Shown here piece by piece: positions 1 to 57,885 of a DNA stretch of 57,885 nucleotides. The DNA comes from Candidatus Micrarchaeota archaeon (GTDB lineage: Archaea; Micrarchaeota; Micrarchaeia; Norongarragalinales; UBA8480), in assembly GCA_021812145.1 (NCBI GenBank), contig JAKAOM010000004.1, positions 1 through 57,885 of the forward strand. Reading direction: 5' to 3'. Below the pieces are notes generated by a model. The model saw nothing but the letters and a program-made list of their open reading frames with translations. It was not told where the DNA came from and ran no database searches. How positions within the stretch are numbered: position 1 is the first letter of the stretch; every line of letters begins with the position of its first letter. The position numbers were made by a program, and so were the translations under genes.

Positions 1-387
1 GATCTCCCCAACGAACAGGTCCGGTTGTTTTTGCCCGAAAAACCATTCAAGAGTGTGCTGTGGAAGGAAGTGGGCTGTAACTATTTTTGGAACGTCGTAT
101 TTTGCCGCATGCAATCCAAGCATGTATGGACTGTGCGCGTGTACAAGATCGCATTCTTTTTTAGAAGTTGGGAGAATAATGTCATAATCAGGCGTAGTTG
201 GGCTTTTGAAGTAAGGCAGTGAAACAGTGTTGAAGTTATGTGGTTTGTTCACTCTGCCTGAATATACGGTTAGTTGCATTTTCTTGTTTAGATACGGTGC
301 TATGTTGTCTATGTACTGCGCCACTCCGTTGTTTTGCTCTAGGGTGTCCGAAAACCACGCTATTCTTTTGAATTTAAGCTTGTTCAT
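1..387 (-). CDS. GT4-family glycosyltransferase, N-terminal part (partial, continues beyond window start)
   Basis: Not in the ORF track because there is no stop in the window. My reverse-strand translation from the ATG at 387..385 is open for 129 codons: MNKLKFKRIAWFSDTLEQNNGVAQYIDNIAPYL...DLVHAHSPYMLGLHAAKYDVPKIVTAHF. This is the usual GT4 N-domain pattern. Confidence 0.5.
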   Translation of the reverse strand, partial: MNKLKFKRIAWFSDTLEQNNGVAQYIDNIAPYLNKKMQLTVYSGRVNKPHNFNTVSLPYFKSPTTPDYDIILPTSKKECDLVHAHSPYMLGLHAAKYDVPKIVTAHFLPQHTLEWFFGQKQPDLFVGEI

Positions 388-442
388 GATGAAATCTTAT
401 TTGAATGGTTAATAAAAATCTTTCCCTTTTTTGCAAAAATGT

Positions 443-1030
443 TCATGTTATCATTTTAAGCAAATCGCTTGTTTTTCTAATTACCCCTATTCTGGGCAGG
501 ATGAATTTTTCTGTAGCTTCATGCTCCTCCTTTGATTGTGACGTCATGGCGTCTATTGCGAAGAATTGGTTATAGCCGTGCTGGTAAGCTTCACGTGCAG
601 TAGTTTCCACTCCGATGTTTGTTGAAATTCCGCAGAGCACTATAGTGCTTATCTTTCTTCTTCTCAATTGCAAATCCAGTTCGGTTCCGTGGAACGCACC
701 CCACTGCCTTTTTGTAATTATTATATCCTTGTCTGTTTTTTTTAACTCATCTACAAATTCAAACCAGTCCGAAGGCCTTGGATTTGAACCCCAAGGATTC
801 TTTTGTTCGGTCACTGGGTTGAGCATGTCCTTGCCGTCGATAGAGCCTACGTGGACAAGAACTACTGGCGCGCCAACCTCTCTGAATTTTTCAGCAAGTA
901 TTGCAGCGTTTTTTATCACTTCTTCAGCGCTATACGGCTCTGTTTTTCTATCCATTTTTGCAATTCCCTTTTGCAAGTCTATTACTACCAGCGCGCTTGA
1001 CTTTGAATCGATTTTAAGCTCCATTTTCAA
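443..1030 (-). CDS. isochorismatase-family cysteine hydrolase
   Basis: 195 aa. ALVVIDLQKG (Asp), ITKRQWGAF (Lys) and VLCGISTNIGVETTAREA (Cys) fit the catalytic context of isochorismatase/nicotinamidase-like hydrolases. Confidence 0.8.
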   Translation of the reverse strand: MKMELKIDSKSSALVVIDLQKGIAKMDRKTEPYSAEEVIKNAAILAEKFREVGAPVVLVHVGSIDGKDMLNPVTEQKNPWGSNPRPSDWFEFVDELKKTDKDIIITKRQWGAFHGTELDLQLRRRKISTIVLCGISTNIGVETTAREAYQHGYNQFFAIDAMTSQSKEEHEATEKFILPRIGVIRKTSDLLKMIT

Positions 1031-1051
1031 CCACCTTTTCTTTTTAATTGT

Positions 1052-2002
1052 TTAAACGTTTTGTATTAATTTTTTATGTTTAATGATTCTTTCCACTATC
1101 TTGTTTGCACTCAACCCGTATTTTTCAAGAAGTTCAGAAGCGCTTCCGCTTTGCCCGAATTTGTCTTCAACCCCTATTATTTCTAAGTGTATTCCCTCTC
1201 CTGAAATTGCTTCGGCTACAGCACTCCCCATGCCTCCAGCAGTCTGATGCTCTTCAACCGTGAAAATAGTGCCTGTTTTTTTTGCGGATTGCAATATTGT
1301 TTTACTATCTAATGGCTTTATTGTATGGTTGTTTATAACTTCCACTTCAATTCCCTTTTTCTCAAGTATTTCACTTGCTTTTAACGCTTGAAATACCATG
1401 TTTCCGCAGGCGATTAACGTCAAATCACTTCCTTTTTTAAGTATGTTTGCTTTTCCTATCCTAAATTCGCTTTCTTCCGTAACTTGTGGGAATTTTTCCC
1501 TTCCAAGGCGCAGGTAGGTTGGATTTTTTGTTTTTGAGGTTTCAATTGTCGCCTTTTCAGCTTCTGTTGCGTCTGCCGGAACTATCACATTCATTTTTGG
1601 AAGAACCCTTGTTATCGCTATGTCCTCCAACGCCTGGTGCGTTGCTCCATCTTCGCCGGTGGTTATGCCAGCGTGGGAGCTTGCTATCTTAACATTGGCG
1701 TTGTTGTAGCATATTGAAACTCTTATCTGACCCCAGTTTATTGATGGGCTGAAAGAAGCAAAAGAAGTTATAAAAGGAATTTTTCCCTCCAGTGCCAAAC
1801 CCGCTCCTACTGCAGCCAGGTTTTGTTCAGCCACGCCCACTTCAATATATCTTTCAGGAAATCTATTTTTGAATTCTTCCAACTTTAGCGATTCGCTCAG
1901 GTCAGCGCTCAACGCTAAAATGTTTTTGTTTTCTAAAGCAGCTTTGACTATTCCTATTCCGAATCCTTCCCTTGACGCCTTAAGCTTTTCATAGTTTATC
2001 AT
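1052..2002 (-). CDS. transketolase, C-terminal (pyrimidine-binding) subunit
   Basis: 316 aa with EVGVAEQNLAAVGAGLA and GATHQALEDIA motifs. It overlaps the upstream N-terminal subunit gene by 4 nt, the split transketolase arrangement common in archaea. Confidence 0.9.
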   Translation of the reverse strand: MINYEKLKASREGFGIGIVKAALENKNILALSADLSESLKLEEFKNRFPERYIEVGVAEQNLAAVGAGLALEGKIPFITSFASFSPSINWGQIRVSICYNNANVKIASSHAGITTGEDGATHQALEDIAITRVLPKMNVIVPADATEAEKATIETSKTKNPTYLRLGREKFPQVTEESEFRIGKANILKKGSDLTLIACGNMVFQALKASEILEKKGIEVEVINNHTIKPLDSKTILQSAKKTGTIFTVEEHQTAGGMGSAVAEAISGEGIHLEIIGVEDKFGQSGSASELLEKYGLSANKIVERIIKHKKLIQNV

Positions 2003-2802
2003 TGTTTGTTCAACTCTTTTATTGCCTGATCTCTCTCGCTTTTATTTGGAGCTTTTCCATGCCATTCAAATTTGCCTTCCATGAAACTCACTCCTTTTCC
2101 AGGAATTGTATTTGCTATGATAAGGGTAGGTTTTCCTTTTTTCCTTGTTTTTATTTTTTTCATTTCATTGAAATCATGACCTTTTATTTCAATAACATTC
2201 CAATTAAACGCTTCGTATTTTTCTTTCAAATTTTCGAGAGGCATTATTTTTTCGGTTGGACCGCTCAACTGTATTTTGTTCCTGTCTATTATTGCCGTAA
2301 GATTATCCAGCTTGTTTTTTGCGGCGAACATTGCTGCTTCCCAAGTAACCCCTTCATCTTGCTCCCCGTCGCTCATCATGCAATATATATGGTGTTTTTC
2401 CCCATCCATTTTTGCTTTCAGCGCCATTCCGCAGCTGATTCCCAACCCAAGACCTAGCGGACCTGCACTTGTTTCAATTCCCGGCAGGGATCCTCTTTCA
2501 GGATGGCCTTGCAGCCCATTCATTTTTCTAAGCGTTTTAAGTCTGTCTTTTTTAAAGAAGCCCTTCTCCGCCAGAACAGCATACAATGCCGGGCATACAT
2601 GCCCGTTTGACAGTATGAATCTGTCCCTTCCATTCCATGATGGTTTTGAAGCATTTGTTTTCAACACGTTGTAGTAAAGATAGGTTAGCAGGTCTGCAAC
2701 ACCAAGCGACCCGCCAGGGTGGCCTGAACCAGCGGTATATATCATATCTATTGCTTCTATTCTTACTTTTCTAGCTTTTTCCTTCAAATAATCGTTTTTC
2801 AT
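1999..2802 (-). CDS. transketolase, N-terminal (TPP-binding) subunit
   Basis: 267 aa with SGHPGGSLG, LSNGH and MMSDGEQDEGVTWEA thiamine-diphosphate binding motifs. Confidence 0.9.
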   Translation of the reverse strand: MKNDYLKEKARKVRIEAIDMIYTAGSGHPGGSLGVADLLTYLYYNVLKTNASKPSWNGRDRFILSNGHVCPALYAVLAEKGFFKKDRLKTLRKMNGLQGHPERGSLPGIETSAGPLGLGLGISCGMALKAKMDGEKHHIYCMMSDGEQDEGVTWEAAMFAAKNKLDNLTAIIDRNKIQLSGPTEKIMPLENLKEKYEAFNWNVIEIKGHDFNEMKKIKTRKKGKPTLIIANTIPGKGVSFMEGKFEWHGKAPNKSERDQAIKELNKQ

Positions 2803-3413
2803 GATCCCACATTTTTTTCTATTTCTTCGAAATTCTGCAGGATGTTTCCCTCGAAAAGGGCCGTGCCAACCACGAGCGCGTCGGCTCCTGCCTCAACTAT
2901 TTTCTTTGCATTTTCCTTGTTTACCCCTCCGTCGACTGAAATTGTTTTTTCTGTTTCTCCCCTCAATTTTTTGATTTTTTCAATAGTCGAGTCAATGAAT
3001 TTTTGCCCCCCCTGTCCAGGGTGTACGCTCATAATTAGAAACTCGTCAAAGTCCTCTAGGTAGCGGTATGCTTTTTCTATACTAGTTTCCGGATTTATCG
3101 CAAGGCCTTTTTTCTGTTTTACTAATTTTACTTTTTCTTTAATTCCTTCAACTTCAAGATGAAATGTTATTTTTTTAGCTCTCCAATACTTATTGAAATA
3201 ATCTTCCGGTTTTTGAACCATAAGGTGAATGTTAAGATCTTTTTTAATCCATTCTATCCTTCTAGGGTGAAACTCGGTTAAGGTGTTATTTTTAACGAAA
3301 ACACCATCCATCACGTCAACATGTACCTCTTTTATTCTATTCCCTAGTAAGTCCAGGCTTTCTCTGAGTTTTTTAGGCTCTACTCCTAAAATAGATGGGC
3401 GTATTTCAACCAT
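2799..3413 (-). CDS. rpe: ribulose-phosphate 3-epimerase
   Basis: 204 aa with PSILG, HVDVMDGVFV, HLMV, MSVHPGQGGQKF and VDGGV motifs. It overlaps the transketolase genes in an operon-like arrangement. Confidence 0.85.
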   Translation of the reverse strand: MVEIRPSILGVEPKKLRESLDLLGNRIKEVHVDVMDGVFVKNNTLTEFHPRRIEWIKKDLNIHLMVQKPEDYFNKYWRAKKITFHLEVEGIKEKVKLVKQKKGLAINPETSIEKAYRYLEDFDEFLIMSVHPGQGGQKFIDSTIEKIKKLRGETEKTISVDGGVNKENAKKIVEAGADALVVGTALFEGNILQNFEEIEKNVGS

Positions 3414-3559
3414 TAACTACCTTTTTACGGGAAACTTATTAAGCTTTATTTGCCTGCTTTTTGAATGATTAGAATTGTTGTTTTTAAACCGTTGTTTTTG
3501 TTTAAGAAAGTCTTTTTAATGTTTTCAGTTTAAAAATTTAAAACTTAAGGTGTTTTTGG

Positions 3560-4762
3560 ATGAATTATGATGTTATTATAGTAGGAGGGGGCCCTGCGGG
3601 AAGCACTCTGGCAGGAATGATTGGAGACAAAGCTAATGTTCTGCTTTTGGACAAGGCTAACTTTCCAAGAGACAAAACGTGCGGCGACGCGGTAGGAGGC
3701 AAAACTCTGGCCACTCTCAAAGAGTTGAATCTCTTGAAAAAGATGGAGAAGATAAAACACAAAAAAATAAGGGGAATAACCTTTTCAAGCCCGAATGGAG
3801 TGGTTTCAAGCATTAAGCTTAAGAAAAACCTTGTAGGGATAGACTACAGCTATGTTTGCAAGAGAGCTGTTTTTGACGATCTTTTGTTCAAGAACGCTTC
3901 AAAGAAATGCGAGGCTATTCAGGGTTTTACCGCCACCGATCTTGTTTGGGAGGATGGAAGTGTCGTTGGCGTTAAAGGAACATTGAAGGGGAAAGAAAAG
4001 ACTTTCAAGGGAAAAATAATCGTTGGAGCTGATGGAGCTCAAAGCATGGTAGCGCAAAAATTGAAAGTAAATACAAACCCCCCTGAACACGTGTGCATAG
4101 CGTTGAGGGCTTACTACAAGAATGTTAAAGGTTTGACTGACGATATTGAAATACACTTTGTGGATGAAGTAATTCCGGGATATTTCTGGATATTCCCAGA
4201 AGCTAATGGAGAAGCCAATGTTGGTATCGGAGTTGTTTTAAGCGAGGTTCAAAAAAGAAATGCTGATCTTAAGCAGGTAATGTTCAAGGTTCTGAAGGAA
4301 AACAAGCTTTTCAAGGACAGATTCAAAAACGCGGTTCTAGCTTCAGAAGTAAAAGGGTGGACTTTGCCTTTCGCATCCTACAGAAGAAAAATCGTTGGAG
4401 ACTCCTGGATCCTGCTTGGAGACGCGGCTTCTTTAGTAGATCCTTTTTCAGGAGAAGGCATGGGCAATGGGAGTTTCAGCGCCAGAGTTGCCGCACCCGT
4501 GATTTTAAAAGCTTTGAAGAAAAAGGATTTCAGCGTTTTGAAGGATTACGAGGAGAATCTTTGGAATGAACTCGGCCCTGAAGCGGACATGAGCTATAAA
4601 ATGCAGAAGCTTGGAAGATGGAGGTTCCTTTTGAATTTCGTTGTTGGCAAGATAAACAAGAACGAGTGGGTAAGGGATTCTATCTCAGGAATGCTTGCTG
4701 ATACCGAAGCAAAGAAGGATTTTGCATCCCCATTTTTCTATCTTAAACTCCTGTTTTCCTGA
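3560..4762 (+). CDS. geranylgeranyl reductase family FAD-dependent oxidoreductase
   Basis: 400 aa. N-terminal YDVIIVGGGPAGS dinucleotide fold and LLGDAASLVDPFSGEGMG motif, with size typical of archaeal lipid geranylgeranyl reductases. Confidence 0.8.
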   Translation: MNYDVIIVGGGPAGSTLAGMIGDKANVLLLDKANFPRDKTCGDAVGGKTLATLKELNLLKKMEKIKHKKIRGITFSSPNGVVSSIKLKKNLVGIDYSYVCKRAVFDDLLFKNASKKCEAIQGFTATDLVWEDGSVVGVKGTLKGKEKTFKGKIIVGADGAQSMVAQKLKVNTNPPEHVCIALRAYYKNVKGLTDDIEIHFVDEVIPGYFWIFPEANGEANVGIGVVLSEVQKRNADLKQVMFKVLKENKLFKDRFKNAVLASEVKGWTLPFASYRRKIVGDSWILLGDAASLVDPFSGEGMGNGSFSARVAAPVILKALKKKDFSVLKDYEENLWNELGPEADMSYKMQKLGRWRFLLNFVVGKINKNEWVRDSISGMLADTEAKKDFASPFFYLKLLFS

Positions 4763-5721
4763 ATTTCTGCTTTTCTAAGCTCATTCAGGTTTGAACTTCT
4801 TGTAAGCATCATGGCTATCTTAAGTTCTTTCAGCCATTCATCAAGCTCTTTTTCTAGCCTGTCTTCAACAACCGCTTTTAGAAATGGCAGTGAAGCGCTT
4901 GCAAGGGTAGCTCCCAATCTTATCGTTTTAGCAACCTCTAACCCGTTTCTAATTCCCCCGGATGCGATTATAGGCGTTTTTAGATTTCTGCATTCTTTAA
5001 GACTTTGAAGAGTTGAAACACCCCAGTTTTTGAACACGTTTCTGGTTTCTCCATTTCTTTTTTTCTCTATTTCTCCCCAGTTGGTCCCTCCAAAACCAGC
5101 TAGGTCTATAGCTTTAACGCCTGCTTTTTGCAGTTCAAGCGCGGTTTTTCCGTTTATTCCGTTTCCAACCTCTTTTGCAAGAACTGGAATTGACAAATAA
5201 TCGCAAAGCTCTGCTATTTTTTCTCTCACCCCCTTCCATTTTTTGTTCCCGTCCTTTTGCATTAGCTCCTGAAGAGGGTTTAGGTGTATGAAAACCGCGT
5301 CAGCTTCAATTCTTTCAAGAGACCTTTCAATTTCTTCAAAGTCGAATTCAAGCAGAGCAGTTCCCCCAAGGTTTGCTATAAGGAAAACATCTGGATTTTT
5401 TCTTTTAACGTTGAAGCTCTCGAAAACCTCTGGTTTTTTAAGCGCTATTTTATGCGATCCGGTGCTGAACGGAATGTTTTTTTCTTCAGCCGCAGCAGCA
5501 AGTTTTTCATTTATCTTTCCTGTTCTTTCAGTCCCCCCTGTCATCGAGCCTATCATTACTGGCTGGGAGAAGATTCTTCCAAGAAATTTAACCTTGGTGC
5601 TTATTTCATTGAAGTTAAGCTCAGGAAGAGCATAGTGGGTGAATTTAACTTCATCCAACCCGTTTTTCAACTCCCATTCCTGCTCAAGGGATATTTTCAA
5701 TTGTTCTTCTTTAACGTTCAT
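4738..5721 (-). CDS. fni: isopentenyl-diphosphate delta-isomerase, type 2 (FMN-dependent)
   Basis: 327 aa with SQPVMIGSMTGG and IASGGIRNGLEVAK motifs on a TIM-barrel FMN enzyme pattern. Its 3' end converges on and overlaps the reductase gene by 25 nt. Confidence 0.85.
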   Translation of the reverse strand: MNVKEEQLKISLEQEWELKNGLDEVKFTHYALPELNFNEISTKVKFLGRIFSQPVMIGSMTGGTERTGKINEKLAAAAEEKNIPFSTGSHKIALKKPEVFESFNVKRKNPDVFLIANLGGTALLEFDFEEIERSLERIEADAVFIHLNPLQELMQKDGNKKWKGVREKIAELCDYLSIPVLAKEVGNGINGKTALELQKAGVKAIDLAGFGGTNWGEIEKKRNGETRNVFKNWGVSTLQSLKECRNLKTPIIASGGIRNGLEVAKTIRLGATLASASLPFLKAVVEDRLEKELDEWLKELKIAMMLTRSSNLNELRKAEIQENRSLR

Positions 5722-5724
5722 TTT

Positions 5725-6006
5725 TCACACCATAAATTGCTTTGGAACGCTTGTTTTCCTCCCAGGCTTCCAGTAAAAGTTTTGTATTGTGCTGAATGTT
5801 TTGTCGTCATATTCTTTTTCAATGCTTTCTGGTTCAGTTTTTCCTTCAATTATCTTGTTCATTAACGCTAACCTTTGCCTTGGTTGAAGCTTGTTTGCCT
5901 CTTCCACTATTTTTCCGTCAATTAACCCCTTAATTTTAAGGTTTTGAAGCTTTTCGTTTCCCTCTTCTATCTCCCTTCTTTTAGACTCGCTCAACTGCAC
6001 CAGCAT
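5725..6006 (-). CDS. hypothetical protein (93 aa, charged, helical)
   Basis: The ORF ends 3 nt before the fni start, so it is probably co-transcribed. I recognise no family. Confidence 0.4.
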   Translation of the reverse strand: MLVQLSESKRREIEEGNEKLQNLKIKGLIDGKIVEEANKLQPRQRLALMNKIIEGKTEPESIEKEYDDKTFSTIQNFYWKPGRKTSVPKQFMV

Positions 6007-6061
6007 GTTTTAATGTTAAAACACAATTGCTTTTAAATATTTTTAAGCATTTAATTACTCA

Positions 6062-6505
6062 ATGGATTTTTCAGAGGATTCCAAAATAAGCGACGTTATA
6101 GCAAGCCACCCTGAAACTTTAGGCGTTTTCTTGAAGTACGGTCTTGCGTGCGTAGGGTGTAGTTTAAGCCCTTTTGAAACCGTGCGACAAGGGGCTGAAG
6201 CCCACGGGTTTGACGAAAAGGCAGTTAAATCGCTTATTAAAGAATTAAAAGAGAGGGCTAAGCACTTGACTTTAACTGAAACTGCGGCTGAAAGGCTTAA
6301 AAAATTCAAGAAAGGTAAGAAACTGGTTTTAAAAAGAATAAACGAAAACGGAAAGTCCTATTTTGACCTGGAATTCGGAGATGGCGGCGATTTTAATGTC
6401 GAAGACAAAGGTTTTACCATATCTATAGAACCTTCAATAATAGGCGAAGTTAAGGGAATGATCATAGACTGGATTGAAGGCAAGGGTTTTGTCTTCAAAC
6501 ACTAA
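6062..6505 (+). CDS. DUF1858-like (hybrid-cluster-protein-associated redox disulfide) domain fused to a cysteine-less HesB/IscA-like domain
   Basis: 147 aa. The N-terminal ISDVIASHPETLGVFLKYGLACVGCSLSPFETV resembles DUF1858. The C-terminal LTLTETAAERLKKF...YFDLEF...IDWIEGKGFVFKH resembles the IscA/HesB fold but lacks its cluster-binding cysteines. Confidence 0.5.
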   Translation: MDFSEDSKISDVIASHPETLGVFLKYGLACVGCSLSPFETVRQGAEAHGFDEKAVKSLIKELKERAKHLTLTETAAERLKKFKKGKKLVLKRINENGKSYFDLEFGDGGDFNVEDKGFTISIEPSIIGEVKGMIIDWIEGKGFVFKH

Positions 6506-6819
6506 TCCTCAAGTTTGAACGTTTTTATATAAAAGTAAAGCTTGTACGAAGCGTAGAAGAATACTACAAAGCCTATTTCAGCTATCAAGCCGAAAAAACC
6601 ATTAAGCGCGTAGCAATTGTTTGAAGTGCAGGTTGAAGTCAGTCCAATTATCAATATGTGCGTTGAAATGAATATTATTGAAATAAGGTAAAGTAAAAGC
6701 GTTTTATGCAATCCTCCTGCCCTGGTTTTTTTGACCGAGAAGCACAAGTATGCTGCCGCGAAAAACCCTATTATTGCAGTTGTAGTGTAGAAAAGCCCTT
6801 CTAAATTCACTCCATTCAT
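6502..6819 (-). CDS. small integral membrane protein (3 predicted TM helices)
   Basis: 105 aa with three long hydrophobic stretches. I recognise no family. Confidence 0.45.
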   Translation of the reverse strand: MNGVNLEGLFYTTTAIIGFFAAAYLCFSVKKTRAGGLHKTLLLYLISIIFISTHILIIGLTSTCTSNNCYALNGFFGLIAEIGFVVFFYASYKLYFYIKTFKLED

Positions 6820-7011
6820 GTTTTAATATTGTATTTTTGGTATTTTTAAATTTTATCCTGTATTATTTATTTTAGCTTTTTTTTGGAATAAATCATTTCA
6901 TGCTTTTTTTAGGCTAAATTAGCTAGTATTTGCCTTTGCTTTTGAGGCCCAATCTTACAGTAAGGTTTTTAAATGTTTGAGAATAACTTCTAGATTAAAT
7001 TTTTAAATAAA

Positions 7012-7018
7012 AGGTGAT
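7012..7018 (+). promoter_or_regulatory. Shine-Dalgarno-like site (AGGTGAT) for the pilin-like gene
   Basis: AGGTGAT lies 8 nt upstream of the ATG at 7027 and is complementary to the conserved archaeal 16S 3' end. Similar GGTG elements precede 18399 and 35305. Confidence 0.5.
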
Positions 7019-7026
7019 TTTATAAA

Positions 7027-7449
7027 ATGAAGAAAGGGCAAAGCGCTTTAGAGTACCTAGTCACTTACGGCTGGGCGATTTTGGCAATAGTTATAGTTGC
7101 CGCAATTTTGTGGTATTTCGGGGTTTTCAACCCGTCAAGATTCACTTCCTCTCATCAGTGTGGTGGATTCTCTGACTTCCAATGCTTAGACTACAACGTT
7201 TCTGGATCAAGTGCAGGTATTGTTCTTGGAAACAAGCTTGGAACAACTCTTCAATCAATTAGTGCGTCAGTAGGAGCTGGATCTTGTACTCCTTCGCCGA
7301 CATCTGTTGGTCCAAACAATCAACTAACTTTAACTTGTACTGGTATAGGAAGTGCACAGGCTGGAAACACCTATAATGTGTCATTAACCTTTACTGATGC
7401 TCAGTCTGGTTTGACGCACTCTGACAGTGGATTTATAGGTTCAAGTTAA
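7027..7449 (+). CDS. archaeal type IV pilin-like protein (class III signal peptide)
   Basis: 140 aa. MKKG|QSALEYLVTYGWAILAIVIVAAILWYF is the canonical archaeal prepilin signal: basic residues, Gly, then QSAxEYL and a hydrophobic helix. A Ser/Thr/Gly-rich globular part follows. Confidence 0.8.
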   Translation: MKKGQSALEYLVTYGWAILAIVIVAAILWYFGVFNPSRFTSSHQCGGFSDFQCLDYNVSGSSAGIVLGNKLGTTLQSISASVGAGSCTPSPTSVGPNNQLTLTCTGIGSAQAGNTYNVSLTFTDAQSGLTHSDSGFIGSS

Positions 7450-7461
7450 ATCTTGAATCCT

Positions 7462-7497
7462 GAGGGTTTTAACAACCCTCTTTTTTTCTTTTTTTTT
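7462..7497 (+). terminator. hairpin plus long oligo-T tract downstream of the pilin-like gene
   Basis: GAGGGTT-TTAAC-AACCCTC (7-bp stem, 7462..7480) is followed directly by TTTTTTTCTTTTTTTTT. Confidence 0.55.
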
Positions 7498-7563
7498 AAT
7501 TTTTCTCTTTTTTTCTTCTTTTCTGGTTAGTATTTTAAATTTTGCCGTTTTAACTTTTTTTAA

Positions 7564-8460
7564 ATGGTTCTGGAGTTCAGGCAAGACGCCACTAAAAACC
7601 TAACTATAATCTCAGCCAGCAAACGCTCTCAACGACCATTGGTTTACTCTGAAAAAGTGTTCTGTCCTTTTGACAAAGGAAGCGAGAATTCAACCCCGCC
7701 TACAAGCTTTGCTTTGCCTGAAGGTGATTGGAAAGTTCGATGTTTTGAGAATTTATACCCTGTTCTGAAAAAGGAAGGTGTTTTTAGCAAAGGCACTGGC
7801 TTTTGGAAATCCCCTGCATTTGGAAGGCATGAAGTTATAGTTGAAACCGAGGAGCATGGAAAGCTTTTCCAGGACTTTACCGAAGAACAATTATATTTAG
7901 TTTTAAAAGCTTACTTAAATCGTTTCAAGTTTTTCAGCGAAAACAACGAGTACGCTTTCCTATTCAAGAATCATGGCAAGGGAAGCGGAGCCAGCATTGA
8001 CCACGAACACTCGCAGATCATAGGATTGCCGTTCGTTCCCGAAATGATAAAAAGAGAAAGCGAACTATTTGAAAAAGAATGCGTGCTTTGCGGTTTTGAA
8101 GAAAGCATGGTTCCAAGCGATTTTTTCAAGGTTTTCGCCCCTCCTTTCGCCAGATTTCCGCTTGAAGTCTGGGTTATTCCGAAGAGGCATGTTAAAACCT
8201 TTCTAGATCTGACTGAAGATGAGGGCAAGGAGTTGATGAGACTATTAAAGATTATAATAGCAAAGGAATACGAAAAATCTAAAGACTACACTATTGCGTT
8301 TCATTCTGGTTTCAAGGAAAAAGATTTCCATTTTCACGTAGAGTTTTACCCAAGACCTAACGTGTGGGGAGGCATAGAACTAGGCACGGGGGTAATAATA
8401 AACCCTAAAACAGAGGAGGATGTAAAGGATCTTTTCCAAAATCCTTCAACTCAAAAATAA
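7564..8460 (+). CDS. galactose-1-phosphate uridylyltransferase-like nucleotidyltransferase (HIT superfamily)
   Basis: 298 aa with an HEHSQIIG (H-x-H-x-Q) active-site motif, an N-terminal FCPFDKGSE element and the tandem half-barrel layout of GalT-type enzymes. Confidence 0.65.
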   Translation: MVLEFRQDATKNLTIISASKRSQRPLVYSEKVFCPFDKGSENSTPPTSFALPEGDWKVRCFENLYPVLKKEGVFSKGTGFWKSPAFGRHEVIVETEEHGKLFQDFTEEQLYLVLKAYLNRFKFFSENNEYAFLFKNHGKGSGASIDHEHSQIIGLPFVPEMIKRESELFEKECVLCGFEESMVPSDFFKVFAPPFARFPLEVWVIPKRHVKTFLDLTEDEGKELMRLLKIIIAKEYEKSKDYTIAFHSGFKEKDFHFHVEFYPRPNVWGGIELGTGVIINPKTEEDVKDLFQNPSTQK

Positions 8461-8462
8461 AC

Positions 8463-9611
8463 TTATCCGAGCATGGGTGTTAGTGAGAAGAACAAAACTA
8501 TCAGCGTTATAAAAGCGATTATCTGAGGGTAAGGATAAAAGAAACTGTATTTTGTTTTTATTGTTTTTTTCTCTTTAAGATAGATTAAAGCCAAGTTAAG
8601 TAGCGCGTAAAAAAGAATTAAAGCCATTGAAGCAAGGTATATCACGGTGTTCACTTTTACTGCAAGGGTAAGCAGTGCTATTACAGTGCTTATTATAATT
8701 ATCGCGTTTGAAGGTACGCCTTCATTGTTTAACTTTAAAATGAACTTGTTTTTAGTCATTGAATAAAGTATTCTTGAAGCGCCGTTTATTAGCGTTAAAG
8801 CCACGCTTAAAGTGGCTAGCAGTGCTCCAGCTATTATAATCCATTGCACAACCTTGCTTGAAATGCCTGTTGCTAAAGGGGTTACGGTGGTTGAAAGTTG
8901 TTGTGGCGAGGCTATATTGAGCGCTGATATTGCGGTTAGAAGATAAATAACTATCACTATAACCACCCCGACTATAACTGCCTTAGGTATTGTTTTCTCA
9001 GGATTTTTAACCTCCTCTGAAAGTTCGGTTATTTTTCCAAATCCCGAGAATGCGAAGAACATTAAACCCGCCCCGGCAAGTATTCCTTCAGACCCTGTTT
9101 GAATTGCGGGTTGCGGTGTTTGTGTAGAAGTTAGTGCGAAGATGATAAAAACAACCAAAGCTATTATTTTAAGCAATGTTATCGCGTTATTCGCCAAAGC
9201 CGATTTTTTAACTCCTGACACACTTATCAAAGCTAGCATAATCAAGCCAATAATTGAAATGAAAGGTATTGTCAGTATCAAATTGAAATAAGCTGTGAAT
9301 CCAAGCATAACTGTTGACGCGGCTAGAACGTCTGCTATTATCCAACCCCCTCCTACGATCAACCCTAGTTTTTTTGATATTTTTTTTGAAAACGCGTATT
9401 CTCCCCCCTCCTCCGGTATTGCGCTTGAAAGCTCTGCGTATGTGAAGGCAGTTAGGATTGATGCTATCCCAGCTATCAGTATTGAAATTGGAATGTAGCT
9501 TCCTGCTTTTGACGCGGCTAAACCTATTATTACGAATATTCCCGCACCTATTATTCCCCCAAGCTCGAAAAGTATAGAATCAGTAAGGTTGAGGTTTCTT
9601 TTTAGTTTCAT
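8463..9611 (-). CDS. APC-family amino acid/polyamine permease
   Basis: 382 aa, about 10-11 TM helices, with GAGIFVI and AELSSAIPEEGGEYAF motifs typical of amino acid permeases. Confidence 0.75.
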   Translation of the reverse strand: MKLKRNLNLTDSILFELGGIIGAGIFVIIGLAASKAGSYIPISILIAGIASILTAFTYAELSSAIPEEGGEYAFSKKISKKLGLIVGGGWIIADVLAASTVMLGFTAYFNLILTIPFISIIGLIMLALISVSGVKKSALANNAITLLKIIALVVFIIFALTSTQTPQPAIQTGSEGILAGAGLMFFAFSGFGKITELSEEVKNPEKTIPKAVIVGVVIVIVIYLLTAISALNIASPQQLSTTVTPLATGISSKVVQWIIIAGALLATLSVALTLINGASRILYSMTKNKFILKLNNEGVPSNAIIIISTVIALLTLAVKVNTVIYLASMALILFYALLNLALIYLKEKKTIKTKYSFFYPYPQIIAFITLIVLFFSLTPMLG

Positions 9612-10348
9612 TTCAACTGTTCTGCGATGTTGTGATGGGTGAAAGCATCTGCTTTTAGCGCTATGGCTATTTTAGCAGCTATTTTTCTAGCCTTTCTTCC
9701 CCTTTCTTTTGGCGCTGAACCGCTGACAGAAGCGTTTTGAAAGATTAGCCCGTGTTTTGGTGGTTTGGAGTTTGTTTTTAGGTGTTTGAACAAAGCTTTT
9801 TCAGCTCCCAACACTTGGATTGTGCTGGCCGGCATTTTTGCCAGTTTTTCAAGATCTCCTGCCTTTGCCAGAAGTTTGCTTGCCACCCCCGCCCCTGCTA
9901 TCTGTGTGGCGTTAGGCATGACTTTCTCAGCTGTTTTTTCTATGTAATCCTCCATCTCGTTTATTGTATCTGTTATTGATTTTACCTGGCTTGCAAGTTT
10001 CTGAAGCGCTTCTGCGTCATCTCTTTGAAGTTTCGCTCCAAAACTGTTTTTAGCCTTAAACATTATTTCGCCAGCTTTCTTTTCACCAACTATCTTCGCC
10101 AGTCTACCCTCTTCAAGGTTTTCTTTTGATGAGAAGGAAGATATTATTTCGACAAGTTTGTCGTCGAAAACTATTATTTCAGGGAAGTTTATGTTAAACC
10201 ATTCCTTGATTCTTTGAATAAGCAGATTTTTTGCTTTTTCAAGGTCTTCGACGCTTCTAACCGCCTGAATCAAAGAGTATTCTTCCTTTGAATATTCGTT
10301 TTTTAATTCCAGCTTTGCTTTTCTTATAGCCTCTTCTCTTGTTATCAT
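9608..10348 (-). CDS. nop5: box C/D sRNP protein Nop5 (Nop56/58 homologue), NOSIC+Nop domains only
   Basis: 246 aa. LIQRIKEWFNINFPE (NOSIC) and VLGAEKALFKHLKTNSKPPKHGLIFQ (Nop domain) are present. There is no N-terminal fibrillarin-binding domain. Confidence 0.8.
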   Translation of the reverse strand: MITREEAIRKAKLELKNEYSKEEYSLIQAVRSVEDLEKAKNLLIQRIKEWFNINFPEIIVFDDKLVEIISSFSSKENLEEGRLAKIVGEKKAGEIMFKAKNSFGAKLQRDDAEALQKLASQVKSITDTINEMEDYIEKTAEKVMPNATQIAGAGVASKLLAKAGDLEKLAKMPASTIQVLGAEKALFKHLKTNSKPPKHGLIFQNASVSGSAPKERGRKARKIAAKIAIALKADAFTHHNIAEQLK

Positions 10349-10460
10349 GTTTAATCTTCTATTTTGAATGTTTTTAACTCTTTTGTTTTTTTTGCTATAC
10401 TTATTATAAAAATTGTTTTTTGTTAGCCTAAATTAGATTCATTCAGCAGTTGATTCTTTC

Positions 10461-11264
10461 TCACTTTCTTCTCATTATTTTAAAAAGCTCTTCGTTAGCC
10501 CATCTGTTGATGAGATAGTTTGAATGTTTGCCAATTATATTCTCTAAGTATTCAGTTGCGTTTTCCCTGAACTCTTCTTTTAATCCTATCTTTCCAATAT
10601 CATTTATCTTGCCTAAGGTTTCTTTTTCCATTAATTTTGTAAGCGGTGAAATTTCTTTAGGATGTTTCATTACCTCTCTGTAAAGTTCGGAAAGTTTTCT
10701 TAGTTTTTTTCCGTTTTTTTCTTTTTCCACCAATTCTTCATAGGCTTGCGCAGCACGTTCACCCGACTCTAGTTCCACGTTTTCCATTGCTATTTTGTTC
10801 AATCCTTCCATTATTGTTTTTTTCACGCTTTTGTGTTCTGAGTTTTTTGAAATCTCTTCTAGAAGGCGGATCATTCCTTTCTTTGGGGCTTCGCTTTCAC
10901 TTTTTTTAATATTTTCAATCATGTTGCTTATTCTTTCAATTTGTTCTTTTTCAGGCGTTTGGTAGAAATAACTGCTTTTGTTGTTCAAACCGCTTTTTAT
11001 TAGATTTTCATTTTCTATTAAACTTTCAATTGGCTCAGCGTGTTCTTTTATTTCAGGTTCGTCGCCGTATCTTTTTGGTTTAATTCCTTTTGAAGCAAGA
11101 ATCCCATATATCTCTTCTCTTAAATTTTCATGCATTCTTGCTATTCTTTCAAGTGTTGAAACGTCCTGACTGCTTAGCTCCTTCCTCATTTTTATTTGGT
11201 CGACTATGCTGTGCGCTATTCCCTCCTGAATTCTTTTTTCTTCGTCTTCGTTTTTTTCGAACAT
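10461..11264 (-). CDS. hypothetical Glu/Lys-rich helical protein
   Basis: 267 aa, strongly charged and apparently all-helical. I recognise no family. Confidence 0.4.
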   Translation of the reverse strand: MFEKNEDEEKRIQEGIAHSIVDQIKMRKELSSQDVSTLERIARMHENLREEIYGILASKGIKPKRYGDEPEIKEHAEPIESLIENENLIKSGLNNKSSYFYQTPEKEQIERISNMIENIKKSESEAPKKGMIRLLEEISKNSEHKSVKKTIMEGLNKIAMENVELESGERAAQAYEELVEKEKNGKKLRKLSELYREVMKHPKEISPLTKLMEKETLGKINDIGKIGLKEEFRENATEYLENIIGKHSNYLINRWANEELFKIMRRK

Positions 11265-11329
11265 TGCAATTAGACAAGAGTTTTTTAAGTTTTTAAGCTT
11301 TTACCTCCTTTTGATTTTCTATAGTTTAA

Positions 11330-12715
11330 TCATTCAATTTTCTTGTTTCCTGCAAGCAACGACATTGCCTTTACCGCTTTTTTAACGTCATTGAAGTCAG
11401 GAATGTTATTGTTTTGCAAAGTATTCACTGCTTTGGAGCTGAATTTTCCCCCCATAAAAACACATATCACTGGTTTTTTGAATTTTTTGAAAGATTCTAC
11501 CGCAACTTCTGCGTCGGCAGTAGGTTGAGTCATCGTTTGAATTGTCTGAATTACGAATATACCTGAAATGTAGTCCTCCTGAATCAGCGTAGTTATGGCT
11601 GCGTTGAATGTTTTCGGAAGCGCATCTCCAACTATATCCAGTGGATTTCTTCTTGAGTAAACCGGACTCATTAGCTTGGTAGCGTCTAGTTTTTTAAGCG
11701 TTTCTTTTTTAAGTTCAACCAGCTTTAAATTGTAGCGTTCACAGTAGTCTGCGCATAAAACCCCTCCCGCCCCGCTGTTTGTCACAACCGCTATTGCGTT
11801 TTCCTTAAGCATTGGCTGTTCGCTTAATACTTTTGCGAAGTCGAACAAATCCTCTACCGTGTCGGCCATTATCCCACCGCTTTGAAGTACTGCTGCCTCG
11901 AAGACTCGTGAGTTTCCTGCAAGTGAAGCAGTGTGGCTTCCTGCCGCCTTGCTTCCGTTTGCGGTTCTGCCTCCTTTTAGTATTATCACCGGTTTTTTTT
12001 TGGTAACATTGCTTATAACCTTCATTAATTTCCTTCCATTGTTTATTCCCTCTATATAGGCGGTTATAACTTTTGTTTGCGGGTCTTCCCCTGCCCATTC
12101 GATGAAGTCGCTGGAATCCAGAAGCGCGCTGTTTCCCACGCTTATAATCGAGCTGAAGCTGTATCTTTCCTTCACAGCCCAGTCTATAACGCTGTCGGCA
12201 AGCGCTCCGCTTTGCGTTATGAACGCTACGTTGCCTGCAGGAGGGCTTGTCAATGCGAATGAAGCATTCAAACCAGTTGATGGGCGTATGAACCCTAAAC
12301 AGTTAGGTCCTAAAATGTTTATTTTGTATTTGACTGCAACGGCGATAATCTTGTCCTGCAGTTCTTTTCCTTTGCTTCCTATTTCAGCGAATCCAGCTGA
12401 AATTATAACTGCGTTTTTGATTCCTTTTTTTCCGCACTGTGTTATAATGTTAGGTACTATTGCGGCTGGAACGCATATAACTGCCAAATCAACGTTCTCT
12501 TTGATTTCTAAAACGTTTTTGAAGCATTCTAAACTCATTATCCTTTCTATATTCGGATTTACAGGGTATATTTTTCCAGTAAATGGCCTTCCGTAACCGC
12601 TGTTCATTACAAATCCCTGAAGCAGGCTTTTCATAACTCCATAGCCAACGCTTTCTGTTTTATTTGAAGCGCCTATCACAGCGATGCTTTTTGGGTTGAA
12701 CATTGATTCAAACAT
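11330..12715 (-). CDS. acdA: acetyl-CoA synthetase (ADP-forming), alpha subunit
   Basis: 461 aa. PKSIAVIGASNK...GYGV CoA-binding start, a GSHTASLAG phosphohistidine-loop-like motif and succinyl-CoA-synthetase-like flavodoxin domains. Confidence 0.8.
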   Translation of the reverse strand: MFESMFNPKSIAVIGASNKTESVGYGVMKSLLQGFVMNSGYGRPFTGKIYPVNPNIERIMSLECFKNVLEIKENVDLAVICVPAAIVPNIITQCGKKGIKNAVIISAGFAEIGSKGKELQDKIIAVAVKYKINILGPNCLGFIRPSTGLNASFALTSPPAGNVAFITQSGALADSVIDWAVKERYSFSSIISVGNSALLDSSDFIEWAGEDPQTKVITAYIEGINNGRKLMKVISNVTKKKPVIILKGGRTANGSKAAGSHTASLAGNSRVFEAAVLQSGGIMADTVEDLFDFAKVLSEQPMLKENAIAVVTNSGAGGVLCADYCERYNLKLVELKKETLKKLDATKLMSPVYSRRNPLDIVGDALPKTFNAAITTLIQEDYISGIFVIQTIQTMTQPTADAEVAVESFKKFKKPVICVFMGGKFSSKAVNTLQNNNIPDFNDVKKAVKAMSLLAGNKKIE

Positions 12716-13324
12716 TTAAACCACCCTGAAGTCTACTATTGCCGGCCCGTCTTTTCCGAATATTACTGGATTAAAGTCCAGGGTTTTAAAATTAAGGAAG
12801 TCGAAAGCGTTTTCTGTTTTAAGTAAAAGCTCCTCTATTTTTGAATATTCTAGTTTTATTCCCCTGAACCCGTTAAAGAAAGCTCCTGCCTTTGTTTCGA
12901 AAACCATTTTTTTGACAATCTCCTGGTTTAACGGAGCTATTCCTATTGAAACATCGTGGTATAACTCAACGCTTATCCCGCCCAGTCCGAAAAGAACGCT
13001 CCTTCCGAATATAGAATCGTTAAGCGCGCCTACCATTAATTCAATTCCTTCTTTTTTTTCTTGAGCTATGAATGTTTCAACTTTTTTGTTTTTTCTCATT
13101 AAGTTGAGTTTTTTTTCAAGCTCTTCCATAGTTTGAACCTGCTGTACAAGCCCAAGCTCGGTTTTGTGCAGTATTTCTCTTCCATAACCTTTTAGGAAAA
13201 AAGGCGGTTTTAGGTTTTTTCTTTCAATATCCTTAGTGAGAGATTTTAAGTTGCATCCTCTTGCGGATTGAATCAGTGGAAAGCCGTGCTTGGTTAGCAA
13301 GTCTTCTGTTTTATTGAAATCCAC
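12716..13324 (-). CDS. acdB: acetyl-CoA synthetase (ADP-forming), beta (ATP-grasp) subunit
   Basis: 202 aa with a GTG start, lying directly upstream of and abutting acdA. ATP-grasp-like pattern: LKGYGREILHKTELGLV, MVGALNDSIFGRSVLFGLGG. Confidence 0.7.
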   Translation of the reverse strand: MDFNKTEDLLTKHGFPLIQSARGCNLKSLTKDIERKNLKPPFFLKGYGREILHKTELGLVQQVQTMEELEKKLNLMRKNKKVETFIAQEKKEGIELMVGALNDSIFGRSVLFGLGGISVELYHDVSIGIAPLNQEIVKKMVFETKAGAFFNGFRGIKLEYSKIEELLLKTENAFDFLNFKTLDFNPVIFGKDGPAIVDFRVV

Positions 13325-13431
13325 GCTTTAAATTAAAGCAAAAAACCTTTAAAAACACGCTGTTGAACCACTAGCAAGTTAAAACAATCTTTAAGGCAGG
13401 GTATTTTAAATTTTCCTTTTTTAAAAAAATC

Positions 13432-13968
13432 ATGATTCTTTCAGATTTTGATCTTGAAAATTACATAAAAGCAAAAAGGCTTGTAATACGCCCTTTGGGA
13501 AAGGACACTATACGGGAAAACGGGGTTGATTTGAAAATATCCGACGAGGTTGCCTACTATACTACCAAATTTAAGGGCGTTAATGTGGATATATCCGACG
13601 AGAAGATTGTTAAAAAACTTTATACCATAGAAAAAAGAGTCAAGGAAATAGTGGTTAAATCAAACGCTCATGTTTTGCTTTCAACTGTTGAAAATGTAAC
13701 GCTTCCTGATGATCTGATGGGTTTTGTTGAGTTGAGAAGCACTGCTGCAAGACACGGATTGGCGATGCCTCCGACAATAATAGACGCTGGCTTTTCAGGC
13801 ACGGTAACGCTTGAAGTTTTCAACAACGCGCCATATAATATTATTTTGAAGCCTGGAACCAGATTTGCTCACGTTATATTCGCAAGAACAACCACGAGAG
13901 TTAAAAAACCGTACAAAGGCACTTATTTCAACCAGTCGGGAGTAAAAACACCTAAAGCAATTAAATAA
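13432..13968 (+). CDS. dcd: dCTP deaminase family protein
   Basis: 178 aa with an MILSD start, plus GFVELRSTAARHGL and IDAGFSGTVTLEVFN motifs of the Dcd/dUTPase-like trimeric family. Confidence 0.8.
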   Translation: MILSDFDLENYIKAKRLVIRPLGKDTIRENGVDLKISDEVAYYTTKFKGVNVDISDEKIVKKLYTIEKRVKEIVVKSNAHVLLSTVENVTLPDDLMGFVELRSTAARHGLAMPPTIIDAGFSGTVTLEVFNNAPYNIILKPGTRFAHVIFARTTTRVKKPYKGTYFNQSGVKTPKAIK

Positions 13969-13972
13969 AAAG

Positions 13973-15049
13973 TTACAAAAGTCTAATTGCTTTTTCCAAT
14001 TCTCCTTCTTCCAGTGCTTCGAACAATTCATCGCCTTTTTCAAATTTTCTCCCAACTATTTCAATTGCCTTGGCTTTGGCTGTTTTGTAGTCTCTGTTTC
14101 TTAACTGGCTTATCTTGTCTTTCAGCGTGTTGGTGGAAATATTTTTATCTAAAGTAAGTAAAACCCTTTGAGTTTTAATATTTAAGTCTGTTTCCTCTTT
14201 ATTTTTCAAAGTGGCGTTCACCACAACTCTAAGCATTGGAATTGGAATTAATGCAGGAGTTTTTTCCACTTCCTCCTCTATTTTTTTCTTTATTTCGCTT
14301 ACAGTTGTGTTTTCAAGGTTTATCTCGCCTACGAAAAGCCTTCTTGTGGTTATTTCCTGAAATTCTGTTTTTTTAGTTTCGCTGTCATAGACGTAAAATC
14401 CTTTTGCTCCTGTTTCGCTTTTTTTCATTTGAGTGACCACCGTGCTTCCAGGCATTATTATATTTGAATATATTGAATGATGGTGCACGTGCCCGTTGCA
14501 GTAAAGATCGAAACCTTTTGGAAGGTCTCGTGTTGAAATCCCTTCAAAACCGTTCTGTTCTCCAGTGTCTTTTATAACTTGGTGCATTAGAAAAATGTTG
14601 AAAAACCCATTATCTGGATTGAAATTCATGGCTTTTAAAGCTTCTGAAGCTATATCGTCTGGCACGCCAGTCATGCCTTGTATTGAAATGTTTTCAACCC
14701 TTGTTTTTACAGCGTGAGTGTTGATTATAAGTCCGCTTTCATGAAGTATTTGAATTATATTAGGACTTCCCTTGCTCTTCCTTTCATGCGTTCCAGGAAT
14801 CACGATTGGCGCGTTGTCCAATTTGGCTTCGTTTTGAGTTATATCTAAATGTTTGAGTCTTTTTTTGGTTTCAGCCAGCATTTTAACTGCTTCATATATC
14901 GTCTCTTGACTAGGATTTCTTGAGTCAAACAGATCTCCGCAGATAAGGATAATGTCAAATTCAGCTGCTTTTTTAAGGGCGTTCCTTGCTTGGGTAAAAG
15001 AATCTTCATTGTAGCCTAAGTGGAAATCGCTTGTAATTGCTATTTTCAT
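13973..15049 (-). CDS. Mre11/SbcD-like metallophosphoesterase nuclease
   Basis: 358 aa. Phosphoesterase motifs appear in order: TSDFHLG, CGDLFD, PGTHE, LMHQ, NGHVHH. No rad50, herA or nurA gene is adjacent. Confidence 0.65.
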   Translation of the reverse strand: MKIAITSDFHLGYNEDSFTQARNALKKAAEFDIILICGDLFDSRNPSQETIYEAVKMLAETKKRLKHLDITQNEAKLDNAPIVIPGTHERKSKGSPNIIQILHESGLIINTHAVKTRVENISIQGMTGVPDDIASEALKAMNFNPDNGFFNIFLMHQVIKDTGEQNGFEGISTRDLPKGFDLYCNGHVHHHSIYSNIIMPGSTVVTQMKKSETGAKGFYVYDSETKKTEFQEITTRRLFVGEINLENTTVSEIKKKIEEEVEKTPALIPIPMLRVVVNATLKNKEETDLNIKTQRVLLTLDKNISTNTLKDKISQLRNRDYKTAKAKAIEIVGRKFEKGDELFEALEEGELEKAIRLL

Positions 15050-15073
15050 TTTATTCTCCGATTATTTTTTTCT

Positions 15074-15559
15074 ATGAATAACCTTAAATTTTTTTTTGTT
15101 TTTCCTTTAAGCAGTAAAAGGTGGTTTATTTTGGTCGATTGGATTTTATACGCTGTTGCTGGAATGATTTTTTACTCCATTGCAAACCTTGTTTGGAAGT
15201 ATTTGAGCAATTCCTATACTGTTTCAATGGTGGGCATTGCTGAGGGGCTAGCCATTCCAACATTGGTTGCTTTGGTTGTTTTCATTGCCCTTATGTTCCT
15301 AACCAGGCAAGTTTCCACAATCAACCCTGTTTTCGTCTTTCTACTGTTTGTTGTGGCGGTTCTTTCAATAGCAGGCTTTGGTCTATTTTTCTACTCCCTT
15401 AAATTCGGAAAAGTGGCGGTTGTTACGGCAGTTATGAGCTTAAGCACTGCGGTTGTTGCGGTTCTTTCATTTATTTTCCTAGGTGACCAATTTACCTGGA
15501 GGGAGTTGCTCGCGATGACCCTTGCGATTGCAAGCGTTCTGATTCTAGCTTTTCCATAA
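15074..15559 (+). CDS. EamA/DMT-like small membrane transporter
   Basis: About 160 aa counted from the internal ATG at 15074. The track start at 15020 would overlap the mre11-like start. There are 4-5 TM helices with the YSIANLVWKY pattern of an EamA half-transporter. Confidence 0.5.
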   Translation: MNNLKFFFVFPLSSKRWFILVDWILYAVAGMIFYSIANLVWKYLSNSYTVSMVGIAEGLAIPTLVALVVFIALMFLTRQVSTINPVFVFLLFVVAVLSIAGFGLFFYSLKFGKVAVVTAVMSLSTAVVAVLSFIFLGDQFTWRELLAMTLAIASVLILAFP

Positions 15560-16457
15560 TCCATGCAAGGGCAGCTTCAACATCCTTAATTTCGCACCCT
15601 CCAATATTTTCATGCCCCCATCCATTGCCGTTGAATCGTGCCGCGCATTCCTTTAGAATGGTTCCAACATTTAATTTTGAACAAGCTGAATTTTGAACAA
15701 TTGTGATCCTGCCATTTCCAACCGCTATTCCTATCGGCGCTATTTCTGAGAGTATTGAGGCTACTTCTGTCCGGTTAGTATCCGCTTTTGCAATTGCAAC
15801 TCCATTTTTTAAAAACGCTGTTTTTATCTTGTCTAAAATGTTTTCAGAGTGTTCTTTCCCCTTACATTCTTTTAGCATTCCAATCGCTTTAGAATAGCTT
15901 ACTTCTGAATTTGCAAGAAGCTCTCCGGCGTTTTTGAACGTTTCAACTCCCGCCTCCCTAAAGTAGTGAGTGTCGGAAATAATTCCAAGCAGCAGGAGAA
16001 GGGAAGTTTTTTTTGATGGCTTTCTTCCAGTTTTTTTAAATAATCCGTTTATTATCTCGCTGCAACTCGTAGCATGATAATTGAAGTTTGACGCGTTTTT
16101 TATTTTTTTAAGCGTTTCATGATGATCTATTGTAACCAGTGTTTTGCTTTTTGCAAACTTTTCAATTCTATCTTTAAAACTTCCAAGCATTTCAGGATCT
16201 GAAACGTCGACAAGTACAATTGAATTGTATTTCTCAATACCTTCAACTACTGGAATGTGAATCTTGTTTTTTTCTAGAATCATTCTAGCCTGAGAATTCA
16301 ATGAAATACATTTTAAATCTGGCTTTTTTGATTTTAAGAATTCTTTCAATGCAAGTCCGCTTGCAATTGCATCCGCATCTGCGATATCATGAAAGCTTAT
16401 AAGTAGTGGTTCTTTGAGTTTTGAGAGTTTTTTTTCAAGATTTAGGATTGGATGCAT
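15492..16457 (-). CDS. DHH-family phosphoesterase
   Basis: 321 aa with HDIADADAIASGLAL (motifs I/II) and TIDHHE (DHH motif). The 3' end overlaps the convergent EamA-like gene. Confidence 0.7.
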   Translation of the reverse strand: MHPILNLEKKLSKLKEPLLISFHDIADADAIASGLALKEFLKSKKPDLKCISLNSQARMILEKNKIHIPVVEGIEKYNSIVLVDVSDPEMLGSFKDRIEKFAKSKTLVTIDHHETLKKIKNASNFNYHATSCSEIINGLFKKTGRKPSKKTSLLLLLGIISDTHYFREAGVETFKNAGELLANSEVSYSKAIGMLKECKGKEHSENILDKIKTAFLKNGVAIAKADTNRTEVASILSEIAPIGIAVGNGRITIVQNSACSKLNVGTILKECAARFNGNGWGHENIGGCEIKDVEAALAWIMEKLESERLQSQGSSRATPSR

Positions 16458-16710
16458 TTTTCATTTTTTCTTCCTGTTTTTCCAGTATTGAAATTCTAGA
16501 TTTAAGTATTCCCTTTTCCTCCTCGAGGTTTTTCAATGCTTCATCCTTTTGTTTTTGAACCAAAACGCCTCCAACGTATTTGTAAACCACTCCTGAGCTT
16601 CCTTCCACTTCTTTCGAAGCGTTTTCTAGCTCTTGAAGCTGTATAGTGTAAGCTTGTTTCTGAGCCTCTAAATACTGTATTTGCTGTCTCAAAGCTTCCT
16701 GTTCATTCAT
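16435..16710 (-). CDS. pfdB: prefoldin beta subunit
   Basis: 91 aa with coiled coil, beta hairpin (VVYKYVGGVLVQ) and coiled coil, in the conserved position after pcc1. Confidence 0.75.
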   Translation of the reverse strand: MNEQEALRQQIQYLEAQKQAYTIQLQELENASKEVEGSSGVVYKYVGGVLVQKQKDEALKNLEEEKGILKSRISILEKQEEKMKNASNPKS

Positions 16711-16943
16711 TTATCCATCACTTCTTTTATTTCAATTATTGTTTTTAAGTCCCTTAGAATGCTGGTGGACACTGCCCTAAGCGGAGCAATGTCTCCTGCT
16801 TCAATTTTTATCTCGACAAGATTATTAATTGTTTTTATTTCAAGCTTGGTCTTCACGTCTTTCATAGCGCCTTCTTTCAGCGTTTTAGCTGCTTTAAGTG
16901 CTTGTTTTTTGTCTTTGAAGTTTATTTTAAATACCGCTTCCAT
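16707..16943 (-). CDS. pcc1: KEOPS complex subunit Pcc1-like protein
   Basis: 78 aa. IKIEAGDIAPLRAVSTSILRDLKTI matches the Pcc1 A-x-D-x-x-ALRA-x-x-NS pattern. It sits in the conserved Brix-Pcc1-PfdB neighbourhood. Confidence 0.6.
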   Translation of the reverse strand: MEAVFKINFKDKKQALKAAKTLKEGAMKDVKTKLEIKTINNLVEIKIEAGDIAPLRAVSTSILRDLKTIIEIKEVMDK

Positions 16944-17328
16944 TTTCAGCTCTCAGCTCTACTTCAAGTATTCTCCTAGTTTTAGGATTTTTAATGTAAA
17001 TCTTGTTGTTTTTCTTGAATTCTTTTAAATGCTCCAAGTTAAAAACGTTGCTTTCCGCGCTTTCTTCAATTTTAGCTTCTGATTTCTTTATTGCTTTTAC
17101 CTTAGCCTTTATCTGCTTTTTTTCAAAAGGAATTCTTATGCCTTCCAATTCAACTATTATTATTTTCCTACAACCGTATTTCTCGGCTTTCTCTTTTATT
17201 TTCTTAAATGGCTTTGTTCCTCTTTTCTGGAATTTGGCGTCTAAAAAAAAAGCAAGCGTTCTTGCAGTTTGAACCTCTTCAACCCCTGCTTTTTTTGACG
17301 TTGTTATATAAATCGATTCTTGCTGCAT
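16927..17328 (-). CDS. Brix (Imp4-like) domain protein
   Basis: 133 aa. IYITTSKKAGVEEVQTARTLAFFLDAKFQKRGTKPFKKI...KIIIV resembles the N-terminal half of archaeal Brix proteins, and the synteny with pcc1 and pfdB fits. Confidence 0.5.
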   Translation of the reverse strand: MQQESIYITTSKKAGVEEVQTARTLAFFLDAKFQKRGTKPFKKIKEKAEKYGCRKIIIVELEGIRIPFEKKQIKAKVKAIKKSEAKIEESAESNVFNLEHLKEFKKNNKIYIKNPKTRRILEVELRAENGSGI

Positions 17329-17354
17329 TTTCAGAACTCTTTTTAATTATTTAA

Positions 17355-17470
17355 CGCCAGGAGGGAGATTTTCGTTTTTTTTTAAAAATTCGAACTCCCA
17401 ACCCCGTTAGGGGACTAGCTTTCGTGTTTTGCAACTCAAGGCTAGCGCATTGCCGTTCTGCCATCCTGGC
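17355..17470 (-). tRNA. tRNA-Ser(UGA), class II, with two introns (17421..17434 at 37/38; 17369..17388 in the T-loop)
   Basis: Hand fold of the reverse strand. Acceptor GCCAGGA/TCCTGGC; D arm GCA-GAACGGCAA-TGC; anticodon stem CTAGC/GCTAG with loop CU-UGA-G...A. Variable arm CCCC-TAAC-GGGG; T arm GGGAG-TTCGAAT-CTCCC; discriminator G; no encoded CCA. Confidence 0.8.
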
Positions 17471-17559
17471 ACAATAATGTTTTGAAATGTCAAGCTTTTT
17501 ATTTTTTCTATTTTTTTACAGCGAAAGGATTAAAATGCATTAAAGCGTTTTTATTGTTT

Positions 17560-18207
17560 ATGAAGCAGTTTTTCCCAGGAGTTTATTCTTTTGGAAATAA
17601 TCCCGCTACTCTTAATCTTGTTAAAGGTACTAGTGTTTACGGCGAAAAGAGGATTCAACTTGACAAGAATGAATTCAGGGTTTGGGATCCTAAACGAAGC
17701 AAACTTTCAGCAGCCATATTAAAAGGAATTAAAACCCTTCCCATAAAGGAAGGCTCAAAAATACTTTATCTTGGAGCTGCAAACGGAACAACTGTTTCTC
17801 ACGTAAGCGACATTTTAGGTTTGAACGGAATTGTTTACTCTGTGGAATTTGCCCCTCGTTCTATGAGCGATTTAATCGCCTTAAGTGAGAAGAGAAAGAA
17901 CATAGTTCCTATCTTTGCAGATGCAAGATTCCCTGAAAAATACTCTGACGTTGGTGCTGTTGATGTTGTTTACGCAGATCTTTCTGACCCTCAACAGGTT
18001 GAGATTCTTTTGAGAAACGCCGTTTTATTCAAAGCCAAGTTTATAATGATTGCTTTGAAAGCAAGATGCGTTGACTCCAGCGAAAAGCCCAAGGTTATTT
18101 ACGATAAAAGCAGAAAAGAACTAGAAGAGAAATGCCGAATTCTAGATTTTGTTATTTTGGACCCTTTTGAAGTTGATCACGCTTTTTTTGTAGGAGAGAT
18201 GAAATAG
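17560..18207 (+). CDS. flpA: fibrillarin (box C/D rRNA/tRNA 2'-O-methyltransferase)
   Basis: Motifs WDPKRSKLSAAIL and ILYLGAANGTTVSHVSDI (SAM binding). I place the start at the internal ATG at 17560 (MKQFFPGVY). The track start at 17482 adds a Phe/Tyr-rich extension that lies in the tRNA promoter region. Confidence 0.85.
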   Translation: MKQFFPGVYSFGNNPATLNLVKGTSVYGEKRIQLDKNEFRVWDPKRSKLSAAILKGIKTLPIKEGSKILYLGAANGTTVSHVSDILGLNGIVYSVEFAPRSMSDLIALSEKRKNIVPIFADARFPEKYSDVGAVDVVYADLSDPQQVEILLRNAVLFKAKFIMIALKARCVDSSEKPKVIYDKSRKELEEKCRILDFVILDPFEVDHAFFVGEMK

Positions 18208-18398
18208 CAGTTTCAGTTTTTTCAAGCACAGCATTGCTTTTATCATTACGCAGGTCGTATAAAAATGTATTGAAAATTGTTTTTGTAAAAAAAAGAGGTT
18301 TTTTTAAGCGTATTGTGAAATACCAGAAATAGCAAAAGTTTATATATTTGCACATATTATAAATAAATAAACATTTTTAAAAAAATAAGGTGAGTTGA

Positions 18399-18626
18399 AT
18401 GGTTACTATGACTCTTGCTGTTCCAGCAGAGCTTAAGATCAAAATGGATTTCTTCCCTGAGATTAATTGGTCTGAAGTCGCCAGGCAAGCATTCGCTCAG
18501 AAGGTTGATGAACTGCAGTTTTTAAAAAATTTAAAGAAGAACAGTTCATTAACGGAGGGTGAGGCTTTGTTGTTGGGCGATAGGGTAAGCAGAAAACTTG
18601 CAAAAAGGCTGCTGGAAAAAAGTTGA
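18399..18626 (+). CDS. putative ribbon-helix-helix antitoxin
   Basis: 75 aa. An N-terminal beta-strand-like TLAVPAELKIKMD is followed by helices. Its stop overlaps the start region of the PIN gene, and GGTGAG precedes the ATG. Confidence 0.45.
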   Translation: MVTMTLAVPAELKIKMDFFPEINWSEVARQAFAQKVDELQFLKNLKKNSSLTEGEALLLGDRVSRKLAKRLLEKS

Positions 18627-18631
18627 GTTTG

Positions 18632-18958
18632 ATGGATTTAGTGGTGGATGCAAATATTCTTTTTGCAGTGCTAGTAAAAGAAGGCATTACTGAAGAGCTT
18701 CTGTTTAAGAATGATTTTCGCTTGTTTGCGCCAGAGTTTATCTTTGAAGAGTTTGAAAAGTATAGAAAACTTCTAGAGAAAAAAACAAAAAGGACTGAAA
18801 GCGATTTTAATTTGTTGTTGGAAATCCTGCAAAAAAGAATAACGCTGATTCCAAATGAAGAGCTGAGACCTTTCATTGAAAAATCAAAGAGAATATCTCC
18901 TGACATAAAAGATGTGGCTTACATTGCATTGGCTTTGAAATTGAACTGCGCGGTATGA
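18632..18958 (+). CDS. PIN-domain protein, truncated by an in-frame TGA (frame stays open to 19027)
   Basis: MDLVVDANILFAVL has the first PIN acidic residue and SPDIKDVAYIALAL the third. After the TGA at 18956..18958 the same frame reads SNDKDLKNKQKVVRVYNTIELI and then TAG. That tail resembles the usual last PIN motif, which carries the fourth Asp. Confidence 0.6.
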   Translation: MDLVVDANILFAVLVKEGITEELLFKNDFRLFAPEFIFEEFEKYRKLLEKKTKRTESDFNLLLEILQKRITLIPNEELRPFIEKSKRISPDIKDVAYIALALKLNCAV

Positions 18959-19039
18959 TCTAATGACAAAGACCTCAAAAACAAGCAAAAGGTAGTTAGG
19001 GTTTATAACACGATTGAATTGATTTAGAAATTATAAAGC

Positions 19040-20929
19040 TTATTTCAGCCTCATCGAGTCGAGATTCATTGGTGCGCGCGTTTCGGCGTGCGTTATGTGC
19101 ATGAGTGTTCTTGCGAGCTCGTCGCATTTTGTTTCGTCTCCGTGAAGCGTGAATATTTTCTGAGGTCTTGGTCTAAGGCTTTTTACATAGGAAATTAGCT
19201 CGTTTCTGTCGCTGTGCCCGCTGAACCCTTCTGCCGTGTTGACCTCCATGTTTATTTTCAGAGTTTCAATCTTATTGTTTGCATTTACCAGCGGTATTTC
19301 TTTTTGACCCGACTGTATTTTTCTTCCAAGACTAGTTGCAGCTTGATATCCTACGAATACCAGCGAATTTTTAGGGTCGTGTGAAAGCATTTTTAGGAAT
19401 TCAAGAGAGGTTCCACCGCTAAGCATTCCTGAAGGAGCCAGAATAACGCTAGGCTCGTCGCTTTCAGCTATGTCCTTTCTTTCTTTTGAAACAACGTTTT
19501 TGAAAAGCGGTTTGTCAAAGGGAGAGTTGTTCTGCAGAATTCTCTTTTGTATGTTTTTCCTTAAATATTCCGGATATACTGTGTGGATTGCATTAGCTTC
19601 CCTGCTCATTCCATCTATATACACTATCAAGTCGTTTTCGTTGAAGTGTTCTTCCAGGGTTAGCATTACCTCCTGGCTTCTTCCCACTGCAAAAACCGGT
19701 ATTAAGACTTTTCCTTTTCTTTCTATTGTGCTTTTTATCAGTCTTATGAGTTTTTCGTCTCTTTGTTCTATTCTTGGCTGCATGTCTGTTGGCCCTCCAT
19801 AAGTGCTTTCCATTATCAGCGTTTCAATTCTAGGGAATCGAGTGTCAGCCATGTCGAGAAGCTTTGTCTTTCCGTATTTTATATCTCCAGTCATAACCAG
19901 GTTGTGCTGGCCTTCCCCGAAGTTGAAGTGTACTTGCGCTCCCCCTAATATGTGCCCTGCGTTGTGGAATGTGAATTTAACGTCAGATGTTACATCTGTT
20001 ATTTCTCCGTAGTCCCTTGTTATAACATGTTGCAATTCCTTTTTAATGTCCTTTTCAGAGTATGGGCTTGAGCCGAATTCAGAGTTCATTACTTTTATAG
20101 CATCTTCCTGAAGAAGAATTGAAAGGTCCCTTGTTGGCGGCGTGCAGTATAACGGTCCTTCATAGCCGTAGGCGTACAGGTATGGAACAAATCCTGAATG
20201 GTCAAGGTGGGCGTGTGTTAGTATAACCGCGTCTATTTGGTCAAGGGAAAGGTTCATTGTGTTTAGATAGGGGTATGCTTTAGCTTTGTCTGTATTGTCG
20301 GTGTTTATTCCACAGTCTATTATTATATTGCTGTTTGGTGTTTGCAGTAGAGTTGAGCTTCTTCCCACTTCTTTGTATCCTCCAAGAGCGGTTATTTTCA
20401 CCCAATCGCAGTTTGCGTTTCCGTTCAACAGTTTTTTGCCTGTTTGAAGCATGAATTTTTTCCTTTCCTCAGCATGGTTGTAAAGCGAGTTTCTTATGGC
20501 TTTTTCAACCTCGCTTGGGCTTGTAGGTGTTCTAAGTATTTTAGGCGTCCAGCCTGTTTGCGTTATTATTTCCTTTAAGACTATCCCCTGTTTTCCTATA
20601 ACCACGCCTGGTTTGAGCGCGTCTATTATTATTTCGTTGAAGTTTGGATCGAATTTAAGGTCTGAAACCCCTGCTTCTGGAGGGATTATCTTCTTTATTT
20701 TTTCAATAGCTTCGTCCGGAGGGGTGAGTTCTGACGAGTCTGTCCTTAGTGTTACTTTTTTCTTTAGCGCGGCTGCTATTTTTGTTATTATCGTGTGGTC
20801 TTCGTAGAATGGCTTTAGGCTTTTAAGGTAAAGCACCAGTTGCGGGCCTTCCATTTCTATTTTTGTTAGTTCGCACTGGGGGGCTATTAATTGTCTTATT
20901 TCTTCTTCTACTTCCTTCAGATTTTTCAA
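19040..20929 (-). CDS. fttA: aCPSF1/FttA: KH-domain beta-CASP metallo-beta-lactamase ribonuclease (transcription termination factor)
   Basis: 629 aa with N-terminal tandem KH region, the LTHAHLDHSG MBL motif, beta-CASP motifs and a C-terminal HGD. Confidence 0.9.
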   Translation of the reverse strand: MKNLKEVEEEIRQLIAPQCELTKIEMEGPQLVLYLKSLKPFYEDHTIITKIAAALKKKVTLRTDSSELTPPDEAIEKIKKIIPPEAGVSDLKFDPNFNEIIIDALKPGVVIGKQGIVLKEIITQTGWTPKILRTPTSPSEVEKAIRNSLYNHAEERKKFMLQTGKKLLNGNANCDWVKITALGGYKEVGRSSTLLQTPNSNIIIDCGINTDNTDKAKAYPYLNTMNLSLDQIDAVILTHAHLDHSGFVPYLYAYGYEGPLYCTPPTRDLSILLQEDAIKVMNSEFGSSPYSEKDIKKELQHVITRDYGEITDVTSDVKFTFHNAGHILGGAQVHFNFGEGQHNLVMTGDIKYGKTKLLDMADTRFPRIETLIMESTYGGPTDMQPRIEQRDEKLIRLIKSTIERKGKVLIPVFAVGRSQEVMLTLEEHFNENDLIVYIDGMSREANAIHTVYPEYLRKNIQKRILQNNSPFDKPLFKNVVSKERKDIAESDEPSVILAPSGMLSGGTSLEFLKMLSHDPKNSLVFVGYQAATSLGRKIQSGQKEIPLVNANNKIETLKINMEVNTAEGFSGHSDRNELISYVKSLRPRPQKIFTLHGDETKCDELARTLMHITHAETRAPMNLDSMRLK

Positions 20930-20974
20930 AGAGTTTAATCCCTTTTTGTTTTTTGTAGTGTTTTTCTTATTTTT

Positions 20975-21592
20975 TTATTTAAAGTAGGTCTGTATTTGTT
21001 GAGCCGTTAGTTTTCTAGCCTTTTTTTGGTCTATTATAACCACGTCCACCCCTTCTCCAGTCGCCGCGTCTCTTTTCATCGCAGCTGTAACCGCTCTCAC
21101 CGCTGTTTTGAGGGCTTCTTCTTCAGTCATTCCCTCTTTGTAGCTATCGTCAAGTATTGCGTAAGCCATCGGGCTTCCAGAACCGGTTGAAGTGTAATTT
21201 TCTTTCATTAATCCTCCTGCAAAGTCTAAATCGAATAGCTGCGGCTTTGTGTCGTAACCGCCTATCATTACCTGCACATAGAAGGGGTAAAATTTTGATT
21301 GTTGAAGTATGTTTGCTAGAAGTGTTGATATTGCCTTTACAGAAGGGGCTTTTCCTTTTTTGTACTTGTACAATTCTATCTCTGCTTTTAAGTATCTTTG
21401 AAGCGCTTGATTATCTCCAACTCCTCCTGCCATTGTCATTGCGATGCTGTCTGATAATATCTGTATTTTTTCAACTGTTTTTGACGCTATGAAGTATTCC
21501 ATTGAAGCTCTTTTGTCTGCGGCTAGAATAACACCATTGTTGTAGGTTATTCCTACGGTTGTAGTTCCTTTAAGTATTTTATTTTCGTCCAT
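20975..21592 (-). CDS. psmB: proteasome beta subunit
   Basis: 205 aa. A short propeptide is followed by G|TTTVGITY, which carries the active-site Thr. Confidence 0.9.
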   Translation of the reverse strand: MDENKILKGTTTVGITYNNGVILAADKRASMEYFIASKTVEKIQILSDSIAMTMAGGVGDNQALQRYLKAEIELYKYKKGKAPSVKAISTLLANILQQSKFYPFYVQVMIGGYDTKPQLFDLDFAGGLMKENYTSTGSGSPMAYAILDDSYKEGMTEEEALKTAVRAVTAAMKRDAATGEGVDVVIIDQKKARKLTAQQIQTYFK

Positions 21593-21800
21593 TTGTAACC
21601 CATTCCTTTTAGGTTATTTTTAGAATTGCCTCTCTATTGATTTTTAGAGTGATTTAACTTTAATAATAGCAAATTATTTAACTCTTTCGTTGATTTTTGG
21701 GGTTGTTTTTTGTTTGTACGCCGTGTTTTTCTCATTTTTTAGTTTTTTTCATGGATTGCTTTTTATTTTTTCGCTTTCTGTAATTAAGCAGGTGTTTTAT

Positions 21801-22199
21801 ATGAATGGTTACAAGCATGTTTTGAAAAGTTTTCAAAAGAGTTTGAGGGCAAGAAGCGATTCTCTTAAGCAGAGACTTCATGATTGGCGTGGAGAGTCTA
21901 CTGTTGCAAGAGTTGAAGAGCCTTCCAACATTGCCCGAGCGAGAAGCGCTGGTTTTAAAGCCAAGCAGGGTTTTGTTGTTGCAAGAGTTAGAGTAAAGAA
22001 AGGAAAGCTTGTTAGAAGAGCGCCTAGGCAGGGAAGGAAGCCTGGAAGGAACAGAAAAACCCAGTCTTCTGGAATGGGTTTGAAGAGAGTTGCTGAAATA
22101 AAGGCGGGCTTGAAGTTTCCTAATCTAAGTGTTGTTAATTCTTATCTGGCCGGAGAGGACGGGCAGTTCAAGTTTTTTGAAGTCGTTTTGAAAAAATGA
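21801..22199 (+). CDS. rpl15e: 50S ribosomal protein L15e (C-terminally short form)
   Basis: 132 aa from the ATG at 21801 (MNGYKHVLKSF...). Motifs ARSAGFKAKQGFVVARVRVKKG and FPNLSVVNSYLAGEDGQFKFFEVVL are present. The track start at 21690 adds an implausible hydrophobic extension. Confidence 0.85.
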   Translation: MNGYKHVLKSFQKSLRARSDSLKQRLHDWRGESTVARVEEPSNIARARSAGFKAKQGFVVARVRVKKGKLVRRAPRQGRKPGRNRKTQSSGMGLKRVAEIKAGLKFPNLSVVNSYLAGEDGQFKFFEVVLKK

Positions 22200-22207
22200 A
22201 ATGCTAA

Positions 22208-22639
22208 ATGGATTCGTGCGTTTTCTGCAATGTTTCACTTAAAAGACTAAATCATTTGATTGGAGAGGACGAGTCCAGCATTGCTTTTCTTGACCGAAAC
22301 CCTATAGCGCGCGGCCATGTTTTGGTTATACCAAAAAAGCACGTGGAGAAGGTTGACGAGTTGAGTTCTGAAGAGCTTAGGAATTATTTTGTCTTCATTT
22401 CAAGAGTTGAAAAGGCGGTTATCGAATTTGCAGGCGTTGGTGGTGGTTGCGATATTATAAACCATTATCATCCTTTCCTTGAAGAGAGCGAGTTGGTTAA
22501 AAAGCACCTGCATTTTCATATTATCCCAAGACATTTTAACGACGGTGTTTTTAGGGGCGAGCGGTTGAGTCTGAGCGATGATGAAATGAAAGCTATTGCT
22601 TTGAAGCTTTCTAGTATTTTGAAAAATCAGCGGGATTGA
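22208..22639 (+). CDS. HIT-family nucleotide hydrolase
   Basis: 143 aa with GHVLVIPKKH and the histidine triad HLHFHIIP. Confidence 0.85.
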   Translation: MDSCVFCNVSLKRLNHLIGEDESSIAFLDRNPIARGHVLVIPKKHVEKVDELSSEELRNYFVFISRVEKAVIEFAGVGGGCDIINHYHPFLEESELVKKHLHFHIIPRHFNDGVFRGERLSLSDDEMKAIALKLSSILKNQRD

Positions 22640-23295
22640 AATCCTTTTTTGAACTTTAATTTTTTGACGTAATTTTCTATATTTTCAGCTTCGCTTTGTT
22701 TTTGTCTGACTAGCTCTTCTGGATTCATCTTTGATTTCATCATTTTATGCAGCCTTATTTCATCATCATGAAGGTCTAGTATGCCGTAAGCTTCTGCGGC
22801 TAGGTTATAAAGCTGAAGTTCTTCAAATCTTTTTGGTGCTTCCCTTCTGTCTTTTGAGAAGTTCCATGCGATAAGCGCTTTCTGAAAACTTTCATTTCGT
22901 ATTTCATCAATCCAATTATCCAAGTGATTCCAAAAATGGCGATCGGTTGGCGGGTAAGTTATAGGATTGAGCGTATCTCCAATTTTATATGATTTTGATG
23001 ATAGTGCAACAAGTTTTTTTTCTGAGAGTGTTTTGTATATTATTCCAACTAAACGGTCTTCTTTTTCCTCACTTATGTTTTTTGACACAAAATTGCTTCT
23101 CATTTCTTCAAGAATCGCGCTTATTTTCCTGTATTTATCATATTCCCTGCTTTTTGTTGGTAATTTTGATTTTTCATCTATCTGCCTTTTTATATAGGCG
23201 ATGAATCTTTCCCTTGCAGCAGAGGTTGGAAGTTCATTTACCTTTTTCAATTCGCTTCTTATTCTTTGAATATCCTGAATTACTTTTTCAACCAT
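22627..23295 (-). CDS. hypothetical protein
   Basis: 222 aa, charged and helical. I recognise no family. Confidence 0.4.
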   Translation of the reverse strand: MVEKVIQDIQRIRSELKKVNELPTSAARERFIAYIKRQIDEKSKLPTKSREYDKYRKISAILEEMRSNFVSKNISEEKEDRLVGIIYKTLSEKKLVALSSKSYKIGDTLNPITYPPTDRHFWNHLDNWIDEIRNESFQKALIAWNFSKDRREAPKRFEELQLYNLAAEAYGILDLHDDEIRLHKMMKSKMNPEELVRQKQSEAENIENYVKKLKFKKGFQSR

Positions 23296-23400
23296 GCCTT
23301 TTTATAGTAAGGGTTTAATTTTTTATATTTTGCGTTTTTAAACTTTAAAAGTTAAATCAGCAGAAAAAGCTTTTAAGTTTAAACTTTTTAATCTTTGCAG

Positions 23401-23472
23401 GGGCTCATAGTCGAATGGTAAGACGTTCGCTTGACGTGCGAGAGACTGGGAGTTCGATTCTCCCTGAGCCCA
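23401..23472 (+). tRNA. tRNA-Val(GAC), no intron
   Basis: Hand fold: GGGCTCA/TGAGCCC acceptor, GTCG..AGAC D arm, TTCGC-TTGACGT-GCGAG anticodon arm, GGGAG-TTCGATT-CTCCC T arm, discriminator A. Confidence 0.85.
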
Positions 23473-23494
23473 TTCTAAAATAAGGCGGGTTTTC

Positions 23495-24139
23495 ATGATA
23501 GACAAATCAACTATAAACAAAATGATAAAACTCGCGGAAAAGCACAACGTTAGAAGCGATCCTTCCCATGATATAACTCATTTGAAACGGGTATTGGCAA
23601 ACGCGGTTTTTATAGCTTCAAAAGAGGGGGCAGATTTGGATGTGGTGGTACCTGCTGCCATATTCCATGACCTTATAACCTATAGAAAGGATGACAAACG
23701 CTCAAAAAACGCTCAGGCAGAAAGCGCTAGGCTTGCTGGAAGGATTCTAAAAAGGATGGGATTCAAAAAACAAAAAATAAAAAGCATAGAGTACGCCATA
23801 GAGGTTTGCTCGTTTTCAAAAAACATAAAGCCCAAGACGCTTGAAGCGAAAGTGTTGCAGGACGCGGATCTTCTTGAGGCAACCGGTGCAATATCTATTA
23901 TGAGGACTTTCGCTTCTTCAGGCGTCATGCAGAGAGCGTTTTACAACGAACGGGACCCTTTCTGCAAAAATAGAAAGCCGAACTCTCTGAATTACTCTGT
24001 TGACTTGTTTTATGACAGGCTGCTAATCGCAAGAGGCAGAATGCACACCAAAACAGCGAAGAATCTTGCGTTAAAAAGAACGAAATTCCTTATAGAATTT
24101 ATAAAGCAATTAAAACGCGAGTTGAGGGTATTCAGTTAA
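23495..24139 (+). CDS. HD-domain phosphohydrolase
   Basis: 214 aa with HDITHLKRV and AAIFHDL (H...HD...D metal-binding pattern). Confidence 0.7.
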   Translation: MIDKSTINKMIKLAEKHNVRSDPSHDITHLKRVLANAVFIASKEGADLDVVVPAAIFHDLITYRKDDKRSKNAQAESARLAGRILKRMGFKKQKIKSIEYAIEVCSFSKNIKPKTLEAKVLQDADLLEATGAISIMRTFASSGVMQRAFYNERDPFCKNRKPNSLNYSVDLFYDRLLIARGRMHTKTAKNLALKRTKFLIEFIKQLKRELRVFS

Positions 24140-24179
24140 AACAAAGCTTTTAATTTCTTTGCTCCGCCTTATTTAGGTC

Positions 24180-24734
24180 ATGGAGAGGGTTCCGACTGAC
24201 GCCGAGTTTGTTTCGTTTCTTGGAAAGACTGTTAGGTGGAGAAATTCTGAGAACAAGCCGGATGCTGCTTCAAGAAGTATAAGCACGCTGCACTTCATGG
24301 GAAATATCGCAAACTCCAGCCCAAGTGGTTCTGCAAGAAGGGAGTGGGTAAAGCAGATGAAGTTTATCTCGACAAAGCATCCTGACGAGGTTGTAAGAAA
24401 GGAAGCCAGCAGAATGCTGAAAGTCGATCATAGGGTTAGTGAAAAATCTGTTTTGGAGAGACTAGTGCTTCTCAACGCCGCGGTGATGTCGGTTCACGGG
24501 CAGTTTGGTTCGAAGGCTGTTTCAGAGGATTGGATAGAGAAGCGGGGTTTGCCTTACATGAAGGATATAATCTGGAAGGGGGTAAGAAAGAATGATAAAA
24601 CCTTCAGCAAGGGTTTGAATTATCTCAAGAACATAGAGCAGAAGCACTATTCTAAAAAAATCAAGGAAAATGCAAGGATAGCGCGCAACAGTATTCAAGG
24701 GTATGTTAATGCTGTCAAGCGCTCTCAAGATTAA
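24180..24734 (+). CDS. hypothetical protein
   Basis: 184 aa. I recognise no family. Confidence 0.4.
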   Translation: MERVPTDAEFVSFLGKTVRWRNSENKPDAASRSISTLHFMGNIANSSPSGSARREWVKQMKFISTKHPDEVVRKEASRMLKVDHRVSEKSVLERLVLLNAAVMSVHGQFGSKAVSEDWIEKRGLPYMKDIIWKGVRKNDKTFSKGLNYLKNIEQKHYSKKIKENARIARNSIQGYVNAVKRSQD

Positions 24735-24774
24735 ACCAGCAGGTTAAAATAACGCCTGATTTTAATATTTTATA

Positions 24775-25323
24775 ATGAACGCTAAATCGAATCGTAAGAG
24801 CTTTTTGGATTTTGCAAGGTTGAGGAAAACAACCTACGAGTTCAGCGAAAGGAAAGTTAAAAGCAGCGATGTCCGCAAGATTCTAGAAGCAGGCAGGTGG
24901 GCTCCAAGTCCTATAAACTCGCAGCCGTGGCGTTTCATCGTGGTTAGGAAAAAAAGCAAAATAAGCAGACTTGTGGAAAACGCTTTCTATGGGTACTTTC
25001 ACACAGCGCCAAGCGTGATAATAGCTCTGGTTCTAAAAAAGGAAAGCTGGAAGGGCACTCATAGGGGGGTTAAGAACGGCAAGCTTGGTCTTTATGAGGC
25101 TTATCTTAGCATGGCAATGCCTGCCTTGAGTATGGTTTATGAGTCGCTTGATCTTGGGATAGACTCCTGTCTTCTCACTCCAAACCCTGAGAGCGTTTCA
25201 AGAATACTTAGGCTCGAGGGTGACTCAGTTCCATTGATGGTTGGCTTTGGGTACGAGAAAAAGGGCGTATTTCAGAGGGTAAGGGGGAGAAAGAGTATTG
25301 ACGAGTTGACTTCCTATGATTAG
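24775..25323 (+). CDS. nitroreductase-family protein
   Basis: 182 aa with RKTTYEFSERKV and APSPINSQPWRFIVV motifs. Confidence 0.75.
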   Translation: MNAKSNRKSFLDFARLRKTTYEFSERKVKSSDVRKILEAGRWAPSPINSQPWRFIVVRKKSKISRLVENAFYGYFHTAPSVIIALVLKKESWKGTHRGVKNGKLGLYEAYLSMAMPALSMVYESLDLGIDSCLLTPNPESVSRILRLEGDSVPLMVGFGYEKKGVFQRVRGRKSIDELTSYD

Positions 25324-25335
25324 AGGCGGTGCTGC

Positions 25336-25908
25336 GTGAAGGTCGCAAGGGCTTTGTCAGAATCGTCAAGAGGGCGTCGCGAGGTTAGGAAAGTAAGGCT
25401 TTTCATGGTAAAGGGAGGGGATTACCTGAAGGAAAGGCGGTTAGTTCTAAAAGAACTTGTCAATTCAATGAACGTCTATGGGGTTTACGTTACGCTCAGC
25501 ACGCCGTACGCAACGCTGTACAGTGATCTGAAAAAGGACGGGGTTGACGTTTCAAGGTTGTTTTTCATAGACTGCATCACTAAGTATAGCGGGTCAAACC
25601 CCAAACCTTTGAACAATTGTTCGTTTACAGACAATCAGACGCTGGCCGAGATGTCCATTTCCATAGCGGACCTTATGAACAACGGAAGCTACAATTTTGT
25701 GTTCTTTGACTCCATGACAACGCTTTTGTTATACAACAGTGTTGATTCCGCGGAGAAGTTCCTTCACTATCTGATAAACAAGCTGAGGGACTTGGGGGTA
25801 GGTATGTGCATAATTGCGGTTGACGACGAGAAGTCTAGGGAGGCTGCCAACGTTATATCTCAGTTCTGCGACGAGTTCGTGGACATGACTCGCGGTCGCA
25901 TGAAATAG
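25336..25908 (+). CDS. KaiC/RecA-fold-like protein without a visible Walker A loop
   Basis: 190 aa, with a GTG start in the track and an alternative ATG at 25405. The strand/helix pattern GVYVTLS...FIDCIT...FVFFDSMTTLL...MCIIAVDDE resembles KaiC-like domains, but no GxxGxGK[ST] is present. Confidence 0.35.
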   Translation: MKVARALSESSRGRREVRKVRLFMVKGGDYLKERRLVLKELVNSMNVYGVYVTLSTPYATLYSDLKKDGVDVSRLFFIDCITKYSGSNPKPLNNCSFTDNQTLAEMSISIADLMNNGSYNFVFFDSMTTLLLYNSVDSAEKFLHYLINKLRDLGVGMCIIAVDDEKSREAANVISQFCDEFVDMTRGRMK

Positions 25909-25979
25909 GTTTGGCGACGGCGAAAGACTTATATATTTAACTTGTTTAAACTTCATTTGTTTTAGAGGATTTAAAAAAA

Positions 25980-26282
25980 ATGGTTGGTATTTGTCCTAAG
26001 TGCGGTTTGCCTTTAGATATATGCGCTTGTAAGAGCATTCAGAAAAGCGATGAGTCTATAAAGGTTTATTCGACGAAGAAAAAATTCAACAAGTATGTCA
26101 CCATGATTGAGGGTTTAAGCGGTGAGGAATTGAAAAACACTGCAAAAAGCCTTAAGCACAAACTCGCCACGGGCGGGACGGTGAAGGATGGTTTGATTAT
26201 TCTTCAGGGAGACCAGAAAAAAAGAACGGTCGAAGCTTTGGTAAGTTTCGGTTTTTCAAGGGATAATATTAAGTCATCATGA
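25980..26282 (+). CDS. sui1: translation initiation factor aIF1 (SUI1)
   Basis: 100 aa with an N-terminal CPKCG...CAC zinc knuckle and the IKVYSTKKKFNKYVTMIEGL SUI1 core. It leads the ribosomal protein cluster. Confidence 0.9.
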   Translation: MVGICPKCGLPLDICACKSIQKSDESIKVYSTKKKFNKYVTMIEGLSGEELKNTAKSLKHKLATGGTVKDGLIILQGDQKKRTVEALVSFGFSRDNIKSS

Positions 26283-26548
26283 GCGAAACTCAGCCTGTTT
26301 CCGTTCGAAAGCAGCTTGCAAGGTTATGGATAGGGGAAAAGGTAAAGGTTGTTGAAAGCAGCTGCAAAGAATTGGAAGGTTTTGAGGGTTTGGTCGTTGA
26401 CGAGAGAAAAAATGTTTTCATTCTCGAAACGAAGAAAGGCTTGAAGACGATTCCTAAAAAGAATTGTCTTTTTGAATTGAACGGAGTCGTTTTTGACGGT
26501 TCTGTTTTATGCGTTAAGCCCGAGGATAAAATAAAGAAGTTTGGTTAA
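26279..26548 (+). CDS. rnp1: RNase P protein component 1 (Rpp29/Pop4)
   Basis: 89 aa with an Sm-like GLVVDERKNVFILETKKG pattern, in the conserved slot between SUI1 and S17. Confidence 0.8.
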   Translation: MSETQPVSVRKQLARLWIGEKVKVVESSCKELEGFEGLVVDERKNVFILETKKGLKTIPKKNCLFELNGVVFDGSVLCVKPEDKIKKFG

Positions 26549-26550
26549 AA

Positions 26551-26850
26551 ATGTCTGAAAAAGCAGATTGCAATGATTCGAAATGTCCCTTTCATGGGGG
26601 TTTAAAGGTCAGAGGCAGGATTTTGGAAGGAAGGGTTTCCAGCCTTAAGCAGCAGAAAAGCGCTGTGATCGAGGTTGACTACATTGTGGACATGAAGAAG
26701 TTTCAGAGGTTTGAGAAAAGAAGGAGAAAGATTCACGCTCACGTTCCAGACTGCATTAAGCTGAAAGTAGGCAGCTTGGTTGAAATTTCAAGCTGCAGGA
26801 GGCTTAGCAAGACTATAAGTTTCGTGGTCACGAAGGTTTTAAAGGTTTAA
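26551..26850 (+). CDS. rps17: 30S ribosomal protein S17
   Basis: 99 aa with CPFHGGLKVRGRILEGRV, in the conserved cluster order. Confidence 0.9.
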   Translation: MSEKADCNDSKCPFHGGLKVRGRILEGRVSSLKQQKSAVIEVDYIVDMKKFQRFEKRRRKIHAHVPDCIKLKVGSLVEISSCRRLSKTISFVVTKVLKV

Positions 26851-26869
26851 TATTTTTGGTGTTTTTGAA

Positions 26870-27268
26870 ATGTTTGGTTTAACTGCAAAAGTAACAAAAG
26901 GGCTGTCCCCTAACAGCGTGCTTAATTGCGACGACAACAGCGGTGCAAAGAAAGTTGTTTTTGTCGGAGTTAAAGGGATTAGAAGCAGCAGGGCCAGGAG
27001 AAATCCCAGGGCGGGTGTTGCTAACTTGATTGTTGTTTATGTAAGGACTGGAAAGAGAGAATTGATAAGCAAGAAACACTTGGCGGTTATAACAAGGCAG
27101 AAGAAAGAGTTCAGGAGAGGTTTGGAAAGGGTCAAGTTCGAGGATAATGCTTGCGTTTTGGTTAACGATGACGGGTTGCCGGTAGGCACTGAAATAAAAG
27201 GTTGCGTGGCCAGGGAAGTTGCTGAAAGATTTCCAAAAGTTGTCACGATCGCCCAGGCGGTGGTTTGA
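26870..27268 (+). CDS. rpl14: 50S ribosomal protein L14
   Basis: 132 aa with LNCDDNSGAK, in cluster order. Confidence 0.9.
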   Translation: MFGLTAKVTKGLSPNSVLNCDDNSGAKKVVFVGVKGIRSSRARRNPRAGVANLIVVYVRTGKRELISKKHLAVITRQKKEFRRGLERVKFEDNACVLVNDDGLPVGTEIKGCVAREVAERFPKVVTIAQAVV

Positions 27269-27270
27269 AA

Positions 27271-27585
27271 ATGATTGACTCCAAGCAGCCTAGAAAGAAA
27301 AGAAAATTCGCGTACACTGCGCCTCTTCACTTGGCTAGGGGTTTTGTTTCAGCTCACCTTTCAAAGGAGTTGAGGGAAAAATTGAAGAAGAGAAGCGTGG
27401 TTTTGAAGAAGGGTTTCACAGTCAAAATTTCAAGAGGGTCAAAGAAAGGGGTTAGCGCTAAAGTAGTCAAGGTTGATTTGGGCGCCAGGAGAATTTTCCT
27501 AGAAGGAATGATCAAGAAGAAGCAGGGTGGAAAGGAGGTTTTGATTCCCTTTGATTCTTCGAATTTAATTGTGGTTTCAACGTGA
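27271..27585 (+). CDS. rpl24: 50S ribosomal protein L24
   Basis: KOW motif KKGFTVKISRGSKKG. I use the ATG at 27271; the track uses a TTG at 27265. Confidence 0.85.
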   Translation: MIDSKQPRKKRKFAYTAPLHLARGFVSAHLSKELREKLKKRSVVLKKGFTVKISRGSKKGVSAKVVKVDLGARRIFLEGMIKKKQGGKEVLIPFDSSNLIVVST

Positions 27586-27591
27586 TTTTTT

Positions 27592-28272
27592 ATGGCAGGA
27601 CATGGTAATTCAAGACATTTGAAAAAACTCGCAGCGCCTAAATTCATAAAGGGCGTAAGAGGCTTGTGGGTGAAGAAGCACTCGGCAGGAAAGCACGGAA
27701 AGGACGAGAGCGTTCCAGTTCAACTTCTTCTTGTAAGCGCGGGATTTGCTTCAAACAAGAGGGAAGCGGGAATTGTCTTGAAGGAAGTTCTTATTGACGG
27801 AAGGAAAGTAAAAGATCTTGGATTCCCCGTTGGTCTTATGGACGTGGTTTCAATTCCAAAGCTTTCGGAGAGTTTTGTTGTCTTAAGGGGAAGCAAGGGT
27901 TTTGCTTTGAAAAAGTGCAAGCCTGAATTCAAGTTTGTTAAGGTTTTGAACAAGAAACTAGTCAGTGGGGGCAAGTTCCAGTTGAATCTAAGCGATGGTT
28001 CGAACATTCTTTCGGACGACAAAAAAATTAAAACAAAGGATACGATCAAGCTTGAAATCCCTGTTTTAAAGGTTGCTGCTGTTTTAAACTTAGGCGAAGG
28101 GGCTAATTGTTATATTTTTAAGGGAAAGCATGCTGGAAAGGCGGGTGTTTTGAAGAAAATAATTCCAAGCAGAGTTGGTGCTAAAGCTGTTCTTGAAAGC
28201 GAGGGCAAGGAGCTTATAACCACTGCTTCGTACATCATGGCTGTTGATTCTGGTTTTAAATCGGTGGATTGA
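27592..28272 (+). CDS. rps4e: 30S ribosomal protein S4e
   Basis: 226 aa with an MAGHGNSRHLKKLAAP start typical of S4e. Confidence 0.9.
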   Translation: MAGHGNSRHLKKLAAPKFIKGVRGLWVKKHSAGKHGKDESVPVQLLLVSAGFASNKREAGIVLKEVLIDGRKVKDLGFPVGLMDVVSIPKLSESFVVLRGSKGFALKKCKPEFKFVKVLNKKLVSGGKFQLNLSDGSNILSDDKKIKTKDTIKLEIPVLKVAAVLNLGEGANCYIFKGKHAGKAGVLKKIIPSRVGAKAVLESEGKELITTASYIMAVDSGFKSVD

Positions 28273-28275
28273 AAA

Positions 28276-28770
28276 GTGGTCGTAGTTCTTGAGAAAATTA
28301 CCTTAAACGTCGGGATTGGCAGCGGAGGCGGGGTTAAACTTGAAAACGCTAAAAAGCTTTTGGAGAAGATAACTGAAGTAAAGCCTGTTGCCACAAAGGC
28401 CAAGAAAAGAAACCCTGCGTTCAACATTAGAAAGGGAGATTTGATTGGAGTTAAGGTTACACTAAGAAAGAAGGGTGCTTTGAATGTTTTGAACAAGTGC
28501 CTTGAAGCGGTCAGTTTCAGGCTTCCCGCCTCTTCTTTTGACAACCAAGGAAATTTTTCCTTCGGAGTTCACGAATATATTGAATTGAAGGGCGTAAAAT
28601 ACGATCCTGACCTTGGAATGATAGGATTTGATGTTTGCGCTACTCTTTCAAAACCAGGAAAGAGGGTTGGTTTGAGGAGGATTAAACCTTCTAGAGTTCC
28701 TTTTAAGCAGAGGGTTTCGAAAAAAGAGGCTATGGAGTTTGCAACAAGCCTTGGAGTGGAGGTGTTTTAA
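28276..28770 (+). CDS. rpl5: 50S ribosomal protein L5
   Basis: 164 aa with a GTG start and [24 protein letters not shown]. Confidence 0.9.
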
Positions 28771-28772
28771 AA

Positions 28773-28943
28773 TTGGGAGATAAAAAAAAGCAGAGTTTTG
28801 ACTTGAAGTTCAAGAAGAAAGGAAAAAGAAAATGCAGATTTTGCGGAAACGCAAAAGGCTTGATCAGAAAGTACGGACTTTACGTTTGCAGAAGATGCTT
28901 CAGGGAGAAAGGAAAGGAGATGGGTTTTCAGCAGTACATGTGA
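28773..28943 (+). CDS. rps14: 30S ribosomal protein S14 (zinc-binding type Z)
   Basis: Not in the ORF track (56 aa, TTG start 2 nt after the L5 stop). My translation is (M)[55 protein letters not shown], with CxxC...CxxC. It fills the expected slot between L5 and S8. Confidence 0.85.
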
Positions 28944-28949
28944 TTTAAA

Positions 28950-29318
28950 ATGAATTTAAGCGATTGTTTGAACAATATTAAAGTAGGGGAGTTGAAGGGC
29001 CAGAGGCAGGTAACCATAAGGCATGACTCCAAAGTTTTGAGAAGCGTTCTTGAAATTATAAAAGAGAACGGTTTTATAAGCGATTTCAAGTTTTCAGGAA
29101 AAGGCTGTGTTGTTACCTTGAATGGTAAAATAAATAACATAAGCGCGATTTCACCAAGGTTTCCAGTCGGATACAAAAAGTGGGAGGAGTTTGAGCAGAG
29201 ATTCCTTCCTTCAGCGACTGAGGGTTTGATAATAGTAAGCACTCCAAAGGGAATTAAAACGCACGTTCAAGCCAAGGCTGACCGCGAAGGCGGAGTTCTT
29301 CTGGCTTTTGTTTATTGA
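28950..29318 (+). CDS. rps8: 30S ribosomal protein S8
   Basis: 122 aa, in cluster order, with a GGVLLAFVY C-terminus. Confidence 0.9.
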   Translation: MNLSDCLNNIKVGELKGQRQVTIRHDSKVLRSVLEIIKENGFISDFKFSGKGCVVTLNGKINNISAISPRFPVGYKKWEEFEQRFLPSATEGLIIVSTPKGIKTHVQAKADREGGVLLAFVY

Positions 29319-29332
29319 GGTTTTGATATTTT

Positions 29333-29857
29333 ATGGACAAGTTTGAAATTGCTTTGCCTGAAGGGGTTAAAGCCGAGACAAAAATCGGCGAGATAGTGTT
29401 AAGCTCCGGAAGTTTTTCAAAGGCGATAAAGTTTAACGAAAAAGTAATAGCTGTTTCACTTGTTGGAAGCACTCTTAATTTAAGTCTGAAAGGCAAGGAA
29501 AGACGCAAAAGCGTGGCTTTTCTGCATTCAGTAAGGGCGCATGTTTTGAAGGCATTCCAGGGTTTTAAAGAGCCTTTTGTAAAAACGCTTGAAGTTGTTT
29601 ACGCTCACTTTCCAGTCAACATAGAAGTCAAGAAGGAGGAAGTGTTGATTAAGAATTTTCTTGGAGAGAGGATTCCTCGAGTGGCTAGAATAATGCCTGG
29701 GGTGGAGGTTAAGGTTGAAGGCCAGAAGATAACCGTCAAGGGTTTTGACAAGGACGGAGTGGGTCAGACTGCCAGCAATATTGTGAAGAGCGTCAAGATC
29801 AAAAACAAAGATATAAGAGTTTTTCAAGATGGTGTTTACTATGTTCAAACTACCTAA
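29333..29857 (+). CDS. rpl6: 50S ribosomal protein L6
   Basis: 174 aa, in cluster order, with the two-domain L6 pattern. Confidence 0.9.
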   Translation: MDKFEIALPEGVKAETKIGEIVLSSGSFSKAIKFNEKVIAVSLVGSTLNLSLKGKERRKSVAFLHSVRAHVLKAFQGFKEPFVKTLEVVYAHFPVNIEVKKEEVLIKNFLGERIPRVARIMPGVEVKVEGQKITVKGFDKDGVGQTASNIVKSVKIKNKDIRVFQDGVYYVQTT

Positions 29858-30164
29858 GTTTAAAAGACAGAATTCAAAGGCAAAGAAAAGGATCAGGACA
29901 GGGTGGAGAAAGCCTAGAGGAATTGACAACAAGCTTAGGGAGAGAAAGAAAGGCTTTGGCTACATGCCTTCCGCAGGTTACAGAACTGAAAAAAAAATCA
30001 GAAACACTCGCGGAGGAGTGGTTTTGGGCTTGGTTCGCAATTTCAAGGAGCTTGAATCCATGAAGGGCAAGAGTGTTTTCATAGGCAGCGCGGTAGGCAA
30101 GAAGAAAAGAATCGTGTTGATTCAAAAAGCAAGGGAGCTTGGAATTAAGGTGTTGAATGAATGA
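29829..30164 (+). CDS. rpl32e: 50S ribosomal protein L32e
   Basis: KFKRQNSKAKKRIRTGWRKPRGIDNK motif. The true start may be the ATG at 29841. Confidence 0.85.
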   Translation: MVFTMFKLPKFKRQNSKAKKRIRTGWRKPRGIDNKLRERKKGFGYMPSAGYRTEKKIRNTRGGVVLGLVRNFKELESMKGKSVFIGSAVGKKKRIVLIQKARELGIKVLNE

Positions 30165-30583
30165 GCGTTGAAACAGTCAGAAGAGTTGCCGCAAGAATTT
30201 GGGGAATTGGTTCGAGCAGGGTTAGAATTCTTGACGAGAAAAAGGCAAGGGAAGCGCTTACAAGCGAAGACGTTAAGAATTTAATGAGGCAGGGTTTGGT
30301 GATCAAGAAAGCAAAGAAAGGAGTAAGCAGAGGCAGGGCTAGAATCAAAATCTTCAGAAAAAAAATGGGAAGAGGCCGTGGCGAGGGAAGCAGAAAGGGA
30401 ACTAAAAACGCGGTTAAAAGCCTAAAGCAAAGATGGGTTGAAAAAGTAAGAAGCCAGCGCGACTTCATAAAGAAGAACAAGCAGAAGCTCGGAGTCAACT
30501 ACAGAAAGGCGTACAAGCTGGTGAAGGGAAATTTTTTCAGGGACAAGAAACATTTGAAAAGTTTTATTGAAAGTTTGAAGTGA
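30161..30583 (+). CDS. rpl19e: 50S ribosomal protein L19e
   Basis: 140 aa with VRRVAARIWGIGSSRVRI, in cluster order. Confidence 0.9.
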   Translation: MSVETVRRVAARIWGIGSSRVRILDEKKAREALTSEDVKNLMRQGLVIKKAKKGVSRGRARIKIFRKKMGRGRGEGSRKGTKNAVKSLKQRWVEKVRSQRDFIKKNKQKLGVNYRKAYKLVKGNFFRDKKHLKSFIESLK

Positions 30584-30593
30584 GTTTAAATCC

Positions 30594-31070
30594 ATGAGTT
30601 TCAAAAATTATAAAAGAAGAAGAGAAGGAAAGACCGACTACGCTAAAAGGCTTGAAATGCTTAAAAGCAGGCAGCCTAGGCTAGTGGTTAGAAAAAGCAA
30701 CAAGTGCGTGATTGTTCAGGTTGTCGAGTTTGGAGAGAAAGGAGACAAAACCCTTGCCTGCGCAAACTCCTTTGACCTGGGCAAATTCGGGTTCAAGGGC
30801 GCTTGCAATTCACCTTCAGCCTACCTGGTTGGCTTTCTTGCTGGTAAAAGAGCGTTGAAAAAAGGAGTAAAGACTTTCATTGCCGACATAGGCTTGAACA
30901 CTCCTTCCAAGGGAAGCGTTGTTTTTTCGGCTGTTAAAGGCGCACTAGATGCTGGTCTTGGAGGAAAGATGGGTGATGTGGCTGATTTAAAAAGGATAGA
31001 AGGCAAGCATTTAAGCAGTGAAGTGCAGGGAAGTTTTGCAGATGCTAAGAAAAAAATAGAGGTTGATTGA
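30594..31070 (+). CDS. rpl18: 50S ribosomal protein L18
   Basis: 158 aa with RRREGKTDYAKRL and PRLVVRKSNK. Confidence 0.9.
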   Translation: MSFKNYKRRREGKTDYAKRLEMLKSRQPRLVVRKSNKCVIVQVVEFGEKGDKTLACANSFDLGKFGFKGACNSPSAYLVGFLAGKRALKKGVKTFIADIGLNTPSKGSVVFSAVKGALDAGLGGKMGDVADLKRIEGKHLSSEVQGSFADAKKKIEVD

Positions 31071-31689
31071 TATTTTGGATTGGAACGCTAAAACAGAGTT
31101 GGGTCGGGATGTTGCCGCAGGCAAGGTCAAGAGTTTTGACGAAGTCGTAAGAAGCGGCAGGAAGATTTTGGAGAACGAAATTATAGACGCTCTTCTCCCT
31201 GCTCTTGATGATGAAGTGGTTGAGGTTACAAGCACTCAAAGAATGACTGCCAGCGGCAGGAAAATGCTTATGAGAGCGGTAGTTATCGTGGGAGACAGGA
31301 ATGGTCATGTTGGTTACGGGATTGGAAAGGGGGTTGAAACCAAAACTGCGATTGCCAGCGCGATTCAGAACGCTAAGAGAAACATCGTTAGCGCTGTTTT
31401 AGGCTGTGGGTCGTGGGAGTGCGGTTGCGGCAAGGGGCATTCTCTTCCGAGAACAGTCAAGGGAAAAAGCGGGGACACAGAAATTGTTTTAATACCTGCG
31501 CCAAGAGGGACGGGAATAGTTGCTGGTGCGGTTTCGAAAAAAGTATTGGTGCTTGCCGGATTCAAGGACGTTTGGAGCAAGAGCAAGGGCAGGACAAGGA
31601 ACGTTTTGAATCTTGTAAGGGCTACAATAAAAGCTTTGAATTCTTTAAATCAACTTAAAGGCGAATTGAAAAATGTTAGTGTTAGTTAG
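31063..31689 (+). CDS. rps5: 30S ribosomal protein S5
   Basis: 208 aa with a TTG start and VVIVGDRNGHVGYGIGKG. Confidence 0.9.
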   Translation: MIDILDWNAKTELGRDVAAGKVKSFDEVVRSGRKILENEIIDALLPALDDEVVEVTSTQRMTASGRKMLMRAVVIVGDRNGHVGYGIGKGVETKTAIASAIQNAKRNIVSAVLGCGSWECGCGKGHSLPRTVKGKSGDTEIVLIPAPRGTGIVAGAVSKKVLVLAGFKDVWSKSKGRTRNVLNLVRATIKALNSLNQLKGELKNVSVS

Positions 31690-31996
31690 AATTAAGGGAA
31701 AGATAACAATACCTGTTAACTCAGAGAAGATTTTGGACAGCTTTGGCTTGAACAGAAAATTCAATGCAATATTATTGGACGACAACGAGGATAACCAAAA
31801 GAAAATAAAGTCGATAAAGGATTTTGTTCTTGCAGGAGTTGCTTCAGACAAGATAATTGAAAAATTCAAGGGTGCTAAATTATTGAGACTTCACCCTCCT
31901 GTCAAGGGTTTCAAGGCCAGCGTTAAAAAGCCGTTTCCAAGAGGAGTGCTAGGCTTTAATAAGAACGCTAGCGAGATTGTAGAGAGGATGATTTGA
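31673..31996 (+). CDS. rpl30: 50S ribosomal protein L30
   Basis: 107 aa with an MLVLVRIKG start, in cluster order. Confidence 0.8.
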   Translation: MLVLVRIKGKITIPVNSEKILDSFGLNRKFNAILLDDNEDNQKKIKSIKDFVLAGVASDKIIEKFKGAKLLRLHPPVKGFKASVKKPFPRGVLGFNKNASEIVERMI

Positions 31997-32000
31997 ATTT

Positions 32001-32387
32001 ATGGCTAGACATTTGAAGAAGAAGAGCAGAAAATATTTGGGAAACAGGAACCACGGAGGTGGCAACGCTAAAAACAGAAGAGGCAAAGGCAATAGGGGAG
32101 GGGTTGGAAACGCCGGAAAACTTAAGCACAAATGGTTTCACACAATAAAATTCGAACTTGAAGCAATAAGAAAAAACAGGAAGGGTTTTTACAGAAGAAA
32201 ACCCTGGGTTAAGATAGTAAGGCTTTCCGAAATTGCAGTTTCAGGCAAGAGCGAGTTTGAACTTGCTAAAGCAAAGGTTATTGGAAGTTTTGACTTGAAG
32301 AGGCCAATAACAGTCAAGGCTTCGGGCTTTTCAGAGGGTGCAAAAAGCAGCATTGAAAGCGCGGGCGGCAAGGCTGTAGTGATTTGA
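32001..32387 (+). CDS. rpl15: 50S ribosomal protein L15
   Basis: 128 aa with a Gly/Arg/Lys-rich N-terminus (GGGNAKNRRGKGNRGG), in cluster order. Confidence 0.85.
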   Translation: MARHLKKKSRKYLGNRNHGGGNAKNRRGKGNRGGVGNAGKLKHKWFHTIKFELEAIRKNRKGFYRRKPWVKIVRLSEIAVSGKSEFELAKAKVIGSFDLKRPITVKASGFSEGAKSSIESAGGKAVVI

Positions 32388-32390
32388 GAA

Positions 32391-33848
32391 ATGATAAAAG
32401 AGATTGCCAACCTGATTCCGGATATTAGAGCGCCGGAAGTTCCTGTTGGCTTGAAGGAAAAGCTTTACTGGACTGGAATTGTTCTAGTCGTATTTTTCGT
32501 TTTAGGTCAGATATACCCAATTGGAGTAAGCTTTCAGGGAGTCAACAGCCAAATACAGCTTCTTCAGGTTTTGCTTGGAAGCAGCATTGGAAGCTTGACC
32601 ACTCTTGGAATCGGGCCTATTGTATTCGCATCTATAATTCTTCAGCTTGCGGTTGGAACAGGCCTGCTCGGCATTGACACTTCCACTGAAGAAGGCAAGC
32701 AGCATTTCCAGAGCATTCAGAAACTTATGATTGTTGCCCTGGCTTTTATTGAAGGAGTTATTTTCGTTTTGAACAGTCAGCTTGTACCTGTCCTGGGAGT
32801 GGTTTCAGGAACCGCTCCTTTGTTCGGCAGTGTTTTACTGACACAGCTTATAGTCATAATCCAAATAGCTTTTGGTGCTATTCTTGTTATGTTTTTGGAC
32901 GAGCTTGTCCAAAAGTACGGGATTGGAAGCGGTGTTTCGCTTTTCATAGTTGCGGGCGTTGCGCTTCAGGTTTTCGTAGGAGTTTTCAGCATTTCAACAA
33001 ACGCCGGAATTCCGGTTGGATTGATTCCTCAAAGCATTTACTATCTAATTCAGGGAAGCATAAGCACGGCCGTCTGGGTTTTAGTTCCTTTATTCTTTAC
33101 CATAATCGTCTTCCTTGTAACAGTTTATCTTGAGGGAATGAAAATAGAACTTCCCTTAACCTATGGAATGGCAAGGGGTTTGGGCGCAAGGTATCCCATA
33201 AAGTTTCTGTACGTTTCAGTAATGCCGGTTATTCTTGCATTCGCGGTTATTTTTGATTTTCAATTGATTGGAGGTTTACTTGCAAGCCACGGCTTTACCC
33301 TTCTGGGAGTCTTCTCGCAGGGAGTTCCGGTTCAAAGCCTGAGCCTTTCTTACATGCTTTCCAGCTTTCCATCTCCCCTTTTGATGCCTGGCGGCTATTC
33401 GTCTTATCTTTCGTTTTTGACAAGCAGCGTTCCAGTGGTTTTGTTTGGAAATTCAATGACTATTCCTCTTGAACTGATTCACATAATAATTTATGGATTG
33501 GTTTTGGTTTTGCTTTGCGTTGTCTTCGGCTGGTTCTGGATTGAAACAACCGGCATGAGTTCAAAGGACGTTGCCGGTCAGTTGATGAATTCAGGCCTTC
33601 AGATTCCTGGTTTCAGGCAGGATCCAAGAGTTATAGAAAAAGTTTTGGACAGGTATATTCCAATAATAACCGTTCTTGGAAGCGTCACAGTGGGAGTTTT
33701 GGCTTGGTTTGCTCAGATAACCGGCGCTCTTGGAACAGGAATAGGTATTCTTCTGGCGGTTGGAATAACCTATCAATTTTACGAACAGCTTGTAAAAGAC
33801 GAGTTGTTTGAGATATACCCGACTCTTGAAAAATTTGTTAAAAGGTAA
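32391..33848 (+). CDS. secY: preprotein translocase subunit SecY
   Basis: 485 aa with 10 TM helices, in the conserved position after L15. Confidence 0.9.
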   Translation: MIKEIANLIPDIRAPEVPVGLKEKLYWTGIVLVVFFVLGQIYPIGVSFQGVNSQIQLLQVLLGSSIGSLTTLGIGPIVFASIILQLAVGTGLLGIDTSTEEGKQHFQSIQKLMIVALAFIEGVIFVLNSQLVPVLGVVSGTAPLFGSVLLTQLIVIIQIAFGAILVMFLDELVQKYGIGSGVSLFIVAGVALQVFVGVFSISTNAGIPVGLIPQSIYYLIQGSISTAVWVLVPLFFTIIVFLVTVYLEGMKIELPLTYGMARGLGARYPIKFLYVSVMPVILAFAVIFDFQLIGGLLASHGFTLLGVFSQGVPVQSLSLSYMLSSFPSPLLMPGGYSSYLSFLTSSVPVVLFGNSMTIPLELIHIIIYGLVLVLLCVVFGWFWIETTGMSSKDVAGQLMNSGLQIPGFRQDPRVIEKVLDRYIPIITVLGSVTVGVLAWFAQITGALGTGIGILLAVGITYQFYEQLVKDELFEIYPTLEKFVKR

Positions 33849-33856
33849 GTAAAAAA

Positions 33857-34369
33857 ATGGTTTTCGCTTTTGAATGGCAGGAGCTCGTAACAGTTTCGGT
33901 AGTTTTTGCTTTCATATCATTTTTCATAAACAGCAAGCTCGGGGAGAGAAAAAAGGCAAGGGGAATACAGAAGGAGGTTCAGGCTTTTCAGAAAAAACTG
34001 ATGGAAGCGACCAGAAAGAACGACGAGGCTGAGCTGAAGAAGCTTGACGCCGAGCAGAAACAGATGATGTCTAAAATGCAGGAGATGCTTCTGCTGCCCT
34101 TTAAACCGCTCATAGTTATTCTTCCGCTGTTTTTTATAGTCATAGCGCTGGTTCAATCCTATTTTGCAGGGTTTCTGATTCAACTGCCTATAGCGCTGCA
34201 TTTGAACGAGATTTTTGCGCTTCGCATTCTTCAGAGCAGCATTTACGGGCCGAGGGGTTTTTTCATTTTAACCGCTGCTGTTGTGGCTTTTATACTTGAA
34301 ATTGTTTATCTTAAAATAGAGGGTAAGTTTGATAAAAAGGTGATTTTAAATGGTAGCTCCAAGACTTAG
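33857..34369 (+). CDS. DUF106/EMC3-like membrane protein (archaeal YidC/Oxa1-superfamily candidate)
   Basis: 170 aa arranged as TM, a charged coiled segment (KEVQAFQKKLMEATRKNDEAELKKL...QKQMMSKMQEM) and further TMs. It sits at the usual site downstream of secY. Confidence 0.6.
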   Translation: MVFAFEWQELVTVSVVFAFISFFINSKLGERKKARGIQKEVQAFQKKLMEATRKNDEAELKKLDAEQKQMMSKMQEMLLLPFKPLIVILPLFFIVIALVQSYFAGFLIQLPIALHLNEIFALRILQSSIYGPRGFFILTAAVVAFILEIVYLKIEGKFDKKVILNGSSKT

Positions 34370-34664
34370 AAGCAGAAGCGTAAAGAAGAAATTTGTTAAG
34401 GGTGGAAGGTTCATTACAAAGCAAAAGAAGCCTTCAAGGGCGGTTTGCGGTTTGTGCGGAGCAGTCCTTTCAGGCGTTCCTTCAAGGGGCGTTTACGAGT
34501 TGTCAAAGCTTCCTAAGGTAAAGAGAAGGCCTTCTAGGGTTTTCGGGGGAGTCTTATGCGCTTCGTGTGCTCAGAGGCTTTTGATTGAAAAGGCTAGGCT
34601 GAAGAAAGGAGTTTTAGCTAGGGATCAGATTCCTGTTTCGCACTTGAAGTTCTTGAAAGTTTAA
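34350..34664 (+). CDS. rpl34e: 50S ribosomal protein L34e
   Basis: 104 aa with RLRSRS and CGLCG...CASC zinc ribbon. Confidence 0.85.
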   Translation: MVAPRLRSRSVKKKFVKGGRFITKQKKPSRAVCGLCGAVLSGVPSRGVYELSKLPKVKRRPSRVFGGVLCASCAQRLLIEKARLKKGVLARDQIPVSHLKFLKV

Positions 34665-34670
34665 TTTTTC

Positions 34671-35243
34671 ATGAAAATCGTTATTTCTGGTTTGAGCGGT
34701 TGCGGCGCAACTACCGTTTCAAGGCTGGTAAGCGAAAAGCTGAAGCTAAAAAACGTAAACTATACTTTCAGGAATCTTGCGGTTGATTCTGGTCTTGATT
34801 TCAAATACGTGCAGGAGAATGCTCTCGTAAATGGTTTTGACTTTGAGCTTGACTCGAAACTTTTAAAGCTTGCTAAAGGCGATTTTGTTCTAGCTTCAAG
34901 GCTGGCGTGCTGGCTAAGTGATTATAATCTTAGCGTTTGGCTTGAAGCAGGCGTTGAAACAAGGGCGAGAAGAATAGCTGCGAGGGAGAAAAAAAGCTTC
35001 AATATAATTTTGAAAGAAACGATAAAGAGGGACAACCAGAATGTTGAACGGTATAAAAAAATTTACGGTTTGAATATTCTTGACCATTCTTTTGTCGACT
35101 TGACCATAAACGTGGAAAGGATAACTGCCTGGCAGGCCGCTGAAATTATAGCAAATTCTTGCGGAAAGCTTAAGTTGGTTAAAAACAATTTCTCGCATAA
35201 AATAGAAGTAAAGCTCAAAAAAAATTCAAGGGGGAGTGTTTAA
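34671..35243 (+). CDS. cmk: cytidylate kinase (archaeal type)
   Basis: 190 aa. MKIVISGLSGCGATTV P-loop variant and LSVWLEAGVETRARRIAARE, in the conserved slot between L34e and L14e. Confidence 0.75.
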   Translation: MKIVISGLSGCGATTVSRLVSEKLKLKNVNYTFRNLAVDSGLDFKYVQENALVNGFDFELDSKLLKLAKGDFVLASRLACWLSDYNLSVWLEAGVETRARRIAAREKKSFNIILKETIKRDNQNVERYKKIYGLNILDHSFVDLTINVERITAWQAAEIIANSCGKLKLVKNNFSHKIEVKLKKNSRGSV

Positions 35244-35304
35244 AAATTTAAACATTTTAAATATTATCAAATTCTTTTAGTAATTATCAAGAGGTGTTTT
35301 TAGA

Positions 35305-35466
35305 ATGAGTGCTATTAAAGTTGGAAGAAAATGTGTTTTAACAAGAGGAAGAAGGGCGGGAACTGAAGTTGAAATAACGGAAGTTTTAGACTCTAATTTT
35401 GTAAAGGTTAAGGATTCAAAGGGGAAAGCGAGAAAGGCTAACATTTCCCATCTAGAGCCACTGTAA
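35305..35466 (+). CDS. rpl14e: 50S ribosomal protein L14e (minimal, KOW domain only)
   Basis: Not in the ORF track (53 aa). My translation is MSAIKVGRKCVLTRGRRAGTEVEITEVLDSNFVKVKDSKGKARKANISHLEPL. GAGGTG lies 9 nt upstream, and the gene fills the expected slot before cbf5. Confidence 0.8.
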   Translation: MSAIKVGRKCVLTRGRRAGTEVEITEVLDSNFVKVKDSKGKARKANISHLEPL

Positions 35467-35470
35467 AAAA

Positions 35471-36391
35471 ATGATAAAACTGCTTGATGAAAAATTTGAA
35501 AAGGGCGTTAAACCCTCTGAGCGCAGCGTTGAAGAAAAGCTTAGATTCGGGTTGCTGGTGGTGGACAAACCCATAGGACCCACAAGTCATGAAACCGCTA
35601 GCTTTGTCAAGAAAATTCTTAATCTAAGCAAGACTGGCCACACTGGAACTCTTGACTTCAACGTTTCAGGAGTCTTGGTGGTTCTTCTTGAAAATTCCTG
35701 CAAGACGGCTGTTTTGTTTAAAAATCATGAAAAAACCTATTTTGGCGTTTTCGAACTTGGGAAGGACTTGGACGAGGACAAGATAAAAGAAGCTATGACT
35801 TTTTTTGTGGGGGAGATTTACCAGAAGCCTCCTCTTGCCAGCGCGGTGGCAAAGAAGCTCAGAACTAGGAAAGTATACGAATTTGAATTTCTTGAAAAAA
35901 GAGGCGTCAAAGTTTTATTCAAGGCTAGAGTTGATGCCGGAACTTATATCAGAACTCTTTGTTTTCATGTAGGCGAATTTTTGGGTGTTGGCGCTGAAAT
36001 GATTGAACTTAGAAGAACCGAAAGCGGGGTTTTCACAGAAAAACAATCAGTTATTCTTCAAAAACTTGTGGATTCCCAATGGCTTTACCTGCAGGGGAAG
36101 CCTGAATTTCTAGACAGGCTTGTTTTGAACGTTGAGGACGCTTTGAATCTTATGAAAGTAAAAAGAGTAGTTGCCAGCGATTACGCGCTTCACTCAATCT
36201 CAACAGGAGCTAATCTTGCAATACCAGGTATTGTAGAAATGGATGATTTTGAAAAGGGTGAAACCGTAGGCATTTTCACAGGCAAAGGCGAGATTGTGTG
36301 CATTGGAAAAACGCTTATGAGTTCTGCGGAGATTTCTAAATTGAAAAAGGGCATTGCAATAGATATCGAACGGGTAGTGCACGCTTTTTGA
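35471..36391 (+). CDS. cbf5: H/ACA RNP pseudouridine synthase Cbf5 (TruB family) with PUA domain
   Basis: 306 aa with VVDKPIGPTSHE and GHTGTLD catalytic motifs and a C-terminal PUA-like region. Confidence 0.9.
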   Translation: MIKLLDEKFEKGVKPSERSVEEKLRFGLLVVDKPIGPTSHETASFVKKILNLSKTGHTGTLDFNVSGVLVVLLENSCKTAVLFKNHEKTYFGVFELGKDLDEDKIKEAMTFFVGEIYQKPPLASAVAKKLRTRKVYEFEFLEKRGVKVLFKARVDAGTYIRTLCFHVGEFLGVGAEMIELRRTESGVFTEKQSVILQKLVDSQWLYLQGKPEFLDRLVLNVEDALNLMKVKRVVASDYALHSISTGANLAIPGIVEMDDFEKGETVGIFTGKGEIVCIGKTLMSSAEISKLKKGIAIDIERVVHAF

Positions 36392-36399
36392 ATTTTAGT

Positions 36400-36678
36400 T
36401 TATTTTTTTTCGTTTATCTCTTTTTGCTTGTATAATTTTTTAGCGTTTTCAACTTCCTCTATCTTTAACGGGTATGTTCTGTAATCCGAGTAGGATATTT
36501 TCAAGTTAGGGTTTTTGAATTGTTTTTTCAATTCCTTTATTTGTTCCCCTGATATTGTTTTAAGCGCCATAACCGCACCGCAGCTTTTGCAGTTCATCCA
36601 CAACGCTTCATGATTCCAGAATTGTTTGTACCCGCAGTTACCGCAGGCGATTATAGTTATTTTATTTGTTTCTGTCAT
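36400..36678 (-). CDS. zinc-ribbon protein, function unknown
   Basis: 92 aa with CGNCG...x17...CKSCG. Its start overlaps the pgk stop by 4 nt. Confidence 0.5.
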   Translation of the reverse strand: MTETNKITIIACGNCGYKQFWNHEALWMNCKSCGAVMALKTISGEQIKELKKQFKNPNLKISYSDYRTYPLKIEEVENAKKLYKQKEINEKK

Positions 36679-37889
36679 TTTGAAAACCTTCTTTTGTTTT
36701 CTTTCAGCGCTTCCACTCCTGGAAGTTTCTCTCCGCTTAGAAAGTCTAGAAGCGCTCCTCCCGCAAGACTTATGTGTGATATTTTGCTTTTATCTATTTT
36801 AAACATATCCATAGCTTCTATTATATGCCCCCCTCCCGTAAGCGTGAATGCTTTAGCCTTTTCAAAGCTTTTCAGCACGATTTCAGTTCCTTTTCTGAAT
36901 TCCTCATCCTCTATTTTACCCATAGGCCCTTTTAGATATACTGTTTTTCCAAGTTGTATTATTTCAGCGTATTTTTGGGCGGTTTCAGTTCCAATGTCTT
37001 CAATTGGGTTTCCCTGCATTTCGCTGTTTTTCTTTATTTCCCCCCTTTTGCCGTTTATTTTAACCGCGTAGTCTATTGGCCCGGCTATTTTTTCAGGGAA
37101 TTCCTGCTGCAGGCTTTTAAGGGTTTGAAGAGGCTTATCCCATTTTTTAATTTCCTCCTCTTCTTTTTCAGATAAATTCCAGCCTTTTGATTTTGCGTAG
37201 AGAACCGCCATTGTGCCACCCAATAGAATTGCCCCTACAAGGTCTTTTTCAAGAGCGTATTTCATAAGCTTGACGTCATCCTCTGGTTTCGCTCCTCCTA
37301 AAACATATACTACTGGGTTTGTGCCCCCATGTATTTTCGAGTTGCCTTCAATTTCTTTTTGCATTTGAATTCCCGCGCACGAAGGCATTTTTTGAGTGAA
37401 ACCGGTTATTGAGCAGTTGTTTCTATGGCTTACTGAGTAAGCGTCGTTTACAAAGAAATCCGCTAGAGGTGATAGTGTTTTTATCATTAGGCTGTTTGCG
37501 TGTTCTTCAGGAGTCAAGTCGAGAGTTTCCTCTGCAAGAAACCTTATATTCTGCAGAAGTATTGTTTCTCCGCTTTTCATTATTTTTATTCTTTCCCTGG
37601 CGTATTTTCCAATGGTGTCGTCTATGAATTCTACGTTAAAGCCGCATATTTTTGAGAGTTTTTCTGCGTGCTCTTCCATTGTGATGAAATCTTCATCTCC
37701 TGGCCTTCCCTGATGAGCTATTATTATTGTTTTGCAGTCCTTTGATTTTAGATATTTTATTGTTTCAACACTGGCTTCTATTCTCTCTGTTGATTCTATT
37801 CTCCCATTTTCCAGCGGGCTGTTTATGTCAAGCCTTAAAATTGCAGTTTTTCCCTGCAATGGAAGGTCTTCAAGAGTGTAGTATTCCAT
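36675..37889 (-). CDS. pgk: phosphoglycerate kinase
   Basis: 404 aa with LRLDINSP, IIAHQGRPG and a C-terminal SLAGGALLDFLSG. Confidence 0.9.
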   Translation of the reverse strand: MEYYTLEDLPLQGKTAILRLDINSPLENGRIESTERIEASVETIKYLKSKDCKTIIIAHQGRPGDEDFITMEEHAEKLSKICGFNVEFIDDTIGKYARERIKIMKSGETILLQNIRFLAEETLDLTPEEHANSLMIKTLSPLADFFVNDAYSVSHRNNCSITGFTQKMPSCAGIQMQKEIEGNSKIHGGTNPVVYVLGGAKPEDDVKLMKYALEKDLVGAILLGGTMAVLYAKSKGWNLSEKEEEEIKKWDKPLQTLKSLQQEFPEKIAGPIDYAVKINGKRGEIKKNSEMQGNPIEDIGTETAQKYAEIIQLGKTVYLKGPMGKIEDEEFRKGTEIVLKSFEKAKAFTLTGGGHIIEAMDMFKIDKSKISHISLAGGALLDFLSGEKLPGVEALKENKRRFSK

Positions 37890-37899
37890 TTTCTAGTTT

Positions 37900-38967
37900 T
37901 TATTTATAAATATAGTTAGATAGTTCAACAAGTTTTGTCGAATAACCATACTCGTTGTCATACCATGAGAATATCTTAGCCAAATCTCCTATAGTGTTGG
38001 TTAGTTTTCCATCTATTATTGCTGTGTGGGTTTCCCCTTTAATGTCTGAAGAAACTAGTTCTTCCTCAGAGTATCTCATAACCCCCTTCATTCTGGTTTC
38101 GCTTGCCTTTTTCAGCGCTTCGTTGATTTGCTCTTTTGTCACTGTTTTTTCAAGCTGCAGTGTCAAATCGCTTATCGACCCTACCGGCACTGGAACTCTA
38201 AGTGATATTCCGTCCATTTTTCCTTTCAATTCCGGAATTACCTCATAGATTGCCTTGGCGGCTCCGGTTGAGGTTGGAATGGTGTTTATTGCAGCTGCCC
38301 TTGCCCTTCTCAAGTCTTTGTGGGGCAAATCCAGAATTCTTTGGTCATTTGTATATGCGTGTGCTGTTGTCAAGAATCCCTTAATTATTTTGAATTCGTC
38401 GATCACTACTTTAAGCGGGGGGGCTATAGAGTTTGTGGTGCAGGATGCCATTGATACTATCTGCATTGAAGGATTGTATTTTTCCTGATTTACTCCCATT
38501 ACTATTGTAGCGTCGGGGTTTTTTGCCGGTGCGCTTATGATTACTTTTTTAGCTCCTGCTGTAATATGCTTTAGCGCTTCGTTTCTTTCAGTGAACAGCC
38601 CGCTGCTTTCTATCACCAATTCCACTCCATAATCCTTCCATGGAAGTTGAAGGGGGTCTTTGACAGCAAGGATTTTTATTTCGCTTCCGTTGAACGCTAG
38701 CGTTGTTTCAGAACTTGTGACATTGTCTTGAAGCGTTCCGAAGCTTGAATCGTATTTTAAAAGATGCGCTAAAGTTTTTGCGTCTGTCAAGTCGTTTATC
38801 GCCACTATTTCAAACTTGCTCTTAAACTCCTGATTTTGCATGGCCGCTCTGAAGAACAGTCTTCCAATCCTGCCGAACCCATTTATTGCAACTTTAATCA
38901 TTCTAGCATCACTGTTTTTTGTTTGGCTCTCCTGTTTTTTAAGCTTTTTCTTTTCAGCTATTTTCAC
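37900..38967 (-). CDS. gap: glyceraldehyde-3-phosphate dehydrogenase, class I (bacterial/eukaryotic type)
   Basis: INGFGRIGR, ASCTTNSIAP (catalytic Cys) and WYDNEYGYS. The track start is a GTG at 38967, which adds a 22-aa Lys-rich leader. The ATG at 38901 (MIKVAINGFGRIGR) is an equally plausible start. Confidence 0.9.
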   Translation of the reverse strand: MKIAEKKKLKKQESQTKNSDARMIKVAINGFGRIGRLFFRAAMQNQEFKSKFEIVAINDLTDAKTLAHLLKYDSSFGTLQDNVTSSETTLAFNGSEIKILAVKDPLQLPWKDYGVELVIESSGLFTERNEALKHITAGAKKVIISAPAKNPDATIVMGVNQEKYNPSMQIVSMASCTTNSIAPPLKVVIDEFKIIKGFLTTAHAYTNDQRILDLPHKDLRRARAAAINTIPTSTGAAKAIYEVIPELKGKMDGISLRVPVPVGSISDLTLQLEKTVTKEQINEALKKASETRMKGVMRYSEEELVSSDIKGETHTAIIDGKLTNTIGDLAKIFSWYDNEYGYSTKLVELSNYIYK

Positions 38968-39017
38968 TCGTTACTAATTGTTTAAAAGGCTTATTAGGTC
39001 AATAAATGCTTTTTTAA

Positions 39018-39704
39018 ATGTTAATTTGCCTTTCTATAATCATGTTTGGCGCAAAAAGAGGAAGTCAAGGTTCGTTTTTTAAAGGAAGAGCGGAATTGCG
39101 AAAGGAGTTAGGAGACCTCCCGATTAGAAGAGAGGATTACGGTAAGATTGAAAAATGGAATTTAAATGAAAGTCAGCTTTCTGATTTCAAGCTTTTTGCT
39201 TTGAAAGTTCACAAACACCTTTTGCATAACCCGACATTGGCTACTTTGGATGATCTGAAGAAATCCTATCCTTTAAACCCTCTCTTGCAAATTCCCAAAT
39301 TTTTAACTGTTGAGAGGTACAATGAATCGTTTGATCTTTTCAAGGCTTTTCACGAAAAGAAGGAAGAATATCTTTCAGATGTCGCATACTTTGACAATAA
39401 GTTTGATCTAATTCAAGGCCATTTTAACTCTTTGTTTAATAATTCAAATTTTGCAGGCGAGCTTCAAAAAAAGTATCCTCATGCTTTTGATTATTTCTTC
39501 ATCAATCAAAAAGGTATTTTCAAGAGCGGAAGGCTTGGTTTTAAGAAACCTATTATTCTTGGAGGTAAGATAGGCGAGTTGTCGTTCTACAGTAATATTA
39601 AGGGGTTGGAGTGGAGTAAAATTGAAAAGTTGAAGGGAGCGCGGTTGAATGAAGAAAATATTAAGAAAACAATGGCAAAAATGGAAAGAATTCTCGTTGC
39701 TTAG
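39018..39704 (+). CDS. hypothetical protein
   Basis: 228 aa. I recognise no family. Confidence 0.4.
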   Translation: MLICLSIIMFGAKRGSQGSFFKGRAELRKELGDLPIRREDYGKIEKWNLNESQLSDFKLFALKVHKHLLHNPTLATLDDLKKSYPLNPLLQIPKFLTVERYNESFDLFKAFHEKKEEYLSDVAYFDNKFDLIQGHFNSLFNNSNFAGELQKKYPHAFDYFFINQKGIFKSGRLGFKKPIILGGKIGELSFYSNIKGLEWSKIEKLKGARLNEENIKKTMAKMERILVA

Positions 39705-40228
39705 CCTGTTAGATATATTTTCCCGATTGTTTTATGTTCAAACCCCTCTGAAGTTAAAACGCTTTTTTTGAGGAGAATTTCATCGACTTTGAAGCCTCCG
39801 AATTCTTTCTTGTTTTCTTCAATCAATTTTTCAAGGTTGCATTTCTCCCTTATTCTCCCAAGAGTCAGGTGTGGTTGGAATTCTCTATCCTCTGTTTCTA
39901 TTCCAGCTTCTTCGGCCATTTTTTTAATCTCCACATTTAGATTCTTGATTTCGCTACTTTCAACCCCCGCCCAGAAAACTTGGGGTTTTTTTTCTGATGG
40001 GAAAGCGCCTGTGTTTTTTATTTTTACTTCAAAACTTTTGAAATTTAACTTTTCAGTTTTTTTAATCAACCTCTCTATTTTTTCTTCACTAACCTCCCCA
40101 AGGAACAGAAGCGTAATATGCAATTGTCCTTCTTTAGCAAGGGTTGACTTGCATTTTACCTTTTTTTGGATTTGGATTAGCTTTTGTTTTATTTCTTCAG
40201 GGATCTCTATTGAAAAAAAACAGCGCAT
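39701..40228 (-). CDS. thpR: RNA 2',3'-cyclic phosphodiesterase (2H phosphoesterase, ThpR/LigT family)
   Basis: 175 aa with two H-x-T-x motifs, HITLLFLG and HLTLGR. Confidence 0.85.
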   Translation of the reverse strand: MRCFFSIEIPEEIKQKLIQIQKKVKCKSTLAKEGQLHITLLFLGEVSEEKIERLIKKTEKLNFKSFEVKIKNTGAFPSEKKPQVFWAGVESSEIKNLNVEIKKMAEEAGIETEDREFQPHLTLGRIREKCNLEKLIEENKKEFGGFKVDEILLKKSVLTSEGFEHKTIGKIYLTG

Positions 40229-40289
40229 TTAAAATCTATTTTTAGAATTTAGCGAAAGAGTTATTTATTTTTTCGCTTTAACTTTTTTC

Positions 40290-41948
40290 ATGCGCTTGGT
40301 TTGGAGAATTGGAGGCAAAGCAGGAGAGGGAATCAACAATGCTGGTTTGATTTTTGCCAAAACCTTCATGCGTGCCGGTTTTCATGTTTTCATGAATACT
40401 GAGCTTCCATCACTTATAAGAGGAGGTCACAATATTGCAACAGTTAGAGTGGACGATAAAAAAATAGCCTGCCCTGTCAATGGCGTCGACATTCTGGTAG
40501 CCCTGGATCAGACTACTGCTGATTCGTACAGGGAAGAGTCAAAAAATATTGTTTTCGGCGAGGGGGTTAAAGCAGAGGGTTTTTTTGTTCCACTGCAGGG
40601 AGTGGTTGACGAAGTAGGCGGGGATAGTGTTATGCGGAATTCAGTTGCTTTGGGTTTCAGCATAGGTCTTGCCGGGCTAGACTTCAAATTTTTGAAAAAC
40701 GTTTTAGAGGATGATTTTAAAAGCAAGGGAGAAACGGTTCTAGGTGCGAATTTGAAGTGCGCTGAAAAGGGTTTTGAAATCGCTTCCAAGCTTAAATTTC
40801 ACATGGTTCTTGAACCTTTGAAAAGTGAAGGCAAGGAAAGTAAGAGGATTTTGATTTCAGGCAATCACGCTATTGCCTTCGGATCTTTGAAGGGAGGATG
40901 CAGGTTTTTTTCAGCCTATCCTATGACTCCCGCCTCTCCAATGATGGAGTACCTTGCCCCTTTGGAAAGAGACTTAGGTATTGTAATGAAACAAGTTGAG
41001 GATGAGATTGCTGCAGTAAACATGGCTATAGGCGCTTCTTACGCAGGGGCTAGGAGCATGGCGTTTACAAGTGGAGGGGGTTTTAGCTTGATGGTGGAGG
41101 GTTTGGGTTTAAGCGGTATGACCGAAACGCCTGTTGTCATAGCTGAAGTTCAACGGCCAGGTCCAAGCACAGGACTTCCAACTAGGACCGGACAGGAAGA
41201 TTTTAAGTTTGTTTTAAGCGCTTCTCAGGGTGAGTTTCCAAGAATTGTGGTTGCGCCAGGCGATTGTGAGGAGCTTTTTGAAGAGTCTACGCGTTTATTT
41301 AATCTTGTTGAGAAGTACCAAGTTCCTGGAATTTTGCTGAGTGACAAGTTTCTGAGCGAGAGTTTCGTTGACTGCGCTCCTCTTGAAACTCAAATAAAGA
41401 ACGAGCGTTTCTTGATTGATAAAACTGCTGGAGTTTACAAAAGATACTCCCTTACCGAGACTGGTGTTTCGCCAAGGGCGGTTCCTGGAAGCGATTTAAT
41501 TTTCAGGTCTACGAGCGACGAGCATGACGAGGAGGGTTATTTTGACGAGGATGCTGAGAATAGAGTTAAAATGACTGAGAAGAGATGGGGAAAGGTTAAG
41601 TTTATCAAAAAAGATCTGAAGAAGCCTGAACTCGTTGATAATGGAGGTGATTTGACGCTTGTTGGCACTGGATCTACTAAAAACGTGATAAGGGAAGCGG
41701 TTGAAGTTTTGAAGGGAAAAGTTAAGGTCAATCATCTTCACGTTCTTTACCTATCCCCGTTTCAGGAAGAGGTTGTTAAGATTTTAGAGTCTGCAGGAAC
41801 TGTTGTTTGCGTTGAAAATAATTACACCGGCCAGCTTGCGAGTATTTTAAGGGAGAATGGTTTTGAAGTAGACTACCACCTTTTGAAGTTTGATGGCAGG
41901 CCATTTACCGTTGACGAGGTTGTGGAGAGGGTTTTGAATTTGAGGTAA
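40290..41948 (+). CDS. 2-oxoacid:ferredoxin oxidoreductase, alpha subunit (gamma-alpha fusion)
   Basis: 552 aa. The N-terminal gamma-like GGKAGEGINNAG region is followed by an alpha domain with GNHAIAFGSLKGGCRFFSAYPMTPAS. Confidence 0.85.
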   Translation: MRLVWRIGGKAGEGINNAGLIFAKTFMRAGFHVFMNTELPSLIRGGHNIATVRVDDKKIACPVNGVDILVALDQTTADSYREESKNIVFGEGVKAEGFFVPLQGVVDEVGGDSVMRNSVALGFSIGLAGLDFKFLKNVLEDDFKSKGETVLGANLKCAEKGFEIASKLKFHMVLEPLKSEGKESKRILISGNHAIAFGSLKGGCRFFSAYPMTPASPMMEYLAPLERDLGIVMKQVEDEIAAVNMAIGASYAGARSMAFTSGGGFSLMVEGLGLSGMTETPVVIAEVQRPGPSTGLPTRTGQEDFKFVLSASQGEFPRIVVAPGDCEELFEESTRLFNLVEKYQVPGILLSDKFLSESFVDCAPLETQIKNERFLIDKTAGVYKRYSLTETGVSPRAVPGSDLIFRSTSDEHDEEGYFDEDAENRVKMTEKRWGKVKFIKKDLKKPELVDNGGDLTLVGTGSTKNVIREAVEVLKGKVKVNHLHVLYLSPFQEEVVKILESAGTVVCVENNYTGQLASILRENGFEVDYHLLKFDGRPFTVDEVVERVLNLR

Positions 41949-41964
41949 TTTGAAGTGGTTTTAA

Positions 41965-42804
41965 ATGAAAGTTGAAGATTTGAACACCAAAACAACGCCG
42001 CACTGGTGTCCTGGCTGCGGGGATTATGGCATTTTAAATGCTTTGAAGTCGGCGTTGGTTGAGTTGAATATTGAACGTAAAAATACGGTGTTGGTTTCAG
42101 GTATAGGGTGTGCAAGCAAGATTCCCCAGTGGATTAACATCTTCGGTTTTCACACTCTTCACGGAAGGTTTTTGCCAGTAGCAACTGGAGTTAAACTTGC
42201 TAATAAGGATTTGACTGTGATTGCGGCCGGAGGAGACGGGGATTCTCTAGGTATTGGCTTGGGTCATTTTGTGCATTCTTGCAGGAGGAATATTGATATT
42301 ACAACTATAATTTTCGACAATGCTATTTACGGTTTGACAACCGGCCAAACATCTCCAACAAGCCAGAAGGGTTTTGTTTCCAAATCAACTCCTTTCGGCA
42401 GCATTGAAAACCCGGTTAATCCAGTCTCTCTTGCAATCGCTTCAGGCGCCACTTTTGTCGCAAGAGGCTTCGCAGGGGATGTTAAGGGATTATCCTCGCT
42501 AATTGTTGAAGGGATTAAGCACAAGGGTTTCAGCGTTATAGACGTTCTCCAGCCTTGCGTTACTTTTAATCATGTCAACACCTACGATTTTTACTCAAAG
42601 AGAGTTTACAAAGTTGATGCGACTTCTGATAAAATCAAAGCCTTTGAACGCAGTTTAGAGTTCGGTGAGAGGATTCCAACAGGTGTTTTTTTCAAGGAAG
42701 ACCGGGAAACCCTGATTGATCAAATGCCGCAATTGAAGGGAGAAGCGTTGAGCAGAAGAGTTTTGGATGTTGATTTAAAAAAGGTTTTTGAAAAATTCGT
42801 TTAA
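41965..42804 (+). CDS. 2-oxoacid:ferredoxin oxidoreductase, beta (TPP-binding) subunit
   Basis: 279 aa with WCPGCGDYGIL, SGIGCAS and AAGGDGDSLGIG. Confidence 0.85.
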   Translation: MKVEDLNTKTTPHWCPGCGDYGILNALKSALVELNIERKNTVLVSGIGCASKIPQWINIFGFHTLHGRFLPVATGVKLANKDLTVIAAGGDGDSLGIGLGHFVHSCRRNIDITTIIFDNAIYGLTTGQTSPTSQKGFVSKSTPFGSIENPVNPVSLAIASGATFVARGFAGDVKGLSSLIVEGIKHKGFSVIDVLQPCVTFNHVNTYDFYSKRVYKVDATSDKIKAFERSLEFGERIPTGVFFKEDRETLIDQMPQLKGEALSRRVLDVDLKKVFEKFV

Positions 42805-42882
42805 AACCCTTTAGACCATTTTATTTTTGAATTTTAAAAATTAAGGTTGTTTTTTTATTTTTTTCCATTTTAAACCTAATTA

Positions 42883-43392
42883 ATGAAAAATAGGTTTTTT
42901 GAACTTGCGGTTTCTTTTACCTTTGGCTTTCTTTTCATTTCAATCCCCCTTTACCTTTTCCTAAACCTAACTATTCTTCCAGAGTGGCTTGCGGCCTTCC
43001 TTTCGCAGGCTGTTTTGGGTTTTCTAGGCAACGGCTTTATTTTGTTTTGGAGCGGTGGGTTTCCCGCTTTGACAAACGGCCTGTACTCTGTTCAGATTGT
43101 CAGCCTATGCAGCGGGGTTCTGGAAATTTCCGTCTTGGCGGGAATAATCCTGGCGAGCATGGACGTTTCTTTTAGAAAAAGATTGGAAGGCATTGCCTTT
43201 GGCGTTGTTTTCATAGAGTTTATAAACGTTTCAAGGATTGTTCTGAGCGTTTTGGCTTTGGGTTCTGGCAGTTTTGTTTTTTTCCACGATTTTCTTTTCA
43301 GGCTCACGTTGATTATAGGAATCGTGATGTTTTACTTCTTCTGGTACGTTCTCGTTGAAAAACAGGGATTTGGCGTTAGAGCAAAGTTTTAA
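42883..43392 (+). CDS. small exosortase/archaeosortase-family-like membrane protein
   Basis: 169 aa with about 5 TM helices. VSLCSGVLE (Cys76), FINVSRIV (Asn115-x-x-Arg118) and FFHDF (His135) occur in the order and spacing I associate with the exosortase/archaeosortase core. Confidence 0.55.
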   Translation: MKNRFFELAVSFTFGFLFISIPLYLFLNLTILPEWLAAFLSQAVLGFLGNGFILFWSGGFPALTNGLYSVQIVSLCSGVLEISVLAGIILASMDVSFRKRLEGIAFGVVFIEFINVSRIVLSVLALGSGSFVFFHDFLFRLTLIIGIVMFYFFWYVLVEKQGFGVRAKF

Positions 43393-43418
43393 AAGTTTGA
43401 ATTTTTCTATGTTTAAAC

Positions 43419-44876
43419 ATGGCTGGAGAAGTGGAAAAGAAAAGCAGCACCATATTTAAAACTGTTGTCAAAGCTCAGGAGCCTTTCGTTCCTCCTTCTG
43501 AAAAGAATAAGTTCATGCAATATCACAGCGGGGTTTCTTCCGGGGATCTTGAAAGGCTGGGAATAGAATTCGGAGTTAGGGATTCAAGGGGTTTGGAGCA
43601 CGCCGAGAGGGCGAAGCATGTTTTCGGAATAAACGGGGAAGAATTCAAGAAGGTTTACGATAACTTAAGAAATAGCGGTTTCGGGCCTTCTGACAAAAAC
43701 ACGATAGGGGACAAAACCATTTTTGTTATAACAAGCGGGCTGCATAAGAAGTTTGAAAACACCGCGTTCGGGCTGCTTTTGTCTTCAAGGAAGGACACGA
43801 AAAAAGCTTCAGACAGCGACATAAACAGGAGCATTGCCATCGAGTCAGAGCTTAAAAGGGACAGTCCGTTGAAAAACTCTGGTTTAAACGCTTACAAGAC
43901 TGAAAATAAGGATGAGGTTATAAGCGCTTTAAATGATTATGATAATATCAAAAACCTTCCAGGAGCTATTGACACGTTGGTTTACAGCATCAAAACAAGC
44001 ATTCCTCCCAAGGTTTTGCATGAAAGCATAAGAGATCTGGAGGGCGTCGAGCAAAAGAAAAAGTTTCTGGAAACTGTTGAAAAGCTCATGTCCAGGCTGG
44101 AGACGAAAAAGGGGGCTGAAGCAACCAGAAGGATCACGCTGAATAAAATCAAGGCTTTCAACAAGGTTAAAAACGACCCTTTTTCACGCGAGGTTTTTGA
44201 GTTGAGCATGAGCACAGGGCTTAATTTCAACGATCTGCTAAAGGAGGTTAGAAGGGTTGGGGACGAGGAGGAACTTAGAAAGGGAATTGTCAGGAATTTT
44301 GAAACCTTCAACAGAAGGGTGTCGGATGTTTTCGGAGGCGATTTCGCAGAGCGGTTGAGCGCCAAATCTACTTTTGAGATTGGGTCCGAGTTGAGCAAAA
44401 AGGGATTAAGCCTGGATAGAATGCTGAAAGACGAGGCGGTAAAAAAGCTTTTTCTAGCAACGAGGTTTAACAGGCCGTTTGTCGAAGAGTTGAAGGTGAA
44501 ACCGCTTGGCTTTATTCCAGCCGATAATTTCGCGAGGCTTTACACTCTAAGCAGGAGTTACGGCTTGGACTTCAAAAAGCTTGTGCAGAATTACGGGGGC
44601 GAAAACGTAAAAAGAAATCTGAGCATAATTCTTAACGAGGCCAGAGGCGCAAAGCCTTTAGGCCTAACCTACAGCAACCTCATGGACAGGTTTAGAAAGC
44701 TCGGAATTCAAACCAACGAGGACAAGGAGGTCGGCTTGATCGCCTACAACAAGGGGATACCTCCAGAGCGTTTTGCGAGAATAAAGAGGGATGCTGAGAG
44801 CGCAGGCCTGCATCCTTTTGTTCTTGTCGACCTTTTGCCTAGGGGCGGGGTAAAGCAGAAGCAAAGCCCGGCATAG
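43419..44876 (+). CDS. hypothetical soluble protein with a recurring G-[LI]-x-[FLP]-x-x-[LFM] helix motif
   Basis: 485 aa with no TM helix. At least eight copies of the motif occur: LGIEFGV, FGINGEEFKKVY, TGLNFNDLLKEV, KGLSLDRMLKDE, LGFIPADNFARLY, YGLDFKKLVQNY, LGLTYSNLMDRF, KGIPPERFARIK. Confidence 0.5.
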   Translation: MAGEVEKKSSTIFKTVVKAQEPFVPPSEKNKFMQYHSGVSSGDLERLGIEFGVRDSRGLEHAERAKHVFGINGEEFKKVYDNLRNSGFGPSDKNTIGDKTIFVITSGLHKKFENTAFGLLLSSRKDTKKASDSDINRSIAIESELKRDSPLKNSGLNAYKTENKDEVISALNDYDNIKNLPGAIDTLVYSIKTSIPPKVLHESIRDLEGVEQKKKFLETVEKLMSRLETKKGAEATRRITLNKIKAFNKVKNDPFSREVFELSMSTGLNFNDLLKEVRRVGDEEELRKGIVRNFETFNRRVSDVFGGDFAERLSAKSTFEIGSELSKKGLSLDRMLKDEAVKKLFLATRFNRPFVEELKVKPLGFIPADNFARLYTLSRSYGLDFKKLVQNYGGENVKRNLSIILNEARGAKPLGLTYSNLMDRFRKLGIQTNEDKEVGLIAYNKGIPPERFARIKRDAESAGLHPFVLVDLLPRGGVKQKQSPA

Positions 44877-44910
44877 GTTTTTAATTGTTTGAATCAAATT
44901 ATCTTGAACG

Positions 44911-46197
44911 ATGAAAACAGCGAAAAAGGGTTTTATATCCACTCCTCTGCTTGGAACCATAATCTTTTTGATAGCGCTTGTTTTTGTCGTGAATTTGAGT
45001 TTGAGCGAAAGGAACGCGGTTTCGCAGGCTACTACTAATGCTTATGACAATAGGCTAGTTAGCCTTATCGACTCCTATAATCTTGACGCCGCAAGCCAGA
45101 TGACTCAGAGTGTTAAGTCAAGCGTGGAAGGGTTTTTGGGAGGGGGTTGCTGGACTGCTTTCAACATTCCTTACGCTACAAATAGCAATTCCAACCTATC
45201 CTCTGATCGTTTTCAGTTCTGCAATAATGCGCTTACTCTGATTAAAGACGTTGCTTGCACTCAAACAACAACCGGTGTCAACGGTGTCAACAATTACTAT
45301 ACTAAGGGGGTTACGGTACCTCCAGTTTTAAGCACCACGTTTGGCTTGCAAAATGAGCTTTCTTATTTAACCTCTCCCCAGAGTTTTGAGAGCTTCAATC
45401 TTTACGCCACCAACGCGGCTAACTTAACTAATCTTATTGGTAGTGGCCTTTATATTAGTTTTTGCAACGCTCTTCTTGGAGAACCTTTGTTTGACTGCAA
45501 TGCTTTTGCTGCTGGAAAGTTTCAATGCTGTTTGAACGCCCCTTCTAATAACAGCGTTTACACAGGCCAGCCTGAATGCAACCAAAGTGATTCGAATTAT
45601 GTTCCGGGGTGCGAGGATGGAACTTTTTATTTCATGCTTAATCTTACAGATAGTAACGTTTATCCTTACCTCCCTAGGGTTGGCGCTAACGATTCAAGCG
45701 GAAATTTTTTGAACTCCAATGTTTTGGCGTATTCTAACCCCTATATTTATATAAACTATCCTTTGTTCAAGTATTTCAACGCCACTTACACTGTAGTTCA
45801 GACAGTAGTGTCTTCACTAAATTCACCCTCATATAACTGCAAGTACGCGCCTGGGGGCGGGTTTTCCAGTATTCCCTCTGTTAGTTGTTCTTCATCCCCC
45901 CCTAGTAGTATTGGAAGTTTAATAAATTCTTCTCTGTCTGAGTATGGTTTGAATTACCTAAATTTTACCTCAACTTCTTCTTTTCTATGCCCTTCTGCTG
46001 GTACTTCCTGCCCATCTAACCTGTCTGCCTTTTTTACTTCTAGTTCGTCCTCGCCATGGTATTTTACTGCACCTTATTCATCAATGTCACTTCAAACTAA
46101 TGATTGGAGTCCGTTGTATCTGGTTAATCCTCAAAGTTCAAACCAATTCTGCATGGATATTAAATGGGATAACGCTTTCTCTTATGTTACCGGTTGA
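44911..46197 (+). CDS. large Cys-rich secreted protein with type IV pilin-like (class III) N-terminal signal
   Basis: 428 aa. MKTAKKG|FISTPLLGTIIFLIALVFVVNL has basic residues, Gly and a hydrophobic helix. The remainder is Asn/Ser/Thr/Tyr-rich with more than 12 Cys and many N-x-S/T sequons. Confidence 0.6.
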   Translation: MKTAKKGFISTPLLGTIIFLIALVFVVNLSLSERNAVSQATTNAYDNRLVSLIDSYNLDAASQMTQSVKSSVEGFLGGGCWTAFNIPYATNSNSNLSSDRFQFCNNALTLIKDVACTQTTTGVNGVNNYYTKGVTVPPVLSTTFGLQNELSYLTSPQSFESFNLYATNAANLTNLIGSGLYISFCNALLGEPLFDCNAFAAGKFQCCLNAPSNNSVYTGQPECNQSDSNYVPGCEDGTFYFMLNLTDSNVYPYLPRVGANDSSGNFLNSNVLAYSNPYIYINYPLFKYFNATYTVVQTVVSSLNSPSYNCKYAPGGGFSSIPSVSCSSSPPSSIGSLINSSLSEYGLNYLNFTSTSSFLCPSAGTSCPSNLSAFFTSSSSSPWYFTAPYSSMSLQTNDWSPLYLVNPQSSNQFCMDIKWDNAFSYVTG

Positions 46198-46223
46198 TGT
46201 TTTTTTTATTAAAACCGGTTTTT
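46189..46223 (+). terminator. possible hairpin terminator between the pilin-like gene and giant gene 1
   Basis: ACCGGTT (46189..46195) pairs with AACCGGT (46213..46219) across a T-rich loop and is followed by TTTT. Confidence 0.3.
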
Positions 46224-46240
46224 GAAGGCATGAAAAACAT

Positions 46241-46250
46241 TTTTAAATAA
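46241..46250 (+). promoter_or_regulatory. TATA-box-like element upstream of giant gene 1
   Basis: TTTTAAATAA lies 22-31 nt upstream of the ATG at 46272. This would give a leaderless or very short-leader transcript. Confidence 0.3.
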
Positions 46251-46271
46251 TGAGCATTCAATTTTACTTTA

Positions 46272-49200
46272 ATGGACTTGAAGTCTTTCACCGACAGTTT
46301 AAAGGTGAAGTATGAGGATTTCGTTTCAACCTTGGAGGATAAAGGAGTTCCTCACGCAAGGCTCGTTGTTCCTTTGGTTGCTTTGCTTGTGGTTGCAGGG
46401 CTTGTTTTTGTTGTTTTATCCTCGTCTTCTATCTCTTCATACGGGGTTAAAGTAATCGACTTAAACACTTCAGCTCCCATTCAAGGGGCTAACGTCAGCG
46501 TTTTTTCAAACGGAGTTTTAGTTGCGAGCGGTTTAACCGACTCTAATGGAAACGCTGTTTTTAACCTAACCTCAGGAAGTTACACCATTTCCGCCACTTC
46601 AAGCAATTACCTTTCATCTTCTTCAGTTAAGCTTGTTCCTGGCGCGGTTGTTCAGCTTCAAAGTTCAATTCCTCCTTCTATGAATGTTGTTGTCAGTGTT
46701 TTGCAAAACGGGCAGCCTCAGCTTGGTCAGTTTATAACCCTAAGTTTCAGCGACGGTACTTCTGTCAACGGCAATACTAATATTAATGGAAATGCTTCTA
46801 TTCAAGTTCCTGAAAGTGAGTTGAGTAACGGCGCTACAGTGAGCGTTGACGGTAATTCAATTCCTGTTTCAAGTTCTGCCTTGTCTTCTGGATTGGTTTT
46901 AGTTAATTTGACTTCCTCTTCTCAGCCGTCTGCAATGCTTTACGTCTCTGTTGAAAGCCCTTCAGGAACGCCTGTGGGTGGAGCCCAGGTAAGTGTTTTA
47001 AGCAGTTCCACTCAGAGCGTTTTGGCTAATGGTTTCACCGACTCCACTGGCAGCGCTTCTTTCAACATTAGTGTAGGTTCAAGCGTTTACGTTACCGCTT
47101 CTGCTTCAGGTTATGGTTCTGGTTCTTCTAATAATTTTGTTTTTAATTCTTCTCAAAGAGTGGTTGTTCAGCTTTCAACCGTTTCGGCTTCCAGTAATTT
47201 AACGCTCAGCGTTCTTGATGAGAACAGCAATTTGGTTTCAGGTGCTACCGTAACTGTTTTCACGATGGGAAATAATCAAGTGTTTTCTCAAGCCACTCAA
47301 GGCGCTCCTCTTCAAATTCCATTAGCTTCAGGCGTTTACTACGCCAATGTTCAATACTCTGGTTATCTTCCTGCGATTGTTGAAAACCTTCGGGCTGGAA
47401 TGGTTAAAAGCGTTAGTTTGACTCCTTTAACAACTGGAAATTATGCAAATGTAAGCGTTTTGGTTTTGCAGGATGGAAGCGCTTTGCCAGGAGCCAGCGT
47501 AAGTTTCTACACTTCTGACGGGTTGTTTTTGTTCAACGGTCAAAGCGACGGCAATGGAATGGTTGAGGCTGCACTGCCTTTGACTCTTAACAGCCAGCCT
47601 TACAGTTTTTACGTGAACGGTTCTTATAACTCTCTTTTAGGGGAAAGTGATGTTTTTCAAATAGGAAACGACAATGTTTCCCTTCCGCTTTCAGCCCCTC
47701 CAGCCCAGTTGAAGGTAAGCATTGTTGATTTTGCTTCCAAAGCAGCGGTAACGGGGTTTGTCAACGTGGTGGTTGGAGGCAATATTATTAACACTTGCAA
47801 TGGCACTTCTTGCGTTTTGAACGTTCCTGGCGGTTCTGCTTTTAACTTGAACGTTCAAGCTTCAGGCTACCTTCCTTTCACTTCAAGCGTTTTAACTTAC
47901 GCTTCTGGCAGTTTGAATTCTTTGACTGTTCCTCTTTACCCGCTTGGCTTGGTTTCAGGCGCCAGCGCGAGTTTCGTAGGTTTGTACGATTCTAATGGGA
48001 ACAGGGTTTTGCAGGTTGTCAATGGAATGACTTACGACGCCAGGTTTTTGGTGAACATGCCTGAAAGCGTGCAAAGCGCTGGGTTTTACGTTAGGGTTGG
48101 AGAGGAGGGAAATTCTTCAACCGACCCTGCTTTCATAACAGGCTACACTCCTGCTTCTTTCATTCAAACAGGCAGCGTTTATCCTCAGGACTGCACTTCT
48201 GGCGACAACCCTTCAAGCCAGGCGAAGTGGCTTTTATGGAGCTTCCCTCAGGGTTTTACAGGAAGCAAGGAGGTGGATGTTAGGATTCAGTTAAGCCTTA
48301 ACTCTTCAGCTTCCACTCCTATTGTTTTGTACTACAAGGCTTTCGGTCAGCTTTCCAATGGCTTGAGCGTTTACTCGCCTGTGAATACTGCTTTAACTCA
48401 GGGGAATTTCAGTCTTTCAGCCGCGTGCAATTCAACTGATTTTTCTCAAACTCTTCCTTTCTCTTCAAATCCTTTGACTTGCAGCGTTATTAACAATCAC
48501 GAGTTTTGCTATTCGATGAGTTTTTCAAGCAACGGCTTCAGCAGTTTGAACTTCAACCCTACCTTAGGTCAGCAGTTTCAGGTTAACTTGAATGTTTTAA
48601 GCGACGTGGGCATCAACGGTTTGACTTTGTACGCGCCTAACTTTAAAATTTCCCAGAACAGCTTCTCTCCTGCTAGTTCTTCCTCATCTAAATTCTCGGA
48701 AAACAACTTTCTGAGTTTTCAATCATCCGACCTGTCTAGTTTGACGGCAAGCTCCACTGATATTGGAAGTCTTCTACAAAACTCCCAGTCATCCACTCAA
48801 TCTGTTGGAACTTTGATTCCATTCGCCGCCAACGCAAACCAGCTTTCCACCCTTTCCCTATCTTTAACTCCTATAACACCTACTGTTTACGCGCCTCTTT
48901 CTTTCAACTTCCAGGCTGATGACGGTTCGCAGCTTAGCTTTTCTCAAAACTTAAACATTCAAGGCACTGGAACGCTTAACGTTCAGGTTTCTCCCAATTC
49001 CTGGACTGCGCCTGGAAACATAAAAGGAAAAATGACCATAACAGATGGTTTCGGCAATCCTGTGAGCGACGCTACCGTTTCTCTTACCGAGTGCTACGGA
49101 AGTCCTTTTAACGGCAATCCGCCAGCGGTCAACAGTCAAGGAAATGGTGTTTACTCTTTCCAGGGCCAGTTGTTCGGAGGAGGAATTGTTGGAGTTTCAG

Positions 49201-52200
49201 TGCAGGATCAAGGGTTTAAAAATTACGATTCCTGCAGCGTGCCTGTTCAGGAGCAGAGTTTTCTAAGCGTAAACCCTTCCAGCCTTACTTTTTCAGGCGA
49301 TTCGCTGAATCCAATCAGCCAGCAGGTGACTGTTTCAAATCTTTTGAACAATCCTGTAAAAGTCAGCGCTATTGTTAATTGTTATTCGGGAAGCAATATT
49401 TTTTCAGCAATTCCGCCTTATCTTACTCTGCCTGCCAGCGGTTCGAATCAAATAGCGGTTAACGTGGTTCAAAATTCAAGCGGTAACGCTCAATGCGTTT
49501 TAGATGTGGTTGGTGTTGACGGCAATTCAAGAGATTCCGAGCAGGTGCAGCTTTCTGGAAGTGTTTCCTGCCCTGAATGCGTTTTAAACCAGCAGATCGC
49601 TTATGAGTTGAGCAATCTTCCTTCAATGATAGCGCTTTACCCTGCAGGCCCTCAAACCGTTGGGCAGACTGTTTACGGCTTTAATTCAATTCCGGTAAAT
49701 TTCCCTACCGTTCCCACTTGCTCTTTGAGTTTGACTCAAGGAGGAGGCGCGTTTCCCTTCTCAGGAAGCATGTATCCAGGCGTTGCGATTAGTCCTACTG
49801 GAAGTCAGCTTGTGCAGTACGGCTGTCAAACTTGCAGTTCCAATGGCGATGGGAGTTTCAACTGCAATAATTGCCAGAGTGGGTATCCTTCTGCTTTCAG
49901 TTGCGAGATTTGCCAGCCTTCTGAAAATTACCTTCCTTCCACTTACCAAAACAATCTTTACAACAGCAATCCAGGTTACTTGGTTTTGTGGCCTAGCGCT
50001 TCATGCAGCTCTTGCATTTCAGGCGGAACTGTTGGAGTGGTTGCTTCAGGCGTTGCCAGCACTAACGGGTTGATTTCGCTTCCTGTTTCCCAGCAGCAGT
50101 TTTTCGGCAATGTTTTTTCAGGTAATAATATTGGAATGTCCGGCATGTTTGGAATTGGCGGAATGTTCGGCCAGCAGGGGCAGGCTAGCTGCACTGCAAA
50201 CCAAATTCAGGTTTCAGCTGCTTTGAACCCTTACAATTCAATCTCAGGGACTTTAACCTTGACTTTTTCGAACGGCATGACTGCGCAGATTCCTGTGGTG
50301 GGTCCTGCGGCAGGAATTCTTGGCTTCAGTCAAATTGCCAACGCCACTCCTCAGGAGAACTGCAACTTCCCGAATCTTTTCACCGTTAATCTTTACAGCA
50401 ATCTTTCAGAGCAAAATTCAACCACTGCTAATATTAATAACAATTGCAATATACAGGATAGTAATATTAACAATTATTATTTTCAAGGAAATCCTTTGAA
50501 TGGTAATTTTGGATGTAAATTTTCTGAATCCAACAATGTTTTAAGCGTTCAGAATTGCGATTTTTCAAGTTCTTCTGACGTTGCTAGCTATTATATAAAT
50601 AAAGGTAATGTGGATGATTTAAACGCATCTTCAACGATTGGAGTTGCAAAGCAGGGACAAAAGAAATATAATGTAAGCGTTAAATTTACTATAGGTAATT
50701 TAGATTATCATCTTAATGTCTTTAATGATTCAGACGCTTTACACAAAGATTATTGTGGAGGTGTTTTAGATTGTCCTGCCTCTGACAGTAATGGAAAGCC
50801 ATTTCTTAACGTGAGTTATGGTTTCCCTCAAGTAGCCAATTCTCAGCAGAAGTTTGTCACTTCTACTTTCAATGGGCAGACGAGTTCTTATGCAGTTAAT
50901 GATTTACAGGGTTATTTGTCAATTCCTGTAACCACCCCTATAACTCAAGGTTCTGTTTATAACCTTGGTTTGAATGTCACTCAGGGCAGCACCAGTTCAA
51001 GAATTACGACTTGCGCTGTTACTGTAAATCCTTGCTCGTCATCACCTACTCCTATCCCAAGTCAACCTTCTTGTACTTTAAGTCAAACGTCAATCAAGAG
51101 CGGAAGTACTGAAAATGTAAATGTTAATGCATTGGTTTCACTAACCACTAATCCAGCTTCAGTTATTATCAATTGTGGAAACCAGCAGTCAGTAACTGCA
51201 AATTGTGCTCTTACTAAAAACAATAATCTTTATCAGGGAACATGCAGTGGAATGTGTTCTTATACTCTTACTTCTAATTCACAAACATACTCTATAAACT
51301 CAGCTCCTGGCGGTGGCGCTACCTGCGCTCCTTTATCCATTAATCTTAATAGCAATGGACTACAGCCTAATCCTTCAACATATACTCTTGCGTTTTACCA
51401 GCAGTTCGATGTTGGTGATTTTAAGAACAATCTTTTCAGTCTGCTTTCAACCAGCCAGCTGACAGCAGGTGATAATGGACGCGGTTATGTTTTATTAACT
51501 CCTTCCACTAAATTTGTTGTCTACTCAACTAATCCAGCCATAAATGCTATTGCATTAGTTCCTGCGTCAGATTCAACTATTCCCTCCTCTGATTGTTCAA
51601 GCAACCAATATTTAAATTGCTGGAATAAGTTCAATGGTGGTTTTATTTACATACCTGCTTACAACATATTTAGTGGGCCTGTGTCGTCATCATACAGTAT
51701 TCTTCCTTCAACCTATGAATACCCTTCAAATCAGGCGTTCAATATATTAATAAAAGAAAATAGTGGTTACCTATATATTTCTAGTTTAGGCGGTAATAAT
51801 GGATATACTACCTCAAATTCAGCTCCTGGAAATTTGAATGGTGTTTTGGTTATAAGTCCTGATTATTTAGGTGGGACAACAGGGGTAATAAACGGAAATA
51901 GTAAGAATTATAATATTTATTCAAGTTGCGCTACCCCTTCAGCTAATTCAATAGGAAATGTTTGGGTTTTTAAAACAACTGCTGACAGTTCGCTTAACTT
52001 ACAAAACTATGTCCCTGGCTCTTTTGACATAATTTCAACTAATAGTGGAAGCCTTAAAACTTCCCAAGGTCAAAACGTTTATTTATATGGTTGTTTACAG
52101 TCAGGGCAGTCTGGAAATGCAGTTGCTATAACCTCAAACATACAGAATCTTTTCAGTGTTAATCCGCTTATAACTTCAAATTCTTTACATAAAAACAGCG

Positions 52201-52388
52201 AAGGCAGTTATGAATTCTTCCAACAATTAAGCATGTCACTTCCATCAAATGGAATTGTTGAGTTTAATCTCAAGTTAACTCCAAGTGGTTCGTCTCGTTA
52301 TTACTGTCATGCGTGGCCAGTAGTACTCGAAAATTGCGACGGAATTAGTAAGGATAGTTCTATACCGCAGCAATTGTCCGTTTCTTAA
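46272..52388 (+). CDS. giant N-terminally anchored surface protein 1 (2038 aa)
   Basis: A 30-aa charged N-terminus containing LEDKGVP is followed by one TM helix (aa 31-50) and then six ~85-aa repeats with the TDSNGNAVFNL / G-x-Y carboxypeptidase-regulatory-like signature. After these come Cys-containing modules. The protein is very rich in S/N/T/G/V/Q, almost devoid of K/R/E/D, and has many N-x-S/T sequons. Confidence 0.85.
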   Translation: MDLKSFTDSLKVKYEDFVSTLEDKGVPHARLVVPLVALLVVAGLVFVVLSSSSISSYGVKVIDLNTSAPIQGANVSVFSNGVLVASGLTDSNGNAVFNLTSGSYTISATSSNYLSSSSVKLVPGAVVQLQSSIPPSMNVVVSVLQNGQPQLGQFITLSFSDGTSVNGNTNINGNASIQVPESELSNGATVSVDGNSIPVSSSALSSGLVLVNLTSSSQPSAMLYVSVESPSGTPVGGAQVSVLSSSTQSVLANGFTDSTGSASFNISVGSSVYVTASASGYGSGSSNNFVFNSSQRVVVQLSTVSASSNLTLSVLDENSNLVSGATVTVFTMGNNQVFSQATQGAPLQIPLASGVYYANVQYSGYLPAIVENLRAGMVKSVSLTPLTTGNYANVSVLVLQDGSALPGASVSFYTSDGLFLFNGQSDGNGMVEAALPLTLNSQPYSFYVNGSYNSLLGESDVFQIGNDNVSLPLSAPPAQLKVSIVDFASKAAVTGFVNVVVGGNIINTCNGTSCVLNVPGGSAFNLNVQASGYLPFTSSVLTYASGSLNSLTVPLYPLGLVSGASASFVGLYDSNGNRVLQVVNGMTYDARFLVNMPESVQSAGFYVRVGEEGNSSTDPAFITGYTPASFIQTGSVYPQDCTSGDNPSSQAKWLLWSFPQGFTGSKEVDVRIQLSLNSSASTPIVLYYKAFGQLSNGLSVYSPVNTALTQGNFSLSAACNSTDFSQTLPFSSNPLTCSVINNHEFCYSMSFSSNGFSSLNFNPTLGQQFQVNLNVLSDVGINGLTLYAPNFKISQNSFSPASSSSSKFSENNFLSFQSSDLSSLTASSTDIGSLLQNSQSSTQSVGTLIPFAANANQLSTLSLSLTPITPTVYAPLSFNFQADDGSQLSFSQNLNIQGTGTLNVQVSPNSWTAPGNIKGKMTITDGFGNPVSDATVSLTECYGSPFNGNPPAVNSQGNGVYSFQGQLFGGGIVGVSVQDQGFKNYDSCSVPVQEQSFLSVNPSSLTFSGDSLNPISQQVTVSNLLNNPVKVSAIVNCYSGSNIFSAIPPYLTLPASGSNQIAVNVVQNSSGNAQCVLDVVGVDGNSRDSEQVQLSGSVSCPECVLNQQIAYELSNLPSMIALYPAGPQTVGQTVYGFNSIPVNFPTVPTCSLSLTQGGGAFPFSGSMYPGVAISPTGSQLVQYGCQTCSSNGDGSFNCNNCQSGYPSAFSCEICQPSENYLPSTYQNNLYNSNPGYLVLWPSASCSSCISGGTVGVVASGVASTNGLISLPVSQQQFFGNVFSGNNIGMSGMFGIGGMFGQQGQASCTANQIQVSAALNPYNSISGTLTLTFSNGMTAQIPVVGPAAGILGFSQIANATPQENCNFPNLFTVNLYSNLSEQNSTTANINNNCNIQDSNINNYYFQGNPLNGNFGCKFSESNNVLSVQNCDFSSSSDVASYYINKGNVDDLNASSTIGVAKQGQKKYNVSVKFTIGNLDYHLNVFNDSDALHKDYCGGVLDCPASDSNGKPFLNVSYGFPQVANSQQKFVTSTFNGQTSSYAVNDLQGYLSIPVTTPITQGSVYNLGLNVTQGSTSSRITTCAVTVNPCSSSPTPIPSQPSCTLSQTSIKSGSTENVNVNALVSLTTNPASVIINCGNQQSVTANCALTKNNNLYQGTCSGMCSYTLTSNSQTYSINSAPGGGATCAPLSINLNSNGLQPNPSTYTLAFYQQFDVGDFKNNLFSLLSTSQLTAGDNGRGYVLLTPSTKFVVYSTNPAINAIALVPASDSTIPSSDCSSNQYLNCWNKFNGGFIYIPAYNIFSGPVSSSYSILPSTYEYPSNQAFNILIKENSGYLYISSLGGNNGYTTSNSAPGNLNGVLVISPDYLGGTTGVINGNSKNYNIYSSCATPSANSIGNVWVFKTTADSSLNLQNYVPGSFDIISTNSGSLKTSQGQNVYLYGCLQSGQSGNAVAITSNIQNLFSVNPLITSNSLHKNSEGSYEFFQQLSMSLPSNGIVEFNLKLTPSGSSRYYCHAWPVVLENCDGISKDSSIPQQLSVS
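46440..47948 (+). repeat. array of six carboxypeptidase-regulatory-like (beta-sandwich) domain repeats in giant protein 1
   Basis: Units begin at YGVKVIDL, MNVVVSVL, MLYVSVES, LTLSVLDE, VSVLVLQD and LKVSIVDF. Each has a central [TS]D-x-x-G-x-[AV]-x-F/[IL] turn and a distal G-Y motif. Confidence 0.65.
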
Positions 52389-52509
52389 TTTAAGCTTTGT
52401 TATATTCTGAATCATTATTTTTTATGCTTTGTTTATTTGTACTTGCTTTTTTGCTTTCAAATGGTTTAAAGAGTAGGTTTTTTAAGTTTGCTTATTTAAA
52501 AATTAAGTG

Positions 52510-55500
52510 ATGGCTTCTTTAAAGGATTGGTATTACGCGGTCGAGGACAAATACTATGATTTGATGGACTCGGTTGAAGAGAAAACCCATGTTTACGAAT
52601 GGTTTGTCAATCCGTTGGAGGATAAGGGTGTTCCGAGTTTTCCTGTTTTCGTTTTAGTTATTTTGGCGTTGATTGCAGTAATTGCCTTTCTTGTTTCAAG
52701 CTTTTTGGTTCCTTCTCAGACTTCAATGCAGTTGAGCGTGCTGTCCAGCGTTGGACCTACTCCTATTCCAAACGCTACTGTTTCTGTTGCTTTCGGAAGC
52801 CAGGTTTTGAGCAATCAGACTGACGCTAACGGAAACGTGAGTTTTCAGGTTCCCGCCAACACACAAGTTAGAGTTTCTGTAAGCGCTAATGGCTTTAATC
52901 CTTTCAGCGAGGAAGTATCCACCTCCTCTCAGTCCATAACCCTTCCCTCAGCTATAACCCTAAGCTTTGCTTCCTTGTCTACTCAGGAGTTTTTGTTTAA
53001 CGTGGTTGATCAGAATGGCAATCCTTTGAGCGGGGCGAGCGTGGTTGTTAATATTTTGAGTGGGGGAAGTGCTTTGACAGGGTTGACTGATTCTAGCGGG
53101 CACGTTGTTTTCAACGTCACTGAGAACAGCATTTTGACTTATACTGTTTCACTTGCGGGTTATGTTCAGGCTTCTGGCAGCGTAGCCAGCAGTTCTTTTA
53201 ATCAGACTGTTTCTTTGGCAGCTTCAAGTACTGTTTCTGTCACTCAGGGTGGGTCGCAACTGTCTGACGGAGAGGTTTTTGTAAACGTTAACGATTCTAA
53301 TGGGAATCAGGCATTTGGAACGGTTGATGTTTACGACGCTGTCAGCAACAAGCTTTTGCAGTCCGACACTGAGAATGGTAGTTTTTCTTTCAACGTTACT
53401 TTAGGGGAGAGTGTTTACGTTACTTTCAGCGGCAATGGCTTTGTTCCTCAGACGAGCAGCCCTCAGACTGTTTCCAGCGAGAATTTTTTCACTTTAACCG
53501 CGATTCAGGCTACTCCTTCCACTTCTGAAAACATTACTGCGAGCGTGGTTGATCAGAATGGCAATCCTTTGAGCGGGGTTGAAGTTCAGCTTTTTCAAGG
53601 CGGTTCCGTTCTTGAGAGCGATTCGACTGATTCATCGGGAAGCGTTGTTTTCACTGTTTCCAAAAGCGTTGGGTTGAATTCTCTTTACTTGACAGGCTAT
53701 CTTCCAGGTTATCTTCCTGCTCAGATTACTAGCGTTTCTTTGAGCAATAATCTTGTTTTGAACCAGCTCTTGGTCGGCGGTTACGGAAGCGTTAACGTTA
53801 ACGTGGTTGACGCTGGAGGCAACCCGGTGGTTAACGGCAATGTTAATTTTTACACTGCTTCAGGATTGAATTTAGGGGTTTACCCTGTGCTTCAAACCGA
53901 CACTAATGGGAATGTTAATTTTCAGGGTTTGCCTGTCAACGTTTCTCTGATTGTTAAAGCTTCTTATAACGGAGCTTTCGGTTCAAGCGATGCGTTTACT
54001 CTGAACGGTGGTGAAAATACAAGCGTAAACATTCAGCTTTCAAGGCCTTTGGCTGAAGTCACTGTCAACGCTGTTGATTTGGTTTCTAAAAAGCCTTTGG
54101 CCGGAGCTAGCGTGCTTGTTTCAACTCTCCAGCAAAACCTGCCTGTGGAAAACTGCACCACCAACAGTCAAGGAGTTTGCGTTTTGAACAGCGTTTGGGC
54201 TGACGGCACTCAGCTTGTTTTCACTTCTTCCTTAAACGGTTACGCTCCCTACACTTCCGCTCCAATAGCGTTCAATCCTTTGAGCAGCAATGTAGAGAAT
54301 ATCAACATGGTTTCTAACGCTTTCAACAATCAAACACTAGTCGTTTTTAACGGTGTTACTGATTTGAACGGGAATACGGTAACCAGCTTAACTCAGGGTG
54401 GTTTCTATATTTTTCACTTCACAGCTTCTTTCGTTAATTCAAGCCAGCAGGAGAGTCTGATGTTCAGGGTAGGGGATCAAAGCACTGTAAGCAATGAAAG
54501 CGCTTACCTTTCAAGCTTTTCATATTCTCCTTCAATCGTCCAGCCGCAAGTGGTTGAAAGTTCAAGCTACAATCCTTCTGGCGATTGCAGCCAGGATGTT
54601 CTTAGCACTCCTACCAATGGAGAGGGGAAGTGGGTTAAAATAACCTATTCTGGTTTGAGCGGTACAGCCGAGCTGAACCCGATTGTTTTTGTAAACCCAA
54701 ACACTGCTGGTCAGACTGTTAATTTCTATTATCGCGCTTCAAGCGTTGTAAACGGGATTTATTCAAGAGACCCCTTCGATACAACCTTAAACTATTCTCA
54801 GAAAACCCAGAGCCTGGATTCTTGCTACGCTAATTCCCATAAATTGTCTTTCAATGTTATTCAGGGATCTAACTACTGCAATGCTCAGGGCACTGCGTGC
54901 GTTCAGCTTTTGTTCAATGGAAATCCAAGTCCTTTCACTGGCTTGCTTAACCAGCCTTTCAATGTTAGCTACAAGCTTTCGAATTTCGGGCCTGTTGACG
55001 CTCAAAGCGCTTATGTTTTAGTTAAAAGCTTGGGAAATAATATTCTGTTTAACAGTTACTCCGGCGATGGTAGCGCTTCCATTCCTCAAAGCGGGGCTTT
55101 TTCAGCAAAGGTTTTGCTTGGAAGCTCTTCTGAAAACTATTCCGGCAGTTTCGCTTCAGTGGGAGTGCTTCCTGTTTCAGGCAGTCAGGTTTACTTTGAG
55201 TTCGGTGATACCAGAGGAGCTATTTTATCTTCCAAAGGCTTTGTTTCTACCACTGGAAATGACGGTTTGAATGTTCAGGTCTCTTCAGGCAACTTCACTG
55301 TTGGAACTAAGCAGACTTTAACCGTTCTTGTAACCAGTGTTTCTAATAATCAGCCTATAACTGACGCTACCGTGTCATTGAACGAGCTGCAGGGCACTGT
55401 CTTTAATGGAAACCCTACCTCTCCTGTTGTTGGTGACGGGGGGCCTGGAAGCGGAGAGAATGGAAAGTATGTTTTTAACAATTTGATAACCCTGGGGCCT

Positions 55501-57885
55501 GGTGTTTTTCAGGTTCAGGCTTCCGAGCCTAACTTTCAGCCAGGGTCTGCGAATTTGAACAGCATTCAAACAAGCTTTTTCACTATCTCTCCAAGCGATT
55601 ATCTTCCCTTGACTTGCAATACAACGAACATGCAGGTTACCAACAATCTTGACATTCCTGTTTCTTTAACAATAAGCTCTTCTTGCGCTAACGTGAGTGG
55701 TTTCAACGTTCCTCAGGAGCCGAACGGCAATTATTTCATTTCCGCAGTCCAGCCTGGCAAGACTGTTTTTCTAGGGGTTCAACCTACCAGCGCAAGCAGC
55801 TGCATAATGACCTTCACCTCTTCTGACCCTAGAAGCGGGTATAATTATTTTAATCAACTGCAAGTTCAGAACAACTGCAACACTTTCGGCCAGGTCAACT
55901 ACAGCGGAGCTGCCGGGGTTATCCAAATAACAAACGGAGCTTTCAATCCTAACTATGATGAGATTTACGCCACATTAGGCCAGCAGTATGCCGCTCAGCA
56001 AATGAATAACTATTTCACCACTGGAAGCTTGTATGGAATTTCAGGCTATGGAACCAGCCCTGTCTACGGGGCGCAGTATGGAAACATGTATGGAGTTAGC
56101 GGGTTAGGTTACACTAATAATCAGAACCTTTTAGTTCCTAATTCACCTTATAACTTTCAATATTACCAGCAGACTGGCATTAACCCTACTTCTAACCCTA
56201 TGCTTTCTCTTTCCTTTAACGCTAACAGCCAAATGGCTCAGCTTCCCAAGGCTATTGCCTGGATTAACAACGATCCGGTGGCCTATAACTTGAGTTGTTC
56301 TGAGTATAACAGCGGAGTTACTGCGTTCACCAATCAGCTTGTCCAGCCTGGAGGAACTTTTGTCTACAACTTTTCCTCCTATGGCTTGTATTCCTGTAGT
56401 TTAAGCAACGGAGCGGTTGGCCAGGTTCAAATAGACAGTGTTTGTCAGGGCATGAGCGCGCAGTGGATTACCGGCTTGTGGGAGAACTGCATGGCTAGAA
56501 GCTTCATTAACAACGCAGGCTGGTTTGGAAGCGTTACAGGCGAGGATCCTACTACAAAGAAGATAAGCGCCAGCATTGACAACCAATTCACTTTGACTTT
56601 AGGTGGTTTGGTGTTGACAAAGCATTCAGATAAACAGTCAACCTGCACTCAAACTCCTAATGGAAATATTGCTTGCATTGTCATGGTTTCTCCAGTAGTT
56701 CCTGAGAATGGGCTTGCTTTCGTTATGAACGCCGACCCTAAGACAGGAGTTTCAAAATTCGTTTATAACCAGAATAATCCGAGTACTATCACCGTAGGGA
56801 TAGGGCCTGACTTTTCACATGTGAGCACTCCTATTAAAGATACAACCGCCGCATCTTCTATTGCAAGCAATTGTTTTCAGCCTTGCTCTTTGACCGAGTC
56901 AACTGACCAGTGTGGATTTGCCAACACTATAACAAGCACGCTTAAAAACGCTCCTCAAGAAGTTTTTCAGGGTTTGGGCTTGGAGTCGCAGCCTAACCAG
57001 TTTCCTTACATTGTACGGTTCAACCCAAGCGGGGATTGCCTTCAGACAAGAATCGTCTTAAACAAAACAGGACAGCCTTACGCTGAAACAATGTTCGTGG
57101 ACCCGATCAGCAAAAAGGTTTTATGCGCAGATGGAACTTCGTCTTCAGATCCTACCGGCTGTGGTTATAACTCCAATGGTCTTTTAAATGTCGCCCAATT
57201 CCTTTCTTTTAATCTTAATCTGGTTGGTGCTGAAAGCAACGGTAATCTGCAGGGCACTGTTTCTTTCATCGCGAAAATTGATCCTATGTACGACTTTCCT
57301 TTTCTTTTCTACACTGTTCCTCAAGTTGGCAGCACTATAACATTCAGAAGTGTTAACGCTACAGAACCTGTTTTCATAATAAATAACCTGCCCTCTCTTT
57401 TGTCTATTGATAATAAAAACAATAAAAACGCCAACATTTCATTTTGCTCGGGATACGCTGACACAAGTGGGACTTATAACTTAGGTGGATCTTCACCTAC
57501 GCCTGGCTGCTCAAGCGGAAATAGCCAGGAGACTGTAAATGAAAGTCTGCCCGATAGTATACTCTACACTACGCCCGGAGTCATAAATACAAAAACCAAG
57601 GAGGGTAAAACGCAGTATCAGTTGAATTTGGTTTTCGGAACTGGTGTTAGCGCTCCAAATAACGGTATTAACGTGCAATTGCCTTCCTCATCTTCATCTT
57701 CCCCTCAGGCTAACTCTTTTGACACCTTGGGAAATGTTGCCGGCGCTAGCAATAATAACCTTTATGCTCAGGCGCCTAGCGGGGTTAGCCAAACCGATTT
57801 TAACAATATCGCAAAGTGCAGTGGAGATAATTGGTGCGATCAAAAAGACCTTCAGGCTGCTGAAACTTCAATAAAGAATATAGTT
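52510..57885 (+). CDS. giant N-terminally anchored surface protein 2 (partial, at least 1792 aa, continues past window end)
   Basis: Absent from the ORF track because there is no stop in the window. I translated the frame from the ATG at 52510 by hand and found it open for 1792 codons to the last base. It starts MASLKDWYYAVEDKYYDLMDSVEEKTHVYEWFVNPLEDKGVPSFPVFVLVILALIAVIAFLV. Architecture and composition match giant protein 1. Confidence 0.85.
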   Translation, partial: MASLKDWYYAVEDKYYDLMDSVEEKTHVYEWFVNPLEDKGVPSFPVFVLVILALIAVIAFLVSSFLVPSQTSMQLSVLSSVGPTPIPNATVSVAFGSQVLSNQTDANGNVSFQVPANTQVRVSVSANGFNPFSEEVSTSSQSITLPSAITLSFASLSTQEFLFNVVDQNGNPLSGASVVVNILSGGSALTGLTDSSGHVVFNVTENSILTYTVSLAGYVQASGSVASSSFNQTVSLAASSTVSVTQGGSQLSDGEVFVNVNDSNGNQAFGTVDVYDAVSNKLLQSDTENGSFSFNVTLGESVYVTFSGNGFVPQTSSPQTVSSENFFTLTAIQATPSTSENITASVVDQNGNPLSGVEVQLFQGGSVLESDSTDSSGSVVFTVSKSVGLNSLYLTGYLPGYLPAQITSVSLSNNLVLNQLLVGGYGSVNVNVVDAGGNPVVNGNVNFYTASGLNLGVYPVLQTDTNGNVNFQGLPVNVSLIVKASYNGAFGSSDAFTLNGGENTSVNIQLSRPLAEVTVNAVDLVSKKPLAGASVLVSTLQQNLPVENCTTNSQGVCVLNSVWADGTQLVFTSSLNGYAPYTSAPIAFNPLSSNVENINMVSNAFNNQTLVVFNGVTDLNGNTVTSLTQGGFYIFHFTASFVNSSQQESLMFRVGDQSTVSNESAYLSSFSYSPSIVQPQVVESSSYNPSGDCSQDVLSTPTNGEGKWVKITYSGLSGTAELNPIVFVNPNTAGQTVNFYYRASSVVNGIYSRDPFDTTLNYSQKTQSLDSCYANSHKLSFNVIQGSNYCNAQGTACVQLLFNGNPSPFTGLLNQPFNVSYKLSNFGPVDAQSAYVLVKSLGNNILFNSYSGDGSASIPQSGAFSAKVLLGSSSENYSGSFASVGVLPVSGSQVYFEFGDTRGAILSSKGFVSTTGNDGLNVQVSSGNFTVGTKQTLTVLVTSVSNNQPITDATVSLNELQGTVFNGNPTSPVVGDGGPGSGENGKYVFNNLITLGPGVFQVQASEPNFQPGSANLNSIQTSFFTISPSDYLPLTCNTTNMQVTNNLDIPVSLTISSSCANVSGFNVPQEPNGNYFISAVQPGKTVFLGVQPTSASSCIMTFTSSDPRSGYNYFNQLQVQNNCNTFGQVNYSGAAGVIQITNGAFNPNYDEIYATLGQQYAAQQMNNYFTTGSLYGISGYGTSPVYGAQYGNMYGVSGLGYTNNQNLLVPNSPYNFQYYQQTGINPTSNPMLSLSFNANSQMAQLPKAIAWINNDPVAYNLSCSEYNSGVTAFTNQLVQPGGTFVYNFSSYGLYSCSLSNGAVGQVQIDSVCQGMSAQWITGLWENCMARSFINNAGWFGSVTGEDPTTKKISASIDNQFTLTLGGLVLTKHSDKQSTCTQTPNGNIACIVMVSPVVPENGLAFVMNADPKTGVSKFVYNQNNPSTITVGIGPDFSHVSTPIKDTTAASSIASNCFQPCSLTESTDQCGFANTITSTLKNAPQEVFQGLGLESQPNQFPYIVRFNPSGDCLQTRIVLNKTGQPYAETMFVDPISKKVLCADGTSSSDPTGCGYNSNGLLNVAQFLSFNLNLVGAESNGNLQGTVSFIAKIDPMYDFPFLFYTVPQVGSTITFRSVNATEPVFIINNLPSLLSIDNKNNKNANISFCSGYADTSGTYNLGGSSPTPGCSSGNSQETVNESLPDSILYTTPGVINTKTKEGKTQYQLNLVFGTGVSAPNNGINVQLPSSSSSSPQANSFDTLGNVAGASNNNLYAQAPSGVSQTDFNNIAKCSGDNWCDQKDLQAAETSIKNIV
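52726..54336 (+). repeat. array of six carboxypeptidase-regulatory-like domain repeats in giant protein 2
   Basis: Units begin at MQLSVLSS, FLFNVVDQNGNPLSG, VFVNVNDSNGN, ITASVVDQNGNPLSG, VNVNVVDAGGNPV and VTVNAVDLVSKKPLAG. Each has a TD-x-x-G-x-V-x-F turn and a G-[YF] motif. Confidence 0.65.

Follow-up and report, generated by a model that had tools for sequence, protein, structure and literature searches.

The exosortase/archaeosortase family includes several orphans, namely the archaeosortases ArtE and ArtF and the exosortases XrtF, XrtG, and XrtM in the NCBIfam naming, for which, to our knowledge, there are no known substrates. The uncharacterised ArtE of Methanococcus maripaludis is needed for pilus-dependent natural transformation (PMC10133366). 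Archaeal type IV filament (TFF) loci of the "system 2" kind typically encode large adhesin-like proteins, together with ATPases bearing long N-terminal extensions (bioRxiv 10.64898/2026.04.22.720090). The term sortase has 0 occurrences in that work and in Makarova et al. 2016 (PMC4858521), and a link between archaeosortases and type IV pili was not found in the literature that we searched. Here we analyze a stretch of 57,885 nucleotides (referred to as the window) from a member of the Micrarchaeota, a tiny, symbiotic-type archaeon, in which one conserved cassette brings together a small archaeosortase-like enzyme, a protein resembling pilins, and a pair of giant surface proteins.

The original prediction described five co-oriented genes separated by 26, 34, 74, and 121 nt, and both the gene coordinates (Table 1) and these gaps are exact. 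The second giant, which had been read as a protein of at least 1792 aa still open at the window end, reaches 2223 aa on the parent contig (L004 16239-22910), where it terminates in ...SLTCSSSR without a TM tail; the end of the module is placed after it because the next genes lie on the opposite strand. As in the original prediction, pilus machinery was not seen: neither an ATPase nor a platform protein nor a prepilin peptidase (peptidase A24) was found among the ~30 larger ORFs scanned between 1 and 42 kb, three of which are without any match, and, judged by Pfam marks only, none lies in the 4.5 kb beyond the window end, the scanned ORFs being spread over 62 kb of the genome.

Table 1. Genes of the cassette and features within them (positions in the window)
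Feature	Coordinates	Strand	Description
Sortase	42883..43392	+	169 aa; archaeosortase/exosortase-family membrane protein, unnamed subfamily
Sortase Cys76 codon	43108-43110	+	
Sortase Asn115 codon	43225-43227	+	
Sortase Arg118 codon	43234-43236	+	
Sortase His135 codon	43285-43287	+	
Protein 2	43419..44876	+	485 aa; soluble, lineage-specific insert
Protein 3 (P3)	44911..46197	+	428 aa; prepilin-like, Cys-rich
P3 leader	44911-44931	+	MKTAKKG, basic
P3 hydrophobic helix	44932-45003	+	FISTPLLGTIIFLIALVFVV...
Giant 1	46272..52388	+	2038 aa
Giant 1 leader	46272-46346	+	...KYEDFVSTLEDKGVP, conserved
Giant 1 TM helix	46362-46418	+	aa 31-49, the only one
Giant 2	52510..57885 in window	+	2223 aa in full, starting with ATG; 1296 nt beyond window end
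Giant 2 TM helix	52639-52695	+	aa 44-62
Giant 2 Y/G/Q/N-rich segment	55954-56187	+	

The first gene does encode a member of the exosortase/archaeosortase family, as had been proposed from its Cys/Arg/His arrangement. Its product scores 36.6 bits against TIGR04178 (cutoff 23), a model matched by all 40 of the relatives aligned with it, and C76, E81, R100, N115, R118, and H135 are invariant among these relatives at 27-39% identity; the hydropathy profile contains about five hydrophobic helices, and the N115-x-x-R118 arrangement is present. PF09721 has no match in the window enzyme at E<=1 and is recorded for its close homologues P0001 and P0002. Among the named subfamilies (ArtA-ArtF, pacearchaeosortase, heimdallarchaeosortase, and XrtA-XrtY), the enzyme falls far under every curated cutoff, with the best score being that for ArtB (43.2 vs 150) and others including ArtD (30/125), XrtM (28/125), ArtA (24/75), and pacearchaeosortase (17/80), while the ArtE model gives no match to it at E<=1 and weak matches to 12 of the 40 relatives. 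Only 225 representatives are matched at E<=1e-3 among 1.84 billion proteins, and in two lineages the enzyme carries a fused pilin-like N-terminus, which reads ...KGFYAVTPFLGVIII... in P0088 and ...RRGLTVWVF... followed by a TM helix in P0105. A C-terminal tail of the motif-TM-basic type, the hallmark of known exosortase and archaeosortase substrates, is carried by no cassette protein in any of the lineages compared.

The class III-type N-terminus attributed to P3 is borne out, by pattern only, in the form of a short, basic leader ending in [KR][GA] at the extreme N-terminus, followed by a hydrophobic helix of ~20 residues (MKTAKKG|FISTPLLGTIIFLIALVFVV here; MERRG|F, MHLRG|F, ..HSRA|F, and ..KRA|F in relatives). 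The N-terminal consensus [KR][GA]-F-[IV]-[SA]-[AT]-P-L-[LI]-G-T is kept across lineages at 29-33% identity, as are eight Cys and the motifs LFDC..FA, CC, GC..G.F, PRV.A.D..GN, and YP...Y, and the ectodomain of the window protein contains 14 Cys and 11 N-x-S/T sequons. P3 has no match in Pfam, NCBIfam, or the PDB, and its structure prediction is unusable (pLDDT 33). The pilin and class III profiles of Pfam and NCBIfam match neither P3 nor the giants, isolated N-termini included, at E<=10, in a test that is itself weak, the control pilin at 7027-7449 reaching only E=2.

The description of the giants as collinear paralogues applies to the N-terminal ~1050 aa (27% identity, E 2e-43) and not to the C-terminal halves, which are unrelated. 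It also stands that they are surface proteins that lack a C-terminal sorting signal and match no S-layer or adhesin family characterised so far: only generic CarboxypepD_reg, bMG3, Big_1, and SpaA Ig-like domains were matched, and a PDB search returned nothing under E 0.005. In giant 1 (CarboxypepD_reg E 5e-22, bMG3 E 5e-18), aa ~55-600 form a stalk, built of about six CarboxypepD_reg/Ig-like domains and described as Cys-free, the first Cys lying at aa 509; all 42 Cys occur in the remainder of the protein, becoming dense from about aa 940, and there are 25 sequons in total. In giant 2 (CarboxypepD_reg E 1e-27, SpaA E 7e-8), the TM helix is likewise followed by an Ig-like stalk, with the first Cys at aa 549 and a dense region from about aa 1036, and its closest relative is the second giant of lineage L014, which has the same two-part leader (phmmer E 1.7e-60). 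The giant leaders share the consensus Y-E-x-F-x3-L-E-[DE]-[KR]-G-[VF]-P over 7 homologues, with that of giant 1 being 25 aa long (net charge -2) and that of giant 2 longer and acidic (...WYYAVEDKYY...NPLEDKGVP; 38 aa, net charge -7), and neither giant has the short, positively charged leader expected of a class III signal.

Homologues of the sortase, P3, and the giants are syntenic in relatives rather than scattered, as a gene-neighbourhood comparison shows. In nine divergent lineages the P3 homologue is co-oriented with the sortase and lies no more than two genes 3' of it, and a giant comes after P3 in 7/7 loci where the contig continues, with giant 1 orthologues being found downstream of P3 in L001, L006, L009-L012, and L014, the last of which has both giant types (g1-type and g2-type). 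Three of the lineages (L009, L010, and L011; GC 0.53-0.60 vs 0.41 here) were recovered with P3 alone as the seed, at 31-33% identity, and all three carry the sortase 5' of P3 and a giant directly 3' of it on the same strand, with the sortase directly preceding P3 in L010 and L011 and separated from it by one 129-aa ORF in L009. The loci found with the sortase as the seed (L006, L012, L014, L017, and L019) present the identical order, with 0-2 genes inserted between the sortase and P3. Some junctions are very tight: the gap is 26 nt both here and in L006 and only 8 nt in L011, the sortase and P3 genes of L014 overlap by one base, and in L015 a T2SSF gene abuts the sortase. The flanking genes vary, from POR here to HhH-GPD, a multi-TM membrane-protein ORF, or LeuRS elsewhere. 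These comparisons show a conserved core that consists of the sortase, then the Cys-rich prepilin-like P3, and then one or two giants. Protein 2, which had been counted as part of the unit, is a lineage-specific insert outside this core, with homologues confined to a close clade and its slot filled by unrelated genes in L009, L012, L017, and L019. It is Cys-free, Lys/Glu-rich, and all-alpha, with a repeated helix-GL-helix motif; the recurring motif predicted for it, with G-[LI]-x-[FLP]-x-x-[LM] between two helices, is seen six times where shuffled sequences would give 0.8, a count to be read with the post hoc choice of the pattern from the sequence itself in mind, and self-BLAST shows no repeat. 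No match to protein 2 was found in Pfam, NCBIfam, or the PDB, and Foldseek with its AF2 model (pLDDT 56, 27 helices) returned nothing under E 0.15.

The statement that known pilus paradigms do not explain these parts is only half right: no pilus machinery was found in the window, but the relatives place the sortase subfamily and the giants beside or inside type IV filament loci. In five lineages (L018, L015, L016, L007, and L019), the sortase lies within about 5 kb of an orthologous ~750-aa pilus ATPase and/or a ~700-aa platform protein: T2SSE adjoins the sortase in L016 and L007, T2SSF directly precedes it in L015, and the ATPase is about 4 kb away in L019. In L018, a single locus combines T2SSE (749 aa) and T2SSF (672 aa) with a pilin of 173 aa, a pilin-like protein of 396 aa, and a giant, the sortase and two further pilin-like genes being transcribed divergently, which makes four pilin-like genes in all. 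The four ATPases are mutually 44-52% identical and the two platform proteins 35% identical over 700 aa, showing that one ATPase/platform clade stands beside the same sortase subfamily in other lineages.

We consider it somewhat better than an even bet (probability about 0.55) that the region constitutes the adhesin/pilin sub-cluster within a TFF surface system of the Micrarchaeota type, one that has its own small archaeosortase-family enzyme. In such a system, P3 would be inserted into the membrane via its N-terminal helix, cut after [KR][GA] by a class III signal peptidase encoded elsewhere, and loaded into a short pilus or pseudopilus by an ATPase and a platform protein that would also be encoded elsewhere in the genome. 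Each giant would be anchored by its single N-terminal helix behind a conserved leader that lies in the cytoplasm and has [KR]-G-[VFI]-P at its end, so placed that the Cys-free stalk of ~six Ig-like domains could push the Cys-rich, glycosylated distal half outward to contact a host cell or surface. The sortase site formed by Cys76, Arg118, and His135 is probably at the outer face of the membrane, where the enzyme may mature proteins of the TFF system at a site other than the classical C-terminal motif-TM-basic tail, and protein 2 may serve as a lineage-specific cytoplasmic accessory. The sub-cluster reading has to contend with the absence of C-terminal sorting tails and of any pilin-profile match, with the failure to find pilus machinery in the ORFs scanned across 62 kb, with the acidic giant leaders and the low confidence of the P3 model, and with the consideration that cleavage by a Cys transpeptidase immediately outside an N-terminal anchor would set the ectodomain free, not attach it. 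That the subfamily is integral to the type IV filament machine and acts on proteins with N-terminal, pilin-type hydrophobic signals we regard as a tentative and rather doubtful proposition; P3 and the giant adhesins might then be trimmed, released, or covalently linked by the sortase where the N-terminal helix has its outer end. Of the functions offered in the original prediction, an S-layer coat is the least supported.

A different role for the enzyme, which we judge unlikely yet deserving of serious attention, is that of a classical archaeosortase, which cleaves the C-terminal motif-TM-basic tails of scattered secreted proteins (e.g., S-layer-like ones) and anchors them, the P3/giant neighbourhood then reflecting only envelope co-regulation. 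Every characterised family member uses C-terminal signals (general knowledge; PMC6098224), and four lineages encode, 2-6 kb from the sortase, a large secreted protein that ends in a TM helix and a basic tail: 687 aa downstream of the window (...SSVFPWKLAIIIILIIGIFVLIIREKEQY), 1143 aa in L011 (...DLKLAIGAIAIVLLAYAGYALMNKPPVAKK), 1375 aa in L014 (...PSWPEQTPLAALMLLTILGGVLAVRMRKHA), and 1471 aa in L018 (...IPSIPEGIYGIFFLLGAGIVMILGHVYLSRRIRNKQNKKR). However, the four tails have no clear signature motif in common, a density of ~1 such protein per 50 kb is the ordinary level for archaeal surface proteins, and five other loci have none nearby; left unexplained are the near-adjacency of P3 (no more than two intervening genes) over 30-50% sequence divergence, the gene overlap and abutment, and the two fusions to pilin-like N-termini.

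It is also conceivable, at distinctly longer odds, that the giants and P3 have nothing to do with pili and form a coat, anchored by uncleaved N-termini, from which the sortase sheds them, or in which it remodels them, by cutting where the anchor helix has its outer end. The conserved, acidic giant leaders, unlike class III leaders, would fit such a coat, as would the silence of the pilin profiles and the expectation from sortase chemistry that a Cys protease outside an N-terminal anchor would free the ectodomain, whereas the short, basic P3 leaders ending in [KR][GA]-F, the recurrence of the ATPase and platform clades beside the sortase, and the L018 giant, co-oriented and downstream of a TFF ATPase, a platform protein, and two proteins with pilin-like N-termini, all argue against it; the known S-layer protein of Micrarchaeota (Micrarchaeum) is moreover of a different type, of ~101 kDa with an S-layer domain. 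That mere chance has made neighbours of the five genes, with no functional unit behind them, we hold to be very improbable, since the same gene order in nine distant lineages with different flanks places the cassette beyond chance, even if protein 2 is not conserved and the intergenic spacers are AT-rich with T-runs, so that each gene could own a promoter and terminator.

That one subfamily has fixed partners (giant adhesins, a protein resembling pilins, and one specific clade of pilus ATPases and platform proteins) turns the function of orphan archaeosortases into a concrete question, and it offers a possible explanation for the need for ArtE in pilus-dependent DNA uptake in Methanococcus. 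For the DPANN, the cassette represents a conserved candidate host-contact apparatus occupying about 13 kb of a very small genome, and it defines P3, the two giant types, and the sortase as targets in Micrarchaeota co-cultures. Should the sortase be integral to the filament machine and act on N-terminal signals, it would be the first member of the exosortase family to work independently of a tripartite sorting signal at the C-terminus, as well as the first transpeptidase tied to archaeal pili.

Comparison with known systems reveals partial likenesses to several of them. As in the minor-pilin and tip-adhesin complexes known from type IV pili and type II secretion in bacteria (GspK, PilY1), a very large adhesin directly follows a sizeable pilin-like protein, which is P3 here and the 396-aa protein in L018. 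This arrangement, by analogy only and with neither sequence nor structural evidence of homology, suggests that the pilin-like protein and the adjoining giant may form a tip or priming complex. With the SpaA-type sortase pili of Gram-positive bacteria, the cassette shares a Cys transpeptidase encoded together with Ig-like-domain pilins or adhesins, including the SpaA/prealbumin-fold match of giant 2 (E 7e-8), but the fold of the enzyme is unrelated, there is no LPXTG-type C-terminal signal, and the filament machinery is type-IV-like. The TFF "system 2" (bioRxiv 10.64898/2026.04.22.720090; Makarova et al. 2016, PMC4858521) has in common with the loci described here a long-N-extension ATPase (here of ~750 aa), one platform gene and a number of pilins, as well as pilin-like proteins in which class III motifs are not clear and large adhesin-like proteins rich in Ig domains, a likeness drawn from described features rather than from those authors' ATPase models; it differs in that the adhesin sub-cluster of the window genome is detached from the ATPase and platform genes. 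ArtE of M. maripaludis is likewise small and an orphan among archaeosortases; without it, natural transformation, which depends on type-IV-like pili, is abolished (PMC10133366), and a mechanism common to the two enzymes is a lead rather than a result. Finally, ArtA, which acts in the PGF-CTERM system of Haloferax volcanii, and the family at large share with the window sortase a polytopic architecture, the TIGR04178 signature, the conserved Cys/Arg/His, and large glycosylated surface proteins as neighbours, whereas the window enzyme comprises only the ~165-aa core, scores far under all named subfamily cutoffs, has neighbours whose hydrophobic signals are N-terminal, not C-terminal, and is linked to TFF genes.

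The five genes that the original prediction grouped at the end of the window, namely those for an archaeosortase/exosortase-like protein (the sortase), a soluble protein (protein 2), a Cys-rich prepilin-like protein (P3), and two giant surface proteins (giants 1 and 2), are indeed co-oriented, and the ORF list, the translation, and a spacer check return gaps of 26, 34, 74, and 121 nt, which are AT-rich and contain T-runs. The frame of giant 2, rightly said to be missing from the ORF track and to run for at least 1792 aa, reaches a full length of 2223 aa in the parent contig L004 (ENA ERZ27237364 k141_240580; 335,887 bp), whose sequence was seen as far as 4.5 kb beyond the window. The genes after giant 2 are all on the opposite strand, so the module ends with it, and the upstream window ORFs that were scanned are housekeeping genes (transketolase, fibrillarin/Nop, proteasome, ribosomal protein S4e, SecY, PGK/GAPDH, and 2-oxoacid:ferredoxin oxidoreductase); the closest relative is a MAG labelled Candidatus Micrarchaeota. 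In the spacers ahead of both giants a T-run follows directly upon the preceding stop, with A/T-rich TATA-like stretches inside, and these features suggest that the giants may have promoters of their own rather than forming a single operon with the sortase. Shortly beyond giant 2, a membrane protein of 75 aa adjoins a glyoxalase-family gene and bears a weak VKOR (PF07884) mark; a disulfide-forming helper would be sensible beside Cys-rich surface proteins, but this one is short and has no CxxC. A 687-aa protein with a faint NPCBM_assoc match, ~4.2 kb past the window end, has a tail (...SSVFPWKLAIIIILIIGIFVLIIREKEQY) made of a TM helix and a basic cluster and is a possible classical sortase substrate; like tails occur near the sortase in loci L011, L014, and L018, with no common motif, and a 'KLAI' motif proposed from two tails fell once two more were added.

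Coordinates of the cassette and of associated features in the window, its parent contig (L004), and other recovered loci
Feature	Sequence	Position	Strand	Remark
Sortase	window	42883-43392	+	complete ORF, 169 aa
Protein 2	window	43419-44876	+	complete ORF, 485 aa
P3	window	44911-46197	+	complete ORF, 428 aa
Giant 1	window	46272-52388	+	complete ORF, 2038 aa
Giant 2	window	ATG 52510 to window end	+	open frame, from translation starting at 52390
Spacer before giant 1	window	46198-46271
Spacer before giant 2	window	52389-52509
Low-complexity segment, giant 1	window	~50121-50180		aa 1284-1303
Low-complexity segment, giant 2	window	55954-56187		aa 1149-1226
Protein with class III-type N-terminus	window	7027-7449	+	140 aa
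VKOR-marked protein	L004	23556-23783	-
687-aa protein, C-terminal end	L004	25777-26117	-
Second T2SSE ATPase	L016	13474-14871	+	465 aa
Toxin-antitoxin genes	L014	5424-5774
Toxin-antitoxin genes	L015	381-722
Toxin-antitoxin genes	L017	248-855
Toxin-antitoxin genes	L019	6943-7588
Class I aminoacyl-tRNA synthetase	L014	6999-9920	-
Class I aminoacyl-tRNA synthetase	L017	1491-4454	-
Class I aminoacyl-tRNA synthetase	L019	3460-6333	-

Sortase, P3, and giant form a conserved cassette. A search with an alignment of close sortases returned the sister MAG only, and three close loci (L001-L003; sortase 75-82% identical) say little, their entire neighbourhood being common with the window. In a distant relative of GC 0.60 (L006, sortase 38% identical), the sortase is followed after a 26-nt gap by a 729-aa protein beginning MERRGFVAAPLLGTIIFL..., which has its Cys pattern and motifs in common with P3, and then by a giant-like protein with the N-terminus ...LEDKGVPEPNVIVPL and Ig-like repeats. 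A metagenome search seeded by P3 alone yielded three loci (L009-L011; P3 31-33% identical), in all of which a co-oriented sortase homologue precedes P3, immediately in L010 and L011 and across a single intervening 129-aa ORF in L009, and a giant directly follows P3; one of these giants is complete, with 2686 aa and no C-terminal TM helix. Sortase-seeded look-ups added the orders sortase, 193-aa protein, P3, 2432-aa giant (L012, Micrarchaeota CG1_02_51_15); sortase, P3, giant 1-type protein, 429-aa protein, giant 2-type protein (L014, Norongarragalinales-type), the second giant of which is the best match of giant 2 of the window (E 1.7e-60); and sortase, one to two inserted genes, P3, contig end (L017 and L019). 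Altogether, nine lineages place P3 no more than two genes after the sortase, and a giant is next after P3 in each of the seven whose contig continues; the flanking genes vary between lineages. In four relatives, toxin-antitoxin genes (PemK, MazE/PIN) adjoin or interrupt the cassette; L019 has a pair of them between sortase and P3. A class I aminoacyl-tRNA synthetase gene divergently adjoins the sortase in three lineages; the upstream neighbour in the window clade is the oxidoreductase beta subunit, a difference that is useful for marking clades.

The predicted five-gene unit is reduced by protein 2, whose homologues are confined to the window clade and whose slot is filled elsewhere by the 129-aa ORF, a charged 193-aa protein (with no homology to protein 2 on comparison), or a nucleotidyltransferase or toxin-antitoxin pair, all unrelated. 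Protein 2 has neither TM helix nor Cys, is rich in Lys and Glu, and found no family or PDB match in profile and PDB sequence searches. An AlphaFold model from two sequences is all-alpha with 27 helices (pLDDT 56), and a Foldseek search with it gave no significant match (nothing below E 0.15), the top sub-threshold ones being designed helical repeats and TAL effectors. Compared with shuffles, protein 2 is enriched in a helix-G[LI]-helix motif, a pattern that was picked after viewing the sequence.

The profile evidence upholds the exosortase/archaeosortase likeness of the first protein: it scores 36.6 bits against the TIGR04178 signature (cutoff 23), and all 40 aligned relatives match that signature at E<=0.001, with C76, E81, R100, N115, R118, H135, F139, Y151, and W154 invariant. 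It falls far under the cutoff of every named subfamily (best ArtB, 43 vs 150), and from this comparison with known systems we class it, on its sequence, as a family member of no named subfamily. Hydropathy indicates about five hydrophobic helices. Only 225 proteins at E<=1e-3, nearly all 160-220 aa long and the 40 aligned relatives among them, came out of a profile search run exhaustively over 1.84 billion representatives; named cluster members are from MAGs of Micrarchaeota, 'Norongarragalinales', and Diapherotrites. In two relatives (P0088 and P0105), the cytoplasmic C-terminus of the sortase is fused to a [KR]G-hydrophobic pilin-like N-terminus, and the likeness of P0088 to P3 is confined to that segment.

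Pilus machinery, which the original prediction did not see in the window, was not found among the scanned window ORFs or in precomputed marks over the 4.5 kb beyond, but relatives carry type-IV-filament (TFF) genes beside the sortase. One strand of L018 encodes a T2SSE ATPase (749 aa), a T2SSF platform protein (672 aa), a 173-aa pilin (MRG-QEEAPFEILIG...), a 396-aa pilin-like protein (MKG-FSVFAAF...), and a giant with a two-part leader (...EKGIP...QVGIPTFP), divergent from the sortase and two further pilin-like genes. A T2SSF protein in L015 (25.8 bits vs cutoff 25.2) ends one base ahead of the sortase start, and an ATPase lies beside the sortase in L016 and L007 and ~4 kb off in L019. The sortase-linked ATPases are mutually 44-52% identical and the two platform proteins 35% identical over 700 residues, and so belong to one specific machine: the sortase subfamily recurs beside a single TFF ATPase/platform clade. 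Our confidence in both the cassette and the filament link is high. In L016 a further T2SSE ATPase, shorter and with ~25% identity to the 783-aa enzyme, lies 3 kb from the sortase-pilin fusion gene. The window itself encodes a protein whose N-terminus (MKKGQSALEYLVTYGWAILAIVIVAAIL...) is of the archaeal class III (pilin) type in textbook form (only E=2 against Pfam Class_IIIsignal), which indicates that this genome makes type-IV-like pilins.

P3 (N-terminus MKTAKKG-FISTPLLGTIIFLIALVFVV) contains 14 Cys and 11 sequons. Pfam found no matches in isolated N-termini, a PDB search with the P3 profile gave nothing useful, no homologues were found in viral contigs, and a single-sequence AlphaFold2 model (pLDDT 33) is unusable. 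The giants had been described as collinear paralogues, which holds for the first ~1050 residues at 27% identity (E 2e-43) but not for the C-terminal halves, which are unrelated to each other. In both giants a single TM helix at the N-terminus is preceded by ...LEDKGVP and followed by a Cys-free stalk of ~6 CarboxypepD_reg/Ig-like domains, past which nearly all of the 42 and 36 Cys are placed. Where the divergent halves begin, giant 1 has a Gly/Met/Phe-rich low-complexity segment (GMSGMFGIGGMFGQQGQ) and giant 2 a Tyr/Gly/Gln/Asn-rich one (...YGISGYGTSPVYGAQYGNMYGVSGLGY...). Profile and PDB sequence searches matched neither giant to a characterised S-layer or adhesin family; an S-layer identity of the giants was rejected on the profile results and on the difference from the known Micrarchaeota S-layer protein.

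In the mechanism that we propose, P3 would act as a large subunit of pilin type, with cleavage after [KR][GA]; Micrarchaeota are reported to encode TFF systems together with a single FlaK-like peptidase (PMC5498576). The giants would be anchored by their N-terminal helix, with the Ig-like stalk projecting the Cys-rich head to contact another cell or a surface, and their conserved acidic leader may dock onto the machine's cytoplasmic part. The weak point is the reaction of the sortase, whose catalytic residues are predicted from hydropathy and the positive-inside rule to face outward: the C-terminal tail typical of the family's substrates (PMC6098224) is absent from all cassette proteins, as had been noted for the visible C-termini, and also from giant 2, which ends in L004 with ...SLTCSSSR and no hydrophobic tail. 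The main rival, that the sortase serves ordinary C-terminally anchored surface proteins, draws on four such proteins 2-6 kb from the sortase in four lineages, but these share no motif and their density is not above expectation. We give the full filament-based mechanism slightly better than even odds (roughly 0.55); of the original reading, the observation was confirmed and the interpretation only partly supported.

Large adhesin-like proteins have already been described in archaeal TFF 'system 2' loci, where the ATPase is extended at length on its N-terminal side, only one platform gene is present, and pilin-like proteins lack clear class III motifs (bioRxiv 10.64898/2026.04.22.720090). Sortases go unmentioned both in that survey and in Makarova et al. 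2016 (PMC4858521), and no description of a pilus-linked archaeosortase was found in the literature searched. The nearest functional hint is ArtE, an uncharacterised archaeosortase needed for natural transformation in M. maripaludis (PMC10133366). We accordingly regard the system as an adhesin module of type IV filaments in a new form, one that has an archaeosortase-like enzyme of its own.
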